DNA of 64,000 nt from Torpedo marmorata (taxonomy: Eukaryota), in contig OZ360242.1 in NCBI GenBank assembly GCA_977017645.1, positions 61,814,001-61,878,000 on the forward strand, in the 5' to 3' direction. A program made the position numbers and the translations under genes. The notes below the pieces were generated by a model. It saw only the letters and a list, made by a program, of their open reading frames with translations. It was not told the origin of the DNA and made no database searches. Each line of letters begins with the position of its first letter. Position 1 is the first letter of the stretch. This document shows positions 1 to 64,000 of the stretch, piece after piece.

Positions 1-3000
1 CCAAATTTTGATGATGAGACTTTTATGCAAGATATATTTCTGAAGGTGGCAGGGGGGAGACAGAATGTGTTAATGGAAGGGGATTTTAACTTTTGTCTGG
101 ATCCCATTCTGGATAAGTCTGCAAAGACGGTAACAAGGGCCAGGGTGGCTAAAACCACTCTGGTCTTTATGAAAGATCTAAATTTAATAGATGCATGGAG
201 ACGGTTACACCCACAAGCCAGAGATTACTCCTTTTATTCTAAGCCCCATGATTCCTATACTAGAATTGATTACTTTTTAATGTCGGCACAGTTGGAAGGC
301 AGAGCGATCGAATTGGAATATTTAGCTAGACTATTATCAGATCATGCACCTTTGATTTTATCTATAGTTATGCCAGAAAAACAGACAGCTTATATAGATG
401 GCGCCTGAATTCTACGCTGTTGAAAAGGACAGATTTTTGTAACTTTATAAGGGGTCAGATAAATTTGTTTTGTGAAACAAATTGCCCCTCTACTAATAAT
501 AGCTTTTTAATATGGGATACTTTGAAGGCTTATTTGAGGGGGGCAAATAATTTCGTACACTAAAAATGTTAAGAAAAAGTATTTGGTGGAAGTAAACGAT
601 TTAGAATGAGAAATTCTAGAGTTTGAAAAGGAATATCAACAATCTGGCTCAAAGGAAAAATACCAAATTCTGGTAAAGAAGAAACTTAAGTACAACACTT
701 TACAAACATATCAAGTGGAGAAAGCTATTTTGAGATCTAAGCAAAAATATTATGAACTAGGCGAAAGGGCCCATAAGGTCTTGTCTTGGCAACTGAAGGC
801 AGAAGGGACATTGAGGACAATTAATGCGATTCAGTTAGGACCAGAAAAGATATCACATAACCCGAAAGAGATAAATGATATACTGTATTCAAGCAGTTCT
901 ATACAGAACTATATAAATCAGAGTCACCCAAAGACTTAACTAAGATAGACGATTTTTTTGTCCAAGATTGATCTGCCCAGATTGGACCAAGATGATCAGA
1001 CAAAATTAAACTCCCCTTTCTCCAGAGAGGAGATCAAAAAAGCCTTGAATACATTACAAGCTAATAAATCACCGGGGGAGGATGGTTTCCCGCCCGAGTT
1101 CTACAGAGAATTTAAAGAACTTCTGATGCCCCTTATTATGGATGTGGTCAACCGGGCAGCGGAGACACAGACACTACCAGAATCCTTTCTTTTCAACAGC
1201 TATTATTACAGTTATACCTAAGAAAAATAGAGATCCACTAAAGCCGTCTTCATATAGATCTATTTCATTGTTAAATGCTGATTATAAGATAATAGCTAAG
1301 GTATTAGCTAATAGATTAGGTCATTATTTACCAAAATTGATAAATCCAGATCAAGTCGGCTTTGTGAAGAGGAGACACTCTGCTAACAATTTGGGTAGAT
1401 TATTTAGTATAATACATTTGGCACAATCCAAAATAGACCCGAGCATGGCCGTGTCTTTAGACGCAGAAAAAGACTTTGATAGGCTGGAATGGCCTTTTTT
1501 ATTTAAAGTACTCAAAGTTCGGACTGGGACAATCATTTGTCCAATGGGTAAAAAACACTTTACTATAAACCCCGGGCTAAAATTATAACAAATGGGCAGA
1601 TATCGTCGACATTCTCACTGAGTAGATCTCATAGGCAGGGTTGCCCACTGTCTCCAGGGCTTTTTGTATTAGCAATTGAACCTTTAGCGGAAGTTATCAG
1701 GAGGAATCCAGAAATAAAGGGATTCAAGGTGGACCAGGTAGATCACAAGATTAACTTGTTTGCAGATTATGTATTGTTATATCGAACAGACCCGGCTGAG
1801 TCTTTGACCAAACTGCAGACTACACTGGAGGATTACGGTATGATTTCAGGATATAAAATAAATATAGACAAAAGTGAAATCATGCCACTGACGAAATTTG
1901 ATTATAAAAAATATCAACAGGGGAGTCGCTTTAAATGGCAGCCAGAAGGTATCAAGTATCTAGGGATAGTGACTGATAATAATCTACAGAATTTAGAAAA
2001 CTCAACTACCTCCCGATGCTTGGAAAGATTGAGGACGATTTAATTAGATGGAGAAGCCTGCCCATTACATTAGTGGGCAGGGTTAATTGTATCAAAATGA
2101 TGGTGATGCCGAAATTGCAATACCTTTTTCAATCTTTACCTATCCCTTTGCCACAAACTTTTTTCAAAACACTCAATGGATATGTAAGACAGTTCATCTG
2201 GAATGGTAAAGTTTCCAGAGTCTCCATGGAAAAGCTGACGTGGGATTATAAATTGGGGGGTTTACGATTACCAGATTTTAAGAAGTATTACTTAGCAGCC
2301 CAGTCGAGGTTTCTCTCATCCTTTTTTGAGGAGGGTGATATCCTTCCATGGGTCCAAATTGGACTAAATACTATAGGGGATAAAATAGCTAAGGGCTTTA
2401 TTTACAAATGGAATACCAAGTTAATATCAAAAAGAACGAACAACCCCATTCTGGAACATATGATTAAAATTTGGCAAGAAATCAATGAGTGTATTGGAGG
2501 AAAAGTTGGAATATCCCCCAAAACACCTCTGTTTCAAAATGAACTTATGCCCATGAATTTTGGTAATAAAATATTGAACATTTGGTATCAGAAGAGGATT
2601 CGGTATATTGAAGATTGTTATGATAATGGACAGCTTATGTCCTTTGAACAACTTAAAGATAAATATGATTTGTCTAATAGAACCTTTCACTGTTTTATCC
2701 AATTAAGATCCTTCCTGCGAGAAAGGTGGGGTCCTACAATGACTCCACCTACAAGCAACGAGGTAGAACAGTTACTTCGACTGGGAAATGCACTCAAATT
2801 TATATCCAGAATGTACTTTGTGCTCCAAGGCGAAAGCCCTAAGCCAGGTATACATAGATCGAGGGAGAGGTGGGAGTCGGACCTGGGTACGACAATTCAG
2901 GAGCGTTGCTGGTCAGACTGGTGTAGGAATAGTATGACGACGGTTATTAATGCTAGATACAGGTTGGTCCAGTATAATTTCTTGCACCAACTATATCTCA

Positions 3001-4010
3001 CATCACAAAAGTTACACAAATCAAAATCCGAAATATCAGAAATGTGTTTCAGATGTGGTGGAGAAATTGGAACTTTCCTGCACTACACTTGGTCCTGTGC
3101 AAAGGTACGACCCTTTTGATATGATATATCTAATACACTAACCAGAATTACAGGGGTGGCCTTTCCACTGGACCCAGAGTTGTATCTCCTAGGAAATCTA
3201 ATGGACATAAGCTACAAATTATCTAAATTCCAAATTCAATTTGTGCTCGTTGCTTTGTCCATAGCAAAAAAATGCATAGCAGTCACTTGGAAGTCCGACT
3301 CCCCCCTTCTTATCACTCGATGGTCAGCAGAAATGCGCAGCTGTATTCCTATGGAGAAAATCACATATAATCTTAGGAATAAATATGATACATTTGTCAA
3401 TGTGTGGCAACCATACCTAGAGTATATTGGTGTCCAGTTATAATTTAAACCCTAAAGTACAGTACAATGTAATGTATAAATATTTAATGGTGTGATGTCT
3501 CCAAGAAGGTTGAAAAATCATTGTAAGCACTGACGGTACGTTTAGTTGTTTTTTTCCATTTTCTTTTTTAAATCTCTTTATTCATTCCATAAAATCATGG
3601 ATATAACAGTTCATTCACTATATACGTTTACAGGAAAAAAAAGCAAAGAAAAGCATTATCACATGTTCCATTAATCCATCCATAACAGAGTATACGTTAC
3701 AGATATATATCAATTTTTTTTCTTTACAATTTAGTATAATACCAATAGGTATAAAAAGAACCAAGCCACAAAAAAAAAGATAATATAGTAATTTCATCAT
3801 AATACATTTTTTTTATAAAAGCGAAAGCAATATTTTTTCCAATTTCTTTTTCCTTTTCTTTTGTATGTTTTCTTTTTTCTTTTTATGTTTTTTCTTTTTA
3901 GTTGGGGGAGGGAGGGAGAGTTTAATAATAATGTTGTCTATAATTGGAAACTATATTTTTTGTTTATATTGTGGACTTTTCGTGAAAATTAAAAAATAAT
4001 TTTTTTTTTT
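1..4010 (+). mobile_element. L1-clade LINE, decayed ORF2 (APE endonuclease, RT, C-terminal Cys motif) plus 3' UTR; 5' part lies outside the window
   Basis: Successive frameshifted ORFs 25-3443 carry the endonuclease motifs GDFN, DAWR, TRIDYF and SDHAP, the RT motifs KSPGEDG, YRSISLLNADYKI, SLDAEKDFD, RQGCPLSP and LFADY, and C-terminal CFRC..GTFLHYTWSC and EKITY..F.NVWQPY. A T-rich 3' UTR with a G-run follows. Confidence 0.95.
3569..3832 (-). mobile_element. short antisense retroelement 3' tail (L1-type) nested in the L1 3' UTR
   Basis: The minus strand ends GAATAAAGAGATTTAAAAAA. It is flanked by near-identical 19-mers TTTTTTCCATTTTCTTTTT (3550-3568) and TTTTTTCCAATTTCTTTTT (3833-3851), read as a target-site duplication (TSD). 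Confidence 0.65.
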
Positions 4011-4099
4011 TTTAAACTAATTGAGAAAGCCAAAGGTTCAAGCAAGAAAACATCATTTTCGGATCAGTGGGAGGCACTGCCTCTGTCTGAGACACAGGG

Positions 4100-4815
4100 A
4101 TAAGAATTTAGCAGACTATCCAAGATGACATGACAGTGAAGCGCTAAGAGAATGTTGCCCCATTGGAAATACCATCTTTTGAATGACAACCCGTACCAGG
4201 ACATCATCTGCCCAGATGTCATTGACGTAGAGAAATCCAGCTACTACTTCAAAGAGAGTTAGGAGCTGTCCCTAAACTAATAAAGGATAAAACAGTCAAG
4301 CACAATCAAAGGCCCTTCGGCCCACGATGACTGCGCTGAACATGCACATGATCCATATCCCTCCATTTCTTGCATAGAAGCCTCCTCGACACTACTGTGA
4401 TATCTGCTTCCACCACTACTCCTGGCAGCCCATTCTAGGCACCTACCACTCTGTGTAAAAAATGCCCTGTTCATTTTCTTTAAACTCCCCCCTCCACCTT
4501 AAATGTGAATCCTCTGGTATTTGACATGTTTACCCTGGGAAAAGATTCTGATTGTCTACTCTATAAATGCCTCTCACAAGTTCCCCTCAGACTCTGACAT
4601 GCAGAGAAAACAACACAAGTTTGTCCAACCAATACCAAGAAAACAAATGATCTGATAATTATAAGATGGCAATCTGTGGGATTTTGCTGTGCACAATTTC
4701 CATGTTACCTTTAGTTGTTCCTAAATTACATTTCCAAAATACTTAATAGTCAACAAAATTACTTCAGAACATTTTGAGATGGTAAAAAGTTCTGGATTAA
4801 TAAAAATACTTGTAT
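4100..4815 (+). mobile_element. old Deu-domain SINE (SacSINE1/AmnSINE-like) split by a CR1 fragment
   Basis: 4140-4280 and 4630-4815 resemble the Deu domain and its tail (GACGTAGAGAAATCC..TTCAAAGAGAG..; CTGTGGGATTTTGCTGTGCACAA). Highly diverged and recognised by eye. Confidence 0.45.
4285..4630 (-). mobile_element. CR1 (HER1-like) LINE 3' fragment
   Basis: Contains AGGCCCTTCGGCCCAC (reverse complement of the CR1/HE1 tail) and CCATTCTAGGCACCTACCACTCTGTGTAAAAAA (reverse complement of the FFTQ.VVG.WN region). Confidence 0.75.
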
Positions 4816-5059
4816 TTTTAAATTTATCAGATACAGATGTAACTCTTTTCATGTTAAATATAGCTTTTCCCTCCATCTTTTCAACAGTCATTTAGACTAA
4901 CTATATCAACAACCAAACAATATCCATAACTCTAACTCAGTTACAGAAGAATGAATATATGTTCAAGGGTTCTGAAAGAGCTGATGGTTCACATGACAAA
5001 AGATTGCCTCCAGCATTACAGTGGATGAAAATTAATACAGTAGAGATCAATGTACTTTA

Positions 5060-5842
5060 AACTAGAGAAGCTTCACTGATACATATGTTTTGGGAATGCC
5101 CTAATCTGGAGAGATTTTGGAAGGATATTTTTAAATCTTTATCATTGATTTTTAAGATTAATATTGAACCATGTCCTATAATTGCTCTGTTTGGTTTTTC
5201 ACGTGAACTTAACATACCTTTGTCTGCATCACAGGAAAAAGTTTTAGCTTTTTCCACGTTGATTGCCAGACGAGCAATTTTATTGAAATGGAAAGATGAG
5301 TTATCACCGACACATAGACAGTGGTTACTAGATGTAATGTCCTTTCTGAGATTGGAGAAAATTAGATATAATATTAAAGATAGAAAGTTTCAATTTTTAA
5401 AGATCTGGGGGCCATTCATTGAATACTATCATGATTGGAAGAATTAACAAAGCTGACTATCCCGAGGACTCTCTGTCCGATGCTTGGAGGTCGCTACAGG
5501 ATCCATGCCCTTTTTTTTGTTCTTTTCCTTTCTTTTCCTTCCTTTTTCCGATATCAAGGTAACCTTGCTTAGAGGGAGGGGTTAGAATAGATTAGTTATT
5601 AGTGTTATTTTGTCTTTTTTTTTTCTTTTTATTTTATTTTCAATTGATTTTTTTAAGATAATTATACGGAACTAGTTTTAACCTATATTCAGAATTTAGT
5701 ACCAAAATTTACTTAATTTTTTTTATATATATATACATGTATGAATACTAGCTGATTTTTTGAATGTTTTTCTTAATTCTGTTTCTCTGTATACACGTTT
5801 ATTGTTGAAACTCAATAAAAATATTTTAAAAAGAAAGAAAAG
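5060..5842 (+). mobile_element. 5'-truncated L1 (ORF2 C-terminus, 3' UTR, polyA)
   Basis: ORF 5085-5447 reads (ASLIH)MFWECP..FW..ARRAILLKWK..LEKIRY..F.KIWGPF. AATAAA at about 5814 is followed by an A-rich tail. Confidence 0.9.
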
Positions 5843-6263
5843 AGATGTAACTAAGGTAGTTATGATCCACTTCTGAAAACATTAGAAATGAATCCCACAA
5901 ATTACTGCAATCAAATAAAAATACAATTGTTTGCTTTTTTAGTTCAGTCAATGTGATTGTATATGTTTTACAGTTATGTTTTTAAGCTCTCTGCATTTTA
6001 GAGTCCTTAAGAAGTCACTTATGCATTTCCATGTGCAATCTAATAACAATGTACCTACTTCTCTGAGTAATGTAGTGGCTTTGTGAACATGTGCTGAAAT
6101 GATCTGATAGCTTCCAACCCAATATCCCTGATGTCCAAATAGTGTTAGATCATCTAGAAAATGGGCACATTCCATTTAGAAGATTATAAAATGATTAAAA
6201 ATGAAATAGTATTTCAAAAAAATACATATTTCTTAAAAATGAATTTCTAGGCAGTTGTTAGGT

Positions 6264-6592
6264 CAAGGGAAGCCAACCTTTTTTGGTTGTAGGCCACAGA
6301 CAGAAAAATATAAGGAGTCACGGGCCCAAACAATATTAAGCCCGGCAGTTTTCAACCACCGTCGGCTCCTTTTACAGGCCGTTTAAAGCCTGCACAGAGC
6401 CAACGCCAGTATAACTGGGTGGCTGGACCCCGCGGGGGAGCGCTGAGACTTCACTCCCTGCTCTCCGCAGATGCGCACCAGCGCTGCCATTACAGCAGCT
6501 CTGGCAGCGCCACAATTTTTTATTCTAACTGACCACTTATAAATGGGCAACGGACCGCGGTTGTCCCGGGGGCCGTAGTTTGGTCACCCCTG
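6264..6592. mobile_element. hAT/Charlie-like MITE
   Basis: The right end GGCCGTAGTTTGGTCACCCCTG is typical of MER30/MER58-like ends. The left end CAAGGGAAGCCAACC is a degenerate match. The interior is GC- and CpG-rich. The TSD is poorly conserved. Confidence 0.55.
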
Positions 6593-8169
6593 GAGTAGAT
6601 TATTAGATCAGCACAACACTGTGGGCTGAAGGGCCTGTACTGTGCTATAGATTTCTATGTTCTACATCAACTAAAATCATTTTAAAAACACAAAAAAATC
6701 AAAACCATTAAACAATACATAAATAATGAGAAAAGGTAAGTTATCTTATTCTTACTCAAAGCCCTCAATCCCTTTTGAGATCAGTAGGGTCATAGTTTCT
6801 AAACCAGATTTAATCTAGCATGGGTTTTGAGAATAAATTCCCATTTAAACACCAGTGACTCTCAACAATATCCTGCTCCACCACTGGAGGTTCTACATTT
6901 GGATGGGGGTCCCAACACTTACAAGTGTTTCTGCTGAGAAATGCTGATAATTCTACCTGTCTGCAGACCTTGTTTTACTGACTCTGCATCATTCATTCTG
7001 GTGAACTTGTACAAAGTGCTCACTTACCAGTGATGTACAAAAAGAATCAAAGTGAACATTGCATGGGATTTGAGCCAAATATGTGGAGGTGAGTTCAAAT
7101 AGCAGCTATTATTCTTGATTGTGTACTGCAATGGCAAATAAAGGCAAATTTATTTTCTTTAGTGACTGATTAACTTTCAATTATGTTCATATTTCTGCAT
7201 GAAATAAATCTCAGAAGTTTTAATATGTCTAGTCCATGAGTCTCTGAGTGTTTCAGATGTTTCTGCTTTTTTAGTTTAATGCACCTCCGTCTTCACAGAC
7301 CTGCACCAAGACATCCCTGTTCAATCACTCAAGAACAGAGTAGTCTCATGGCTGCCATTGACTCCCATTTACTGCAGTGGTGTGAGAAAGAGAGAGAGAG
7401 GTCGTTGAAAAAAAGAGGGGCAAACATAGAGATGGGGAGAAGAGTGCGATGTTTATCATTGGTAGCGTCAATGGTAGAGAGGGAGAGGAATAAGGAGGCC
7501 GACTCATGCTTTTGCTTCTTATTTGTGACAATTATCATTCTCAGTGTACTGTGGAAATTGCATTGATCATTAATGATATAAATTGGAATGAATTCAACAC
7601 TGCTGTGCTAGTTTTCTCTAAAAGAGACTGTCTTGTTGTCGCTAAGACTATAAAGATTAACTTGAATTGTGCAAAAGTAGAGCAAGGGGGAGTAGAGGAA
7701 ACAAGAGAAGGCTCGTAAGAGAGGGTGGCAGAAATCTATATACAAATCAACAAGACTGGAGCAGTTTAGCAATGATTGTGTAGGCTGCGTCTGTTTACTT
7801 TGGAATAAAGGAGGATGAGCGGTGATTCAAATGAGGCATAAGAATTATAAAATAGACCTTTCCATTGGCTGATGAATCAATAACCGGAGCAAAGATTTAA
7901 ATGACTTGGTAGAAAGGTTAGAGGAAACGAGGAGAAATACTTTCATCCAGAAGTGACTGGGGGTGTGAAACTTACTGCTTGATGTTGTGGAGACAGATAC
8001 TGCTTGTGCATTTCCCGCTAGGGGAGCTACAACATACAAGCTTACATTTGGAGTTCTGGAAGATGGGATCAGTCTGGCTAGCACAGTCAGAAAGGTTCAA
8101 ATGGCCTCTTTCTGTGCCATATTTCAATGCTTCTGCGATTGAGTCAACATCTAACTGGTGTTCCCGCAG

Positions 8170-8268
8170 GTTCCCGAGGCTCGGAATCAAGCCCTTCCCA
8201 TCTGTCTCCAGTGCAGCCCACCACCACTGCATCTGAGGAAATCTGGGTGCTACGGAAACCGTTTGCAG
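8170..8268 (+). CDS. CASKIN1: CASKIN1 coding exon containing the CASK-interaction motif
   Basis: ccgcag|GT...GCAG|gtagag, 99 nt, phase 1-1. Encodes (G)SRGSESSPSHLSPVQPTTTASEEIWVLRKPFA(G); EEIWVLRKPFAG is the Caskin1-specific CASK-binding motif. Confidence 0.95.
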
Positions 8269-8830
8269 GTAGAGTCAGTGAAAGTATGTCCCAGCAAATG
8301 TTATTCCTGCCGCAACAATGAACTCTAACGTCCTCAATGTAACTCCTACTGAGTTCATCCTGGTTCAGACTTCACCAGCCAAAACAAAATTAAATTTGAT
8401 CACTTTCAGACAGGCTCTTTAACCAGATGAACAGTATACATGTGCACACATGTACATTGTATGCTTTAATGATTATAGGGAATGGGGTATTCCTGCTGCT
8501 GGGTTACCCCAAAGTGCACAGGTCCTTGTCTCCCAATCAACATCAGTGTGCCAGATTACCTCCTTACTTTTTCTGAGATTGTTTGCATAATTGGCTGCTG
8601 CATTTCCCACATCAAGAATTCAAGAAGCCCACTTTATCAGCTGTAAAGTGTTTTAGGGCACTCTAAAACCACAAAAGATGCAACAGAAATGCATTTTTTC
8701 TCTTCTTATGTGTTGTTATGTTTTGTGTGTTTTATGTACCTGGGAAACTGTACCAAGTAGGAATTTCATTCCACCTGTACATTGTACTTATGTATATGAC
8801 AATAAGCTACATTCATTCAAATATTTAGAG

Positions 8831-9203
8831 CAGTGGTTTTCAAACTGCCCCCTAAACTTACATTCCACCTTAAGCAAACCCTATGCCATAAATGCTCTGT
8901 GATTAGTAAGGGATTGCTTAAGGTGATATGTGAGTGGGAAGGGAAGGTTGAGAACCACTGCTCTAGACCCAATTGTTACTGAAATATTTTGCTTGAGAAA
9001 AATTGTCATTGGCCCATTTCCTTTGGAGTTATGAAACCGTGCACATAACGAGTCAATTAGGTACGATTAAAACAGTGGTTGTCAAACTTTTTCTTTCCAC
9101 TCACATACCACCTTAAGCAATCCCTTACTAATCACAGAGCATTTATGGCATAGGGTTTGCTTAAGGTGGAATGTGAGTTTGGGGGGCAGTTTGAAAACCA
9201 CTG
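8831..9203. mobile_element. composite hAT MITE: two ~130-bp CAGTGGTT...AACCACTG units in inverted orientation around a 112-bp core
   Basis: Units at 8831-8960 and 9073-9203 are near-perfect reverse complements. Outer 8-bp TSD is ATTTAGAG / ATTTAGAA. Confidence 0.9.
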
Positions 9204-9335
9204 ATTTAGAACAAAGAACAATCTCCTTGGGGCATCATGTTTGCATTGACCATGATGTCAATCTAGACTAATCCCATCTGCCTGCGCATGGACCATTTCC
9301 CTCTATTCCCAACCCGTTCTTATGTCTATCTAAAT

Positions 9336-9465
9336 CAGTGGTTCTCAACCTTTTTTTTCACTCACATTCCACCTTAAGTAATTCCTATGCCATAGGTGCT
9401 CTGTGATTAGTAAGGGATTACTTAAGGTGGTATGTGAGTGGGAAAAAAAAGGTTGAGAACCACTG
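9336..9465. mobile_element. 130-bp palindromic hAT (Charlie-type) MITE
   Basis: TIRs CAGTGGTTCTCAACC / GGTTGAGAACCACTG with a perfect 8-bp TSD ATCTAAAT (9328-9335, 9466-9473). Confidence 0.95.
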
Positions 9466-10444
9466 ATCTAAATGTAATCACACTTATAATACCTCTCCTG
9501 GCAGCACATTGTCACCCAGTGGCCTTTTCACCAGCAGTTACATAATTCTCTGGTTACCAGATGTCGTCTTGTTTTCCCAATTGCATTATCTAATTTGTCC
9601 ATCTCTTCTCACAACAAAGCACTGATTGCATTATCGCTCTCCTCATGACCACCGATATCACAACCTGTTCAGATGCAGTCTAATTCCTGGATTGGAACTT
9701 GCAAGGAAACCTTCTGGTTGGTGTAAACCAGCCATTCTCAGCCTTTTTTTTTTCGGCTATGACCCCCTTTGGACTCTGTTCAAAGTTTATGGGTTCCCTT
9801 CACTGTGAAGCAGTCAAGTTTTGGTTTCTTCCATACCTCTCTCCTGCGGACTACATAAAAATATTTACATTACGCGAGGTGAAAAGAAAACAAGGTTTTT
9901 ATTTACATGTGCTGTGGTCATCAGGGGAGAATGGCTGGTGTAAACCATTCCTGTTTAATTCGGCATTCAACTAGTTAACAGACAATCTCTTGGCTTCTCG
10001 GCCCAACATGAACAATCATTGCACAAAATGCCTGAAGTGTATTGCATTCTCTGATGAATAACAGCAGCAGCCAAGATCAATTTCCTACAATTTATTTTGA
10101 AGCATCAATATCAGCATTGAAAACTGCACATTGGTAACGTCAAATGAAACTTCTCTTACTGTAGCAAATTCAGTGAAAATCTTCCAGGAATTTTAGAAAG
10201 GAATGTTAAAGACCTTCTGAAAGTATTTATTCAAGTATTTGTAAAGAGTGAGTTGAAATATGTGGTTCATGGCCTATTGTACAAAAAGTCAATTTGCTCA
10301 GAAGACCGACATTGCTTACGGAAACTACAGCAGCTTCTTCCAACAAAAGAAAAAACATAGGAGATTGATCTTAGCTCAGAGGGTAAAAAGAATGGGAATA
10401 TATCTAGAACAAAAATACAGCAGGTGGAGGATAATTACACATAA

Positions 10445-13238
10445 ATTACAATCCTTGGAGAACAAATTTGATGAACTCCAAGCCAGACTTCAACATCAGA
10501 GTCATCAGGGAGTGCTGCGTGATGTGCTTTACAGAAACATGTCTAAATGCGGATATTCCGGACACGGCGCTGCAGCCCAAGGGCTACACCCTCCATCGCG
10601 CTGACTGAAAAACCAGGGAAGGCGGCATTTGTGTCATCATCAATTCATCGTGATGCACAGACATGACGGTCATGTCCCAGTCCTGCTCCCCCGACCTGGA
10701 ACATCTGGCGATCAAGTGTCGCCCATTCTACCTCCCGAGGGAGGTCACCACCATCATCCTGGTCGCAGTGTACATTCCACCCCAGGCTAACGTCAGGCTG
10801 GCAATGGAGGGACTGAGCACTATGATAAACAGCCATGAGACAGCACATCCTGATGCCTTCCCGATCATTGTGGGGGACTTCAATCAGGCCAACCTGAAGA
10901 AGTCTCTGACAAACTACCACCACACATCACATGTGAGACCAGGGGAACAAACACGCTCGACCACTGCTACACCATCATGAAGAACGCATACCGAGCCATA
11001 CCACGACCGCACTTCGGCAAGTCTGATCACCTGGCTGTATTTCTACTCCCGGCGAACAAGCAGAGGCTGAAGACCACAGCACCAGTGGTGAGGACGGCGA
11101 AAGTATGGTCAAGGGAGGTGGAGGAGCGTCTGCAGGACTGCTTTGAATTGGTGGACTGGAACATAGTCAAGAACTCATCCATAGACCTGAATGAATATGT
11201 AACAGGTGTCACCGACTTCATCAAGATCTGCGTGGATGAGTGTGTGCCCACGCGCACATACCGGGTGTTCCCCAACCAGAAGCCCTGGATGAATCAGAGA
11301 ATTCGCAACCTGCTGAGGGTGAGAACAAGGGCGTTTAAGGCTGAGGATCGGGATCTTTACAAGAAGTCCAGGCACGACCTGCAGAAGGCCATCTCTGAAG
11401 CAAAGTGGCAAATCCGGAGGAAGCTAGAGCAGAGACAGATACACGCCAGCTATGGCAGGGAGTGCAGGCCATTACAGCCTACAAAGTGAGGGCGAACACA
11501 ATTGACAGCTGTGATGCTTCACTACCCGATGAGCTGAACACCTTCTATGCCCGTTTTGAGAGGAAGAACCAAACAGTGCCTACTAGAATCACTGAAAAGG
11601 CTGAGGACCCTGTAATATCTGTCTCTGAGGGCGACGTCAGAACATCATTCAAGAGGGTGAACCCGCGCAAGGCGACAGGCCCTGATGGCGTACCTGGCAG
11701 GGTACTGAAAATCTGCGCCAACCAACTAGCCGGAGTGTTCACGGACATTTTCAAACTCTCATTGCGGCAGTCAGAGATTCCCACCTGCTTCAAAAGGGCA
11801 TCAATCATCCCGGTACCCAAGAAGAGTAGTGTAAGCTGCCTCAACGACTACCACCCAGTAGTACTAACTGATAATGCTTTGAAAGGCTGGTCATGGCCAG
11901 AATTAATACATACCTAAGCAAAGATCTGGACCCACTGCAATTCGCCTATCGTCACAATCGCTCCACAGCAGATGCAATATCGCTGACTCTCCACTCAGCT
12001 CTGGATCACCTAGAAAACAGCAATTCATACATACGGTTGCTCTTCATCGACTACAGCTCGGCCTTCAATACCATTATTCCCTCAGTGCTGGTCAAGAAGC
12101 TACAAACTCTAGGCCTCTGTACCCCCCTCTGCAACTGGATCCTTGACTTTCTCATCGGAAGACCACAGTCAGTACGAATTGGAAACAACGTCTCCTCCTC
12201 ACTGATTATCAACACAGGCGCACCCCAAGGATGCATGCTTAGCCCACTGCTCTACTCGTTATACACCCATGACTGTGTGGCCAGGCACAATTCCAATGCC
12301 ATCTACAAGTTTTCCGATGACACCACAGTTGTCGGCAGAATCACAAACGGCAATGAGGAAGCGTACAGGAGGGAGATAGATCAGCTCGTTGAATGGTGTA
12401 ACGACCACAACCTTGCGCTCAACGTCAGCAAAACCAAGGAGATGATTGTGGACTTCAGGAGGAAGTCAGGGGAACACGATGCAATCCTCATTGAGGGCTC
12501 AGTAGTGGAGAGGGTCAAGAACTTCAAATTCCTGGGTGTCAACATCTCCGAGGATCTGTCCTGAAGCCTCCACGTTGATGCAATCACAAAGAAGGCTCGC
12601 CAGCGGCTATATTTTGTGAGGTGTCTGAGGAGATTCGGTATGTCACCGAAGACTCTCGTAAACCTCTTCAGGTGTACCGTGTAGAGCATTCTGGCTGGTT
12701 GCATCACTGCCTGGTATGGAGGCGCCAACTCTCAGGACAAGAATAAACTCCAGAGGGTTGTTAGATTTCAGATTCAGATTTCAGATTTATTGTCAGAGTA
12801 CATACATGACATCACATACAACCCTGAGATTCCTTTTTTCCTGCGGTCGCGGCAGAATTAACTCGGCCTGTGACATCACAGGCACCAGACTTCACTCCAT
12901 CGAGGACATCTACATGAGGCGGTGTCTTAAAAAAGCAGTCTCTATCCTCAAAGACCCCCTCCACCCAGGCCATGCCCTCTTCACTCTGCTACCATCGGGA
13001 AAAAGGTACAGGAGCCTAAAGGCGAGCACTCAACGGCACAAGGACAGCTTCTTCCCCGTTGCCATCAGATTCCTAAATAATCAATGAACCAAAGACACTG
13101 CCTTGCTTTTCGTGCACTATTATTTATAATGTTTTTATAGTATTGTCGTAAGATGGTTATAATATGAATGTTTGCACTATGATGCTGCTGCAAAACACCG
13201 AATTTCATGACTTGTTCATGACAATAGATTCTGATTCT
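10445..13238 (+). mobile_element. Rex1/Babar LINE, near full-length endonuclease + RT, inactivated
   Basis: QSLENKFDEL..CCVMCFTET..PFYLPRE..VYIPP..GDFN..FGKSDH; [40 protein letters not shown]; 3' tail ATGACAATAGATTCTGATTCTG. Contains frameshifts and stops. Confidence 0.95.
12763..12859 (-). mobile_element. 97-bp 3' tail of a second Rex1 family inserted antisense into the Rex1 copy
   Basis: Interrupts the host GGGTTGTT^AACTCGGCC. The sequence matches the 3' ends at 28878 and 60836 (TCAGATTTATTGTCAGAGTACATACATGACATCACATACAACC). Confidence 0.9.
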
Positions 13239-13454
13239 GCATGAAATCAATCCTACCCACTCACTAGGCATGATTATCAAGGGATTCACCCAGACATCTG
13301 CACTCTGATAGGAGATAGTGTGGTGACTATAAGAAGCAATTCTGGAAATTAAGGGGAGTTAGGGTAACTGGTTAGCTCACAGAACTAGCACAATGCATAA
13401 TGAACTCAAATGTACTCCTTTTCTGCTGTATGCATCCATCAATTAGATTATCGT

Positions 13455-13920
13455 TTGAAATATCAGATCAGATACTATTTATTATCATGTAATAAAACAG
13501 AAATGTAATATTACACAAAATTGCCTTTAGTCTGCCATAAGACAAAGATTTGCCATTAGCATTAGCATTGCCCGATGCCCCTTAAAGTCAGAGAAAGAGA
13601 AGCAAACTAGAGGCCCTCCAGAGTTACTGAGTGTCTGTGGATTCGCCTCCAGTGCTCCCGCAGCCTCTGCAGCTGCGCAAGACTCTAGTTCAGTTCAAAC
13701 CATCGGCAACCCGAGTCCATATCCAAACCTCCGACACGATGAGGAAACCTTCATTGCCCAGGGCCCTTCGGGACCCTCCTTGCCCTCAGCATCCTCTCGA
13801 ATCCCGGTTCCGATACCTGGTTCTCATCAGCCAGTCCCCAGCAGCCCGCAGCCTGTATGGGTTCCTCGCCCACAAGTCGCCAACAGCTCACCATCTGTGT
13901 GTGTCCTTCAGCCGCAGAAT
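13455..13920 (-). mobile_element. non-coding retroposon with GC-rich body and Rex1-like 3' tail
   Basis: The minus strand ends ATGATAATAAATAGTATCTGATCTGAT. The tail resembles that of the 5S-SINE at 30989-31118. Confidence 0.5.
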
Positions 13921-14900
13921 GTAGCTAAGAATGCATTACATTTGTGAAAATCTACAGTCAAGTCAAAAATCTTAAGAAAAAAATATTGCCAAAATAAAAA
14001 TGCAAAATGCTGCAAATTATCGTCAGTGTGAAATGGACTTACCAAGTAATTCAGTTCAAGGTGAAATTAGGATACGTCATTCTGCCAATGGTGTTCACAT
14101 TTGACATTTCAATTAAAAGCAATTTAATTGGCTCTGTTTCGGCAAACAAAGAAACAACTTTTGGATGTGGAGGATGTCCAAATGAGGAAGGCAGTTTTCA
14201 TTGCTCCTCTGGGTTGGAATTCGGGTCATTATCAAAGCCTCTCTCATTTTGGAAGCAGATTTCATGTGGCTAACCTGGGAACTCCTGAATAGTCTGAACT
14301 TTCTTCATCAACTCAATCCAAACCAAGAGATGTCAAAGGACCCAAACACAATCTTATGCAATGAGTGGCGAATGTTCTATGCATATTTAATATATTGACG
14401 CGTGAAATTAACCATGGATCCTAAAAGAGACCACTATCAAGTAAAAAAACTCTTACATTGGAAACTATTACATTGAGGCTTGACCTTCAGTAGTCCAGCA
14501 ACACGTTTGTTGAACTGCCCAAAAATTCTGAGAGTCACACCGAAGGAGTATTAACATGGCCTGATCACAAAAAGAGTAGAATTCACTTCACTTATGTGGG
14601 GAAATACTTCACAGAAACTGAAAACAAATAATGATTTTAGACATGATAGGCGGGAAATTGGTACTTAATAGGGGGATCGAGACTCAGCCACTGACACACT
14701 CCCCTCCTGATACAGATTCATTCAGTTAATGGAATCACATGTTTTCTGGTGGGTCAAGTCACTGAGGCTCCAGCACCAAGTTAGATGTAGAGGCTAAAAA
14801 CAAGCTTTTTCTCCTGATGTGGCTCTGGATTAAGATTAAATCACTTTATTACCTCATTATAGATGGTATGTAATTTATTTCTCTCAGCGTCCTTTTTAAA

Positions 14901-15621
14901 AACCTGAAGAAGTCTCTGACAAACTACCACCAACACATCACATGCGAGACCAGGGGAACCAACACACTCGAACACTGCTACACCACCGTGAAGAACGCAT
15001 ACCGAGCCATACCATGACAGTACTTTGGCAAGTCTGGTCACCTGGCTGTACTTCTACTCCCGGCGTACAAGCAGAGACTGAAGACCACAGCACCAGTGGT
15101 GACGACGGCAAAAGTATGGTCGAGGGGGGCGGAGGAGCGTCTGCAGGACTGCTTTGAATTGGTGGACTGGAACATATTCAAGAACTCATCCATAGACCTG
15201 AATGAATACGCAACAGGTGTCACCGACTTCATCAAGACCTGCGTGGACGAGTGTGTGCCCACGCGTGTTCCCCAACCAGAAGCCCTGGATGAATCAGAGA
15301 ATTCGCAACCTGCTGAGGACGAGAACAAGGGCGTTTAAGGCCGGGGATCGGGATCTTTACAAGAAGTCCAGGCACGACCTGCGGAAGGCCATCTCTGAAA
15401 CAAAGTGGCAATTCCGGAGGAAACTAGAGACAGAGACAGATACACGCCAGCTATGGCAGGGAGTGCAGGCCATTACAGCCTACAAAGCGAGGGCGAACAC
15501 TATAGACTGCTGTGATGCTTCACTACCCGATGAACTGAACACCTTCTATGCCTGCTTTGAGAAGAAGAACCAAGCAATGCCTACTAGAATCCCTAAAAAG
15601 GCTGAGGACCCTGTGATATCT
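14901..15621 (+). mobile_element. Rex1/Babar LINE, 5' half of a copy interrupted by an antisense Rex1
   Basis: Near-identical to 10891-11618. It stops at CCTGTGATATCT and resumes at 17259. Confidence 0.95.
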
Positions 15622-17258
15622 CAGAATCAGAATTTATTGTCATGAACAAATCATGAAATTCGGTGTTTTGCGGCAGCATCATAGTGCAATTAACATTCAT
15701 ATTAACCATCTGATGACATTACTATAAAAATTATAAACAATAGTGCACGAAAAGTAAGGCAGTGTCTTTGGTTCATTGATTATTCAGGAATCTGATGGCA
15801 GCGGGGAAGAAGCTGTCCTTGTGCCGTTGAGTGCTCGTCTTTAGGCTCCTGTACCTTTTTCCCGATGGAAGCAGAGTGAAGAGGGCATGGCCTGGGTGGT
15901 GGGGGTCTTTGAGGATAGAGGCTGCTTTTTTAAGACACCGCCTCATGTAGATGTCCTCGATGGAGTGAAGTTTGGTGCCTGTGATGTCACAGGCCGAGTT
16001 AACAACCTTCTGGAGTTTTCTCTTGTCCTGGGAGTTGGCGCCTCCATACCAGGCAGTGATGCAACCAGCCAGAATGCTCTCCACGGTACACCTGTAGAAG
16101 TTTATGAGAGTCTTTGGTAACATAACGAATCTCCGCAGACACCTCACAAAGTAAAGCCGCTGACGAGCCTTCTTTGTGATCGCATCAACGTGGATGCTCC
16201 AGGACAGATCCTCGGAGATGTTGACACCCAGGAATTTGAAGTTCTTGACCCTCTCCACGACTGAGCCCTCAATGAGGACTGGGTCGTGTTCCCCTGACTT
16301 CCTCCTGAAGTCCACAATCATCTCCTTGGTTTTGCTGACGTTGAGCTCAAGGTTGTTGCCATTACACCATTCAACGAGCTGATTTATCTCCCTCCTGTAC
16401 GCTTCCTCATTGCCGTTTGTGATTATGCCGACAACTGTGGTGTCATCGGCAAACTTGTAGATGGCATTGGAATTGTGCCTGGCCACACAGTCATGGGTGT
16501 ATAACGAGTAGAGCAGTGGACTAAGCACGCATCCTTGGGGTGCGCCTGTGTTGATAATCAGTGAGGAGGAGACGTTGTTTCCAATTCGTACTGACTGTGG
16601 TCTTCCGATGAGAAAGTCAAGGATCCAGTTGCAGAGTGGGGTACAGAGGCCTAGAGTTTGTAGCTTCTTGACCAGCACTGAGGGAATAATGGTATTGAAG
16701 GCCGAGCTGTAGTCGATGAAGAGCAACCGTATGTATGAATTGCTGTTTTCGAGGTGATCCAGAGCTGAGTGGAGAGCCAGCGATATTGCATCTGCTGTGC
16801 AGCGATTGCTAAGGTATGTGTTAATTCTGGCCATGACCAGCCTCTCAAAGCATTTCATCACAGTAGAAGTTAGTGCTACTGGGCGGTAGTCGTTGACGTA
16901 GCCCACTCTACTCTTCTTGGATACCGGGATGATTGATGCCCTTTTGAAGCAGGTGGGAACCTCTGACTGCCGCAATGAGAGGTTGAAAATGTCCGTGAAC
17001 ACTCCGGCTAGTTGGTTGGCGCAGATTTTCAATACCCTGCCAGACACGCCGTCAGGGCCTGTCGCCTTGCGAGGGTTCACCCTCTTGAATGATGTTCTGA
17101 CGTCGCCCTCAGAGACAGATATCACAGGGTCCTCAGCCTTTTCAGGGATTCTAGTAGGCACTGTTTTGTTCTTCTTCTCAAAACGGGCATAGAAGGTGTT
17201 CAGCTCATCGGGTAGTGAAGCATCACAGCCGTCTATAGTGTTCGCCCTCGCTTTGTAG
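15622..17258 (-). mobile_element. 5'-truncated Rex1/Babar LINE nested antisense in another Rex1
   Basis: Open RT frame ([20 protein letters not shown], ...AIRFLNNQ). The 3' tail (TTCTGA)n is at 15622. A 30-bp deletion removes the [10 protein letters not shown] region. Confidence 0.95.
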
Positions 17259-18786
17259 GTCTCTGAGGGCGACGTCAGAACATCATTCAAGAGGGTGAAC
17301 CCGCGCAAGCTGTCAGGCCCTGACGGCGTACCTGGCAGGGTTCTGAAAATCTGCATCAACCAACTAGCCAGAGTGTTCACGGACATTTTCAGCCTCTCAT
17401 TGCGGCAGTCAGAGGTTCCCACCTGCTTCAAAAAGGCATCAATCATCCCGGTACCCAAGAAGAGTAGTGTGAGCTGCCTCAACGACTACCGCCCAGTAGT
17501 ACTAACCTCTACTGTGATGAAATGCTTTGAGAGGCTAGTCATGGCCAGAATTAACACATACCTAAGCAAAGATCTGGATCCACTGCAATTCGCCTATTGT
17601 CACAATCGCTCCACAGCAGATGCAATATCGCTGGCTCTCCACTCAGCTCTGGATCACCTCGAAAACAGCAATTCATACATACGGCTGCTCTTCATCGACT
17701 ACAGCTCGGCCTTCAATACCATTATTCCCTCAGTGCTGGTCAAGAAGCTACAAACTCTAGGCCTCTGTACCCCCCTCTGCAACTGGATCCTTGACTTTCT
17801 CATCGGAAGACCACAGTCAGTACGAATTGGAAACAACGTCTCCTCCTCACTGATTATCAACACAGGCGCACCCCAAGGATGCGTGCTTAGTCCACTGTTC
17901 TACTCATTATACACCCATGACTGTGTGGCCAGGCACAATTCCAATGCCATCTACAAGTTTGCCGATGACACCACAGTTGTCGGCAGAATCACAAACGGCA
18001 ATGAGGAAGCGTACAGGAGGGAGATAGATCAACTCGTTGAATGGTGTAATGGCAACAACCTTGAGCTCAACGTCAGCAAAACCAAGGAGATGATTGTGGA
18101 CTTCAGGAGGAAGTCAGGGGAACACGACCCAGTCCTCATTGAGGGCTCAGTAGTGGAGAGGGTCAAGAACTTCAAATTCCTGGGTGTCAACATCTTCGAG
18201 GATCTGTCCTGGAGCCTCCACGTTGATGCAATCACAAAGAAGGCTCGCCAGCAGCTATACTTTGTGAGGTGTCTGAGGAGATTCCGTATGTCACCGAAGA
18301 CTCTCGTAAACTTCTACAGGTGTACCGTGGAGAGGATTCTGGCTGGTTGCATCACTGCCTGGTATGGAGGCGCCAACTCTCAGGGCAAGAATAAACTCCA
18401 GAGGGTTGTTAACTCGGCCTGTAACATCACAGGCACCAGACCACTCCATCGAGGACATCTACATGAGGCGGTATCTTAAAAAAGCAGCCTCTGTCCTCAA
18501 AGACCCCTACCACCCAGGCCATGCCCTCTTCACTCTGCTACCATCGGGAAAAAGGTACAGGAGCCTAAAGACAAGCACTCAATGGCACAAGGACAGCTTC
18601 TTCCCCGCTGCCATCAGATTCCTGAATAATCAATGAACCAAAGACACTGCCTTACTTTTCGTGTACTATTATTTATATATTTTTTATAGTAATGTCGTAA
18701 GATGTTTATAATATGAATGTTTGCACTATGATGCTGCCGCAAAACACCGAATTTCATGACTTGTTCATGACAATAAATTCTGATTG
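17259..18786 (+). mobile_element. Rex1/Babar LINE, 3' half of the interrupted copy
   Basis: Resumes GTCTCTGAGGGCGACG. ORFs 17295-18479 and 18364-18636; tail ATGACAATAAATTCTGATT. Confidence 0.95.
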
Positions 18787-19079
18787 TGAAAAACAAGCAA
18801 AAACAGTGGCTCCGAAATAATGTTGACCTGTGCCTCAGCTTCAGTCTGGGAGCAATAACATGTTCAGTTATAGCATGTGTGACTATGAACCACTTTAATA
18901 TTTCCTTTTATTAGTTTTCATATGTTAACATTCACAAATAATAATTTACAGATTTATCAAAGCTAACATTCAGTAGAGAATGCTTGGATGGAGATGAATG
19001 AGATGCATTGTTTTAAATGTAATGTTTTTGAGGCATTCATGACATGTACAAAATCTGCTGAAATCATGAGCAAGTAATG

Positions 19080-19183
19080 AGATGCTGGAGGAACTCAGTG
19101 GATCATGCAGCATCCATGGGTAGAAATGATCAGATAAAGGATCCTGACTCGAAATATTGACTGACCATTTCTACCCATGGATC
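19080..19183. mobile_element. Penelope-derived inverted pLTR remnant (hairpin)
   Basis: Head ATGCTGGAGGAACTCAG as at 32475 and 41680. ATCCATGGGTAGAAATGATCAG pairs with CTGACCATTTCTACCCATGGAT. Confidence 0.6.
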
Positions 19184-19184
19184 G

Positions 19185-19244
19185 ATGCGTGCGTGTGCAT
19201 GTGTGTGCGTGCATGTGTGTGTATTTCTGTGTGTGTGTGTGTGT
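19185..19244. repeat. imperfect (TG)n microsatellite
   Basis: TGCGTGCGTGTGCATGTGTGTGCG...GTGTGTGTGTGTGTA. Confidence 0.9.
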
Positions 19245-20424
19245 AAAATGCATGCGACATCAATAATGCTGAATATAGTGCTGTTGCTTTTATACTTGTC
19301 AGGTTATCCTGGATTTATTGCAACATTATCAGGCTTGAAGAGGTTAAATCCAGATTGGCTCAATGAAATTATGATATTGTGAAAATTGTTCACAGTCTTT
19401 TGTTTATGATAAGATCTGTTCAAAAGCACAAGCATAAAAAGAAATTAATTCAACCAAGTGAGGCTCACTAAACATCCCTGAGAAACAGAGTAGGTTTTAA
19501 TTATTGCATGGAACTGGCACTCTTGGGTTTGGAACTGGAGAGTATTGCTCAAATACAACCCATTAAATCTATCTGATGAAAATGGTTGTGCAAAGTGTAG
19601 GATTGGTTCAGCATCGTAATTATGCTGACATGGTGTGAATGTAACAGCTCTTGTCTCTGCAGGTTTCCACTTCTTATTAATTCTTTGCAGAAATCCATTC
19701 TGTTTTCGCTCTTGAGCTCAGGTCTGAAAGTCTATCCTTCCATTCTGTGGGGATTTGGTAGCTTCACACCACAGCAGGTCCAACACATCCCATTCAGCTG
19801 TTGTGTTTCAGAACACAAACGGGTCCAGTCTTTGAGAACTTGGCGCTGAAGCCCACGACCATGTCTTCAGAACAGGGAGCCAAATTCAGCTGTACAAATG
19901 TGGGCAGCTAGTTCTCCAATCAAAGCTCTCTGTGGGTCTCCATTAATATTGCCAACTTTGTTGGGGGCATTCTTGGAACGATTCTCAGGTGCCTCGTCTG
20001 CCTCCCACTGCCTCACCCACACGGCATAAACATTGGTCATCTGATAGGTTCATCTATGTGTTGTTCCAACTTCCCGTGCGAATTAAAACATGATCCAACC
20101 CTTAGTTACCCGATGGAATGAACCTTGGCTGCTAAATCAAACAGACTTTTTCACCATCTGCCCAATATTTTTAAAAGTACTACATAAAATGTGGGCATAT
20201 TTTCATGTGTTCTCATTGTGTGAATTGTACAGGTATATATATATTCCAGGCATAAGCCATATTTGGCCAATTTTACCATTCATTGGGTCAACAGCACCAT
20301 ACTCAGCATTTGGTTCATACGCCAATCAACGGGGTGGGGGTTGGGGTGGAATCCTGTTTCGAAACAGGTTTCCTTTCTGCTGCTTTGGCACTCAATTTGA
20401 CAACTGCACTAATTCTCTTTGCAG

Positions 20425-20528
20425 GTGGCGACCGCAGCAATCCAGGAAGTACAGGAAGTGTAGCCAGCGCTCGGAGTTCTGGGAGTGGCCAAAGTGCAGG
20501 CACCACCTCGGCTTCTGAAGGGAATAAG
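20425..20528 (+). CDS. CASKIN1: CASKIN1 coding exon (GDRS linker)
   Basis: actaattctctttgcag|GT...AAG|gtattg, 104 nt, phase 1-0. Encodes (G)GDRSNPGSTGSVASARSSGSGQSAGTTSASEGNK, matching Caskin GGDRS..GSG..SEG.K. Confidence 0.92.
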
Positions 20529-21897
20529 GTATTGCGCAAAAAGCACCAGTACTGTTGCCTTGGCGGGCAAACCCTGACACCGCAGGGAGGATCAGACTGT
20601 ACAGAGCTAGAGTTAAAATGGCTTTTCTTATGCTGTTCTCTCAGAATGTGATGCATGGGTCAGTGAGTCAGGCTGTATTCCAGATGGCCACGGAAGTCCT
20701 TGGAAATGGGGAGGACGGATAAGCCTTCAAACAATGTGCATAATGAAGGATAATTCTCTCTTCTCTCTCTTTTTTGTCTCTCCTAATTGGTCACACTGTT
20801 TTGTTTACTGGCGGTCAGCATCATGAGCCTGAGCAGAAGATGGTGGTGAGGTCACCCAGTTTTTACTTGGCACATCCTTATGAGCAGCTTAGCTTGGATA
20901 AGGAGAGCTCGGGAATGTGGGAATTCAGATTATAAAGTAGCAGGAGAAACTTGAGTTGTCAACAGCACAGGGTGGAAATCCTAAGCAATATACTCTGGCA
21001 CTCTTACTCTTAAAGGACAATTGTTAGAACTTGATGGGTAAATGTCCTTAATTTAAAAAGCTGATGTTCTGTCATCGATACATGTTTCCTTCACACTTTC
21101 AAGACATCAATTGCACCTTCATTAGCCAATTAAAAAGGGAATCATTGTTTGCCACAAATAACTAATTGAAACTTTTGATTTATTTTGCAAAAGAATCATG
21201 AACATTATGATCGCAAGATGACCTCATTCTGTATTTATGCTCCTCCTACCACATGGTCTTAAATGCTTGAGGTTTTCACATGTAAAAATTAAGGTATTGC
21301 TTCTCCGAAGTGAGTGCATTTTTAACATGAATGCACAAATTGTTTAAAAGCCAAAGTAAGTCAAACTATTTGCATTATCACAGTCAGTTAAGGACAACTG
21401 TGATTGACAGATTTTATCTAGAATATACACATTCCTTGGCAATTTGTACATTTTCCACAGTTTAATTTGATGAAACCTACAAAATTCCCACTGTTAAGGA
21501 AAGTGTTGGCTAATCGCCAGATTTTTATGATGTCTTAATCCCCACCTGCAGTCAAAACAGAAACATGCAGAATGGTAGGAATTTGCATCAAGAAACTCAA
21601 AGCTTAAAATAAACAGGATCCCAGGTTGAATGGAGACGCAAGAGACTTCAGGTGCAGGAAACTGCAAGAACTGGCGAAACAAAACTCTGCTGAGGAATTT
21701 AACTTAAGAATACTATTTTTATTCCATTTCAGTATTCCTGTTGAAGCTGCTCACAAAGCAGGAATCTTAAAACATATGCCCTTATCAAAGCAGTGATTCA
21801 GAATGTTCAATTTGGGAGCAGCATCCACACAATCTGTCAAACATTATCAACCTGATCTTGTGGGTCACCTCAGAGCAAGTATTAAATGTTTAATTTT

Positions 21898-22058
21898 TTT
21901 AAAATTTAGACATACAGCACGGTAACAGGCCCTTCTGGCCCAATAGCTCGTGCCACCCAATTACACCAATTAACCTACAAAACCCATACGTTTTGAACGG
22001 TGGGAGGAAACCAGAACACTCAGAGGAAACCCAAGCAGACACGGGGAGAATGTTCAAA
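21898..22058 (-). mobile_element. HE1-like V-SINE, 5' truncated
   Basis: Reverse complement of the V domain (GTGGGAGGAAACC..GGAAACCC..ACGGGGAGAA) plus the tail TTTAGACATACAGCACGGTAACAGGCCC. Confidence 0.85.
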
Positions 22059-23324
22059 GCATTATAACTTACAAGATTTCAACTTATTTTCTTTCAAATT
22101 ATATGCTTAAAAATGGGATTGTGAGAAACAAACTAACCAGTTCATTGATGTCTAGGGATGTAAGCCTGTTCCCCTACCCAGTCTAGCTTAATGTATGACT
22201 CCAATCCCCGATCTCTGTGGTTGATTCTTGATAGCTATCTGAAGCGGCCGTGTAAATTGTAATCAAGTGCCCATTCAGGGGGGGCAGCTCACCACCACCT
22301 TCACAGGGGCTGATGCATAGGTCTTAAAAAGGGAAGAGTTTAGAAGGAGTGACACTGGGGAATGAAGTGAATGTAATGGGAAAGAGGCAACAAAGAAACA
22401 AAGTTAATTAACAAACACCAGAACTTAAGTGATCACATTTCTTATTGGGAAAAATCAGTGAGGTATCACTTTATAGCCAGTCCAGGTAGCATTTATAGAA
22501 TTATAGATTTGCTATAAGCTATATTTGCTATATTGTGCCACACATCTCATCAACCTTGTGCTATCTCTCTCCTGGAATATGCAGCCAGTTCCATTGCCCA
22601 GCTCTTTCCTAGCAGCCCTGGTCTTTTTTCTCCCTTGAGGATCTATGCCCAATTCTCTTTTGAAAGTACTACCATTATCATTTCAGACAGTGGAAGTGAA
22701 TTAATAGAGTGGACCGGGGAATGAGAACCATCAGTTATGTGGGTGGATTGCAAAATTGGGATTGCTTTGCTGAGATCAGAGAAAGCTTGAAGTTAATTTG
22801 AAACATGTATTAAAAAAAAATCAAGGGTGGAGATAAGGTGACTGCACAGAATATCCATGGAAGAAATGAGGACCACAGGACACAGGTATAAGGTGATTGA
22901 TAAAACAAAAAAACCAGGGGGAAACAATGAGGAGAAACATTTTTATGCAGGGAACTAGAATCCATTACCTGAACAGATGGTGGAATCAGATTGAAAATCA
23001 CTTTCAGAGGGAATTGGGGTAGGTATTTGGAGGGGGGGGGGAGAAAGCAGCTTGGCTGTGGGTAAAGAGCAAGGGAAAGGGACAGTAAGTTGCTCTTGTA
23101 GAGAGTCAACAGGATAAATGGTCAAAATGGCTTCCTCCTATGCAGAATCCGATCAACGTTATTCAGTGTGCCTGAGCTTAGTCTTGAGAAAGTGTCTTGG
23201 GATAGCAACTTTGCTGGAGGTGGCAACATTGAATACAAAATGTGTTTATCTATTCCAAATGACTCATGCTACTACGCAGGAGATTATTGCACATGACCAA
23301 AGGCAGAAAGATTTTGACCCAGGC

Positions 23325-23784
23325 CAGTGGTTCTCAACCTTTTTTTTCCACTCATATACCACCTTAAGTAATCCCTTAATAACCACAGAACACCTATGGC
23401 ATAGGGTTAAATTTAAATTTAAATTATTTTTTAAAAATTTAGACATGCAGCACGGTAACATTCCATTTCGGCCCACGAGCCCGTGCCACCCAATTACACC
23501 CAATTAACCTACAACCCCCGGTACGTTTCGAACAGTGGGAGGAAACCGGAGCCCCCGGAGGAAGCCCACGCAGACACAGGGAGAACGTATAAACTTCTTA
23601 CAGACGGCGCGGGATTCGAACTCCGGTCCCGATCGTTGGAGCTGTAACAGCGTTGCGCTAACCACTACGATAAACGTGCTGCCCTCTATGCAAACTGTGC
23701 TGCCTTCTACGCTAACCATTCTGTGTTTAGTAAGAGAGTACTTAAGGTGGTATGTGAGTGGAAAAAAAAGGTTGAGAACCACTG
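23325..23784. mobile_element. same hAT MITE family as 9336, containing a SINE insertion
   Basis: TIRs CAGTGGTTCTCAACC / GGTTGAGAACCACTG; TSD ACCCAGGC / ACCTAGGC (7 of 8 match). Confidence 0.9.
23408..23684 (-). mobile_element. HE1-like tRNA-derived V-SINE, full length, nested in the MITE
   Basis: Minus-strand A box, B box (GTTCGAATCC), V domain, CR1-like tail and (AAATTT)n end. Confidence 0.9.
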
Positions 23785-24339
23785 ACCTAGGCAATCTACT
23801 TGTAGAACCATCCAAAATAGGGATCCAAATACAAAGCAGCCAGCTGCTCAGGAGGCCACTGTAGAATCGGACTTGCAGCTCAAATTGAAGGTCAGGTCAG
23901 ACGATCACGCTAAACTTCAATGCATGAAAGTTATGAGTATGAGGAAGAAACGTGTCGTTCGCGTGTGGCAAAATGAATATCAGGGGAATCCAATTTCAAG
24001 ACTCAGCTTCCAGTCAAAGACAGATACATCAAGATAGAGGTCGGCACTGCCATGCACTGCTATATTATGAGCCAGAATGCTGATTTACAAATTTCAGTAG
24101 TACACCTCAAGGAAATGAATAGTCCAACTGAAGACATATTCTGCAAATACTAGGACAAATTGAATGTTTGGAGAGATATAACAGCCTATCTGTGACAGTG
24201 CCTATTGCAACAAAATATTGACATGGAAGGGTTATCAACGGCAACTTAGTTTAATTGAGAAAACAAATTCACCTCAGAGAGGGCAAGGTCATGTCTAATC
24301 ACTCTGGAAAGTGAGTATGAAGACATGTTTGATGTGAAA

Positions 24340-24610
24340 TCTTTTTGTGTCAACTCACAGTTGGTTCCCGATGTGTTGAAAGCTCAAGTTGAATAGAAAT
24401 TAAATAAATTAGAAAAGCATGTAGTTTGGTGAGGACAGATCACAATGACTGGGCCATGCCAATTGTAGTAGCTCCAAAAGCAGATAAGACTGAGACTGTG
24501 ACAACTACAATATCACAACAGGACATGGGAAACAATCCTACCAATGACACAAGACCTTGTGTTGAGTTGACTGGAGGGAAAGTATTCAAATTTTAATTTG
24601 TCTCATGTGG
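24340..24610 (+). mobile_element. ancient Gypsy/Ty3 pol (RT) remnant
   Basis: Manual translation across stops and frameshifts gives LKAQVE*KLNKLEKH..HNDWAMPIVVAPKADKT..LTGGKVF..LSH, resembling Gypsy RT (EL..LE..SEWA.PIV.V.K..L.GG..FSKLDL). Confidence 0.65.
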
Positions 24611-26802
24611 AGCAAGCACAGAAAGATCCAACCATACACTTTGAGGCAGGTCGGATTTAGAAATTGCACAGATGAAGAGCTGAGAACATTTAATTTCCAC
24701 TGAAATTAAATATCATGCATTAAGGTTATTTAAAATGGTGCATGTGTATGGATGGTTTCTGCAGTTTAAACAACAAAGGTGCCAAAGCAATGATGTCAAT
24801 TGCTTGCAGTTTTGTATACTGACCAAGTTTGGATCCAGATCTGGAGTAGCTAATTAGTCAAGCATATCAACACCCATGAAACACTCTTGGTGCTGTGGAA
24901 GTAGTTGAAGAAACCCTGTCAACAAATGTTTGAAGATTCTTGTGAATTTTCCTGTCCTCATCTACAACAGTAACTTTTCCAAAGGCAGAAGAGAGACTAT
25001 CTCCAGAGGAGGAACCTGTTGACCACAGTCATCTTTCAGACAAATTTGGAAGTGAGATGGCTTCTTCTGAAGTGCAATTGGAGAGGAGATTAGACCAAAG
25101 TTTGTGACCTGGCAGCAAGACTGAATCAATACTTTGTTTGTTAATTGTACAATATCGAGAGAGTATTTGCCTTTATATGTTTGACTTAAGTTTACAGAAA
25201 AGATAATATTTTTGAAAGAGAGGGCAAAATTGTACATTTCTATATAGCCACCCACCATTATTGGAAGAGCAAGTCCTGTGATATGCCCATCTTGTAACTA
25301 ATTGAAGCAATCAGATAAGTGGAAGAGTAAGATGTACATAGCTTAGGTTTTTGGTGCTCATCCTTACTAATAAACCATGACTAATCTTTGATATCAATGA
25401 GTCCACATGTACATCAGCATAACGTAGAAAACAACACTCTGCCTTCTGCACTCAAATCCATATCATTAATACACTTCAAGAAACAAGTCATACAAGTAAT
25501 AAACCTTGGGGAAAGCAATTGCATTGCTTTCTTCAAAATAAGTGGCAACTATTCACAATGACACTTTGATTACTGATCCTGTCAATTTCATAATCATGTT
25601 CCCACTGGCCCATTTCCAATCCAAGTAAAATTTACAATCCCACTTCAAAGAATATATTATCCAGACCAAGGAATATTTATTGCCTCATGTTGGGGTGAAA
25701 ATTATTTCTCATTTCATTTTTGTTAATTTCCTATCCAATGTGATACTTATTGGTCTGTACTAGATATCCTCTGCACATTAGGTATTGACTGCATTTCATA
25801 GAAGTGGAGGCACCAGGGGTTCGGGGGTGGGGGGTTCAGCACGATTACTTCCCTGAAGGACTTGAGTAAACCAGTTAGCTCTTTAACAACAGTTCTGTAA
25901 ATCCTGGAACTCACGACAAAGTGAGAACATCTTCACCAAAAAGACATTGGTGAGTCACCACCACTTTCTCAAGATCTGTTAGGAATTGGCAATAAATACC
26001 AGACTTGCCAGTGATGCTCACATCCTGAAAAACAAATTTTTTAAAACGTCAAATGCATTCTACTCGTTTGCTTACAAGTGATTGATTGTTACAATGAGAT
26101 TTGAGTGTCCAGTCTCTGGAATGCCAGACCACTTTTTTATGGGTTTTTTTTTTCATTTCTGTCCAGGATGTGAGCAGCACAGGCAAGCCCACATTCCTAA
26201 ATGCCCTTGAGAAGCTGGTGGTGAGTTGCCTTTTCGAACTGCTACCATAGCAACATGCTTCAGATGCCATGCTTTGGAGATTCACATTGAATTCATTTAA
26301 TATTTGCAATGGCCCTGTCTGACATGAGTGCATTTACATTTTTGTGAGCATCTACTGCAGAGGTGTTCCATTTTCTTCTATACGCCTTCAAAGGCTGGTG
26401 ACTAACTGTGTCATCATCTGAGAGGCTGTCCGCATCTGTGGCTTTAAGAGAAAGATTCGGAAGCTGATCAGTACAATCTGTAGTGAGGAGCCGTTTTATA
26501 TCGAGATTCTGGTTCCTGTGTGTGCTGTATTACCTGGAGCTGTCCCTTAAATAGTAACCAATCTACTGAAGCAAAGCTGTTGTCACACCAATTGTGTCAG
26601 AACTGGATCACATACTGGTGCCTTGAGCTGTGTTAACCTCAGCTGCTTCTCAAAAGGGAGTCTGCTTTTCCTCCTCTACAATGCTGCCTTAACCTGAAGG
26701 GTCTATTTTTAAGATGCCAACGATTGTTCTTGATGCAGTCGGAGGTTCACCTGGAAAGAACATCTTCCTTCGTGTAACCACTCTCTGTTTTTAACGCTGC
26801 AG

Positions 26803-26887
26803 TTACTGCAAGTGGTTCTCAGCCAGAAGGGATCTGCTCCAGAAATAGCAGGAGGTGACGGAGCTGCCAAATCTGAGCAGACTGCAG
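26803..26887 (+). CDS. CASKIN1: CASKIN1 coding exon
   Basis: ctctctgtttttaacgctgcag|TTA...GCAG|gtaggc, 85 nt, phase 0-1. Encodes LLQVVLSQKGSAPEIAGGDGAAKSEQTA(G), compared with mammalian LLATVLSQK. Not visible in the supplied ORF track. Confidence 0.9.
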
Positions 26888-28004
26888 GTAGGCCTTGAGC
26901 ATTGAGACGCGCAACTCTTTGTTAAAAGTGCGGGAGGAAAAGGGGGAAATAAGTGAAAGATGCCAGTTTGTGCAGAATCTTCTAGGTCCTCCGTCCTTCT
27001 TGGTAAAAGACGGTGTCCCTGCATGTACACTTCAGGGTAACAACAAGGACTAGATTCAATAGCAAATCTAAATCCATCAATCCTTGTGATTTACAATGAA
27101 ATATTATTGAGTAATTGAACATAAACTGCAATACATATTTCAGGAAGATATGCCCCACCACAAACATGTTTTAGTCCTTTTTAAAAAGTGATTGCAGTGA
27201 GTGCTGGAGCAAATTCAATGCATGCCCATTGCTTTTCTGGTGCTGAGTGCCCATGTTTTCTGTATGCAAGTAAACCATGTATTCTGCTGTGAGAATTACC
27301 AAGAACCAAGGAGACAGTTTGGCATGTTGTACAAGTGCTGGCTAATTCGATGGCGTTTCTAATTAATCACACTCCCCCTGCTCGTTCCCCAAATCCCTAC
27401 AGAGGTTTCCTTTTCATTTTTGGAAAGTTACTGTTGAATCTGCTTCCACAACCTTTTCAGGGTGTATATCCTGGATCTTAATAAAGTGCTACCTAAAATT
27501 GCCCCCTTTTATGATCAGGGCAATTCTCTCTGCAGTTGCTGTGTTTATTTGTGGTTATGAAGCAATATAATTTTAATGTTGTGCAAATAAAATCATTACA
27601 GTGTGAGTCATAACACAGCTTCATTTAATTCTCCTCCCTGTCCTGAAGATGCTGATTTGTACTGAATAGAGTTTCATGGGTAAATGGATTGCCTGGTAAC
27701 GTTCTTTATATGTCAGCCTGGATACCGGTAGCAAGTTGGTTCACTTTGAAGGATATCAATTTGATTCATTTACTGCCCTTGCTTGCCATCAACAATGGGT
27801 ACCCCTCAGGGTTACTGGATGGCAAATTCCTAATTACTCCCCTCCCCCACCAATCTCTCTACCTAGGGACACTGAGTTCATTGTGCCAAGTTACCCTCCA
27901 TCCATTGTGAGTTACAACTGCTCTGTTGTCTGGGGAGTGGACGGGATAAGCATGGGCAAAACCTTCACTCCCAAGCGAAATCCTGTGGCACCCTTCATGG
28001 AGTC

Positions 28005-28220
28005 ATAGAGTTCTGCAGCATGGAAAAGGCCATTTGGTCCTACTCATCCATGCTACCATTGCCGATCTAAGCTCATCCCATTTGCCAGCGTTTAGCCCAT
28101 GTCCCTCTAAACCTTCCCTAGCCACACACCTGCCAAGTGTACTTTAAATGGTGTAATTGTACCTGCCTCTGTAGCTTTTTCTGGCAGCTCATTCCGTATA
28201 TGCACCACTCTTTGTGTAAA
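28005..28220 (-). mobile_element. CR1 LINE 3' fragment
   Basis: ATAGAGTTCTGCAGCATGGAAAAGGCCATTTGG...CTGGCAGCTCATTCC..CACCACTCTTTGTGT. Confidence 0.7.
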
Positions 28221-28877
28221 CTGATGTGAGGCTGGGGCAGTGGTAATCGCTCTCATGGTCAAACAAGGGCCAAGGAGCTCAGGTCATGTGAAGAGTAGCC
28301 ACTTAGGGAGGAGAGAAAAGGCGGCTGTTAGTTTCAGAAACATGTGCATACTCCATCCCAGCTTGCACATCCAACGTCATTGGAGACATGGCAAGAGGTG
28401 CTGAAGGTTTCTCCTATAACTTCCGATCAAGCATTCAGTCCTCTAACTTGATTCAACCGCATTAGAGCAAATTGTTGGGAAATGTTCCAATTTAAAGTAT
28501 TAAGTAATTTTTCCAAAAATACATTAGTTTAAATATCCACAATCAAGGGCATTTATTGCAAGATTATGATAACATAAATAGCTTGTATGGACATTTTAAG
28601 ACTAGATAGTCCATGCAGAGTTCCTTGCTTTTGTATAACACTTCAAACTCAGCTAAGCTGCCCATCTTTGCATGTGAAGCTACCAAGAACGTGCCTACAG
28701 CAGATGTGACCACATGGACACCCACTGGTTGCCCAGATTGTCCTGAACCAACATATATAAAAGCACAACAACAATGGGCCCTGGATCGCACAGGAGTGAG
28801 CTGATGGTTTAACTGTTACCCTCCTAGGGGCCTAGAAGCAGCATTGAACAAATACAATTGACAGTCAATAACCATGA

Positions 28878-29520
28878 ATTCAGATTTCAGATTTATTGTC
28901 AGAGTACATACATGACATCACATACAACCCTGAGAATCTTTTTCCTGCGGGCGAGGCAGAATTACCATTTATTGGTAGTGCAAAAAAAAAACTGTACTCA
29001 CGGTACACATGTAAACAAATAAAGAAACGTAAACAAACTGTGCAATACAGAGAGAAAAATAAATAAATTAAGTGCAAAAGTAAAAGTCCTTAAATGAGTC
29101 CCTGATGGAGTTTGTTGTTGAGGAGTCTGATGGTGGAGGGGTAGCAGCTGTTCCTGAACCTGGTGGTGCGAGTCTTGTGGCACCTATACCTCTTTCCTGA
29201 TGGTAGCAGCGAGAACAGAGCATGTGCTGGGTGGTGTGGATCCTTGATGATTGCTGCTGCTCTCCAATGGCAGCGTTCCCTGTAGATGTTCTCGATGGTG
29301 TGGAGGGTTTTGCCTGTGATGTCCTGGGCTGTGTCCACTACCTTTTGCAGGGCTTTACGCTCAGGGATATCGGTGTCCCCATTCCAGACCGTGATGCAGC
29401 CGGTCAGCACACTTTCCACCACACATCTGTAGAAATTTGCCAGGGTTTCCGATGTCATACCAAACCTCCGCAAACTCCTGAGGAAGTAGAGGCACTGACA
29501 TGCTTTCTTCATGATGTCAT
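28878..29520 (-). mobile_element. Rex1/Babar family B, 5'-truncated
   Basis: [63 protein letters not shown]; tail TCTGAAATCTGAA. Confidence 0.92.
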
Positions 29521-29827
29521 TACTGTGTTGGATCCAGGAATTTGGGGTCTGGTTGAAGATTATTTGATCCAACAATATCAGAATCCCAATCTGTGACTCC
29601 TCTTGCTATGAGCTTCTGTTAAACCTTCTCCACTTGCTTAGATTTGGGGCAGGTGTGCCCAGCTGTGGTCTCTTATTCCAAAAAAGATGCATGAGAAGTG
29701 GAAGGAGGGCAGTGTTGAGTGCATAGTTGGGCCGATGGTCTGTTTTTATGTTATTCTATATTAATTGATCAAGTGTGGGAGACAGATAAAACCCCTCTGA
29801 CGTTGTATTGGATGTGTTTTACCACAG

Positions 29828-29925
29828 GAGTTGTTCGGCCTCAGACCGCAGCCAGCTGTCCTGTAGCAGAGCAACCGTACGGCGAGTCCCAGCTGAAGAA
29901 GGCAGACACACTATCGGAAGCAAAG
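29828..29925 (+). CDS. CASKIN1: CASKIN1 coding exon preceding SAM1
   Basis: ttttaccacag|GA...AAG|gtaagt, 98 nt, phase 1-0. Encodes (G)VVRPQTAASCPVAEQPYGESQLKKADTLSEAK, compared with mammalian GVAR.Q..Q.YGEQ..KK...SEGK. Confidence 0.9.
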
Positions 29926-30679
29926 GTAAGTGAGTCTGCAAACACCAGCATAGTGACCATAAACAGCAGCAGGGGAAAGATGCACACTTTCAAATCAGTC
30001 AGGTGTTTTCTCCCTTCCCCCATCCCTCTTTTCCTGTCTGCACAGTAATTCCTCTGGCTGGGATCAGAGCTGGAAGACGGTGAGTAATCATTTATTCTTG
30101 TTAGAGATTTGTATCTGTTCACATTCCTTTTCACAAATTGACAGATGTGACCACTCCATTGTGGTCACTCCATTTGTGACCACTGCATTTCACTCCATTG
30201 TGAGACTGACAGATGTTTTTAAAGCTGGTAACTGCCTACTTATAAAATGTGCATCCAACATCTCCCCTTCATGAAATTGTATCATGAATGTACCAATCAC
30301 CCTTGACTCAATGATTGTAGAGCACACAGGCAAATCATTTGTGGATGTTTGAAAGATGTATCCAGCTACGATATAAAATAGGAGATAATAAGCTGATTAC
30401 GCTTACACTTCAATTCCTATACTGCGTCTTTCTAGTCTGTGACATTCCTTTAGTGAGTTATATACTTGACTGTGACTCAGAACAGATTTTGCAAAAGTGG
30501 ACTGCATTAGCAACAATTCTCGATAATCCAGCAAAGGAACCAACAGTTAACAGATTTCTTTAAGGTGCTGTTATATCGTCAACCAGGGATCATGCTCTTT
30601 GCCACATCAGAAGGAAAGTAGAAGTGAACAGCAATCTGCAAGAAACAGAGTAGGGATGGGGAGAGAGCAAGAGCATACT

Positions 30680-30880
30680 GAATACATACATGTGCACACC
30701 CAGGCACACACCTGCATGCACATTCTTGCATGTACACATAGGCATGCACATACATACCCAGATGCATGCATGCAAACACATGTACATAATCATGCACACG
30801 CTCACTCATACTTATGCACACATGCAGACACACATATAAATTCACACATCCAGCTACAGATATGCACACACAAGTATCGT
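30680..30880. repeat. degenerate (CA/TA/CATG)n low-complexity tract
   Basis: ATACATACATGTGCACAC...ATGCATGCATGCAAACACATG... Confidence 0.85.
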
Positions 30881-30988
30881 CACAAGTACAGAAACATAGT
30901 GCTTAAGTTACCAAAATGGTATTCAAAGACTAGTACTACTTATCTGGAAGTGTAAGTTTGAATTGCTCCATGATAGTTGTGGATTTTA

Positions 30989-31212
30989 GTAAAGGTAAAG
31001 GTTCCATTATTGTCACGTAATACTACATTTAGAATGTAAAATACATGAAATTCTTTAATTTTTGTCTACCGTAAGGCAGACAGAGAGTCGCTACTTTGTC
31101 CAGCGCCCCTCACAGAAACCTACAGCACCTGCCGTTCCTTGGCGGTCTCCCCTCCAAGTACTGTGCCTGCTTAGCTCCGAGATCAGACAATCCCAGTCGT
31201 ATTCAGGCTATT
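30989..31212 (-). mobile_element. 5S rRNA-derived SINE (SINE3) with Rex1-like 3' tail
   Basis: The minus strand of 31119-31212 reads TAGCCTGAA..GTCTGATCTCGGAGCTAAGCAGGCACAGTACTTGGAGGGGAGACCGCCAAGGAA..GGTGCTGTAGG, which aligns with 5S rRNA. It continues into ...GAATTTCATG...TGACAATAATGGAACCTTTACCTTTAC. Confidence 0.88.
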
Positions 31213-32461
31213 GGTAGTATTTAAATAAAATCAGCAAATTAAAAAGTACTGTTGGTAAAAGAACTACTGTTTAGGGATATAAATACAGCTGCTTGATGAA
31301 TGTACCTCAAGGAAGGAAAAAAAAAAATCAGTCTGGCAATTATGTGATTACTGACTCTCATCAATGTGGTTAACACTTTGCATTCCCTGAAATGGCCTTG
31401 GGGACAGTAAGGAATGGATAATAAGGGCTGGGAATTATAGAGTATACTTCTTGTTAGTGAGGCCCTTATTTGAGTGTGACTTGCTCCCACTCCAGTTTTA
31501 TATTCCGACGTGGCCATTGAGGCCAATTTGAAAACCACAGACCCTTCCATACGTGGGCAGGAGATTTCTGATGGGAAATTGAGCATTTTGCACTCTTTCT
31601 GCCACTTAGGCTCATGACATGTGGGCTCGAAGTTCTCGATGCCAACCCAAATGCTCTTTCTCTACTTTGAGCAGTCATGGGTCAAAGGTTACCAGACATC
31701 AGCGGCTGAAGTGCAGCCTGATAGATGCATCTAACATTATGAATGGCATAGATAATAGTGTCCTTTGCTGTTTTTTGTGTCAATTCCATTTCACTCTTTC
31801 AGTAACTGATGTAATGGTGTCAGGACAATTGCATGATCGAGTTAAAATCTAGCATAGTATTGTACCATGGCCAGAAAATAAATTCTACATTTTTTTCAGA
31901 TTTCCTCACCTTTAGGATTGCTTCCACTTTTTCTCAAGCTAGTTGCAATATATTTGCATCCAGTTTCAGCCTAAGATAAACTTGTTTTTGAATAAATGAA
32001 CACTGGACTACATTGTGTTCACATGCCAATCTGAACACTTATTTTAGTATTCAGAGATTCTCTTCTTTGGTACTTTTGGATATTAGCATAATATTTTGAT
32101 TGCATAGATAATGATCGACACTTTGGAGCATCATGTGCAATATATCTTGAAAAATCTTCAGTAATGATTTCATGAATAAAGTCACACAGATGTTTAGATG
32201 ATACTCCTTATCTACGTTCAGCTGGGCATGAGTGTGTATATGTATATTTTTTTGCTGAAATCTGCTCCTGCCATTTCTGCTTATAGATATTATGAAGTGG
32301 GCAGGTTATTTCTTATTGTTATTTACCTTGTGATTATCTAGTCTTGTATGCTTTAGGTATTGCCCAGTCATCCTAATGTGCCATCACTAAAACTGCATTA
32401 TTTTTTAATGTATCTGAGTCTTCCTCCACCATGCACATGGAACTGGTTGTGGCTTGCTGTA

Positions 32462-32995
32462 GCAAAAACACAAAATGCTGGAGAAACTCAGCTGGTCAAA
32501 CAGTGTCCTTTATGTAGCAAAGGTAAAAATACATAACCAACGTTTCGGGCTTGAGCCCTTCATCAAGGTATAAAAGAGTGTCGGCGGGCGTCCGTACAAA
32601 AGGATGGGGGGGGGGGAAGGGGGGTGGTAAAGGCAGGAGATGATAGGTTGAGAAGGGAGGGAGGGGTCAGCAGCGATCAGGGGGAGGAGGGATGGCTAGA
32701 TGGGTAGAGGGGGAGAACTGGAATGGGGGAGGGGAAGGAAAGGCAAGCTAGTTAGCAGAAAGCAGAGAAGTCGATGTTAATGCCATCTGGCTGGAGAGTG
32801 CCCAGACGGAAAATAAGGTGTTGTTCCTCCACTCTGCGGGTGGTCAGGGCGGGACAGCACATAAGGCCATGGACAGACATGTGAGCATGGGAGTGTGACT
32901 CAGAATTGAAATGGTTGGCTACTAGGTGGTCTTTGTTGGGACGGAGGGAGTAGAGGTGCTCAGCGAAGTGATCTCCCAGTCTGCATCCAGTCTCA
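32462..32995 (-). mobile_element. Penelope-like element 3' fragment (GIY-YIG C-terminus plus pLTR)
   Basis: The minus strand encodes ANHFNSESHSHAHMSVHGL and EEQHLIFRLGTLQPDGINIDFS. The pLTR carries TTGATGAAGGGCTCAAGCCCGAAACGTT. Confidence 0.88.
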
Positions 32996-33338
32996 ACTGC
33001 TGATTCCTGGAGTCAAACTTATTGCTCTACAATTTCTGAAATTTTGGAGTACGGTGATCGTCTGGCTTCTAAAGTACTTCACCAAACAAAGCACCTCTAA
33101 CTCTTTAGGAAGTAGGAAATATTGGAAAGGAGAGTGGCCTCAAGAAGGCCTGGAGCCTTGGGAAAGGCACAGCAAATCAGAATGATCCATCCACATGCAA
33201 CAGGCATTTGAACCGTGGGAACAGGCAAGGGCCCGATATATAATATCACAGTGGTCACTTTGGTTCTCAGTTAACTGGCGAAAGTTGAATTTTACTGCTT
33301 CGTGTAAGCCATAGGTTGGCACCTGAACCACAATCAAC

Positions 33339-33790
33339 AGAACATAAGAACATAAGAAATAGGAACAGGAGTAGGCCATCTGGCCTGTCGAGCCTGCTCC
33401 TCTATTCAATGAGATCATGGCTGATCTGATGATAGACTCATCTCCACCTACCCATCTTTTCCCCATACCCCTTAATTCCCCTACTCTGTAAAAATCTATC
33501 CAACCTTGTCTTAAATATATTTACTGAGGTCGCCTCCACTGCTTCAATGGGCAGCAAATTCTACAGATTCACCACCCTCTGGGAAAAGCAGTTCCTCCTC
33601 AGCTCCGTCCTAAATTTACTACCCTGAATCTTGAGGCTGTGTCCCCTAGTTCTAGTTTCCCCCACCAATGGAAACAACTTACCTACCTCAATCTTATCTA
33701 TGCCTTTCATAATTTTATACATTTCTATAAGATCCCCTCTCATTCTTCTAAATTTCAGCGAGTATACCGGTGGTCCCAGACGACTCAATC
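33339..33790 (-). mobile_element. CR1-type LINE 3' fragment
   Basis: ORF YSLKFRRMRGDLIEMYKIMKGID..TRTRGHSLK..FRTELRRNCFSQRVVNL; tail (TTCTTATG)n. Confidence 0.92.
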
Positions 33791-34285
33791 TGCAGTACAT
33801 GAAATTTAGTACAGAATTGCCATTTAAATTAATAGGATGAGTGAATTGCAAAATGAGCCCCTTATTGTGTAATTTGTTGTGGAACACACTCCCCTTCTTC
33901 AGTTTTATTTGGGACTGAGTTCTCAGAGCAGCCACTTGTGGATGCAGATGTCGCTGTGACAACAATTGAACCTTGATTTCCCATTTTCAATTTAGCTGCT
34001 GCTTACTGCCACTCTGCCTCCTTTACAATTCATATGCTTTATGATTTCTGCTTTAATGAAACGCGACAACTGTGCTGCTAATAGCATTGAAAAGAGATAT
34101 AGTGAAGTATTGAGCTGAGCAGACTTTTCTAGAATATTTTCAAATGTTATGTGCATACATTTGACAGGTTAAGGATAGGAATCCATCAGAGCATTATTAG
34201 AGATTGAAAATCTCCGGGTCAATTAATTGTGATTAATAGGTTAAAGGGCTGAGTGAAAACTTTCAATCATTGGATCAGTTTGACA

Positions 34286-35891
34286 ATCAGAATCAGAATC
34301 AGAATTTATTGTCATGAACAAGTCATGAAATTCGGTGTTTTGCGGCAGCATCATAGTGCAAACATTCATATTAACCATCTTACGACATTACTATAAAAAA
34401 TTATAAACAATAGTGCACGAAAAGTAAGGCAGTGTCGTTGGTTCATTGATTATTCAGGAATCTGATGGCAGCGGAGAAGAAGCTGTCCTTGTGCCGTTGA
34501 GTGCTCGTCTTTAGGCTCCTGTACCTTTTTCCCGATGGAAGCAGAGTGAAGAGGGTATGGCCTGGGTGGTGGGGGTCTTTGAGGATAGAGGCTGCTTTTT
34601 TAAGACACCGCCTCATGTAGATGTCCTCGATGGAGTGAAGTTTGGTGCCTGTGATGTCACAGGCCGAGTTAACAACCCTCTGGGAGTTGGCGCCTCCATA
34701 CCAGGCAGTGATGCAACCAGCCAGAATGCTCTCCACGGTACACCTGTAGAAGTTTACGAGAGTCTTTGGTGACATACCGAATCTCCGCAGACACCTCACA
34801 AAGTATAGCCGCTGATGAGCCGCCTTTGTGATAGCATCAACGTGGATGCTCCAGGACAGATCCTCGGAGATGTTGACACCCAGGAATTTGAAGTTCTTGA
34901 CCCTCTCCACTACTGAGCCCTCGATGAGGACTGGGTCGTGTTCCCCTGACTTCCTCCTGAAGTCCACAATCATCTCCTTGGTTTTGCTAACGTTGAGCTC
35001 AAGGTTGTTGCCATTACACCATTCAACGAGCTGATCTATCTCCCTCCTTCCTCATTGCCGTTTGTGATTCTGCCGACAACTGTGGTGTCATCGGCAAACT
35101 TGTAGATGGCATTGGAATTGTGCCTGGCCACACAGTCATGAGTGTATAACGAGTAGAGCAGTGGACTAAGCACGCATCCTTGGGGTGCGCCTGTGTTGAT
35201 AATCAGTGAGGAGGAGACGTTGTTTCCAATTCGTACTGACTGTGGTCTTCCGATGAGGAAGTCAAGGATCCAGTTGCAGAGTGGGGTACAGAGGCCTAGA
35301 GTTTGTAGCTTCTTGACCAGCACTGAGGGAATAATGGTATTGAAGGCCGAGCTGTAGTTGATGAAGAGCAGCTGTATGTATGAATTGCTGTTTTCGAGGT
35401 GATCCAGAGCTGAGTGGAGAGCCAGCAATATTGCATCTGCTGTGGAGCGATTGTGACGATAGGCGAATTGCAGTGGGTCCAGATCTTTGCTTAGGTATGT
35501 GTTAATTCTGGCCATAACCAGCCTCTCAAAGCATTTCATCACAGTAGATGTTAGTGTTACTGGGCGGTAGTCGTTGAGGCAGCCCACACTACTCTTCTTG
35601 GGTACCGGGATGATTGATGCTCTTTTGAAGCAGGTGGGAACCTCTGACTGACGCAATGAGAGGTTGAAAATGTCCGTGAACACTCCGGCTAGTTGGTTGG
35701 CGCAGATTTTCAGTACCCTGCCAGGTACGCCGTCAGGGCCTGACGCCTTGCGAGGGTTCACCCTCTTGAATGATGTTCTGACGTCGCCCTCAGAGACAGA
35801 TATCACAGGGTCCTCAGCCTTTTCAGGGATTCTTGTAGGCACTGTTTTGTTCTTCTTCACAAAGCGGGCATAGAAGGTGTTCAGCTCATCA
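34286..35891 (-). mobile_element. Rex1/Babar LINE, 5'-truncated
   Basis: ORFs 35036-35860 and 34443-34973 (RT and C-terminus); tail (TTCTGA)3. Confidence 0.95.
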
Positions 35892-36039
35892 GCAAAGCAA
35901 TCATTTTAAAATTATTGTGCAGGAATCAATGAATCAATTTATTTGTGGTTCACTCTTGTAATGATCAATAGGAAATAAAGATTTAACAGATACTTGTCAA
36001 TGTTACGTCATAGTAAATCCATGGGTTAATTTTATTCCA

Positions 36040-36520
36040 AATAATCTGGAACACAAAAGTAAGAAAGTCTTGCTATACATGTCTGGAGTTCTGTTGAGAA
36101 CAAGGGTATTGTGTGTAGTTTTGGTTTAAAGAATAGCGTGCTCTGTAGATGCACAAGATTGCTTCCTGGTTAATGATATTGATAAATGACGAGAGATTAA
36201 GGAACTTGGCCAATATTTGCTGGAGTTTAAAATAATGAGAGGTGATCTCATTGAAAAAATATTTGGAGATAGATTAATGGGGTGTGTGCTGGAAAGCTGC
36301 ATCTTTTGGCTGGGGATTCTAAAACTTGCGGCACAGGTTCAGGATAAAGGGCTGTTGTTTAGGACAGGGATAAAACTCTTTACTTCGAAGGTTGTGAACC
36401 TTTTGAAAGTCTGTGTTTAAAAGGTTAATGGTGCATAATCTTTGAATCTATTGGAGGCTGAGATCAATAGATCTTTGATGCCAATAAATTCAAGAAATAT
36501 GGGGCTCGGGTAGGAAAGAG
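36040..36520 (+). mobile_element. old CR1 fragment
   Basis: LEFKIMRGDLIE...KVVNL in ORF 36217-36420. Confidence 0.65.
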
Positions 36521-39134
36521 TGACACAGCATATCCTACAATTTTATAGAATAAATGAAGTATTTTGTGGATTAATTAGAACTATTGGTCAGGGTACTGCG
36601 GAGTACTCCCTGGCCTTGTTTGAAATATGTCAGGATTTTTTTGTGCCTGAGATGGCAGATGGGGTTCAGTTTAACTTCCTATATCAGAGTGCAGAACTCC
36701 TTCAGTGTGGCACGATAAGTATTGGTTTATATTTCACGATCAAGTTCTTGAATTGGGCTCTGAACCAAAATACCAGCTGACATTAACAAGAGTGGAATGT
36801 TGTTCTCAGTTAATAATGCTAATTACACAAAATACCAGCATCAGCACTTTATACCTTTGTTTCCAAAATGTAGTTCCTTTGATTTCAAGGGGACTGAATT
36901 TTGTTAGCAGAGTACAAAGTGCATCTACTTTTACATTGTGAGGTTAATGAATACTACCTACCTAAGACAAGTTTCTTGAAATGTATTCAGGTGGACAATT
37001 TAAAAAAATCAAGCTTTGCAAAAAATCCGTATTTGAATTTTAAGTCTATGTCATACTAAACATTTGCTTTGACCAGACCAAAAATGTTAGGACTAGCTAT
37101 TATAGTGGACAGATATGTACTGTTCTCTTGTGGAGAGTAGTTTCTCTCTCTCAATAAATTATGTAGTGCTAAGATACAGTTGCCCAAATTGAATCATTAT
37201 TGATGATGCATTTTACAATCAGTTGGCTTAGGCAGGTTGACAAGAATACCTCTCAAAAATATTTTCAGCCTTATAGACATTATCTCCATCATACAGACAT
37301 GTACCTATGATCAGGTTGTAATTATTACCGGTAATTACTGAAGTGTTTTTGTTTTGGGGCTATGGTTTGACACTCTAGTATTAATGGCAAGTCTTATACA
37401 ACTCTAACCTTGCAGGTGCAATAAGTACTAATTGTTATTCATGTCAAAGATGTGTATTCTTAAAATGAATGGGGATTAGAGAGAGGGGAATTAGTGGGGA
37501 GTATGTCAGCCTTGTTTTAATTATGAAACAAAATATGTCTTACATTTCATGTACTCAAGCAACAATATATGCAAATATATACTGGCATTCTAAAAATTAT
37601 TTCAATCGAAGCCAATGCAGTTTCCATTTTAAATATTCTTAAAAATGTAAGTATAGGACTTAATGTGCCCTTTTATAGTTTAACCGTTTAATCAAAACAT
37701 ATTGAACTATTAAACAAAATATAATATTTTTCCAAATTTACCAAATACTCAGGGAGGGCACACACGAGATATTCTTTCCCTGCCCCCATGTGTTCAAAGT
37801 CCTCTATGAGCTGTGGCTAGTGTACTATCTGAGCAGAAAGCACACTAGCTACCTTCTATTGAAATGGGAATGCAGTCAAGACATGGGGTTCATCAGGCAG
37901 TAATTTTACAAATTGCGAGATACTCTTGGTCAAATACAAATAGTTCCCCAGTAAGCCAAATTGCTAGTTTCCAAAGTGGGCATTGTTTTTACCAAGCTAA
38001 CCAGTAAATTATAAAAGTTTGTAAAGGTATATCAACTTTTTGTATTGTGATGGCTATGAATCTAAGCCACAAATTGATTTGCCTAGAATTTATACTGCCA
38101 TCTTCTAAACCCCTCTTCCCTGTCGGCCGAAGGGCCTGTACTGTGTTCTATGTTCTGAACCTAATCAGCACAACTAACAACAAGCATGCCAAACTTATAA
38201 ATTCATCAACACCAATCTAAAGCCTGTTAATTACCTACCTCTGTTGCCTCTTCCTCCTCTATATCTAAACCAAACCAATTAACAGACTTCTTTCCAAATT
38301 TGCTTCATTCCTTTCTTGTCTCCTGCAAGTTCCCCATTGGGTCCGTTGGAACCTCCACTGTGCCTCTGAAGTCCCTTAACTTGTCCTGTTTTCCAAATTA
38401 CAGTCTTGTATTCTGTTTATCTGCTGTAGTTTTGAAGACGATTGAAGCTCATTTTTACATTAAATTTTTTTAATTACATCGTATATAAAGTATATATTGA
38501 AATAGTATTAGCTTTGGCATTTTGCTTGAATGTAGCAGGAGAAATATCCAACAGGTCTATTGAATTCTAAGTTACATTACTTTATGGGTTATTTTTGTGG
38601 GTTTCATACCAGCTTTGTTTTATTACCTTGAGAACTTGGATATCATCAGTCCAACAACGTGAACTTCTGCAGTCAGCTTAGCCTGCTGCTCAAACAATGA
38701 AGCTTTGTCAGTAATTGCAACCAGCATTAATAAATGAAAATTTGAAGTATTTATATAAGCCTTCCAGAAAAAATCTTTGAAAAAAAAAACTCCATGCATA
38801 TTTGTTAAAGGGTGTTCTCTTGTCCTTGGTGGTAGAGTTTACAGGTTTGGGAGGTGGTGCCATAGTAGTGCACAGAGAGCTACCAGCCCACTAACAGAGC
38901 AATGGGCAGCTTCAAACTGTTGATGTCAAGCAGTATTGGGAGGATTATTTGCAGATTCATTTGGGGATGGAGGGGAGTCTGGGTTAAGGTGCAGGCTTTG
39001 GGTGCTGCAGCACCAACAGTTGGTGGGGATAATGAATGGCAACTGAGGAGCAGAGGTAAAGAGGACAATTGGTGGTAATCAGAGGCACTCTAGGAGAAAG
39101 AGGAACTTGCTAGCTGGAATTTAGGGACTATACT

Positions 39135-39502
39135 TGCTGGAATTTAGAAAAAGGAAAGATCATATCATAACATAAAAACTATGAAAGGAATGGGTAAGAT
39201 AGAAGCAGCTAGGTGAGATTAGAACGAGGGGACATTTCCTAAAGATTCAGGGGAGTAGATTTAGGTCAGAGATCAGGAGAAACTGCTTTCCCAGAGAGTA
39301 GTGAACCTGTGGCATTCTCTGTCCAAGAAAGCAGTAGAGGTTGCCTCATTAAATATATTTAAAACACAGATAAGGGTCATGGGGAAAAGGCAGGTAAGTG
39401 GAGCTGAGCCCACAGCCAGATGAGCCATGATCTTCCCGAATGGCGGAGTAGGCTCGACGTGCCAGATGGCCGACTTCTGCTTCTATCTCTTACGTTCTTA
39501 TG
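39135..39502 (+). mobile_element. CR1 3' fragment, same family as 33339
   Basis: GGAGAAACTGCTTTCCCAGAGAGTAGTGAACCTGTGG...CTTACGTTCTTATG tail. Confidence 0.8.
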
Positions 39503-40379
39503 AGGTTGGCAGCAAGAGTGCAGAGTAAGATGAGGGTACAGGATGTCAGAGAGAAAGGGGGCAATGGAATAGTGAAAGAACTAAAAGGGTAAGGGGTGAG
39601 CTGAAGGAAGCACATGAGGGAAGTAGACCAAGAGTAGGATGTTGATTTAGAGAGAGAGAAGAGAGATGAAAATAGAAGACAGGGATGGGTAATTGAAAAA
39701 GAGAGGAATTAATTTGGTGGGTGTACAAGATAAAGCGTCTGGGCAATATCATGGTAGTTTGTGTCTGTATGTGTGTCAGTGGGCAGAGAGCACAATTAAA
39801 TGTTTGTATGCATGTATGTGCCCAAGTACAAATATAACAAGTCTGTACAACAGAGCCTTGGTCTCCAACCATTTTGAACCGTCTAGCCTGTCTCTGTCAG
39901 GCCTGTGTGGCAGCTGATGTGCAATATTTAAAGAATTCCCACACAAGCATTTTCAACTTCTCAGAATTGTAGTAAAAGCAAAACATCCTTGACTCTGAGG
40001 GGTTTGCCTAATAAGAATTACTATGATGGAATGGGAGTTTTTTTCCCCCTTTTGGTATCAATGATTACCAAGTGGGAATGGATCCTTACTAGTTATCTAA
40101 CTTTGCTTGAAACAATTGCCAAGTTGTAATAAATGGTCACGATTGTCACGTGTGGCTGCCATCATGTCAACCCATCCCTCCATTTTGTTGGCTTTGTGGT
40201 GTTCTGCGTCTGACCATTTTTTTTCTGCAATATCACCTGCTGCTTTAAAATAAATCATCATTTCTTTTCAAGACTTAACTACCTCCAGATTTCTGGAGGA
40301 TATGACATCTTAAGGTTAGATTTTTACCACTGAATTCTAACCTGTTCCCATTCCATTTTTTTTGTCATCCTCTATCCAG

Positions 40380-40490
40380 AGCCCAGAGACAGTTTTTAAC
40401 TGGCTCAGTGAATTCCAACTCCAGCAGTATGCTGCTAACTTTATCAATGCTGGCTATGACATTCCAACCATCAGCCGCATGACCCCTGAG
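40380..40490 (+). CDS. CASKIN1: CASKIN1 SAM1 exon (N-terminal half)
   Basis: Long pyrimidine tract, tatccag|AGC...GAG|gtaagt, 111 nt, phase 0-0. Encodes [37 protein letters not shown]. Confidence 0.97.
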
Positions 40491-41417
40491 GTAAGTCTGC
40501 AAACACCAGGAGGAACTAGTGTTAAAAGAGACCGAGTGAGATACCTCTGTGTGACATTGGCCTTCGAATGCAATATGTGCGTTTAAATAAAATTGCTTTG
40601 CCTACTACCTGAGCAATGTGGAATCCGTTAAAATGGCAAACATTTCATACAAACTCATTAATGTTTATACATTAATATGCACACCAAGCTTTGTGCATTA
40701 GACACTAACAGAAAAATGCCCAGCTGCGATCATATTCCATTGCATATCACCCAAAAAGTGAAAGTGCATGAGCAAAAAGCTGTTCTTGATTATTTAGTCA
40801 GAACAGTTTCCAGGGAAACTACAGACTCCTTACACCATAAGATGCAAAGGAAGCACTCAAGGTTCCCTGTAATAATTAAGTATGTTGTTCACTGAGGACT
40901 GATTTTAATTTTTACAAAGACTGCAGATTTATTTGTCGTAGATTATATCATTCACTGTTGTAGAATCCAACACTTAACCTATTATCTCTCAAGCCTTTCC
41001 TGACATGGTGATTCATGCAAAGTACTCAATGACCCCTGCCACTATCCAAGTAACAAAATTCCACAGGCCGCCCTTAGTGACACAAATTCTTCCAATTCCA
41101 TTACATTTTAATCTGTCTCAAGTGGTCCTGCAAATCAAAAAATAAAGTTCTTTCATGAAATGATTTTGTCCATTTTGCGTTCAAGTTCTTATTACTTATA
41201 GGTTGCAATTATATTTACATGATTATGTATCCATTTAAGGAAGAAAACTAATCTTCAAAGGATTAAAGCAGAGCATGACAAATATTTGGTTTGGTGATGT
41301 ATGAATGCAAATGCCACCAAGTATGCTGGGGAATTGAATTTCAACTAATTAAATAAGCCTGGAATAAAAAGATAGTAACAGTAAAAGCTATTACTGGGAA
41401 AGAAATCTTATTAACGT

Positions 41418-41652
41418 TTAGTGTAGTGGTTAGCGCCACACTATTACAGCACCAGTGACGGGGGTTCGAATCCGGCGCTGTCTGTAAGGAGTTTGTACGT
41501 TCTCCCCATGTCTGTGTAGGTTTCCTCTGGTGCTCTGGTTTCCTCTCACCCTTCAAAAACGTATGGGGAGTGTAGATTAATTGGTGTATTTGGGGTGCAT
41601 GGGCTTGTGTGCCGGAAGGGCCTGTTACTGTGCTGTATGTCTAAATTTAAAT
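41418..41652 (+). mobile_element. HE1-like V-SINE
   Basis: TAGTGTAGTGG A box, GGTTCGAATCC B box, GGAGTTTGTACGTTCTCCCC V domain, GAAGGGCCTGTTACTGTGCTGTATGTCTAAATTT tail. Confidence 0.9.
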
Positions 41653-41659
41653 TTATCTT

Positions 41660-41765
41660 AATCTGGAGCAACACACAAAATGCTGGAGGAACTGAGCAGG
41701 TCAGGCAGCATCCGTGGAAGCAATAGATAGTGAACATTTCAGGCCGAAACCCTTCATCAGGAATA
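41660..41765 (-). mobile_element. Penelope pLTR fragment with hammerhead-like core
   Basis: ACACAAAATGCTGGAGGAACTGAGCAGGTCAGGCAGCATC; the minus strand reads CCTGATGAAGGGTTTCGGCCTGAAATGTT. Confidence 0.75.
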
Positions 41766-42157
41766 GCAAAATTTTATCCTGTATGCTTTACAAATGACTT
41801 CAGGCCAACAGTAATACAGAAAAGTCATGTAGCATTCATGGAGAGAGAAACAGAGTCAATAGTTCAGGTCAATGAAATTTCATCAAAATTGGGAATAGTT
41901 AGGTTTAAGGCAAAAACTATTTATCCTCTGAAGTTTTATTTTAACTTAAATGGATACATAACCATGTAGCATTAATTGCACGTTAAAATTGATAAGAATT
42001 TGAAGCGGACAATAATAAAACCATTTATGAGATAACTATGTATTAATTTTAGGGGGCCAGTAGGCATATGAAAAAAAATTAAGGGAATTTGAAGAACTTA
42101 TGTTACTGTGAGTGGCCTGCAGTTTTGCTACTTTGATAGTGGTAGAGGCCAATAAAC

Positions 42158-42619
42158 AGAATCAGAATTTATTGTCATGAACAAGTCATGAAATCCGGTG
42201 TTTTGCGGCAGCATCGTAGTGCAAACATTCATATTATGAACCATCTTACAACAATAATATAAAAAAATAAAAATAGTAGTGCACAAAAAGTAAGGCAGTG
42301 TCTTTGGTTCATTGATTATTCAGGAATCTGATGGCAGCGGGGAAGAAGCTGTCTTTGTGCCGTTGAGTGCTTATCTTCAGGCTCCTGTACCTTTTTCCCG
42401 ATGGTAGCAGAGTGAAGAGGGCATGGCCTGGGTGGTGGGGGTCTTTGAGGATAGAGGCTGCTTTTTTAAGACACCGCCTCGTGTAGATGTCCTCGATGGA
42501 GTGAAGTTTGGTGCCTGTGATGTCGCAGGCCAAGTTAACAACCCTCTGTAGTTTTTTCTTGTCCAACAATCCTCTGTAGTTTTTTCTTGTCCAACAATCC
42601 TCTGTAGTTTTTTCTTGTC
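42158..42619 (-). mobile_element. short Rex1 3' fragment whose 5' junction is a triplicated 28-mer
   Basis: [35 protein letters not shown]. Three copies of AACAA(C/T)CCTCTGTAGTTTTTTCTTGTCC at 42537-42619, the last one base short. Confidence 0.92.
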
Positions 42620-45264
42620 ACAGGCCTTCAGCCCACGATGTTGTGCTGACCTATATTACACCTGTCAATCTGCCTGGGGCACCATTTCAGGAAAGGTCTT
42701 GAGACAAAATAGGAGGTAAAAGTGTTGGATTATATAGCAGTGGATAACAGGCAGTTCTGTAAAGATCCAGAGTGGTTAGGAATTTGGAGGGAGGGGTTCA
42801 AATGGATCAGGAATTCCATCAGTAACTTTAATTCTCTGTTTCACTCTTGCTCTGCCCTCTCTAACCTATTCCAAGCTGCAGGAATAGTACCTTCACCTTC
42901 CAACTTAGCACATTAGTACACAATAATATGGTTGCTTCTTCCCTCAGAAAGCCAATCACATTTTAAGGACAGTTAGGAATAGACCCTAAATTGAAAAGAA
43001 TTGGACAATAACCTAAAGTACAATTGTTTATACCGGGTACTTCCTTCCCAAGCCACTGATATTGGTTAAAGTCGTCAGTTCTCCCTTTTTTAAATAAAAT
43101 GACTACTAAGAAATTAGTGGTCAATCATTAAAACCTATGTTATTTAGATTAAAAGCTTTTGGTATCATCGTCATTGATCTCCCCTTATATTTTATCCCAC
43201 ATCAGAAACCATAATGATATCACCTGGCAATAAATAGTCACTGTTGGCCAAAAGCTTTCTGGTTCTCTGTGAGTAAAAGTTTGTATGAATTAGTTTTGGG
43301 AATTACTCTGCATTTTGAATGGCAGGTGCTTGAAGCCTGGAGTTTGCTGTTAATGTTTTCCAGATGTATGAATTGAACTGCAGCAGGGTAGGTGAAGATC
43401 AGAGAACAAATCAAACAAAGTTAAGATGAAAATAAGGAAATATGATTAGAAAGTTATTCAAAACTGTGAATTATTCAGAATTGCACAGGATTTTGTGCAT
43501 CAGGTCATATGAAATTAAGTTTAGGGCAGAAGGTTGGCTGAATTGGCCCATGATGTCTCCCTTCAATCCTCCATACTAACCTTGTTTGGGTATTGACCCA
43601 ACACGAGACTCTGCTCTTCCTTCCTTCCCATTTTACCCCTGATCTTTCCCAATTTTTCCTCTCAAAGGCTCCCGTCTCCATTCAGCCTCCTTCAGCTAAG
43701 AAGGAGGATGAATGTCGAGCAAGTGATGGACTTCTTCTCAACTATGGCACCAGCTCAGTCGACAGGAGGCATGCAGCCTCAAGGGCAAGGCATTCTAAAC
43801 CAGACTTACCTCCCCCGAAGGTGAGAGATTCTAATAATGTGCGACATTCAATTAGCTGACTAGAAACAACTCTTCTATTCACTGATTCAAAATTCCAGTC
43901 TGAAGGAAGGGAATTAGATGGTCCTAAATCTTTAAGTCATTGAAATGATTTATTACACCGAACAAAGACCAACGCCCAACATAGCCCTAAACCTGATATA
44001 AACTTTAAAGAAGGAGGGTTCTTGGCTTTCCAGACCATTGATTGAAGATGATGAGGAAAAATCTAACATAATCTATCCATGTTAAATATAACAGAACCAG
44101 TTACCAAGGCATTTTTGCACATCAGCTGATTTTAATTTTCATTTAAGTTAATTTTGTACAGACTGTGGAAGGTATACATTTGCTATTCCCATGGGACCTA
44201 TATCTGGTGAGTCAGGATAACAATGACCTTATGTGAAAGATACCCTTGCATTGCTCATTTTAACCCAGCAATAATAAAAGCATAGACATTCATCTTCTAA
44301 AGTATGCACTAAATAAGCAATATAGTGGCATGAGCGCATAAAACTCCTTTACTGAAATTCAGTTGCATTAAAATCAATAGAACCAGTTTTCAATGTGCAT
44401 ATATCATGATATCATGCATTTATTGCAGTTAACAGAGGATAACTTTCTACAAAATTCAGTTTAGAAATAAGATGGCAATTTCTGGGTCATTCCATGATCT
44501 TTGGATATGAGTCTGTATGAAGATCAGTTCCAAGCTCTTTATTAATAGAAGTCTGGAACACTTTGGCATGTTGGCCTCTCTGAGTGCCCTAACACGTGGT
44601 CTATTTCAAGTGAAATTATGGGATGAGAAATTGAGAATTCAAAGTTACTTTTTACTACTTCTCCCTTCAAAACCCCACCCACATCCCAAGAATTGTGAAG
44701 GAAGTTATGAAAATCCCACTTCCAAACAAGTTCAATGCAGTTGAAATCCCAGAAACCCCTATGAATCTCTCAATGAGACATCAAGGGGGTTCATGAGGGC
44801 AATTTTAATGGAACACAACTTTCAGGAAGCTCAATCCTGCCAACGTGGAGAATATAGGGCAGGATAAAGATCCAGTTTCACAGGATCTTGTGAGTTTGTC
44901 ATCCAGCGAGTTGGGTTAAAATGGCTCGGTGTTATTGAGCAGCACATATTGGACCCTTTACAAAACATGACAAATTAAATTGCATCATTCCTGACAACTT
45001 GTGCAAAATGTTGCAAGCGTCACCGCTTAATGCATATCAATTATATCAACTGTATTTTGCTGCAATGGCATTGAGTTAAATCATCTGCAACCCAACTCTC
45101 TAGACTAGAGTCACAGTTGGTATTGGAAGGGTATAATTTCTAACTGGCTTTTGGAAACCACTGATCTCAGTTTAGTCATTGTTAGCTTTGGCCTAATACC
45201 ACTTCCATTGTGAATTTCACCTTCAACAATGGCATCTTCAATTGTAACAAACTCTGTGTTCTAG

Positions 45265-45366
45265 GATCTAACAGCAATTGGAGTAACAAAACCCGGACAT
45301 AGGAAAAAGATTGCCATTGAAATAAATCGCCTGAATATCTCAGAGTGGTTGCCCAACTACCAACCA
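45265..45366 (+). CDS. CASKIN1: CASKIN1 SAM1 exon (C-terminal half and linker)
   Basis: gttctag|GAT...CCA|gtaagt, 102 nt, phase 0-0. Encodes [34 protein letters not shown]. Confidence 0.97.
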
Positions 45367-45859
45367 GTAAGTTTTATCACGTACTTCAACATCAAAAGGC
45401 TTTTCATTCTTAGTCAGTGAACCATATGTCCTTGAACTTCCCTCCAGTACCAATTCATGCCATCTTCTTGTCTTGATCCCAAACCTAACCCAAATCCAAA
45501 TCATTTTTTTTTTACATGTCAGCCACCATCTCATACATTCCAGACTGTTTCAATCTAAGTTGTGTTGTAATTTGCCAGCAAGTAGGACTTATTCAATGCG
45601 TAATATGCATAGGAGGACTGAAATATAAAAATAGGGTTCACAGGATTTGAAAGAGAATGCATTAACAAATCAGCAGCAAGTCATTATTCGAATGCTGTGA
45701 TAGATTGCACTGCCTAATCACTAACATAAAAGCCAATCTCGTGGCAGTTAATACAGCCAAATTTGAGTCGTTAAATAAAACGGAGGAAGTTTAGGAATTA
45801 AAAAGCAGCTTCAATTGACACCAATGGAAAATAAAATTGAGGTGAGCTATGCAAGAGAT

Positions 45860-46130
45860 ATGGTAGCATCATAGTGGTTACTGGATCAGCATCCAGAGGC
45901 TTGGGGTATTGATCTGGAGATTTAAGTTCAAATCCCACCATGGAGTGGTATGGAACTTAAATTCAAGGAATGAAATAAATCAGTTTTATTTCAAAACTAG
46001 TATTAATAAAGGTCACCATGGTACAAGACTGTTGTAAAAGGCCACCTGATTCATTAATGCTTTACTTACCTGATCTGAACTATGTGACTCCAGATCTACT
46101 TATGTGGTTGAAACTTAACTACCGTCCAAA
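45860..46130 (+). mobile_element. old tRNA-derived SINE (related pieces near 22130 and 58660)
   Basis: B-box-like AGTTCAAATCCCACCATGG and body TGTGACTCCAGA..TGTGGTTGA, which recurs at 22195-22230. Confidence 0.55.
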
Positions 46131-46164
46131 CAATGAAAGGATAACTGAATCAAATTGACTATTA

Positions 46165-46639
46165 CAGGTTGTACACTCTTATCCGGCACTCTGTGGTCCG
46201 GCAACTCCCATGGTCCGGCACGTTTGAATCTGACGCCGTTAGTACAAACTCCTTACAGACAGCGCGGGACTCGAACCCCGGTCCCGATCGCTGGCGCTGT
46301 AAAGGCGTTGCGCTAACCGCTACGCTAACCGTGCTGCCCACTTAGTTATAAGTATATATTGCTAGTATGGTTTGCCATCTCCTTTATAAATACTCATGAT
46401 ATCTCTGCATTCTTCAATCAAATTATAAATTGGTGTGTACAATGCTTGAACCCCGGTCCCGATCGCTGACGCTGTAAAGGCATTACGCTAACCGCTATGC
46501 TAACCGTGCCGCCCCACAGTATTATTTCCTGTTTTAAGCTTTGTTCTACCTTTGATATGTCCATTTCTGTTTTCCGGCATTTTCTGTAGTCCGGCAATGG
46601 CCAGGTCCCAACGTCGCCGGATTAAAGAGGTACAACCTG
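46165..46639. mobile_element. Tc1/mariner (Tigger/pogo-like) MITE containing two SINE heads
   Basis: TA|CAGGTTGTACACTCTTATCCGGC ... GCCGGATTAAAGAGGTACAACCTG|TA, with internal TCCGGCA subterminal repeats. Confidence 0.9.
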
Positions 46640-46644
46640 TACTA

Positions 46645-48812
46645 CAACTAGGGAACATAGCCTCAAGTTTCGGTGGGAGTAGATTTAGGATGGAGATGAG
46701 GAGGAATGGCTTTTCCAAGGGAGTAGTGAATCTGTTGAAATATCTGCCTAAGGGAGCAGTAGAGGCTGCTTCATTAAATATAGTTAGACACAGATAGGTT
46801 TTTAAAAAAAATATTTTTATTGATTTTATACATTTAAAAAAACCAGTACATAGTTTATATGGAATGCAAATCGTAAGAAATTACACAAATCAACATATTA
46901 CATCGCATCCATAATAACATAACAAAAGTTAATATAATATACAAAGAAAAAAAACCAAAAACAAAAATCAAAAATTAATCAAAACCCCATCCCCCTAACA
47001 ACGTTGCATGGCAGAAAGAAACAACAATAAACTTCACTCCTAAAAGTGAAATGAAAAAAAGACAACAAAACTCAGATTATAAATTATATCTAATGATTGT
47101 GATAATAATTCAAAAATGGTCCCCACAACGCTTGGAAACTTATGCTAGAATTATTAATTGAATATCGAATCTTTTCTAAACTTAAACAAAACATAATATC
47201 TTTCAGCCACTGAGCATGAGTAGGCGGGGCGGCATCCTTCCACCTGAGTAGTACAGCATGTCTAGCCAAAAGAGAAGTAAAAGACAAGATGCGACATTTA
47301 TTTGGAGACTAAAAAACATCAATCTTCTCCCGTTGTACCGAAAAGAGCTACCAAAGGATTCGGTTCTAACTTTAGATCAAAGATAAAGTTTGGAAAACCT
47401 CCTTCCAGTACTTTTCAAGACTAGGACAGGACCAAAGCATGTGAATTAAAGAGGCCTCACCTCTTTTGCATTTATCACAACACGAATTTACCTCTGGATA
47501 GAAACGAGATAATTTGGCTTTGGAAATATGGGCCCTGTGTACAACTTTAAATTGTAATAAACAATGGCGGACACATAACGACATAGTATTGACTAACCTA
47601 AAAATTGAATCCCAGATCTCTTCCGATATAGACAAATTTAAATCCTGTTCCCAAGCATTTTTAATTTTAAGTATCGGGGCATACCTTAGGTCAGCCATTT
47701 CATTATAAATAAAGGATATTAAACCTTTACGCGAAGGTTATAAACTAAAAAATCTTATCCATGACATTCACATCTGGTACCCTAGGAAAACCAGGTATTT
47801 GAAATTGAAGAAAATGCTTGATTTACAAATATCTTTTTAAAAAATGAGTATTCGGTAAATTGTACTTCTCAGAGAGTTATTGAAATGATGCAAAACTATT
47901 ATCAAAAAAAAAGATCTCTGAAACGCTCAATACCCTTTCTGTGCCAAATTTGAAAAGCAGAATCTTGCAAAGCTGGTTGGAAAAGGTGATTGAATAAAAC
48001 TGGACTTTAAAGAAAAAAATCATGAAATCCAAAATGCTTCCTGAACTGAACCCATACTCTCACAGAGTATCTGACAACTGGATTGTCAATTGACTTATCT
48101 AAAGAGAAAGGGAGTGAGGATCCAAGAAGCGCTGGAAAGGAATTTTTTTTAGCAAAGTTAAGCTCCATTGTAACCCATGATGGACAATCGACTCGGTTAT
48201 GAAAATATAACCAAAACGTGAGGTTACGTATATTAACCACCCAATAACAAAACTTAAAGCCATGCCTCCATTCCTTTTCGATTTTTGTAAATGAATTTTA
48301 TTTAGACGAGGGCGCTTACCCTTCCAAATATAAAATGATATAGCCAAATCAAGCAAGTCAAAAAACGATTTAGGAATAAAAATTGGTATAGATTGAAAAA
48401 GGTATAAAAGTTTGGGTAGAATATTCATTTTAATAGAATTAATACGGCCAACCAAAGTTATAGACAGGGGAGACCAATGCGTAAAAGATTGTTTCACATG
48501 CTTTAATAAGTTAAGAAAATTTTCTTTGAAAATATGTTTATGATTTTTAGTAACTATGATACCAAGATAAATTAATTGATTTCTCACAATCTTAAAAGGA
48601 GAACTAGTATACATTGAAGCAGACGCATTCAAAGGAAGAAGTTCACTTTTATGTAAATTTAAGGATAAGTTTTTGCATTGTAGGGGAATTAAGTGCTATG
48701 GGAAAAGGCGGGTAAGTGGAGCTGAGTCCAAGACCAGATCAGCCATGATCTTTAGTGGAGCAGGCTCGACAGGCAGATGGATTACTCCTGCTCCCATTTC
48801 TTATGTTCTTAT
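46645..48812 (+). mobile_element. CR1 3' fragment (46645-46803 and 48664-48812) split by an L1 insertion
   Basis: FRMEMRRNGFSKGVVNL on the left. The 3' UTR continues TAGGGGAATTAAG..ATTTCTTATGTTCTTAT on the right. Confidence 0.85.
46804..48663 (-). mobile_element. 5'-truncated L1 (RT C-terminus to polyA) with TSD
   Basis: ORFs YLGI..TLVGRINSIKMNILPKLLYLFQ, CDKCKRGEASLIHMLWSCP, LEKIRY..WGPF. AATAAA lies near 46815. The 11-bp TSD is GATAGGTTTTT (46793-46803) / GATAAGTTTTT (48664-48674). Confidence 0.95.
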
Positions 48813-50599
48813 TGAACATTCATAGGCAATTCTGTACAAACTGTACAAATTCATTTTGAATACTTGATCCACAAATGGACAATTAAAAACTATCCTGTGG
48901 TCATGCAGAACAGACTGTGGAATAAAGAAAATTCAATTCAATGCCCAATCCTGGACAAAGAGGTATGAAAAAAATATTCAGTGGCTCAACCACCCAAAAG
49001 AAATTTACTGTACCATCTCTAGTATGATAGTCGAAGAACATTATTACATGGGAACTGCTGATCAAAATTGGCGATCAAGTTCATCTTCTATCATTCTGTT
49101 AGTTCTATGATACAATCCTGATGGGAGTTGTCAACTAATCAGAACAATCAATCTCTATCAAGAAGTCTACAGCAGACCCAGACTTGAAGTGAGGAAACTC
49201 CTAGTGGAGGTGAGATAGGTTTAAATCTGTATGTTCCTCCAAGCATGTAAGGCTTAACATATTTTAAATCTGAAATTACTTGTGTACTGTATCCCACAAT
49301 GTTATGTTCTAAAAGAAATTACCCAATTTACATTTGAATGCACCCATACAAATGCTTCAGCTATCTACTTGTTCCATAGATCTGTCAGTTCACTTAAAGA
49401 TACCAGAATGTAGTATTAGTGACAAAGCTATCAATTCATTTGCATCAAATTCCAAGGCCTGATAATTTAACAGAGAATCTGAATGCTTTTTGCTTAAAAT
49501 AGGAGACATTGTCAATTGCATGCAGTGTACTGGTGACTTTGTATGGTATAGGCAATGTATTCCTTTACATGAAATTAATTTCCAAGGCAGCTGAATGCAT
49601 TGTGAATATATTGTGAATCAAGTTCAATTGTCCAAGCAAAGATTTTTGCCCTTTATTAAAATCTTCACTAGAATTCTTTAATGCATAAGTTCGTGCAGCT
49701 CAATTTAAGTAGGCCAACCTTTTTCAACCTTAAGTATTGTGTCTTTGCCTACATGCCTGTGGGAAAATGGAACAATTTTTTAAGGAGTTTTTCAAACTAG
49801 AAGAGAGAAGGAAAATAAACTTTATGGATACTTTTAGTTATAGGAAAAAAGAGTTTAAAAGTTTTCCTTAAGATATTGTCTTCCTAAACTAAGCTCTGGT
49901 AAATATGAGCAGTGCTGGAATAGGGAAAGCTTCAGCTGAAATTAATTTACAGAGGCTAAAAGCTACTACCGATCAGTTTTTATCCATTTATTTTCTACAT
50001 TGACAAACAACCTTTGCCATCCAACCTCATCCATCAAACTTTTCTTCCTAAATATTTAACATGGTTTTTGTTTTTTTTGTGAGGCTTTGGCAGCTCCTTG
50101 GTTGATTTTTCCCCCCACTAAATGTCAACCTCATGATTAGGGGTGACATGGGCAAAGTGAAGAACCCAGTGTTCAAGAAGAGCTAATTCAGAGATAATCT
50201 TTCTCTATTTTGCATCAATTGCAATGGTGCTGTAGTAGTTTGAGGTCACTTGTGGTGTTTCCAAGTTGCAACGAACTCAGCCGCTGCAAGTCCATCATCT
50301 CATAACATTTTGGGTAACACCAAATTCCAGAGATGAAAGGTCAATGTTGTATTCCAATAGCCATCTGATTTTGATCCCCACACATTTTATTTTTAAACAC
50401 TGTTTCATGGGAAGGAAATCCAAAGCGCATAAGTGAGGACGTCGTGCTGCAATTATGTAGCACTTTGGTGAAATCACATGGCGTGCTCCACTTTGGTGGA
50501 GCACTCCATGTTCTGGTGTTCATGTTGAATGACATGTATACTTGCCTTGGAGGCAGAGCAGTCATGATTCACTAGGATGATTACTGGAATGTCCTGTGA

Positions 50600-50990
50600 A
50601 TAAAATTAGCTTTTACTCACTGGAGTTTGGTAGAAAAAGAAAAGATCTCATTGAGCTATAAAAGACTTTGAAAGGGGGGTGTGACAATGTAGCTGCTGGA
50701 AAACTCTTTTCCATTTTCTAGAGCATCTAGAACTGGGGGCGAAGTTTCAAAATAAGAAACATTCACTTTGGACTGAGTTGTGCAGAAATGTATTTGCTAA
50801 ATGGGTTGTTAATCTTTCACATTCTCTATCCCTTTAGGCTGTGAGTGCTCAGTCATTGAGAATATTCCTGGCTGATATTTTTGGACACAGGAAATTAGGG
50901 ATTATCTAAAATCCAGGCAGGAAAGTAAATTCAAGTGGAAAATCAGCCATGATCTTAGTGAATAGCAGAAAAATTTCCAGGAGTCATATT
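50600..50990 (+). mobile_element. old CR1 3' fragment
   Basis: TACTCACTGGAGTTT..AGATCTCATTGA..GGGTTGTTAATCTTT..ATCAGCCATGATCTT. Confidence 0.65.
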
Positions 50991-51489
50991 TTGCCTGTTT
51001 TTACAACCAATGTACCATGTGGTACTAGTTCCACTGTACCACAATCATTAACTGCAATTCACACTGACTTGTATTATAAAGACAGTTAACTTTTACATTG
51101 CAAAATATTTTAGCCATATTTCTATGGAAATCTATACTTGAAATTCATCAATATAAAATAGAAATGGGTCAGCCCAGAAATTACAGACTCAAGCTAAATA
51201 TAGGAACAATCCATTGTACAAGTAGGTCAGACTCGAAAATGCCAAATTTGTTAGGATGTGTGGTTTGATAGTTAAGCTTTGTTCCTGCACTCTTCAGCTG
51301 AAACATATATCATCAACAAAGTTGTTAAAAGTTCAAAGTGAACAGTGATGGCACTCCAGTGAGAGCTGCTCACAACAGGGATACTGGCGAACAACAGGAT
51401 GAACAGAGAGGTCTGAGAAATAAAAAGCACAGGGAAAGAGTAGGTGGTTTCAACATCAGGTACAGAGAGAAAAATTAAAAGTGAAATAC

Positions 51490-51735
51490 GGGCGGCACGG
51501 TTAGCGTAGCAGTTAGCGCAACACTGTTACAATGCCAGGGTTCGAATCCCACACTGTGTAAGGAGTTTGTACGTTCTCCTTGTGTCTGCGTGGGTTTCCT
51601 CCGGGTGCTCTGGTTTCCTCCCACCATTGAAAACATACAGGGAGTTGTAGGTTAATTGGGCAGCATGGGCTCGTGAGCCAAAAGGGCCTGTTACTGTGCT
51701 GTATGTCTAAAAAAAAAAAAAAATTTAAATTAAAA
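51490..51735 (+). mobile_element. HE1-like V-SINE, full length
   Basis: Starts GGGCGGCACGGTTAGCGTAGC, then GGTTCGAATCC, the V domain and an A/AAATTT tail. Confidence 0.92.
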
Positions 51736-54700
51736 ATAATTATAAAAAATTTAAAATTTAAGAAAGGGAAAAAGTTGCAGGAAAAGAAAGAAAAGGGTAC
51801 ATATATATATGATGATTCATTACAAATCTCTAGAAACCAAAGGGAATGTGATGCCTTAATGTTTATTGTTCATTTTCTAGGCAAGCAAGGTTGATAGGCA
51901 GTTGTTAGCAATTCTCAAATCCATAGAAAGGTCTTACTTTGTTAATTACAATACGTAACTTTCCGTGGTGAATTTAATGGGCAACAAATAAGCAATACGG
52001 CAACTTTATGAAATACCTTGGGAATTAAGGAAATTATGGTGTTTTCACCGAGTTAATGATGAAGTAATGCACATCCTCAGCAGTGTGTGGTAATTCGCAG
52101 TTCAAAGGGTTACTCTTGCTCACAAGTTGTTGATTTGCTCGCTAATATTGGGATACATTGTAATATTATTACTTTTTGATGATTCTGGCTTGATACATCA
52201 TATAAGTGGATCATAGTAGTCTAAAGACTGAACTATGAATGGGCAAATCTAAAGTGGAAATAAATTTATATGAAAGATTCATCAGCAGAGATGAAAGAAG
52301 CAACAATGAAGATTTTTCATTCAGGGTTTTATATTGATTAAAATGGTAAACATCCACTTTGTTGTGAGAATATTACTTTATCTACTGAAAGAATTTATAC
52401 ATTAGCACAGCTTGAGGCTCTAATTTCAGCTTGAAATACACGTCACTCCATACGATTGCCACATTTTCGCATTTAGAGTTGTCGGTGAGGCCATTACCTG
52501 ATCCCCAATTTTAGAAGTTGCTATCTGGGCACCTAGTTTTACAATATTCTTCCCATTTTTAGCCCCAATTTCACGCTATCTCCTCTTTCTCACCCTCTTT
52601 TAGCCCAAGTGGCATCCCTTTGGAGGAGAGGACAGAGGACAACACTACTGATCTTCCAACAATCCTTCAACTCTATGGCCAATTTTTTCATCTAGCCATT
52701 CTGTTGCTGCCAGAATTACCCAGTTAGAGAGGCAACAGGGTTCAAGAGGCTGATTAATTATTTCTACCTAAATGTGCACGTTTCACTTTATACTTTTGAT
52801 TATTCTAAGTATGGCAGCAATCTCGTGCTGAGTCTCTATTGCAGCATGGCCTCTGATATAAACTGCACTGTTTATCAACCAATCGTTAATAAAATATGGC
52901 ATCTGAGATGTATTTATTTAAAACACTGTACATATTATGAGTGGCTGCTAAAGGTCACAATTGATAAAGTTTACCGTGCCTAGAAATCTGTATGAAAAAT
53001 GCTTTACTGAAACAAAAATGCATTTGAACTCACAGTCCAACTCAGTTCTGCTTCACCTTCTAGTCCATAGTCTCTGGAAATTTCAGAAAGAGCACTTGTC
53101 CCAGTTGGCCATTCAGAGATCATCACTGTTAATATCCTTTCAAACTTTGTTTGGGTGAATTGATCATCCAGAACAATTGATTATCTGTTGACTCTGCAAA
53201 GAAATCTATGGTCTTCTAACATGTTGCTCTTGGAGATTTACATCCAATGGTCTAAATCATCCACATCTTGCACAGAATACAGTAAATCAAACAGATTTAA
53301 AACACTATTTAATGTTGCGTGTTGGTACAAGATGGAACTCCTTCTTGTTCCTGGTAAGTACCTTATTATGCAGAAAATAGTGGTGTGAATTTCATACCAA
53401 TTGATATATGATCTAATACTTCTAAGGAGCTTTGGTCATTGCTAATACTAAAGTGATAATTGGATCCTGGTTTAATAGGAATGATATATTTGGGAATTTT
53501 TAAACCAATCACACATAATAACCATCCAGAGAATGGAAGACATCTTACAGTCTACTGTAACCACAAAATGTTACATACAATTAGCTTTGAAAGTAATCAC
53601 AGTTTAAATAAAAGTGGTGGGCTTCAATTGATCCCACCTTTTATTAAGGCCTGGTTTAAAAAAAAGCTAAGTTTTGAAATGCTCTTCCTGCATGCATCTG
53701 AGGTATTTCATACTGTGGCATGTGTGTTAAATGTGCTTTCTTTGTATTTGTGAAGACTGTAAATTGTGTTTATTTGGCATTGCATGAAAAGCAAAAAGTA
53801 TATCATCACGAGGAAATAAATGTGTGTAAATAAACATTTTCTGCAACTTGAACTGCAGTATCTTGCATACATCAGCAGACCTGAAATTTTTGCTTTAATA
53901 CTTAATTATTAGCATATACTTAATACATTTTCCATCACTGAAAGAGGATGAACATTCCATTATGATACCATGTAATATGTAAATAATAATGTAAATGATA
54001 ATGTAAAACTGCTAATTATTGATATAAAAGCTATGTCCTGGAGTAGTTTTGTAATTAGTTGATTGACTGGATCTTTAGCTCTTTATATCCAGTCTTATCA
54101 TCTGAATCTCTGTTTTTGCATCAAGGTATTGATAGGTACACAGTGTCCATTGTATATTATTCACACAGTTGTCACTTTAACATCCTGTATTCCCAGCATC
54201 AGCAGAAATTCTGAGGGAGTTATGATAAATAATCAGATATAGTGTGACGTTTGCAATGCATGTCTCTGTGCGTGCCAAATTGCTGATAGCATAGTTTCTG
54301 TTCTTAATTCTGTTCATTGTAGTTGGCTGCAAAAACAAATTGAAATGTAATGTGTTTTTGTTTTAAGTCTGCATGACTCCACAACTATGTTCACTTTGTT
54401 CTGAAAGTGCAGTATTATTAATTCCTGAGATGTGATTTTATGTTTGATATATGTGCTTACCCTCATGTTATGGTTTCTATAACATAATAAACCATACTAA
54501 GGCATTTTACAGGAGTGTAATAATGTAAATTTTGACACTGATTCACAAAAAGAGATAAAAGGCCAAATGTTGTGTCTAAGAGGTAGGAACTCCGTAACAT
54601 TTGGAGAGGCCGAAAGGTTTAAATATGGAAATCCAGAGCTTTGTCTCTTGATTTAGCTCAAAGTGCAGCAGCTGGTTGTGAAGGAATTAAAATCAGGAAT

Positions 54701-55099
54701 GTGGAAGAGGCCAAAATGGGAAGAGAGCAAGAATTTCAAAAGGGCTGACAGATGTTAGAGAAACAAGGAGTGGACAAAATTTGAAACCAAGGATGAGAAC
54801 GTCAAAATCAAGGCATTGTCAGAATGAGGCAATGTAGTTCAGTCAGCATAGGGTAGCGAGTGGACAGAACTTGTAGTTTAGGACATAGATGGTGGAACTT
54901 TGTCATTGTATGGCAAAGCATGAATTCAAATTATGTAAAGTCACATATACATGTGAAATATTCCTTTTATATACAGTAGTTTGTAGAAGTAAAGATTGGC
55001 ATTTTTCTCTTACATGAAAGGAATCATAGCGCATTGTCTTTAGCAGCCAGGCACTTGATTTGTTGGGTGTCATGGTGATAAGAGAAGCATTCTATTAGG

Positions 55100-55500
55100 A
55101 AGAAAAAACAAAATCATGTATGCATACAATGCCTTTGATGACCAGGACATTTTGACTTCTTTACAGCCAGTACTGTACTGCACTAAAGAGTAAACACTGT
55201 TTTAATATAGGAAACATGACAAAAGCTCCCACTAACAGTAATGTTGTAATGATGAAATTATTATTTTTAACTGAGGGATAACTGTTTGCAAGGAGAGTTG
55301 GGCGAACTCCCTTGTTTTTATTCAAATTAGTTCTATGGAATCTTTTACAACTTTCTGAAAGAGCATTTGGAGGTTCATCTCAAAGAAGACCCCTTAACAA
55401 TGCAGCAGCATCTCAACACTGTCCTGGGATGTGAGCATGGATATTTATATTGTGAAACTACTCATATCCCTGTATGAGAGACTTGAATCCACAACCTCTT
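55100..55500 (-). mobile_element. old Deu-domain SINE
   Basis: Reverse complement of the Deu-SINE tail and body (CTTTACAGCC..GGAAAC..AAAGCTCCCAC.AACAG..ACTGAGGGATAA..AATGCAGCA..CTC); diverged. Confidence 0.5.
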
Positions 55501-57256
55501 GATTCAGGTACACCTTCAGGTAGCAGGAAATCCTGAATTGGTGTGTGCGTGGGGGTGGGGTGGGGGGATTGGTTTAAGAATTATGAACACAGATACAAAT
55601 GAGAAATGTCAGACTGAGACTTCACGTCGCAGATTTTCTAGAGCGGCTTTTTGCTTTTCTCTCACATACAGAAAACTCACAAATTTACAACCTAAAAGGC
55701 AGGAAATTTACTTTGAAGGCAAGCATTTGTACTCTGTAACTTCAGAGCTAGGCAGTGTCAACTAGCCTCATGTCTCTGTGGAAAGAGGCCCACATTGCAA
55801 GCCTGAATTGACTTACAGGTTTGCCTGCCCATAGCTACACTTGTGAATGTGACACATCAAGGCTATGTTGCTCGCGACCTGTTTGAGGGACAGATCACAA
55901 CTTTCTTTGAAAGCAAAGGCATTGACTGAGCCAATAAAAAAGCATTTCAATGAAAAAAAATCTAAATTTATGAAAACGTGCTGAGAAAAAGGACTAAGTA
56001 TTGGCTGCAATTTCCTTCAAAGCAAATTCAGTGCCGAAAGCTTCATATGAATATTTGTCAAAATTACACAATGGCTTGAGAACAAGTGAATCAATAGATC
56101 CTTTGTCTAACTATTTAGAAAACCTGCCCATCACTTTTTCCTCAATGTTTTTAGGCCAACATAGGAGGATAGAAAGGCTCTTCTGTTATCTTGCCTCAAT
56201 TAGGTTCTCTGTTTCTTTTTTATTTTTCGTGTTGATCTCCTTTGACTGAAAGATGAATTCTAAAGAGCATATCTCACCCCACCCTCTCTTTTATACAGTT
56301 CTGTGGTTAATGTACTTCTTTGAAAGACATGGTTGTGAGCTGCTACATACTGTAGTTCCAAATAAGCTCCACAATACCACAGATAGGAGCATCTAAAAGC
56401 TGTTAACTCCTGTTTCCAGGATTGCACTTCTTATTCAGTTCTTCCTCCAGATAACCTGACGGTGGTTTTACTAATAACATCGAGAACTAAATCGGTAGAG
56501 TTTGGAAGTGTGTTTTGTGGAAGTATCATTGTTTCTATGGTGAGTGACTAAATGGTATGGTAGTTCTGTATTTTTATACTCGACATTGACCTTTTGTTTT
56601 TTTCTTTTACACAACCTCTTTCAGGCTGCACCAACTAAGCTTGTTGTGGAACCCATAATTTGATGGGCACATATAGGAATGAAAAGATTGGCAGGAGCAG
56701 ATATAAATTATGCTGCAGTTAAAATATTAGTTAATGTAGTAACAATCTTCAAAGCATTTACAATTGTGAAGTGGTTTGTCTGCTGAAGCTCAGAACAAAT
56801 GTGATGGTTAGAACCCTGCATTTTAAAAATAGCATGTAGAAATCTGAACATTTTTTTTTTCAGTTTTTGCTTATTGTAGGAGAGGGTAAATGCAGCAAAC
56901 TTTACAGCAAGCAGTTATGGTGCTGATTCTTTAAAGTTTTATTCCTGTGATTAGGCAGATCAGTTTTAGTGGAAATCTGAAATGTAACCTAGCCAGCACA
57001 ATTTCAAATGCACTTTGGGTGATTTTTTTCCAAAGTAGAAATGTGTTTGAGGATAACTTCAAATATGCATGTGACATCTGAAGTGGTCACATTGCATAGA
57101 AAGCCCATCAAGGAAGATGCAATCCTGTTGCAATTTTGGTCCTAATATTCAATGTGCCAATTGGGCCTCCGTATCTTCAAATTAATTGGTTTGTAATTGA
57201 ATCTTCTTATTCTGGTGCATAAACATTCTTAATATTTTTCTGTTTCTTTTCTTAAG

Positions 57257-57395
57257 AATGATCTGATGGAATGGCTCTCAATCATTGGCCTTGCTCAATA
57301 TTACAAGACACTCGTAGAGAATGGTTATGAAAATATTGAGTTTATCACTGATATCACGTGGGAGGACCTTCAAGAAATTGGCATCACAAAGTTGG
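57257..57395 (+). CDS. CASKIN1: CASKIN1 SAM2 exon
   Basis: tttctgtttcttttcttaag|AAT...TTGG|gtgagt, 139 nt, phase 0-1. Encodes [46 protein letters not shown](G). [32 protein letters not shown] is diagnostic of CASKIN1 rather than CASKIN2. Confidence 0.97.
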
Positions 57396-57759
57396 GTGAG
57401 TGGTGGTCATCCTAGACTTGCCTTTCCATTTTTGTTGGGTTGTTTTACGTGCTTTGTGATTGCGGCCCAAATGTGAGCTGACAGTTGTTTGTAACATCAA
57501 AGAATCTTACGATGAAGGAGCCATCGTGTTACTTTGTTGGTATTTTCCATTGTTGTAGAGTATGTGTGCTCAATGGCTTCTTAACTTTTAACAAAGATTG
57601 CTGCAGAGCATGAGTTGTGTGGAACTCAACTGTTTATTCAAGCTTTCTAAAAACAGTTAAAACCCTGTGAAGTTAGTCACATGACACAATTCTTACAGGG
57701 GGTGAAAGTCTTAAAGTAACAAGCATTGTTCATAATTAATAATATGGAGTTATAGGGCA

Positions 57760-58200
57760 ATCAAACAGGTTCTTCAGCTGTGTCTATGCCAGTCATTGTG
57801 CCTAGAAATACCAAACCTGTTTTTCAGTTCCAAGCCCTAGCCTCCATCTATGTCATTGCATTTTAAGTGCTCATTCTTAAATGTTGGAGTTGAACCTGCA
57901 TTTACCAATGCCTCAGGAAATGAATTACAGATTTCAACCACACTTCCAAGTCCCCTTACCTTAAACCTATGTCCTCTGATTATAGATAGTTCTGCTGGGG
58001 AGGTAAGCTTCTATCTATCTTATCTTGGCTTCTCAGAATTTTGTATACCTCAGTTGGGTCTCTTCTCAGCTTTCTCTTCTCGAAGAAAAACAAATTTGGC
58101 CTATCCGGGAAGTCATCATGCTGCAACTCTCCATCGCAGGAAACAGCCTGATAAATCTCCTTTGCGCTCACTCCAGAGCAATCACATTGTCCCATAGTGC
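57760..58200 (-). mobile_element. old CR1 fragment
   Basis: ORF 57980-58282 contains FEKRKLRRDPTEVYKILRSQDKID. Confidence 0.7.
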
Positions 58201-58779
58201 AGTGATTCATATTACAAAACCTTTCAAATGTTCCCTTTCCTTTTGCAATGATACCAATGCTTCCAACAGGCAGAACCAGCAATGTTTTTCCAAAACGAAT
58301 GATTGAAGTTTATTGTCATTATACATATGTGCAATGTATAGATGTAAAGAAAGTCTGACTTGTAGCTTCTCGGGTACAAAAAGAAGCACAACACATAAGA
58401 GAAAATATATATAAGAAAGAGGAAAAATAAAAAGAACAATTGGAAATAAATCATGAAAATTGGATTGAGTCAATAGTGCAGTTGGTCTTGAATCGAGTGA
58501 GGACAGTGCAGGGAAGTTCAAGAGCCTGATAGTTGTGGAAAAATAATCTCAAAAGTGCAATAATTCTGCTTTCCAAATGATGCTATTTAAAAGAAACCTA
58601 AATCAGCAGTTAAAATGGTGCTGTTTGCAATTTCTCAGACCAACTGAATTTTATGTGGTAGAGTAGTGGTTATTCAACCTGCAGCCAGAGATCTGGACCA
58701 GAGACAAAAATTCAAATCCCATCATGCCACCTGGGAAATTCAAATTCAAGCAATTCAATGAATATCAAAAACTTATGAT

Positions 58780-59180
58780 GTTAATTAGAAAGGCTAATGG
58801 AATATTGCACTTTTTTGGAAGGGATATGAAGAATAAAAGTAGGAACGTTTTGATGTAACTTTATTGTCCTGGTGAATCTACTGCTGGAGAACTACATGCA
58901 AATTCGGTCTCCATATTTAAGGAAGTATAAACTTGCACTAAGGCAGGGTTATTAGGTTGATTTCTGGGATGAAAGGTTCAACATATGAAGAGAGGTTGGC
59001 CTATATTAATTGGACTTTAGAAGAATGGAAAGCAATCTTATTGAAACAGATCTGATTCTGAGAGAGTTAAAGGATATGAGAGAGGAAGAAAATGGTATTG
59101 AAGTCAACAATAGACCAACCATATTATGAAGTGTGGCATAGGCTCAATAAACTGATTGGCCTACTCCTGTTCCTATTTAG
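58780..59180 (+). mobile_element. old CR1 fragment
   Basis: AAGGCTAATGGAATATTG..AATTCGGTCTCCATATTTAAGGAAG..TATGAAGAGAGGTTGG..GGCCTACTCCTGTTCCTATTT. Confidence 0.65.
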
Positions 59181-59329
59181 TAGTACCTGATAGTCTGTCA
59201 CTCTGTTCAGTACTGAATACTAGCCTATATTCTTGTGCGTTTTTGGAGTGGTGCTTGAAACTGCTGACTCAGTGATGAGTACGCCACTCAATATAGATCG
59301 AATTGGGTATAAACAAAAATAAGGGCTTT

Positions 59330-59855
59330 CAAACTTCTACATATATACCAACTGGTTTTTATCACAGCCTGTTTTGGTAATACTAGAAGGCTGCAGAAAA
59401 TAGCAAACATAACCAAGTTCCTAATGGGTGCCAACCTCCCATTCACTGAAGACACGTGAGACACTGCCTCAAGACGGCAGCCAAAATTATATAGGACCCC
59501 CATCACCCAGGTCACAACCTCTTCTTACTGCTACCTTTGAGAGAAAGGGACAGAAGCCTGAAATCCAGCACCTCTAGTTTCAAGATCAGTTTCTTATTTT
59601 CCAACAGCTATCAGTCTTTTGAACCTCACCTTACTACCCAAACTTTAAACCACTCCAGAACCACAAAAAGATCTGTCTGCACTATTGAATAGACACTATT
59701 TTCTCGCACTAGCTGCAACTGTGAATAATTATTTATCTTTTATATTTATTATTTCCACCTATCTAGTGGTAATTTAATGTACTGTATATTATTATAGTGT
59801 TTTTTTAATGTAAAAGTATCTGTTTGGCTGCAGCAAGAATTTCAGTGCATATGCA
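59330..59855 (+). mobile_element. old Rex1/Babar 3' fragment
   Basis: CATCACCCAGGTCACAACCTCTTCTTACTGCTACC (HHPGHNLFLLLP), followed by a tail containing GAATTTCAGTGCATATG. Confidence 0.7.
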
Positions 59856-59867
59856 ACAATACTATAA

Positions 59868-60138
59868 TTTATTTAAATTTTTTAAATTTAAATTTAGACA
59901 TACAGCACGGTAACAGGCCCTTTCAGCCCACAAGCTGTGCCGCCCAATTACTCCCAATTGACCTACAACCCCCAGTACGTTTTGAAGGGTGGGAGGAAAG
60001 CGGAGCCCCTGGGGAAAACCCACGCAGACACGGGGAGCAAGTATAAACTCCTTACAGACAGCGTGGAATTCGAACCCCAGTCCCGATCGCTGGCGCTGTA
60101 ACAGCGTTGCGCTAACCGCTACGCCAACCGTGCCGCCC
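59868..60138 (-). mobile_element. HE1-like V-SINE, full length
   Basis: The minus strand starts GGGCGGCACGGTTGGCGTAGCGG, then B box GGTTCGAATTCC, the V domain and an (AAATTT)n tail. Confidence 0.92.
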
Positions 60139-60835
60139 TATTTATCATTAACATTGAGATGCTCAAAACACAAATGTTGATAAACACGAATGAAGATGAT
60201 CATTTGGCAGGGGTCTGTCTCAGCACGTGCTCTTGAGTGCGAAACTGAGCAGTGTTTTATTATAAAGCTCAATGGAGAAAGAGGACTTGTGAAGAGTAAA
60301 ATTGGCACTAGATTTACAATTACCCTGTACTCGCAAAGTAATAAAAGCTTCTTAGTTAAAAGTCAGGGGAGTGGGTAGTGTTGTACTGTCCTATATTGAA
60401 TGGCACAAATAGAATCCTTTCACTATTTTTATTGAGGATATTTTTGACCTGTCTTCAGAGCTCATGGACTTGAGAAATTGTAGCAAAGAAGATAACCATT
60501 CATCATATTTTTTGACAGTGCATTTCTCAACCATGGATGCATGGAGAACGAGTGCTGACATTCTTAGTACTCCCAAAGGCACTTCTATTTCTTACAAAGC
60601 CTTTCAGTATTTTTCAGGACATCGATAAGCTTTCTGTTTCTAATGAAGTTGTTTCAGTATAATCATTGTTGTAAAGTGGAGAACACAACAGCCGATCTGT
60701 GCACATGACCTCCTACTAGAACCAACATGATAAACTGAATCATGTTGAATGAGATATAAATATTGGATTGGCTACCTGAATAAAATTCCCCTGCTCTTCT
60801 CTATGTCGTGGCATCTTTTATATACCCATGAGTAC

Positions 60836-61350
60836 TTCAGATTCAGATTTATTGTCAGAGTACATACATGACATCACATACAACCGAGAATCTTTTTTCC
60901 CTCGGGCAAGGCAGAATTACCACTTATTGGCAGTGCAAACAAACACTGACTCAACGTACACATGTAAATAAAGGAAGAAATGTAAACACAACTGTCTGTG
61001 CAATACAGAGAAAAAATAATCAATAAAGTGCAAAAGTAAGAGTCCTTAAGTAAGTCCCTGACTGAGTTTGTTGTTGAGGAGTCTGATGGTGGAGGGGTAG
61101 CAGCTGTTCCTGAACCTGGAGGTGCGAGACTTGTGGCACCTATACCTCTTTCCTGATGGTAGAAGCGAGAACAGAGCGTGTGCTGGGTGGTGTGGATTCT
61201 TGATGATTGCACCTGCTCTCCGACGGCAGCGTTCCCTGTAGATGTTCTTGACGGTGGGGAGAGTTTTACCCGTGATGTCCTGGGCTGTGTCCACTACCTT
61301 TTGCAGGGCTTTACGCTCAGGGGTATTGGTGTCCCCATACCAGACTGTGA
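60836..61350 (-). mobile_element. Rex1/Babar family B 3' fragment
   Basis: Near-identical to 28878-29400; ORF ..[26 protein letters not shown]. Confidence 0.92.
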
Positions 61351-62504
61351 TGTTAGATTACATCTCATCTCAAAATCTTCTCCTTCAATAGAGTACGACT
61401 AGCAATGCACTGCAAGCATCATTCTGGACCAAGGTTTTGGTACTTTTGATCATGAACGTAAGAATCAGAGGTAGGAATAAGATACCTGAGCCTTCACTTC
61501 TGCACTGCTATTCATTGGGATCACAGCTGATCTACTGCAGCACCATTTTTCTCCACTATTCCCATATTACTTCATTATCTTAATATTCAGAAATCTATCA
61601 ATCCCTTTTCTGAATGAACTCAGAAAGTGAGCCTGTGACAGCCCTCTTAGAGATTTCCAAAGATTCACTGCACATTGAGTGAAAACAATTCTCAGCTTAC
61701 TCCTAAACTGTTCAACATTTATTCTGAAATTAAATTTAGTTCCAGACTCCTCAGGGAAAACATAGTCCCTGCAGCCACCCAGTAAGAATGTTCTAAGTTT
61801 CTAAACTTTATCTGCTGACTCTACTTTCTTTTATTATTTCTTCTCTGTGCTGTTATTATATCTTTCATTATAAATTCTGGCATTTTCCCAACTGCTCTTA
61901 TGTTAATAGGATGGCAATTTTCTCCCTCCTTTCTAAAATGGTGAGGTTAGATTTGCTACCCTTTAATCTGCGGGAACCAGTCCAGAATCTATAGTTTTGA
62001 GAAATAACCCGTGTTAACTATATCCATTCCCATCTTTTAAAATTCAGAGTTAGATTGTCATATCCTGACCCATTGGCTTTTAATTCTCACCAAATTCTTC
62101 AGTACTTTTTAAACTAGTTTCCCTTAGCTTTGTTCTTACTCAGTTCCTCATTCTTATTAAACTCTCGGTTCTCCCGCCTGTTTCCGTAAAGACTAGATAT
62201 TTAATTCCTCCACCATTTCACGTAAATTCTCATCTATCAAGGACTCACATTCGTTGAGTCTTTCGTTTTGTGCAAAGTATAGAAATCAATGGTCTGTTTC
62301 CCAACAGTCAATTCTCATATTCTTGGTCATCCTTTGCAGAATTCTGAAGTGCTCCCAAATCGAATGCCTGCTTCTAGTAACTTTAAGCTTCTTCCTTTGA
62401 TTTAACATCATTATTGCTCCTGTCAACCATCAATGGATCACTATTCGTTCTAGTTCCTTGTGTCGATGATTTGCAAAAAAAAAAAAAAAAAAAATCCTTT
62501 ATTT

Positions 62505-63023
62505 CTTCAATATTGTGTTCAGTTCTCATCGCCTCATTGCAGGAAGAACGTGGAAGCTTCAGAGAGGGTGCAGATTTACCAGGATGTTGCCTGGGTTGGA
62601 GAACGTGTTTTATGAACATTGACCAAGCTAGTACGTTTCTTTTTAGAGCGACGGAGGATGAGAGGTGACTTAATAGAGATGTATAAGATATGGAAGGCGT
62701 AGATAGGGTGGACAGCCAACATCTTTTTCCCAGGGCGGCAATGGCAAATACCAGAGGGCATCTGTTTAAGGTGAGTGGAGGAAAGTTTAGAGGAGACATC
62801 ACAGATAAAGTTTTTTTAGAGTGGTGGGTGCCTGAAATGCATGACCAGGGGTGGTGGTGGAAGCTGGTACAATAGTGACATTTAAGATTCCTAGATAGGC
62901 ACATGGATGTGAGAAAAATAGAGGATTGGGATGGGGAAGATTGATGCTGGAAAAGTTTTATATAGGTTGGCACAACATTGTGGGCCAAAGGGCCTGTACT
63001 CTGCTGTACTGTTCTATGTTCTA
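62505..63023 (+). mobile_element. CR1 (HER1-like) 3' fragment
   Basis: MEGVDRVDSQHLFPR..TRGHLFKVSGGKFRGD; tail GGGCCAAAGGGCCTGTACTCTGCTGTACTGTTCTATGTTCTA. Confidence 0.88.
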
Positions 63024-63051
63024 ATGCTGGCCGTTCCCTGCCATCATCATA

Positions 63052-64000
63052 CTTTTTTTTAAATTATTATTTTATTTAAACTTTTAATCACAAAATACAT
63101 AAAATATATAATCATCAAAATACATGTGATACATTTTTCACCCCCCCCCACCTCCCTCCCCTCCCTAACCCCCCATCCCCACTAATCTAATAATATAAGT
63201 AAAAATAAAAGTAGAAATAGAAAAAAAAGAAAGGAAAAGATAGTGTAAGGGGAATATCATCTATAAACTAATTCTATTACGGAGGTCAAGTATGCCAGTA
63301 GATCCGATATCTAGAGATCTTCAAATCCCTAATCCCACAGCTCTCATATATGGGCTCCAAATTTTCAAAAAGAAATGATATTTATTACGTAAATTATAAG
63401 TAATTTTTTCCAGTGGTATACACGAACGAAGCTCTGCATGCCATCTTTCTAATCCTAAATCTAAATCGGATTTCCAAGTAATAGCAATGCATTTTTTTGA
63501 AACCGCTAAAGCAATTCGTAAAAATTCTACTTGAAACATATTTAATTTCTTTTTAATACTAAATTTTCTAATATCTCCAAATAAAAATAACATCGGATCC
63601 ATTGGAAATGTAATATTAAATACTTTATCTAAAAATTTTTTAACTTTCAACCAAAAATCTTGAATCTTTGGACAAAACCATGTACATAGTCCTGATAATG
63701 TCGGATTAAATTTCTTAAATTTTTTAGGTGTTAAATACAATTGGTGAAAGAAATTATACTGTACTAATCTATATCTAACATTAATAATTTTTGTCATACT
63801 TAACTTACATAGATCTTTCCAATGATTTTCATCTATATTTACATTTAAATCTAATTCCCATTTTAATCTTGATTTATGCAATCCTATTTTAGGCATTTTC
63901 CTCTGAAACAATTTATACATTTGAGAAATAAATTTATTAACTTCTCCATTAGTAACTAATAATTCTAATTCATTTTGTCTTGGTAAAATCAAAGCATGAC
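63052..64000 (-). mobile_element. L1 3' end (ORF2 C-terminus, 3' UTR, polyA), continuing beyond the window
   Basis: ORF 63321-63992 (RYRLVQYNFFHQLYLTP..AVSKKCIAITWKSD..SCIPLEKITYNLRNKY) is homologous to the C-terminus of the L1 at 2016-3443. Minus-strand AATAAA lies near 63072. Confidence 0.93.

Follow-up and report, generated by a model that had tools for sequence, protein, structure and literature searches.

A candidate Nova-enhanced poison exon ahead of the SAM domains of CASKIN1 in Torpedo marmorata

Our analysis of a 64,000-nucleotide (nt) stretch of the Torpedo marmorata genome (contig OZ360242.1, forward-strand positions 61,814,001 to 61,878,000; here referred to as the window) pointed to a 34-nt segment in intron 14 of the CASKIN1 gene. 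As far as its sequence allows a judgment, this segment may well constitute a Nova-enhanced poison exon of the Scn9a E17a type that gives decay of the message rather than a stable short protein, and we hold this reading with about even confidence. In the proposed mechanism, Nova is predicted to bind a YCAY cluster just downstream of the segment; upon binding, the rarely included exon would be spliced in, an in-frame TAA codon would enter the reading frame, and the CASKIN1 message would likely be lost by nonsense-mediated decay (NMD). We infer that the segment is spliced, that Nova is its regulator, and that decay, and not a short protein, is the outcome.

The tandem SAM domains of CASKIN1 self-assemble into helical fibrils at presynaptic sites (PMC4994250, in part). 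If the reading is correct, a poison exon would lie right before these domains, within a module that also shows skipping or interruption of SAM1; neurons would use splicing to control how much CASKIN1 scaffold is made and how well it can polymerise, and Nova-coupled decay would reach the cartilaginous fishes. As the class itself is well known, the finding would matter beyond this gene only if the exon turned out to be deeply conserved, or the twin 16-mers described below to act as a structural switch.

Position and splice sites of the candidate exon

An earlier note on this DNA had assigned the gene to CASKIN1. We agree with this assignment and rejected CASKIN2, because the exon at 40380-40490, which matches the first SAM domain of caskins, is 88 to 97% identical to chondrichthyan caskin-1 and 67 to 79% identical to chondrichthyan caskin-2, and because the CASKIN2 paralogue lies on a different contig. 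Exons 5 to 20 were placed by tblastn over 264 kb, exons 1 to 4 lying beyond that stretch; the exon numbers are our own count from the protein, and the linker exons found their best protein match in Narcine. The features around the candidate are as follows.

8170 to 8268 (+ strand): exon 11, carrying EEIWVLRK, placed by tblastn and isoform comparison, upstream of the candidate stop
29828 to 29925 (+ strand): exon 14, the final coding exon ahead of the SAM domains, placed by tblastn, ending in phase 0 (...SEAK)
29926 to 30045 (+ strand): 120-nt intron ahead of the candidate exon, open in frame for 40 codons up to TAA at 30046-30048
30004 to 30045 (+ strand): candidate acceptor with pyrimidine tract, TGC and CAG, and an AG-free zone of 43 nt
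30046 to 30079 (+ strand): predicted 34-nt poison exon, an AG...GT segment with TAA (30046-30048) as its first codon
30080 to 30085 (+ strand): candidate donor GTGAGT, from sequence and splice score
30088 to 30198 (+ strand): cluster of 10 YCAY motifs with a Jelen score of 1.34, its core (30146-30190) being a 15-nt tandem repeat of 3.1 copies
40380 to 40490 (+ strand): exon 15, the first half of SAM1, starting in phase 0 (SPETVF...) and omitted in annotated isoforms

The anatomy given in the earlier note, a 34-nt piece preceded by a pyrimidine tract and a CAG ending at 30045 and followed by GTGAGT, matches the sequence exactly. Since exon 14 ends in phase 0 at 29925 and exon 15 starts in phase 0 at 40380, TAA is indeed the first codon of the candidate in the CASKIN1 frame, as had been claimed. 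Canonical and strong splice sites, as expected of a poison cassette exon, flank the segment: the acceptor scored 10.3 bits and the donor 9.9 bits, each exceeding 12 of the 16 real sites of the gene that were scored with a human frequency matrix (four real boundaries were left out). Within 528 kb (both strands of the 264 kb), the candidate is the sole AG...GT pair of at most 51 nt that reaches both scores. Both scores are also attained by 11 further unannotated pairs with lengths of up to 250 nt, all longer than 51 nt, and slightly relaxed scores yielded 71 pairs in total, 4 of them real or candidate. The overlapping exon-14 donor at +4 fails to restore the frame with or without the candidate exon. 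The candidate region is single copy in the 6.2-Gb genome, and an Rfam search returned no match over the element. A transposon origin of the exon or the cluster was rejected on account of this single copy and of the lack of self-BLAST cover until 30984.

An in-frame stop is subject to NMD when it lies more than 50 to 55 nt upstream of the last junction. Exons 15 to 20 lie downstream of the candidate stop, and NMD is predicted because five further exon junctions follow beyond the first one after it. The product would end at the counterpart of K552 in Narcine isoform P0038, ahead of the SAM domains, and would retain the ankyrin repeats, the SH3 domain and exon 11, whose EEIWVLRK motif we take to be the CASK-interaction region. 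The description of this product as an ankyrin-SH3-CASK-binding protein stands in that all three parts lie upstream of the stop, but it needs a restriction: the CASK-binding exon 11 is itself alternatively spliced, being omitted in some annotated catshark and skate isoforms, and the short product would therefore not always bind CASK.

A second unannotated exon-like piece was noted at 26167-26220, between exons 12 and 13. It is 54 nt long and open in phase 0, has an acceptor of 14.2 bits (stronger than that of the 34-nt candidate) and a donor of 9.4 bits, and is absent from all fetched isoforms. Its presence counts against the reading of the 34-nt candidate as a used exon.

YCAY clusters and alternative splicing of the SAM1 module

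YCAY clusters in the downstream intron enhance the inclusion of an exon by Nova. According to the Nova map, a cluster lying no more than 200 nt from a splice site predicts the direction of regulation, and the Nova KH domains are 94% identical across the vertebrates compared (both PMC2014790, in part). We scored clusters by the method of Jelen (PMC2014790, in part; cut-off 0.6). Within 200 nt downstream of the candidate exon the score is 1.34, above the 0.6 expected of Nova-enhanced exons, and this value was reached by 11 of the 3,384 background blocks (top 0.3%). Upstream of the exon the YCAY score is 0, the exon itself holds no YCAY, and there is no competing silencer cluster. The motif counts of the earlier note (10 in 30088-30198, 7 of them in 30151-30198) were reproduced; the latter segment is the only 48-nt window with seven YCAY motifs in the 64 kb, and just one other such window exists on the two strands of the 264 kb.

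The same note had held that nothing here looks repeat derived. While this is correct for transposons, the dense YCAY core consists of 3.1 copies of a 15-nt tandem unit, and its seven motifs are therefore not independent. When only one unit was left, the raw score fell from 22 to 6 and the Jelen score to 0.78, which still exceeds the cut-off, yet is reached by 11% of the background blocks; the signal of a single unit alone is borderline. The tandem core is unique in the genome, and short hairpins are predicted for it, whose loops contain part of the YCAY motifs.

Alternative splicing is indeed concentrated in the neighboring SAM1 exons, which have YCAY clusters too. Besides exon 15, this hot spot comprises the following features.

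40137 to 40368 (+ strand): second YCAY-rich zone, upstream of exon 15, in a silencer-type position
43668 to 43820 (+ strand): in-frame cassette of 51 codons that interrupts SAM1 midway, annotated in both sharks and rays
45265 to 45366 (+ strand): exon 16, the second half of SAM1, omitted in annotated isoforms, with YCAY clusters on either side

Direct joining of exon 14 to exon 15 is the rule among the 95 full-length chondrichthyan isoforms (87 of them), while 4 skip exon 15 and 4 skip both exons 15 and 16, and none carries an insertion at the junction. Exon 16 alone is omitted in 13 proteins, and the 51-residue cassette splits SAM1 in 41. Annotated skipping of exon 15, exon 16 or both was found in catshark, bamboo sharks, stingray, devil rays, zebra shark, whale shark, loaches and deer mouse, the loach and deer-mouse isoforms omitting exon 15 or both exons. 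In mouse, RT-PCR on motor and cortical neurons confirmed a Caskin1 event termed "Ex15-16 skipping" (PMC3737506, in part), and this numbering presumably denotes the same SAM1 exons as exons 15 and 16 of the ray.

The zone upstream of exon 15 holds 14 YCAY motifs in 250 nt, a density reached by 0.08% of windows, and the clusters on both sides of exon 16 extend over 45020-45535. From these two regions we predict that SAM1 skipping is linked to Nova. A raw score of at least 10 was obtained for 4 of the 12 flanks of annotated alternative exons versus 1 of the 24 other flanks (one-sided Fisher p 0.03; the groups were drawn after the data had been seen). Around exon 15 of CASKIN2 the YCAY score is 0, and inspection of the first 1 kb by eye revealed no obvious cassette of this kind. 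Because exons 15 and 16 of CASKIN1 carry YCAY clusters in silencer positions, high Nova would be expected to yield less polymer-forming CASKIN1 in two ways, by decay of some messages and by SAM1 skipping in others.

Three side observations concern the cassettes and clusters of the gene. The 51-codon cassette would likely break the SAM1 fold or polymer and was not seen in the bony-vertebrate proteins fetched. A 29-codon cassette within the SH3 domain, annotated in Narcine, lies approximately 27,095 to 27,009 nt upstream of the window start and is preceded by the highest-scoring YCAY cluster among those upstream of an exon in this gene (raw score 24). A strong cluster of the same raw score (24) occurs at the exon-18 donor, approximately 7,500 nt past the window end, behind a large exon without known alternative use here.

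Alternative explanations of the 34-nt segment

The YCAY cluster might act, together with the clusters upstream of exons 15 and 16, on the skipping of these SAM1 exons, with the 34-nt piece being an unused pseudo-exon. Skipping of exons 15 and 16 is documented whereas the 34-nt exon is not, clusters flank both SAM1 exons, and the cluster lies 226 to 273 nt behind the exon-14 donor. This distance, however, exceeds the 200 nt of the Nova map (PMC2014790, in part), a score of 0 was obtained for the 200 nt immediately behind that donor, and the near-consensus splice-site pair right before the cluster would stay unexplained; we regard this account as possible but unlikely. The same stop could also be used differently, either by extension of exon 14 to the donor at 30080 as an alternative 5' site or by a decoy that keeps intron 14 in the transcript, with decay or nuclear retention as the consequence. 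No stop interrupts the 120-nt intron in frame before the TAA codon, so that retention or read-through gives the identical stop, but an open frame of this length arises by chance in 17% of 120-nt stretches of the gene region. A hairpin between the exon-14 donor and its exon is predicted at pair probabilities of about 0.96 to 0.99; the donor's pairing of 0.83 nevertheless falls within the range of the other donors (0.36 to 0.99). Both spliced Logan ORFs among the 16 shorter-protein matches (2 of the 144 proteins tallied at the exon-14 junction), which fall into clusters with named bat and deer-mouse proteins, are spliced as far as exon 14 and continue from there into intron 14. They also form part of the supportive context of the Nova-enhanced poison exon. 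These mammal-like ORFs represent read-through and not cassette use, and their two contigs may be pre-mRNA. An alternative donor would have no need of the strong acceptor at 30045. This second account appears distinctly unlikely.

Chance would suffice if a neutral pseudo-exon lay next to a tandem duplication of recent origin that coincidentally contains YCAY. About one pseudo-exon of such strength occurs per 50 kb and the cluster is of tandem origin, and these points, namely the repeat nature of the dense cluster and the 11 other strong pseudo-exons in 528 kb, also count against the Nova-enhanced poison exon. The joint expectation is nevertheless about 0.01 to 0.1 such elements per gene (a rough product of rates, for features picked after being seen), and becomes smaller still given that a real exon and a regulated module lie close by, making coincidence an improbable explanation. 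Very improbable, finally, is a stable ankyrin-SH3-linker protein without SAM domains, arising by NMD escape or from a last exon, or the use of an internal AG to give a 12-nt in-frame microexon (SWKT). The microexon would keep the frame, but an insertion at the junction was found in 0 of the 95 full-length chondrichthyan isoforms, and the AATAAA signals present from 31224 on, which could serve a last exon, are frequent in this AT-rich DNA. No chondrichthyan protein ending here was present among the 16 shorter-protein matches, and the short-protein branch of the neuron-regulated NMD switch put forward in the earlier note received no support; the anatomy, the frame and the Nova-type position of that switch hold, and its SAM1 neighbors are alternatively spliced.

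Searches in relatives gave the following results. An exon-pattern search for orthologous DNA returned 0 metagenome contigs from collections with almost no chondrichthyan DNA. A SAM1 profile was followed through the best 80 of 150 loci, and the 6 examined were teleost caskin-2, another fish-like paralogue and invertebrate-like genes, with no CASKIN1 among them. Searches with the read-through peptide, which were shallower for distant vertebrates, retrieved only full-length caskin-1 and one unrelated match.

Known systems and the twin 16-mers

The cryptic NMD exons regulated by Nova comprise those of Stx2 and Cdk5rap2 as well as Scn9a E17a, whose inclusion Nova promotes (Eom et al. 2013, PMC3552424, in part). 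The candidate resembles them in being an unannotated stop-bearing exon of a neuronal gene with an adjoining Nova-type element, whose inclusion would lower the protein; unlike these exons, which were established by CLIP, knockout and NMD block, the ray candidate is a prediction from sequence. It is plausibly a member of this already known class, and its splicing context grounds it better than was known to the earlier note. According to the sections of Eom et al. considered here (PMC3552424), Nova mostly represses cryptic NMD exons and promotes inclusion less frequently, which counts against the Nova-promoted inclusion proposed here. Caskin is absent from the text of that paper and two of its supplements, and caskin1 from the supplement parts searched of PMC3552424, PMC4930328, PMC11188260, PMC12626424, PMC11632617, PMC8187152 and PMC8052449. 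The literature searched contained no report of a CASKIN1 poison exon; genome-wide Nova or VastDB tables may list the event.

The mouse Caskin1 skipping event (PMC3737506, in part) concerns the same gene and, by our own count, the same SAM1 module, and is neuron restricted. It differs in being in-frame and reportedly FUS responsive, and the sections of that report considered make no link to a poison exon or Nova. The candidate also shares with the neural microexons of SRRM3/4 (bioRxiv 10.1101/2024.09.17.613571, in part) a short exon and a UCU/CUC-rich tract followed by a UGC ahead of the AG, this element being present upstream of the candidate AG, although the motif is short and common. Unlike those microexons, however, the candidate has 34 nt, above the usual 3 to 27 nt, its tract lies near the AG, its 3' site is strong rather than weak, and its length is not a multiple of three.

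Two identical 16-nt sequences follow the consecutive donors of exons 14 and 15.

29933 to 29948 (+ strand): 16-mer copy 1, directly behind the exon-14 donor
40494 to 40509 (+ strand): 16-mer copy 2, overlapping the exon-15 donor

At two mismatches there is no third copy in the 264 kb, and 4 exact copies occur genome-wide. Of the 171 donor pairs compared, the runner-up shares 9 nt, and under a Markov null the probability is 1.2e-6 per pair. A role as a general donor motif was rejected (3 genome matches). Descent from a dispersed repeat whose head resembles the 16-mer was likewise unsupported: 2 of 18 alignments extended beyond the 16-mer at p <0.05, and a profile of 20 repeat copies matched neither site.

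The arrangement recalls ATE1, where R1 and R4 compete for R3 through intronic pairings (PMC7797038, in part), in that two similar elements flank two exons; unlike in ATE1, no pairing partner above background was found for the ray 16-mers. The best partner near an exon, at approximately 40197-40215 inside the YCAY zone of exon 15, gave -14.9 kcal/mol, was matched by 14% of 300 shuffled cores, and paired in 1 of 3 folding windows. It is conceivable, if decidedly doubtful, that exons 14 to 16 form one switch, in which the twin 16-mers would compete for one partner upstream of exon 15, one pairing bridging out the poison exon and the other looping out SAM1, and the Nova clusters would tip the balance among full-length polymerising CASKIN1, SAM1-less CASKIN1 and decay.

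Some further features of the window were recorded. A predicted hairpin (29902-29939) joins the end of exon 14 with its donor, and a second overlapping donor lies 4 nt downstream. The introns contain many broken LINE-type reverse-transcriptase fragments, of an ordinary kind (610-3443, 10654-18636, 34443-35905 and 47372-48695), and a weak 5S-rRNA-like match below the gathering score lies at 31117-31215 on the negative strand, inside a dispersed repeat that is perhaps a SINE.
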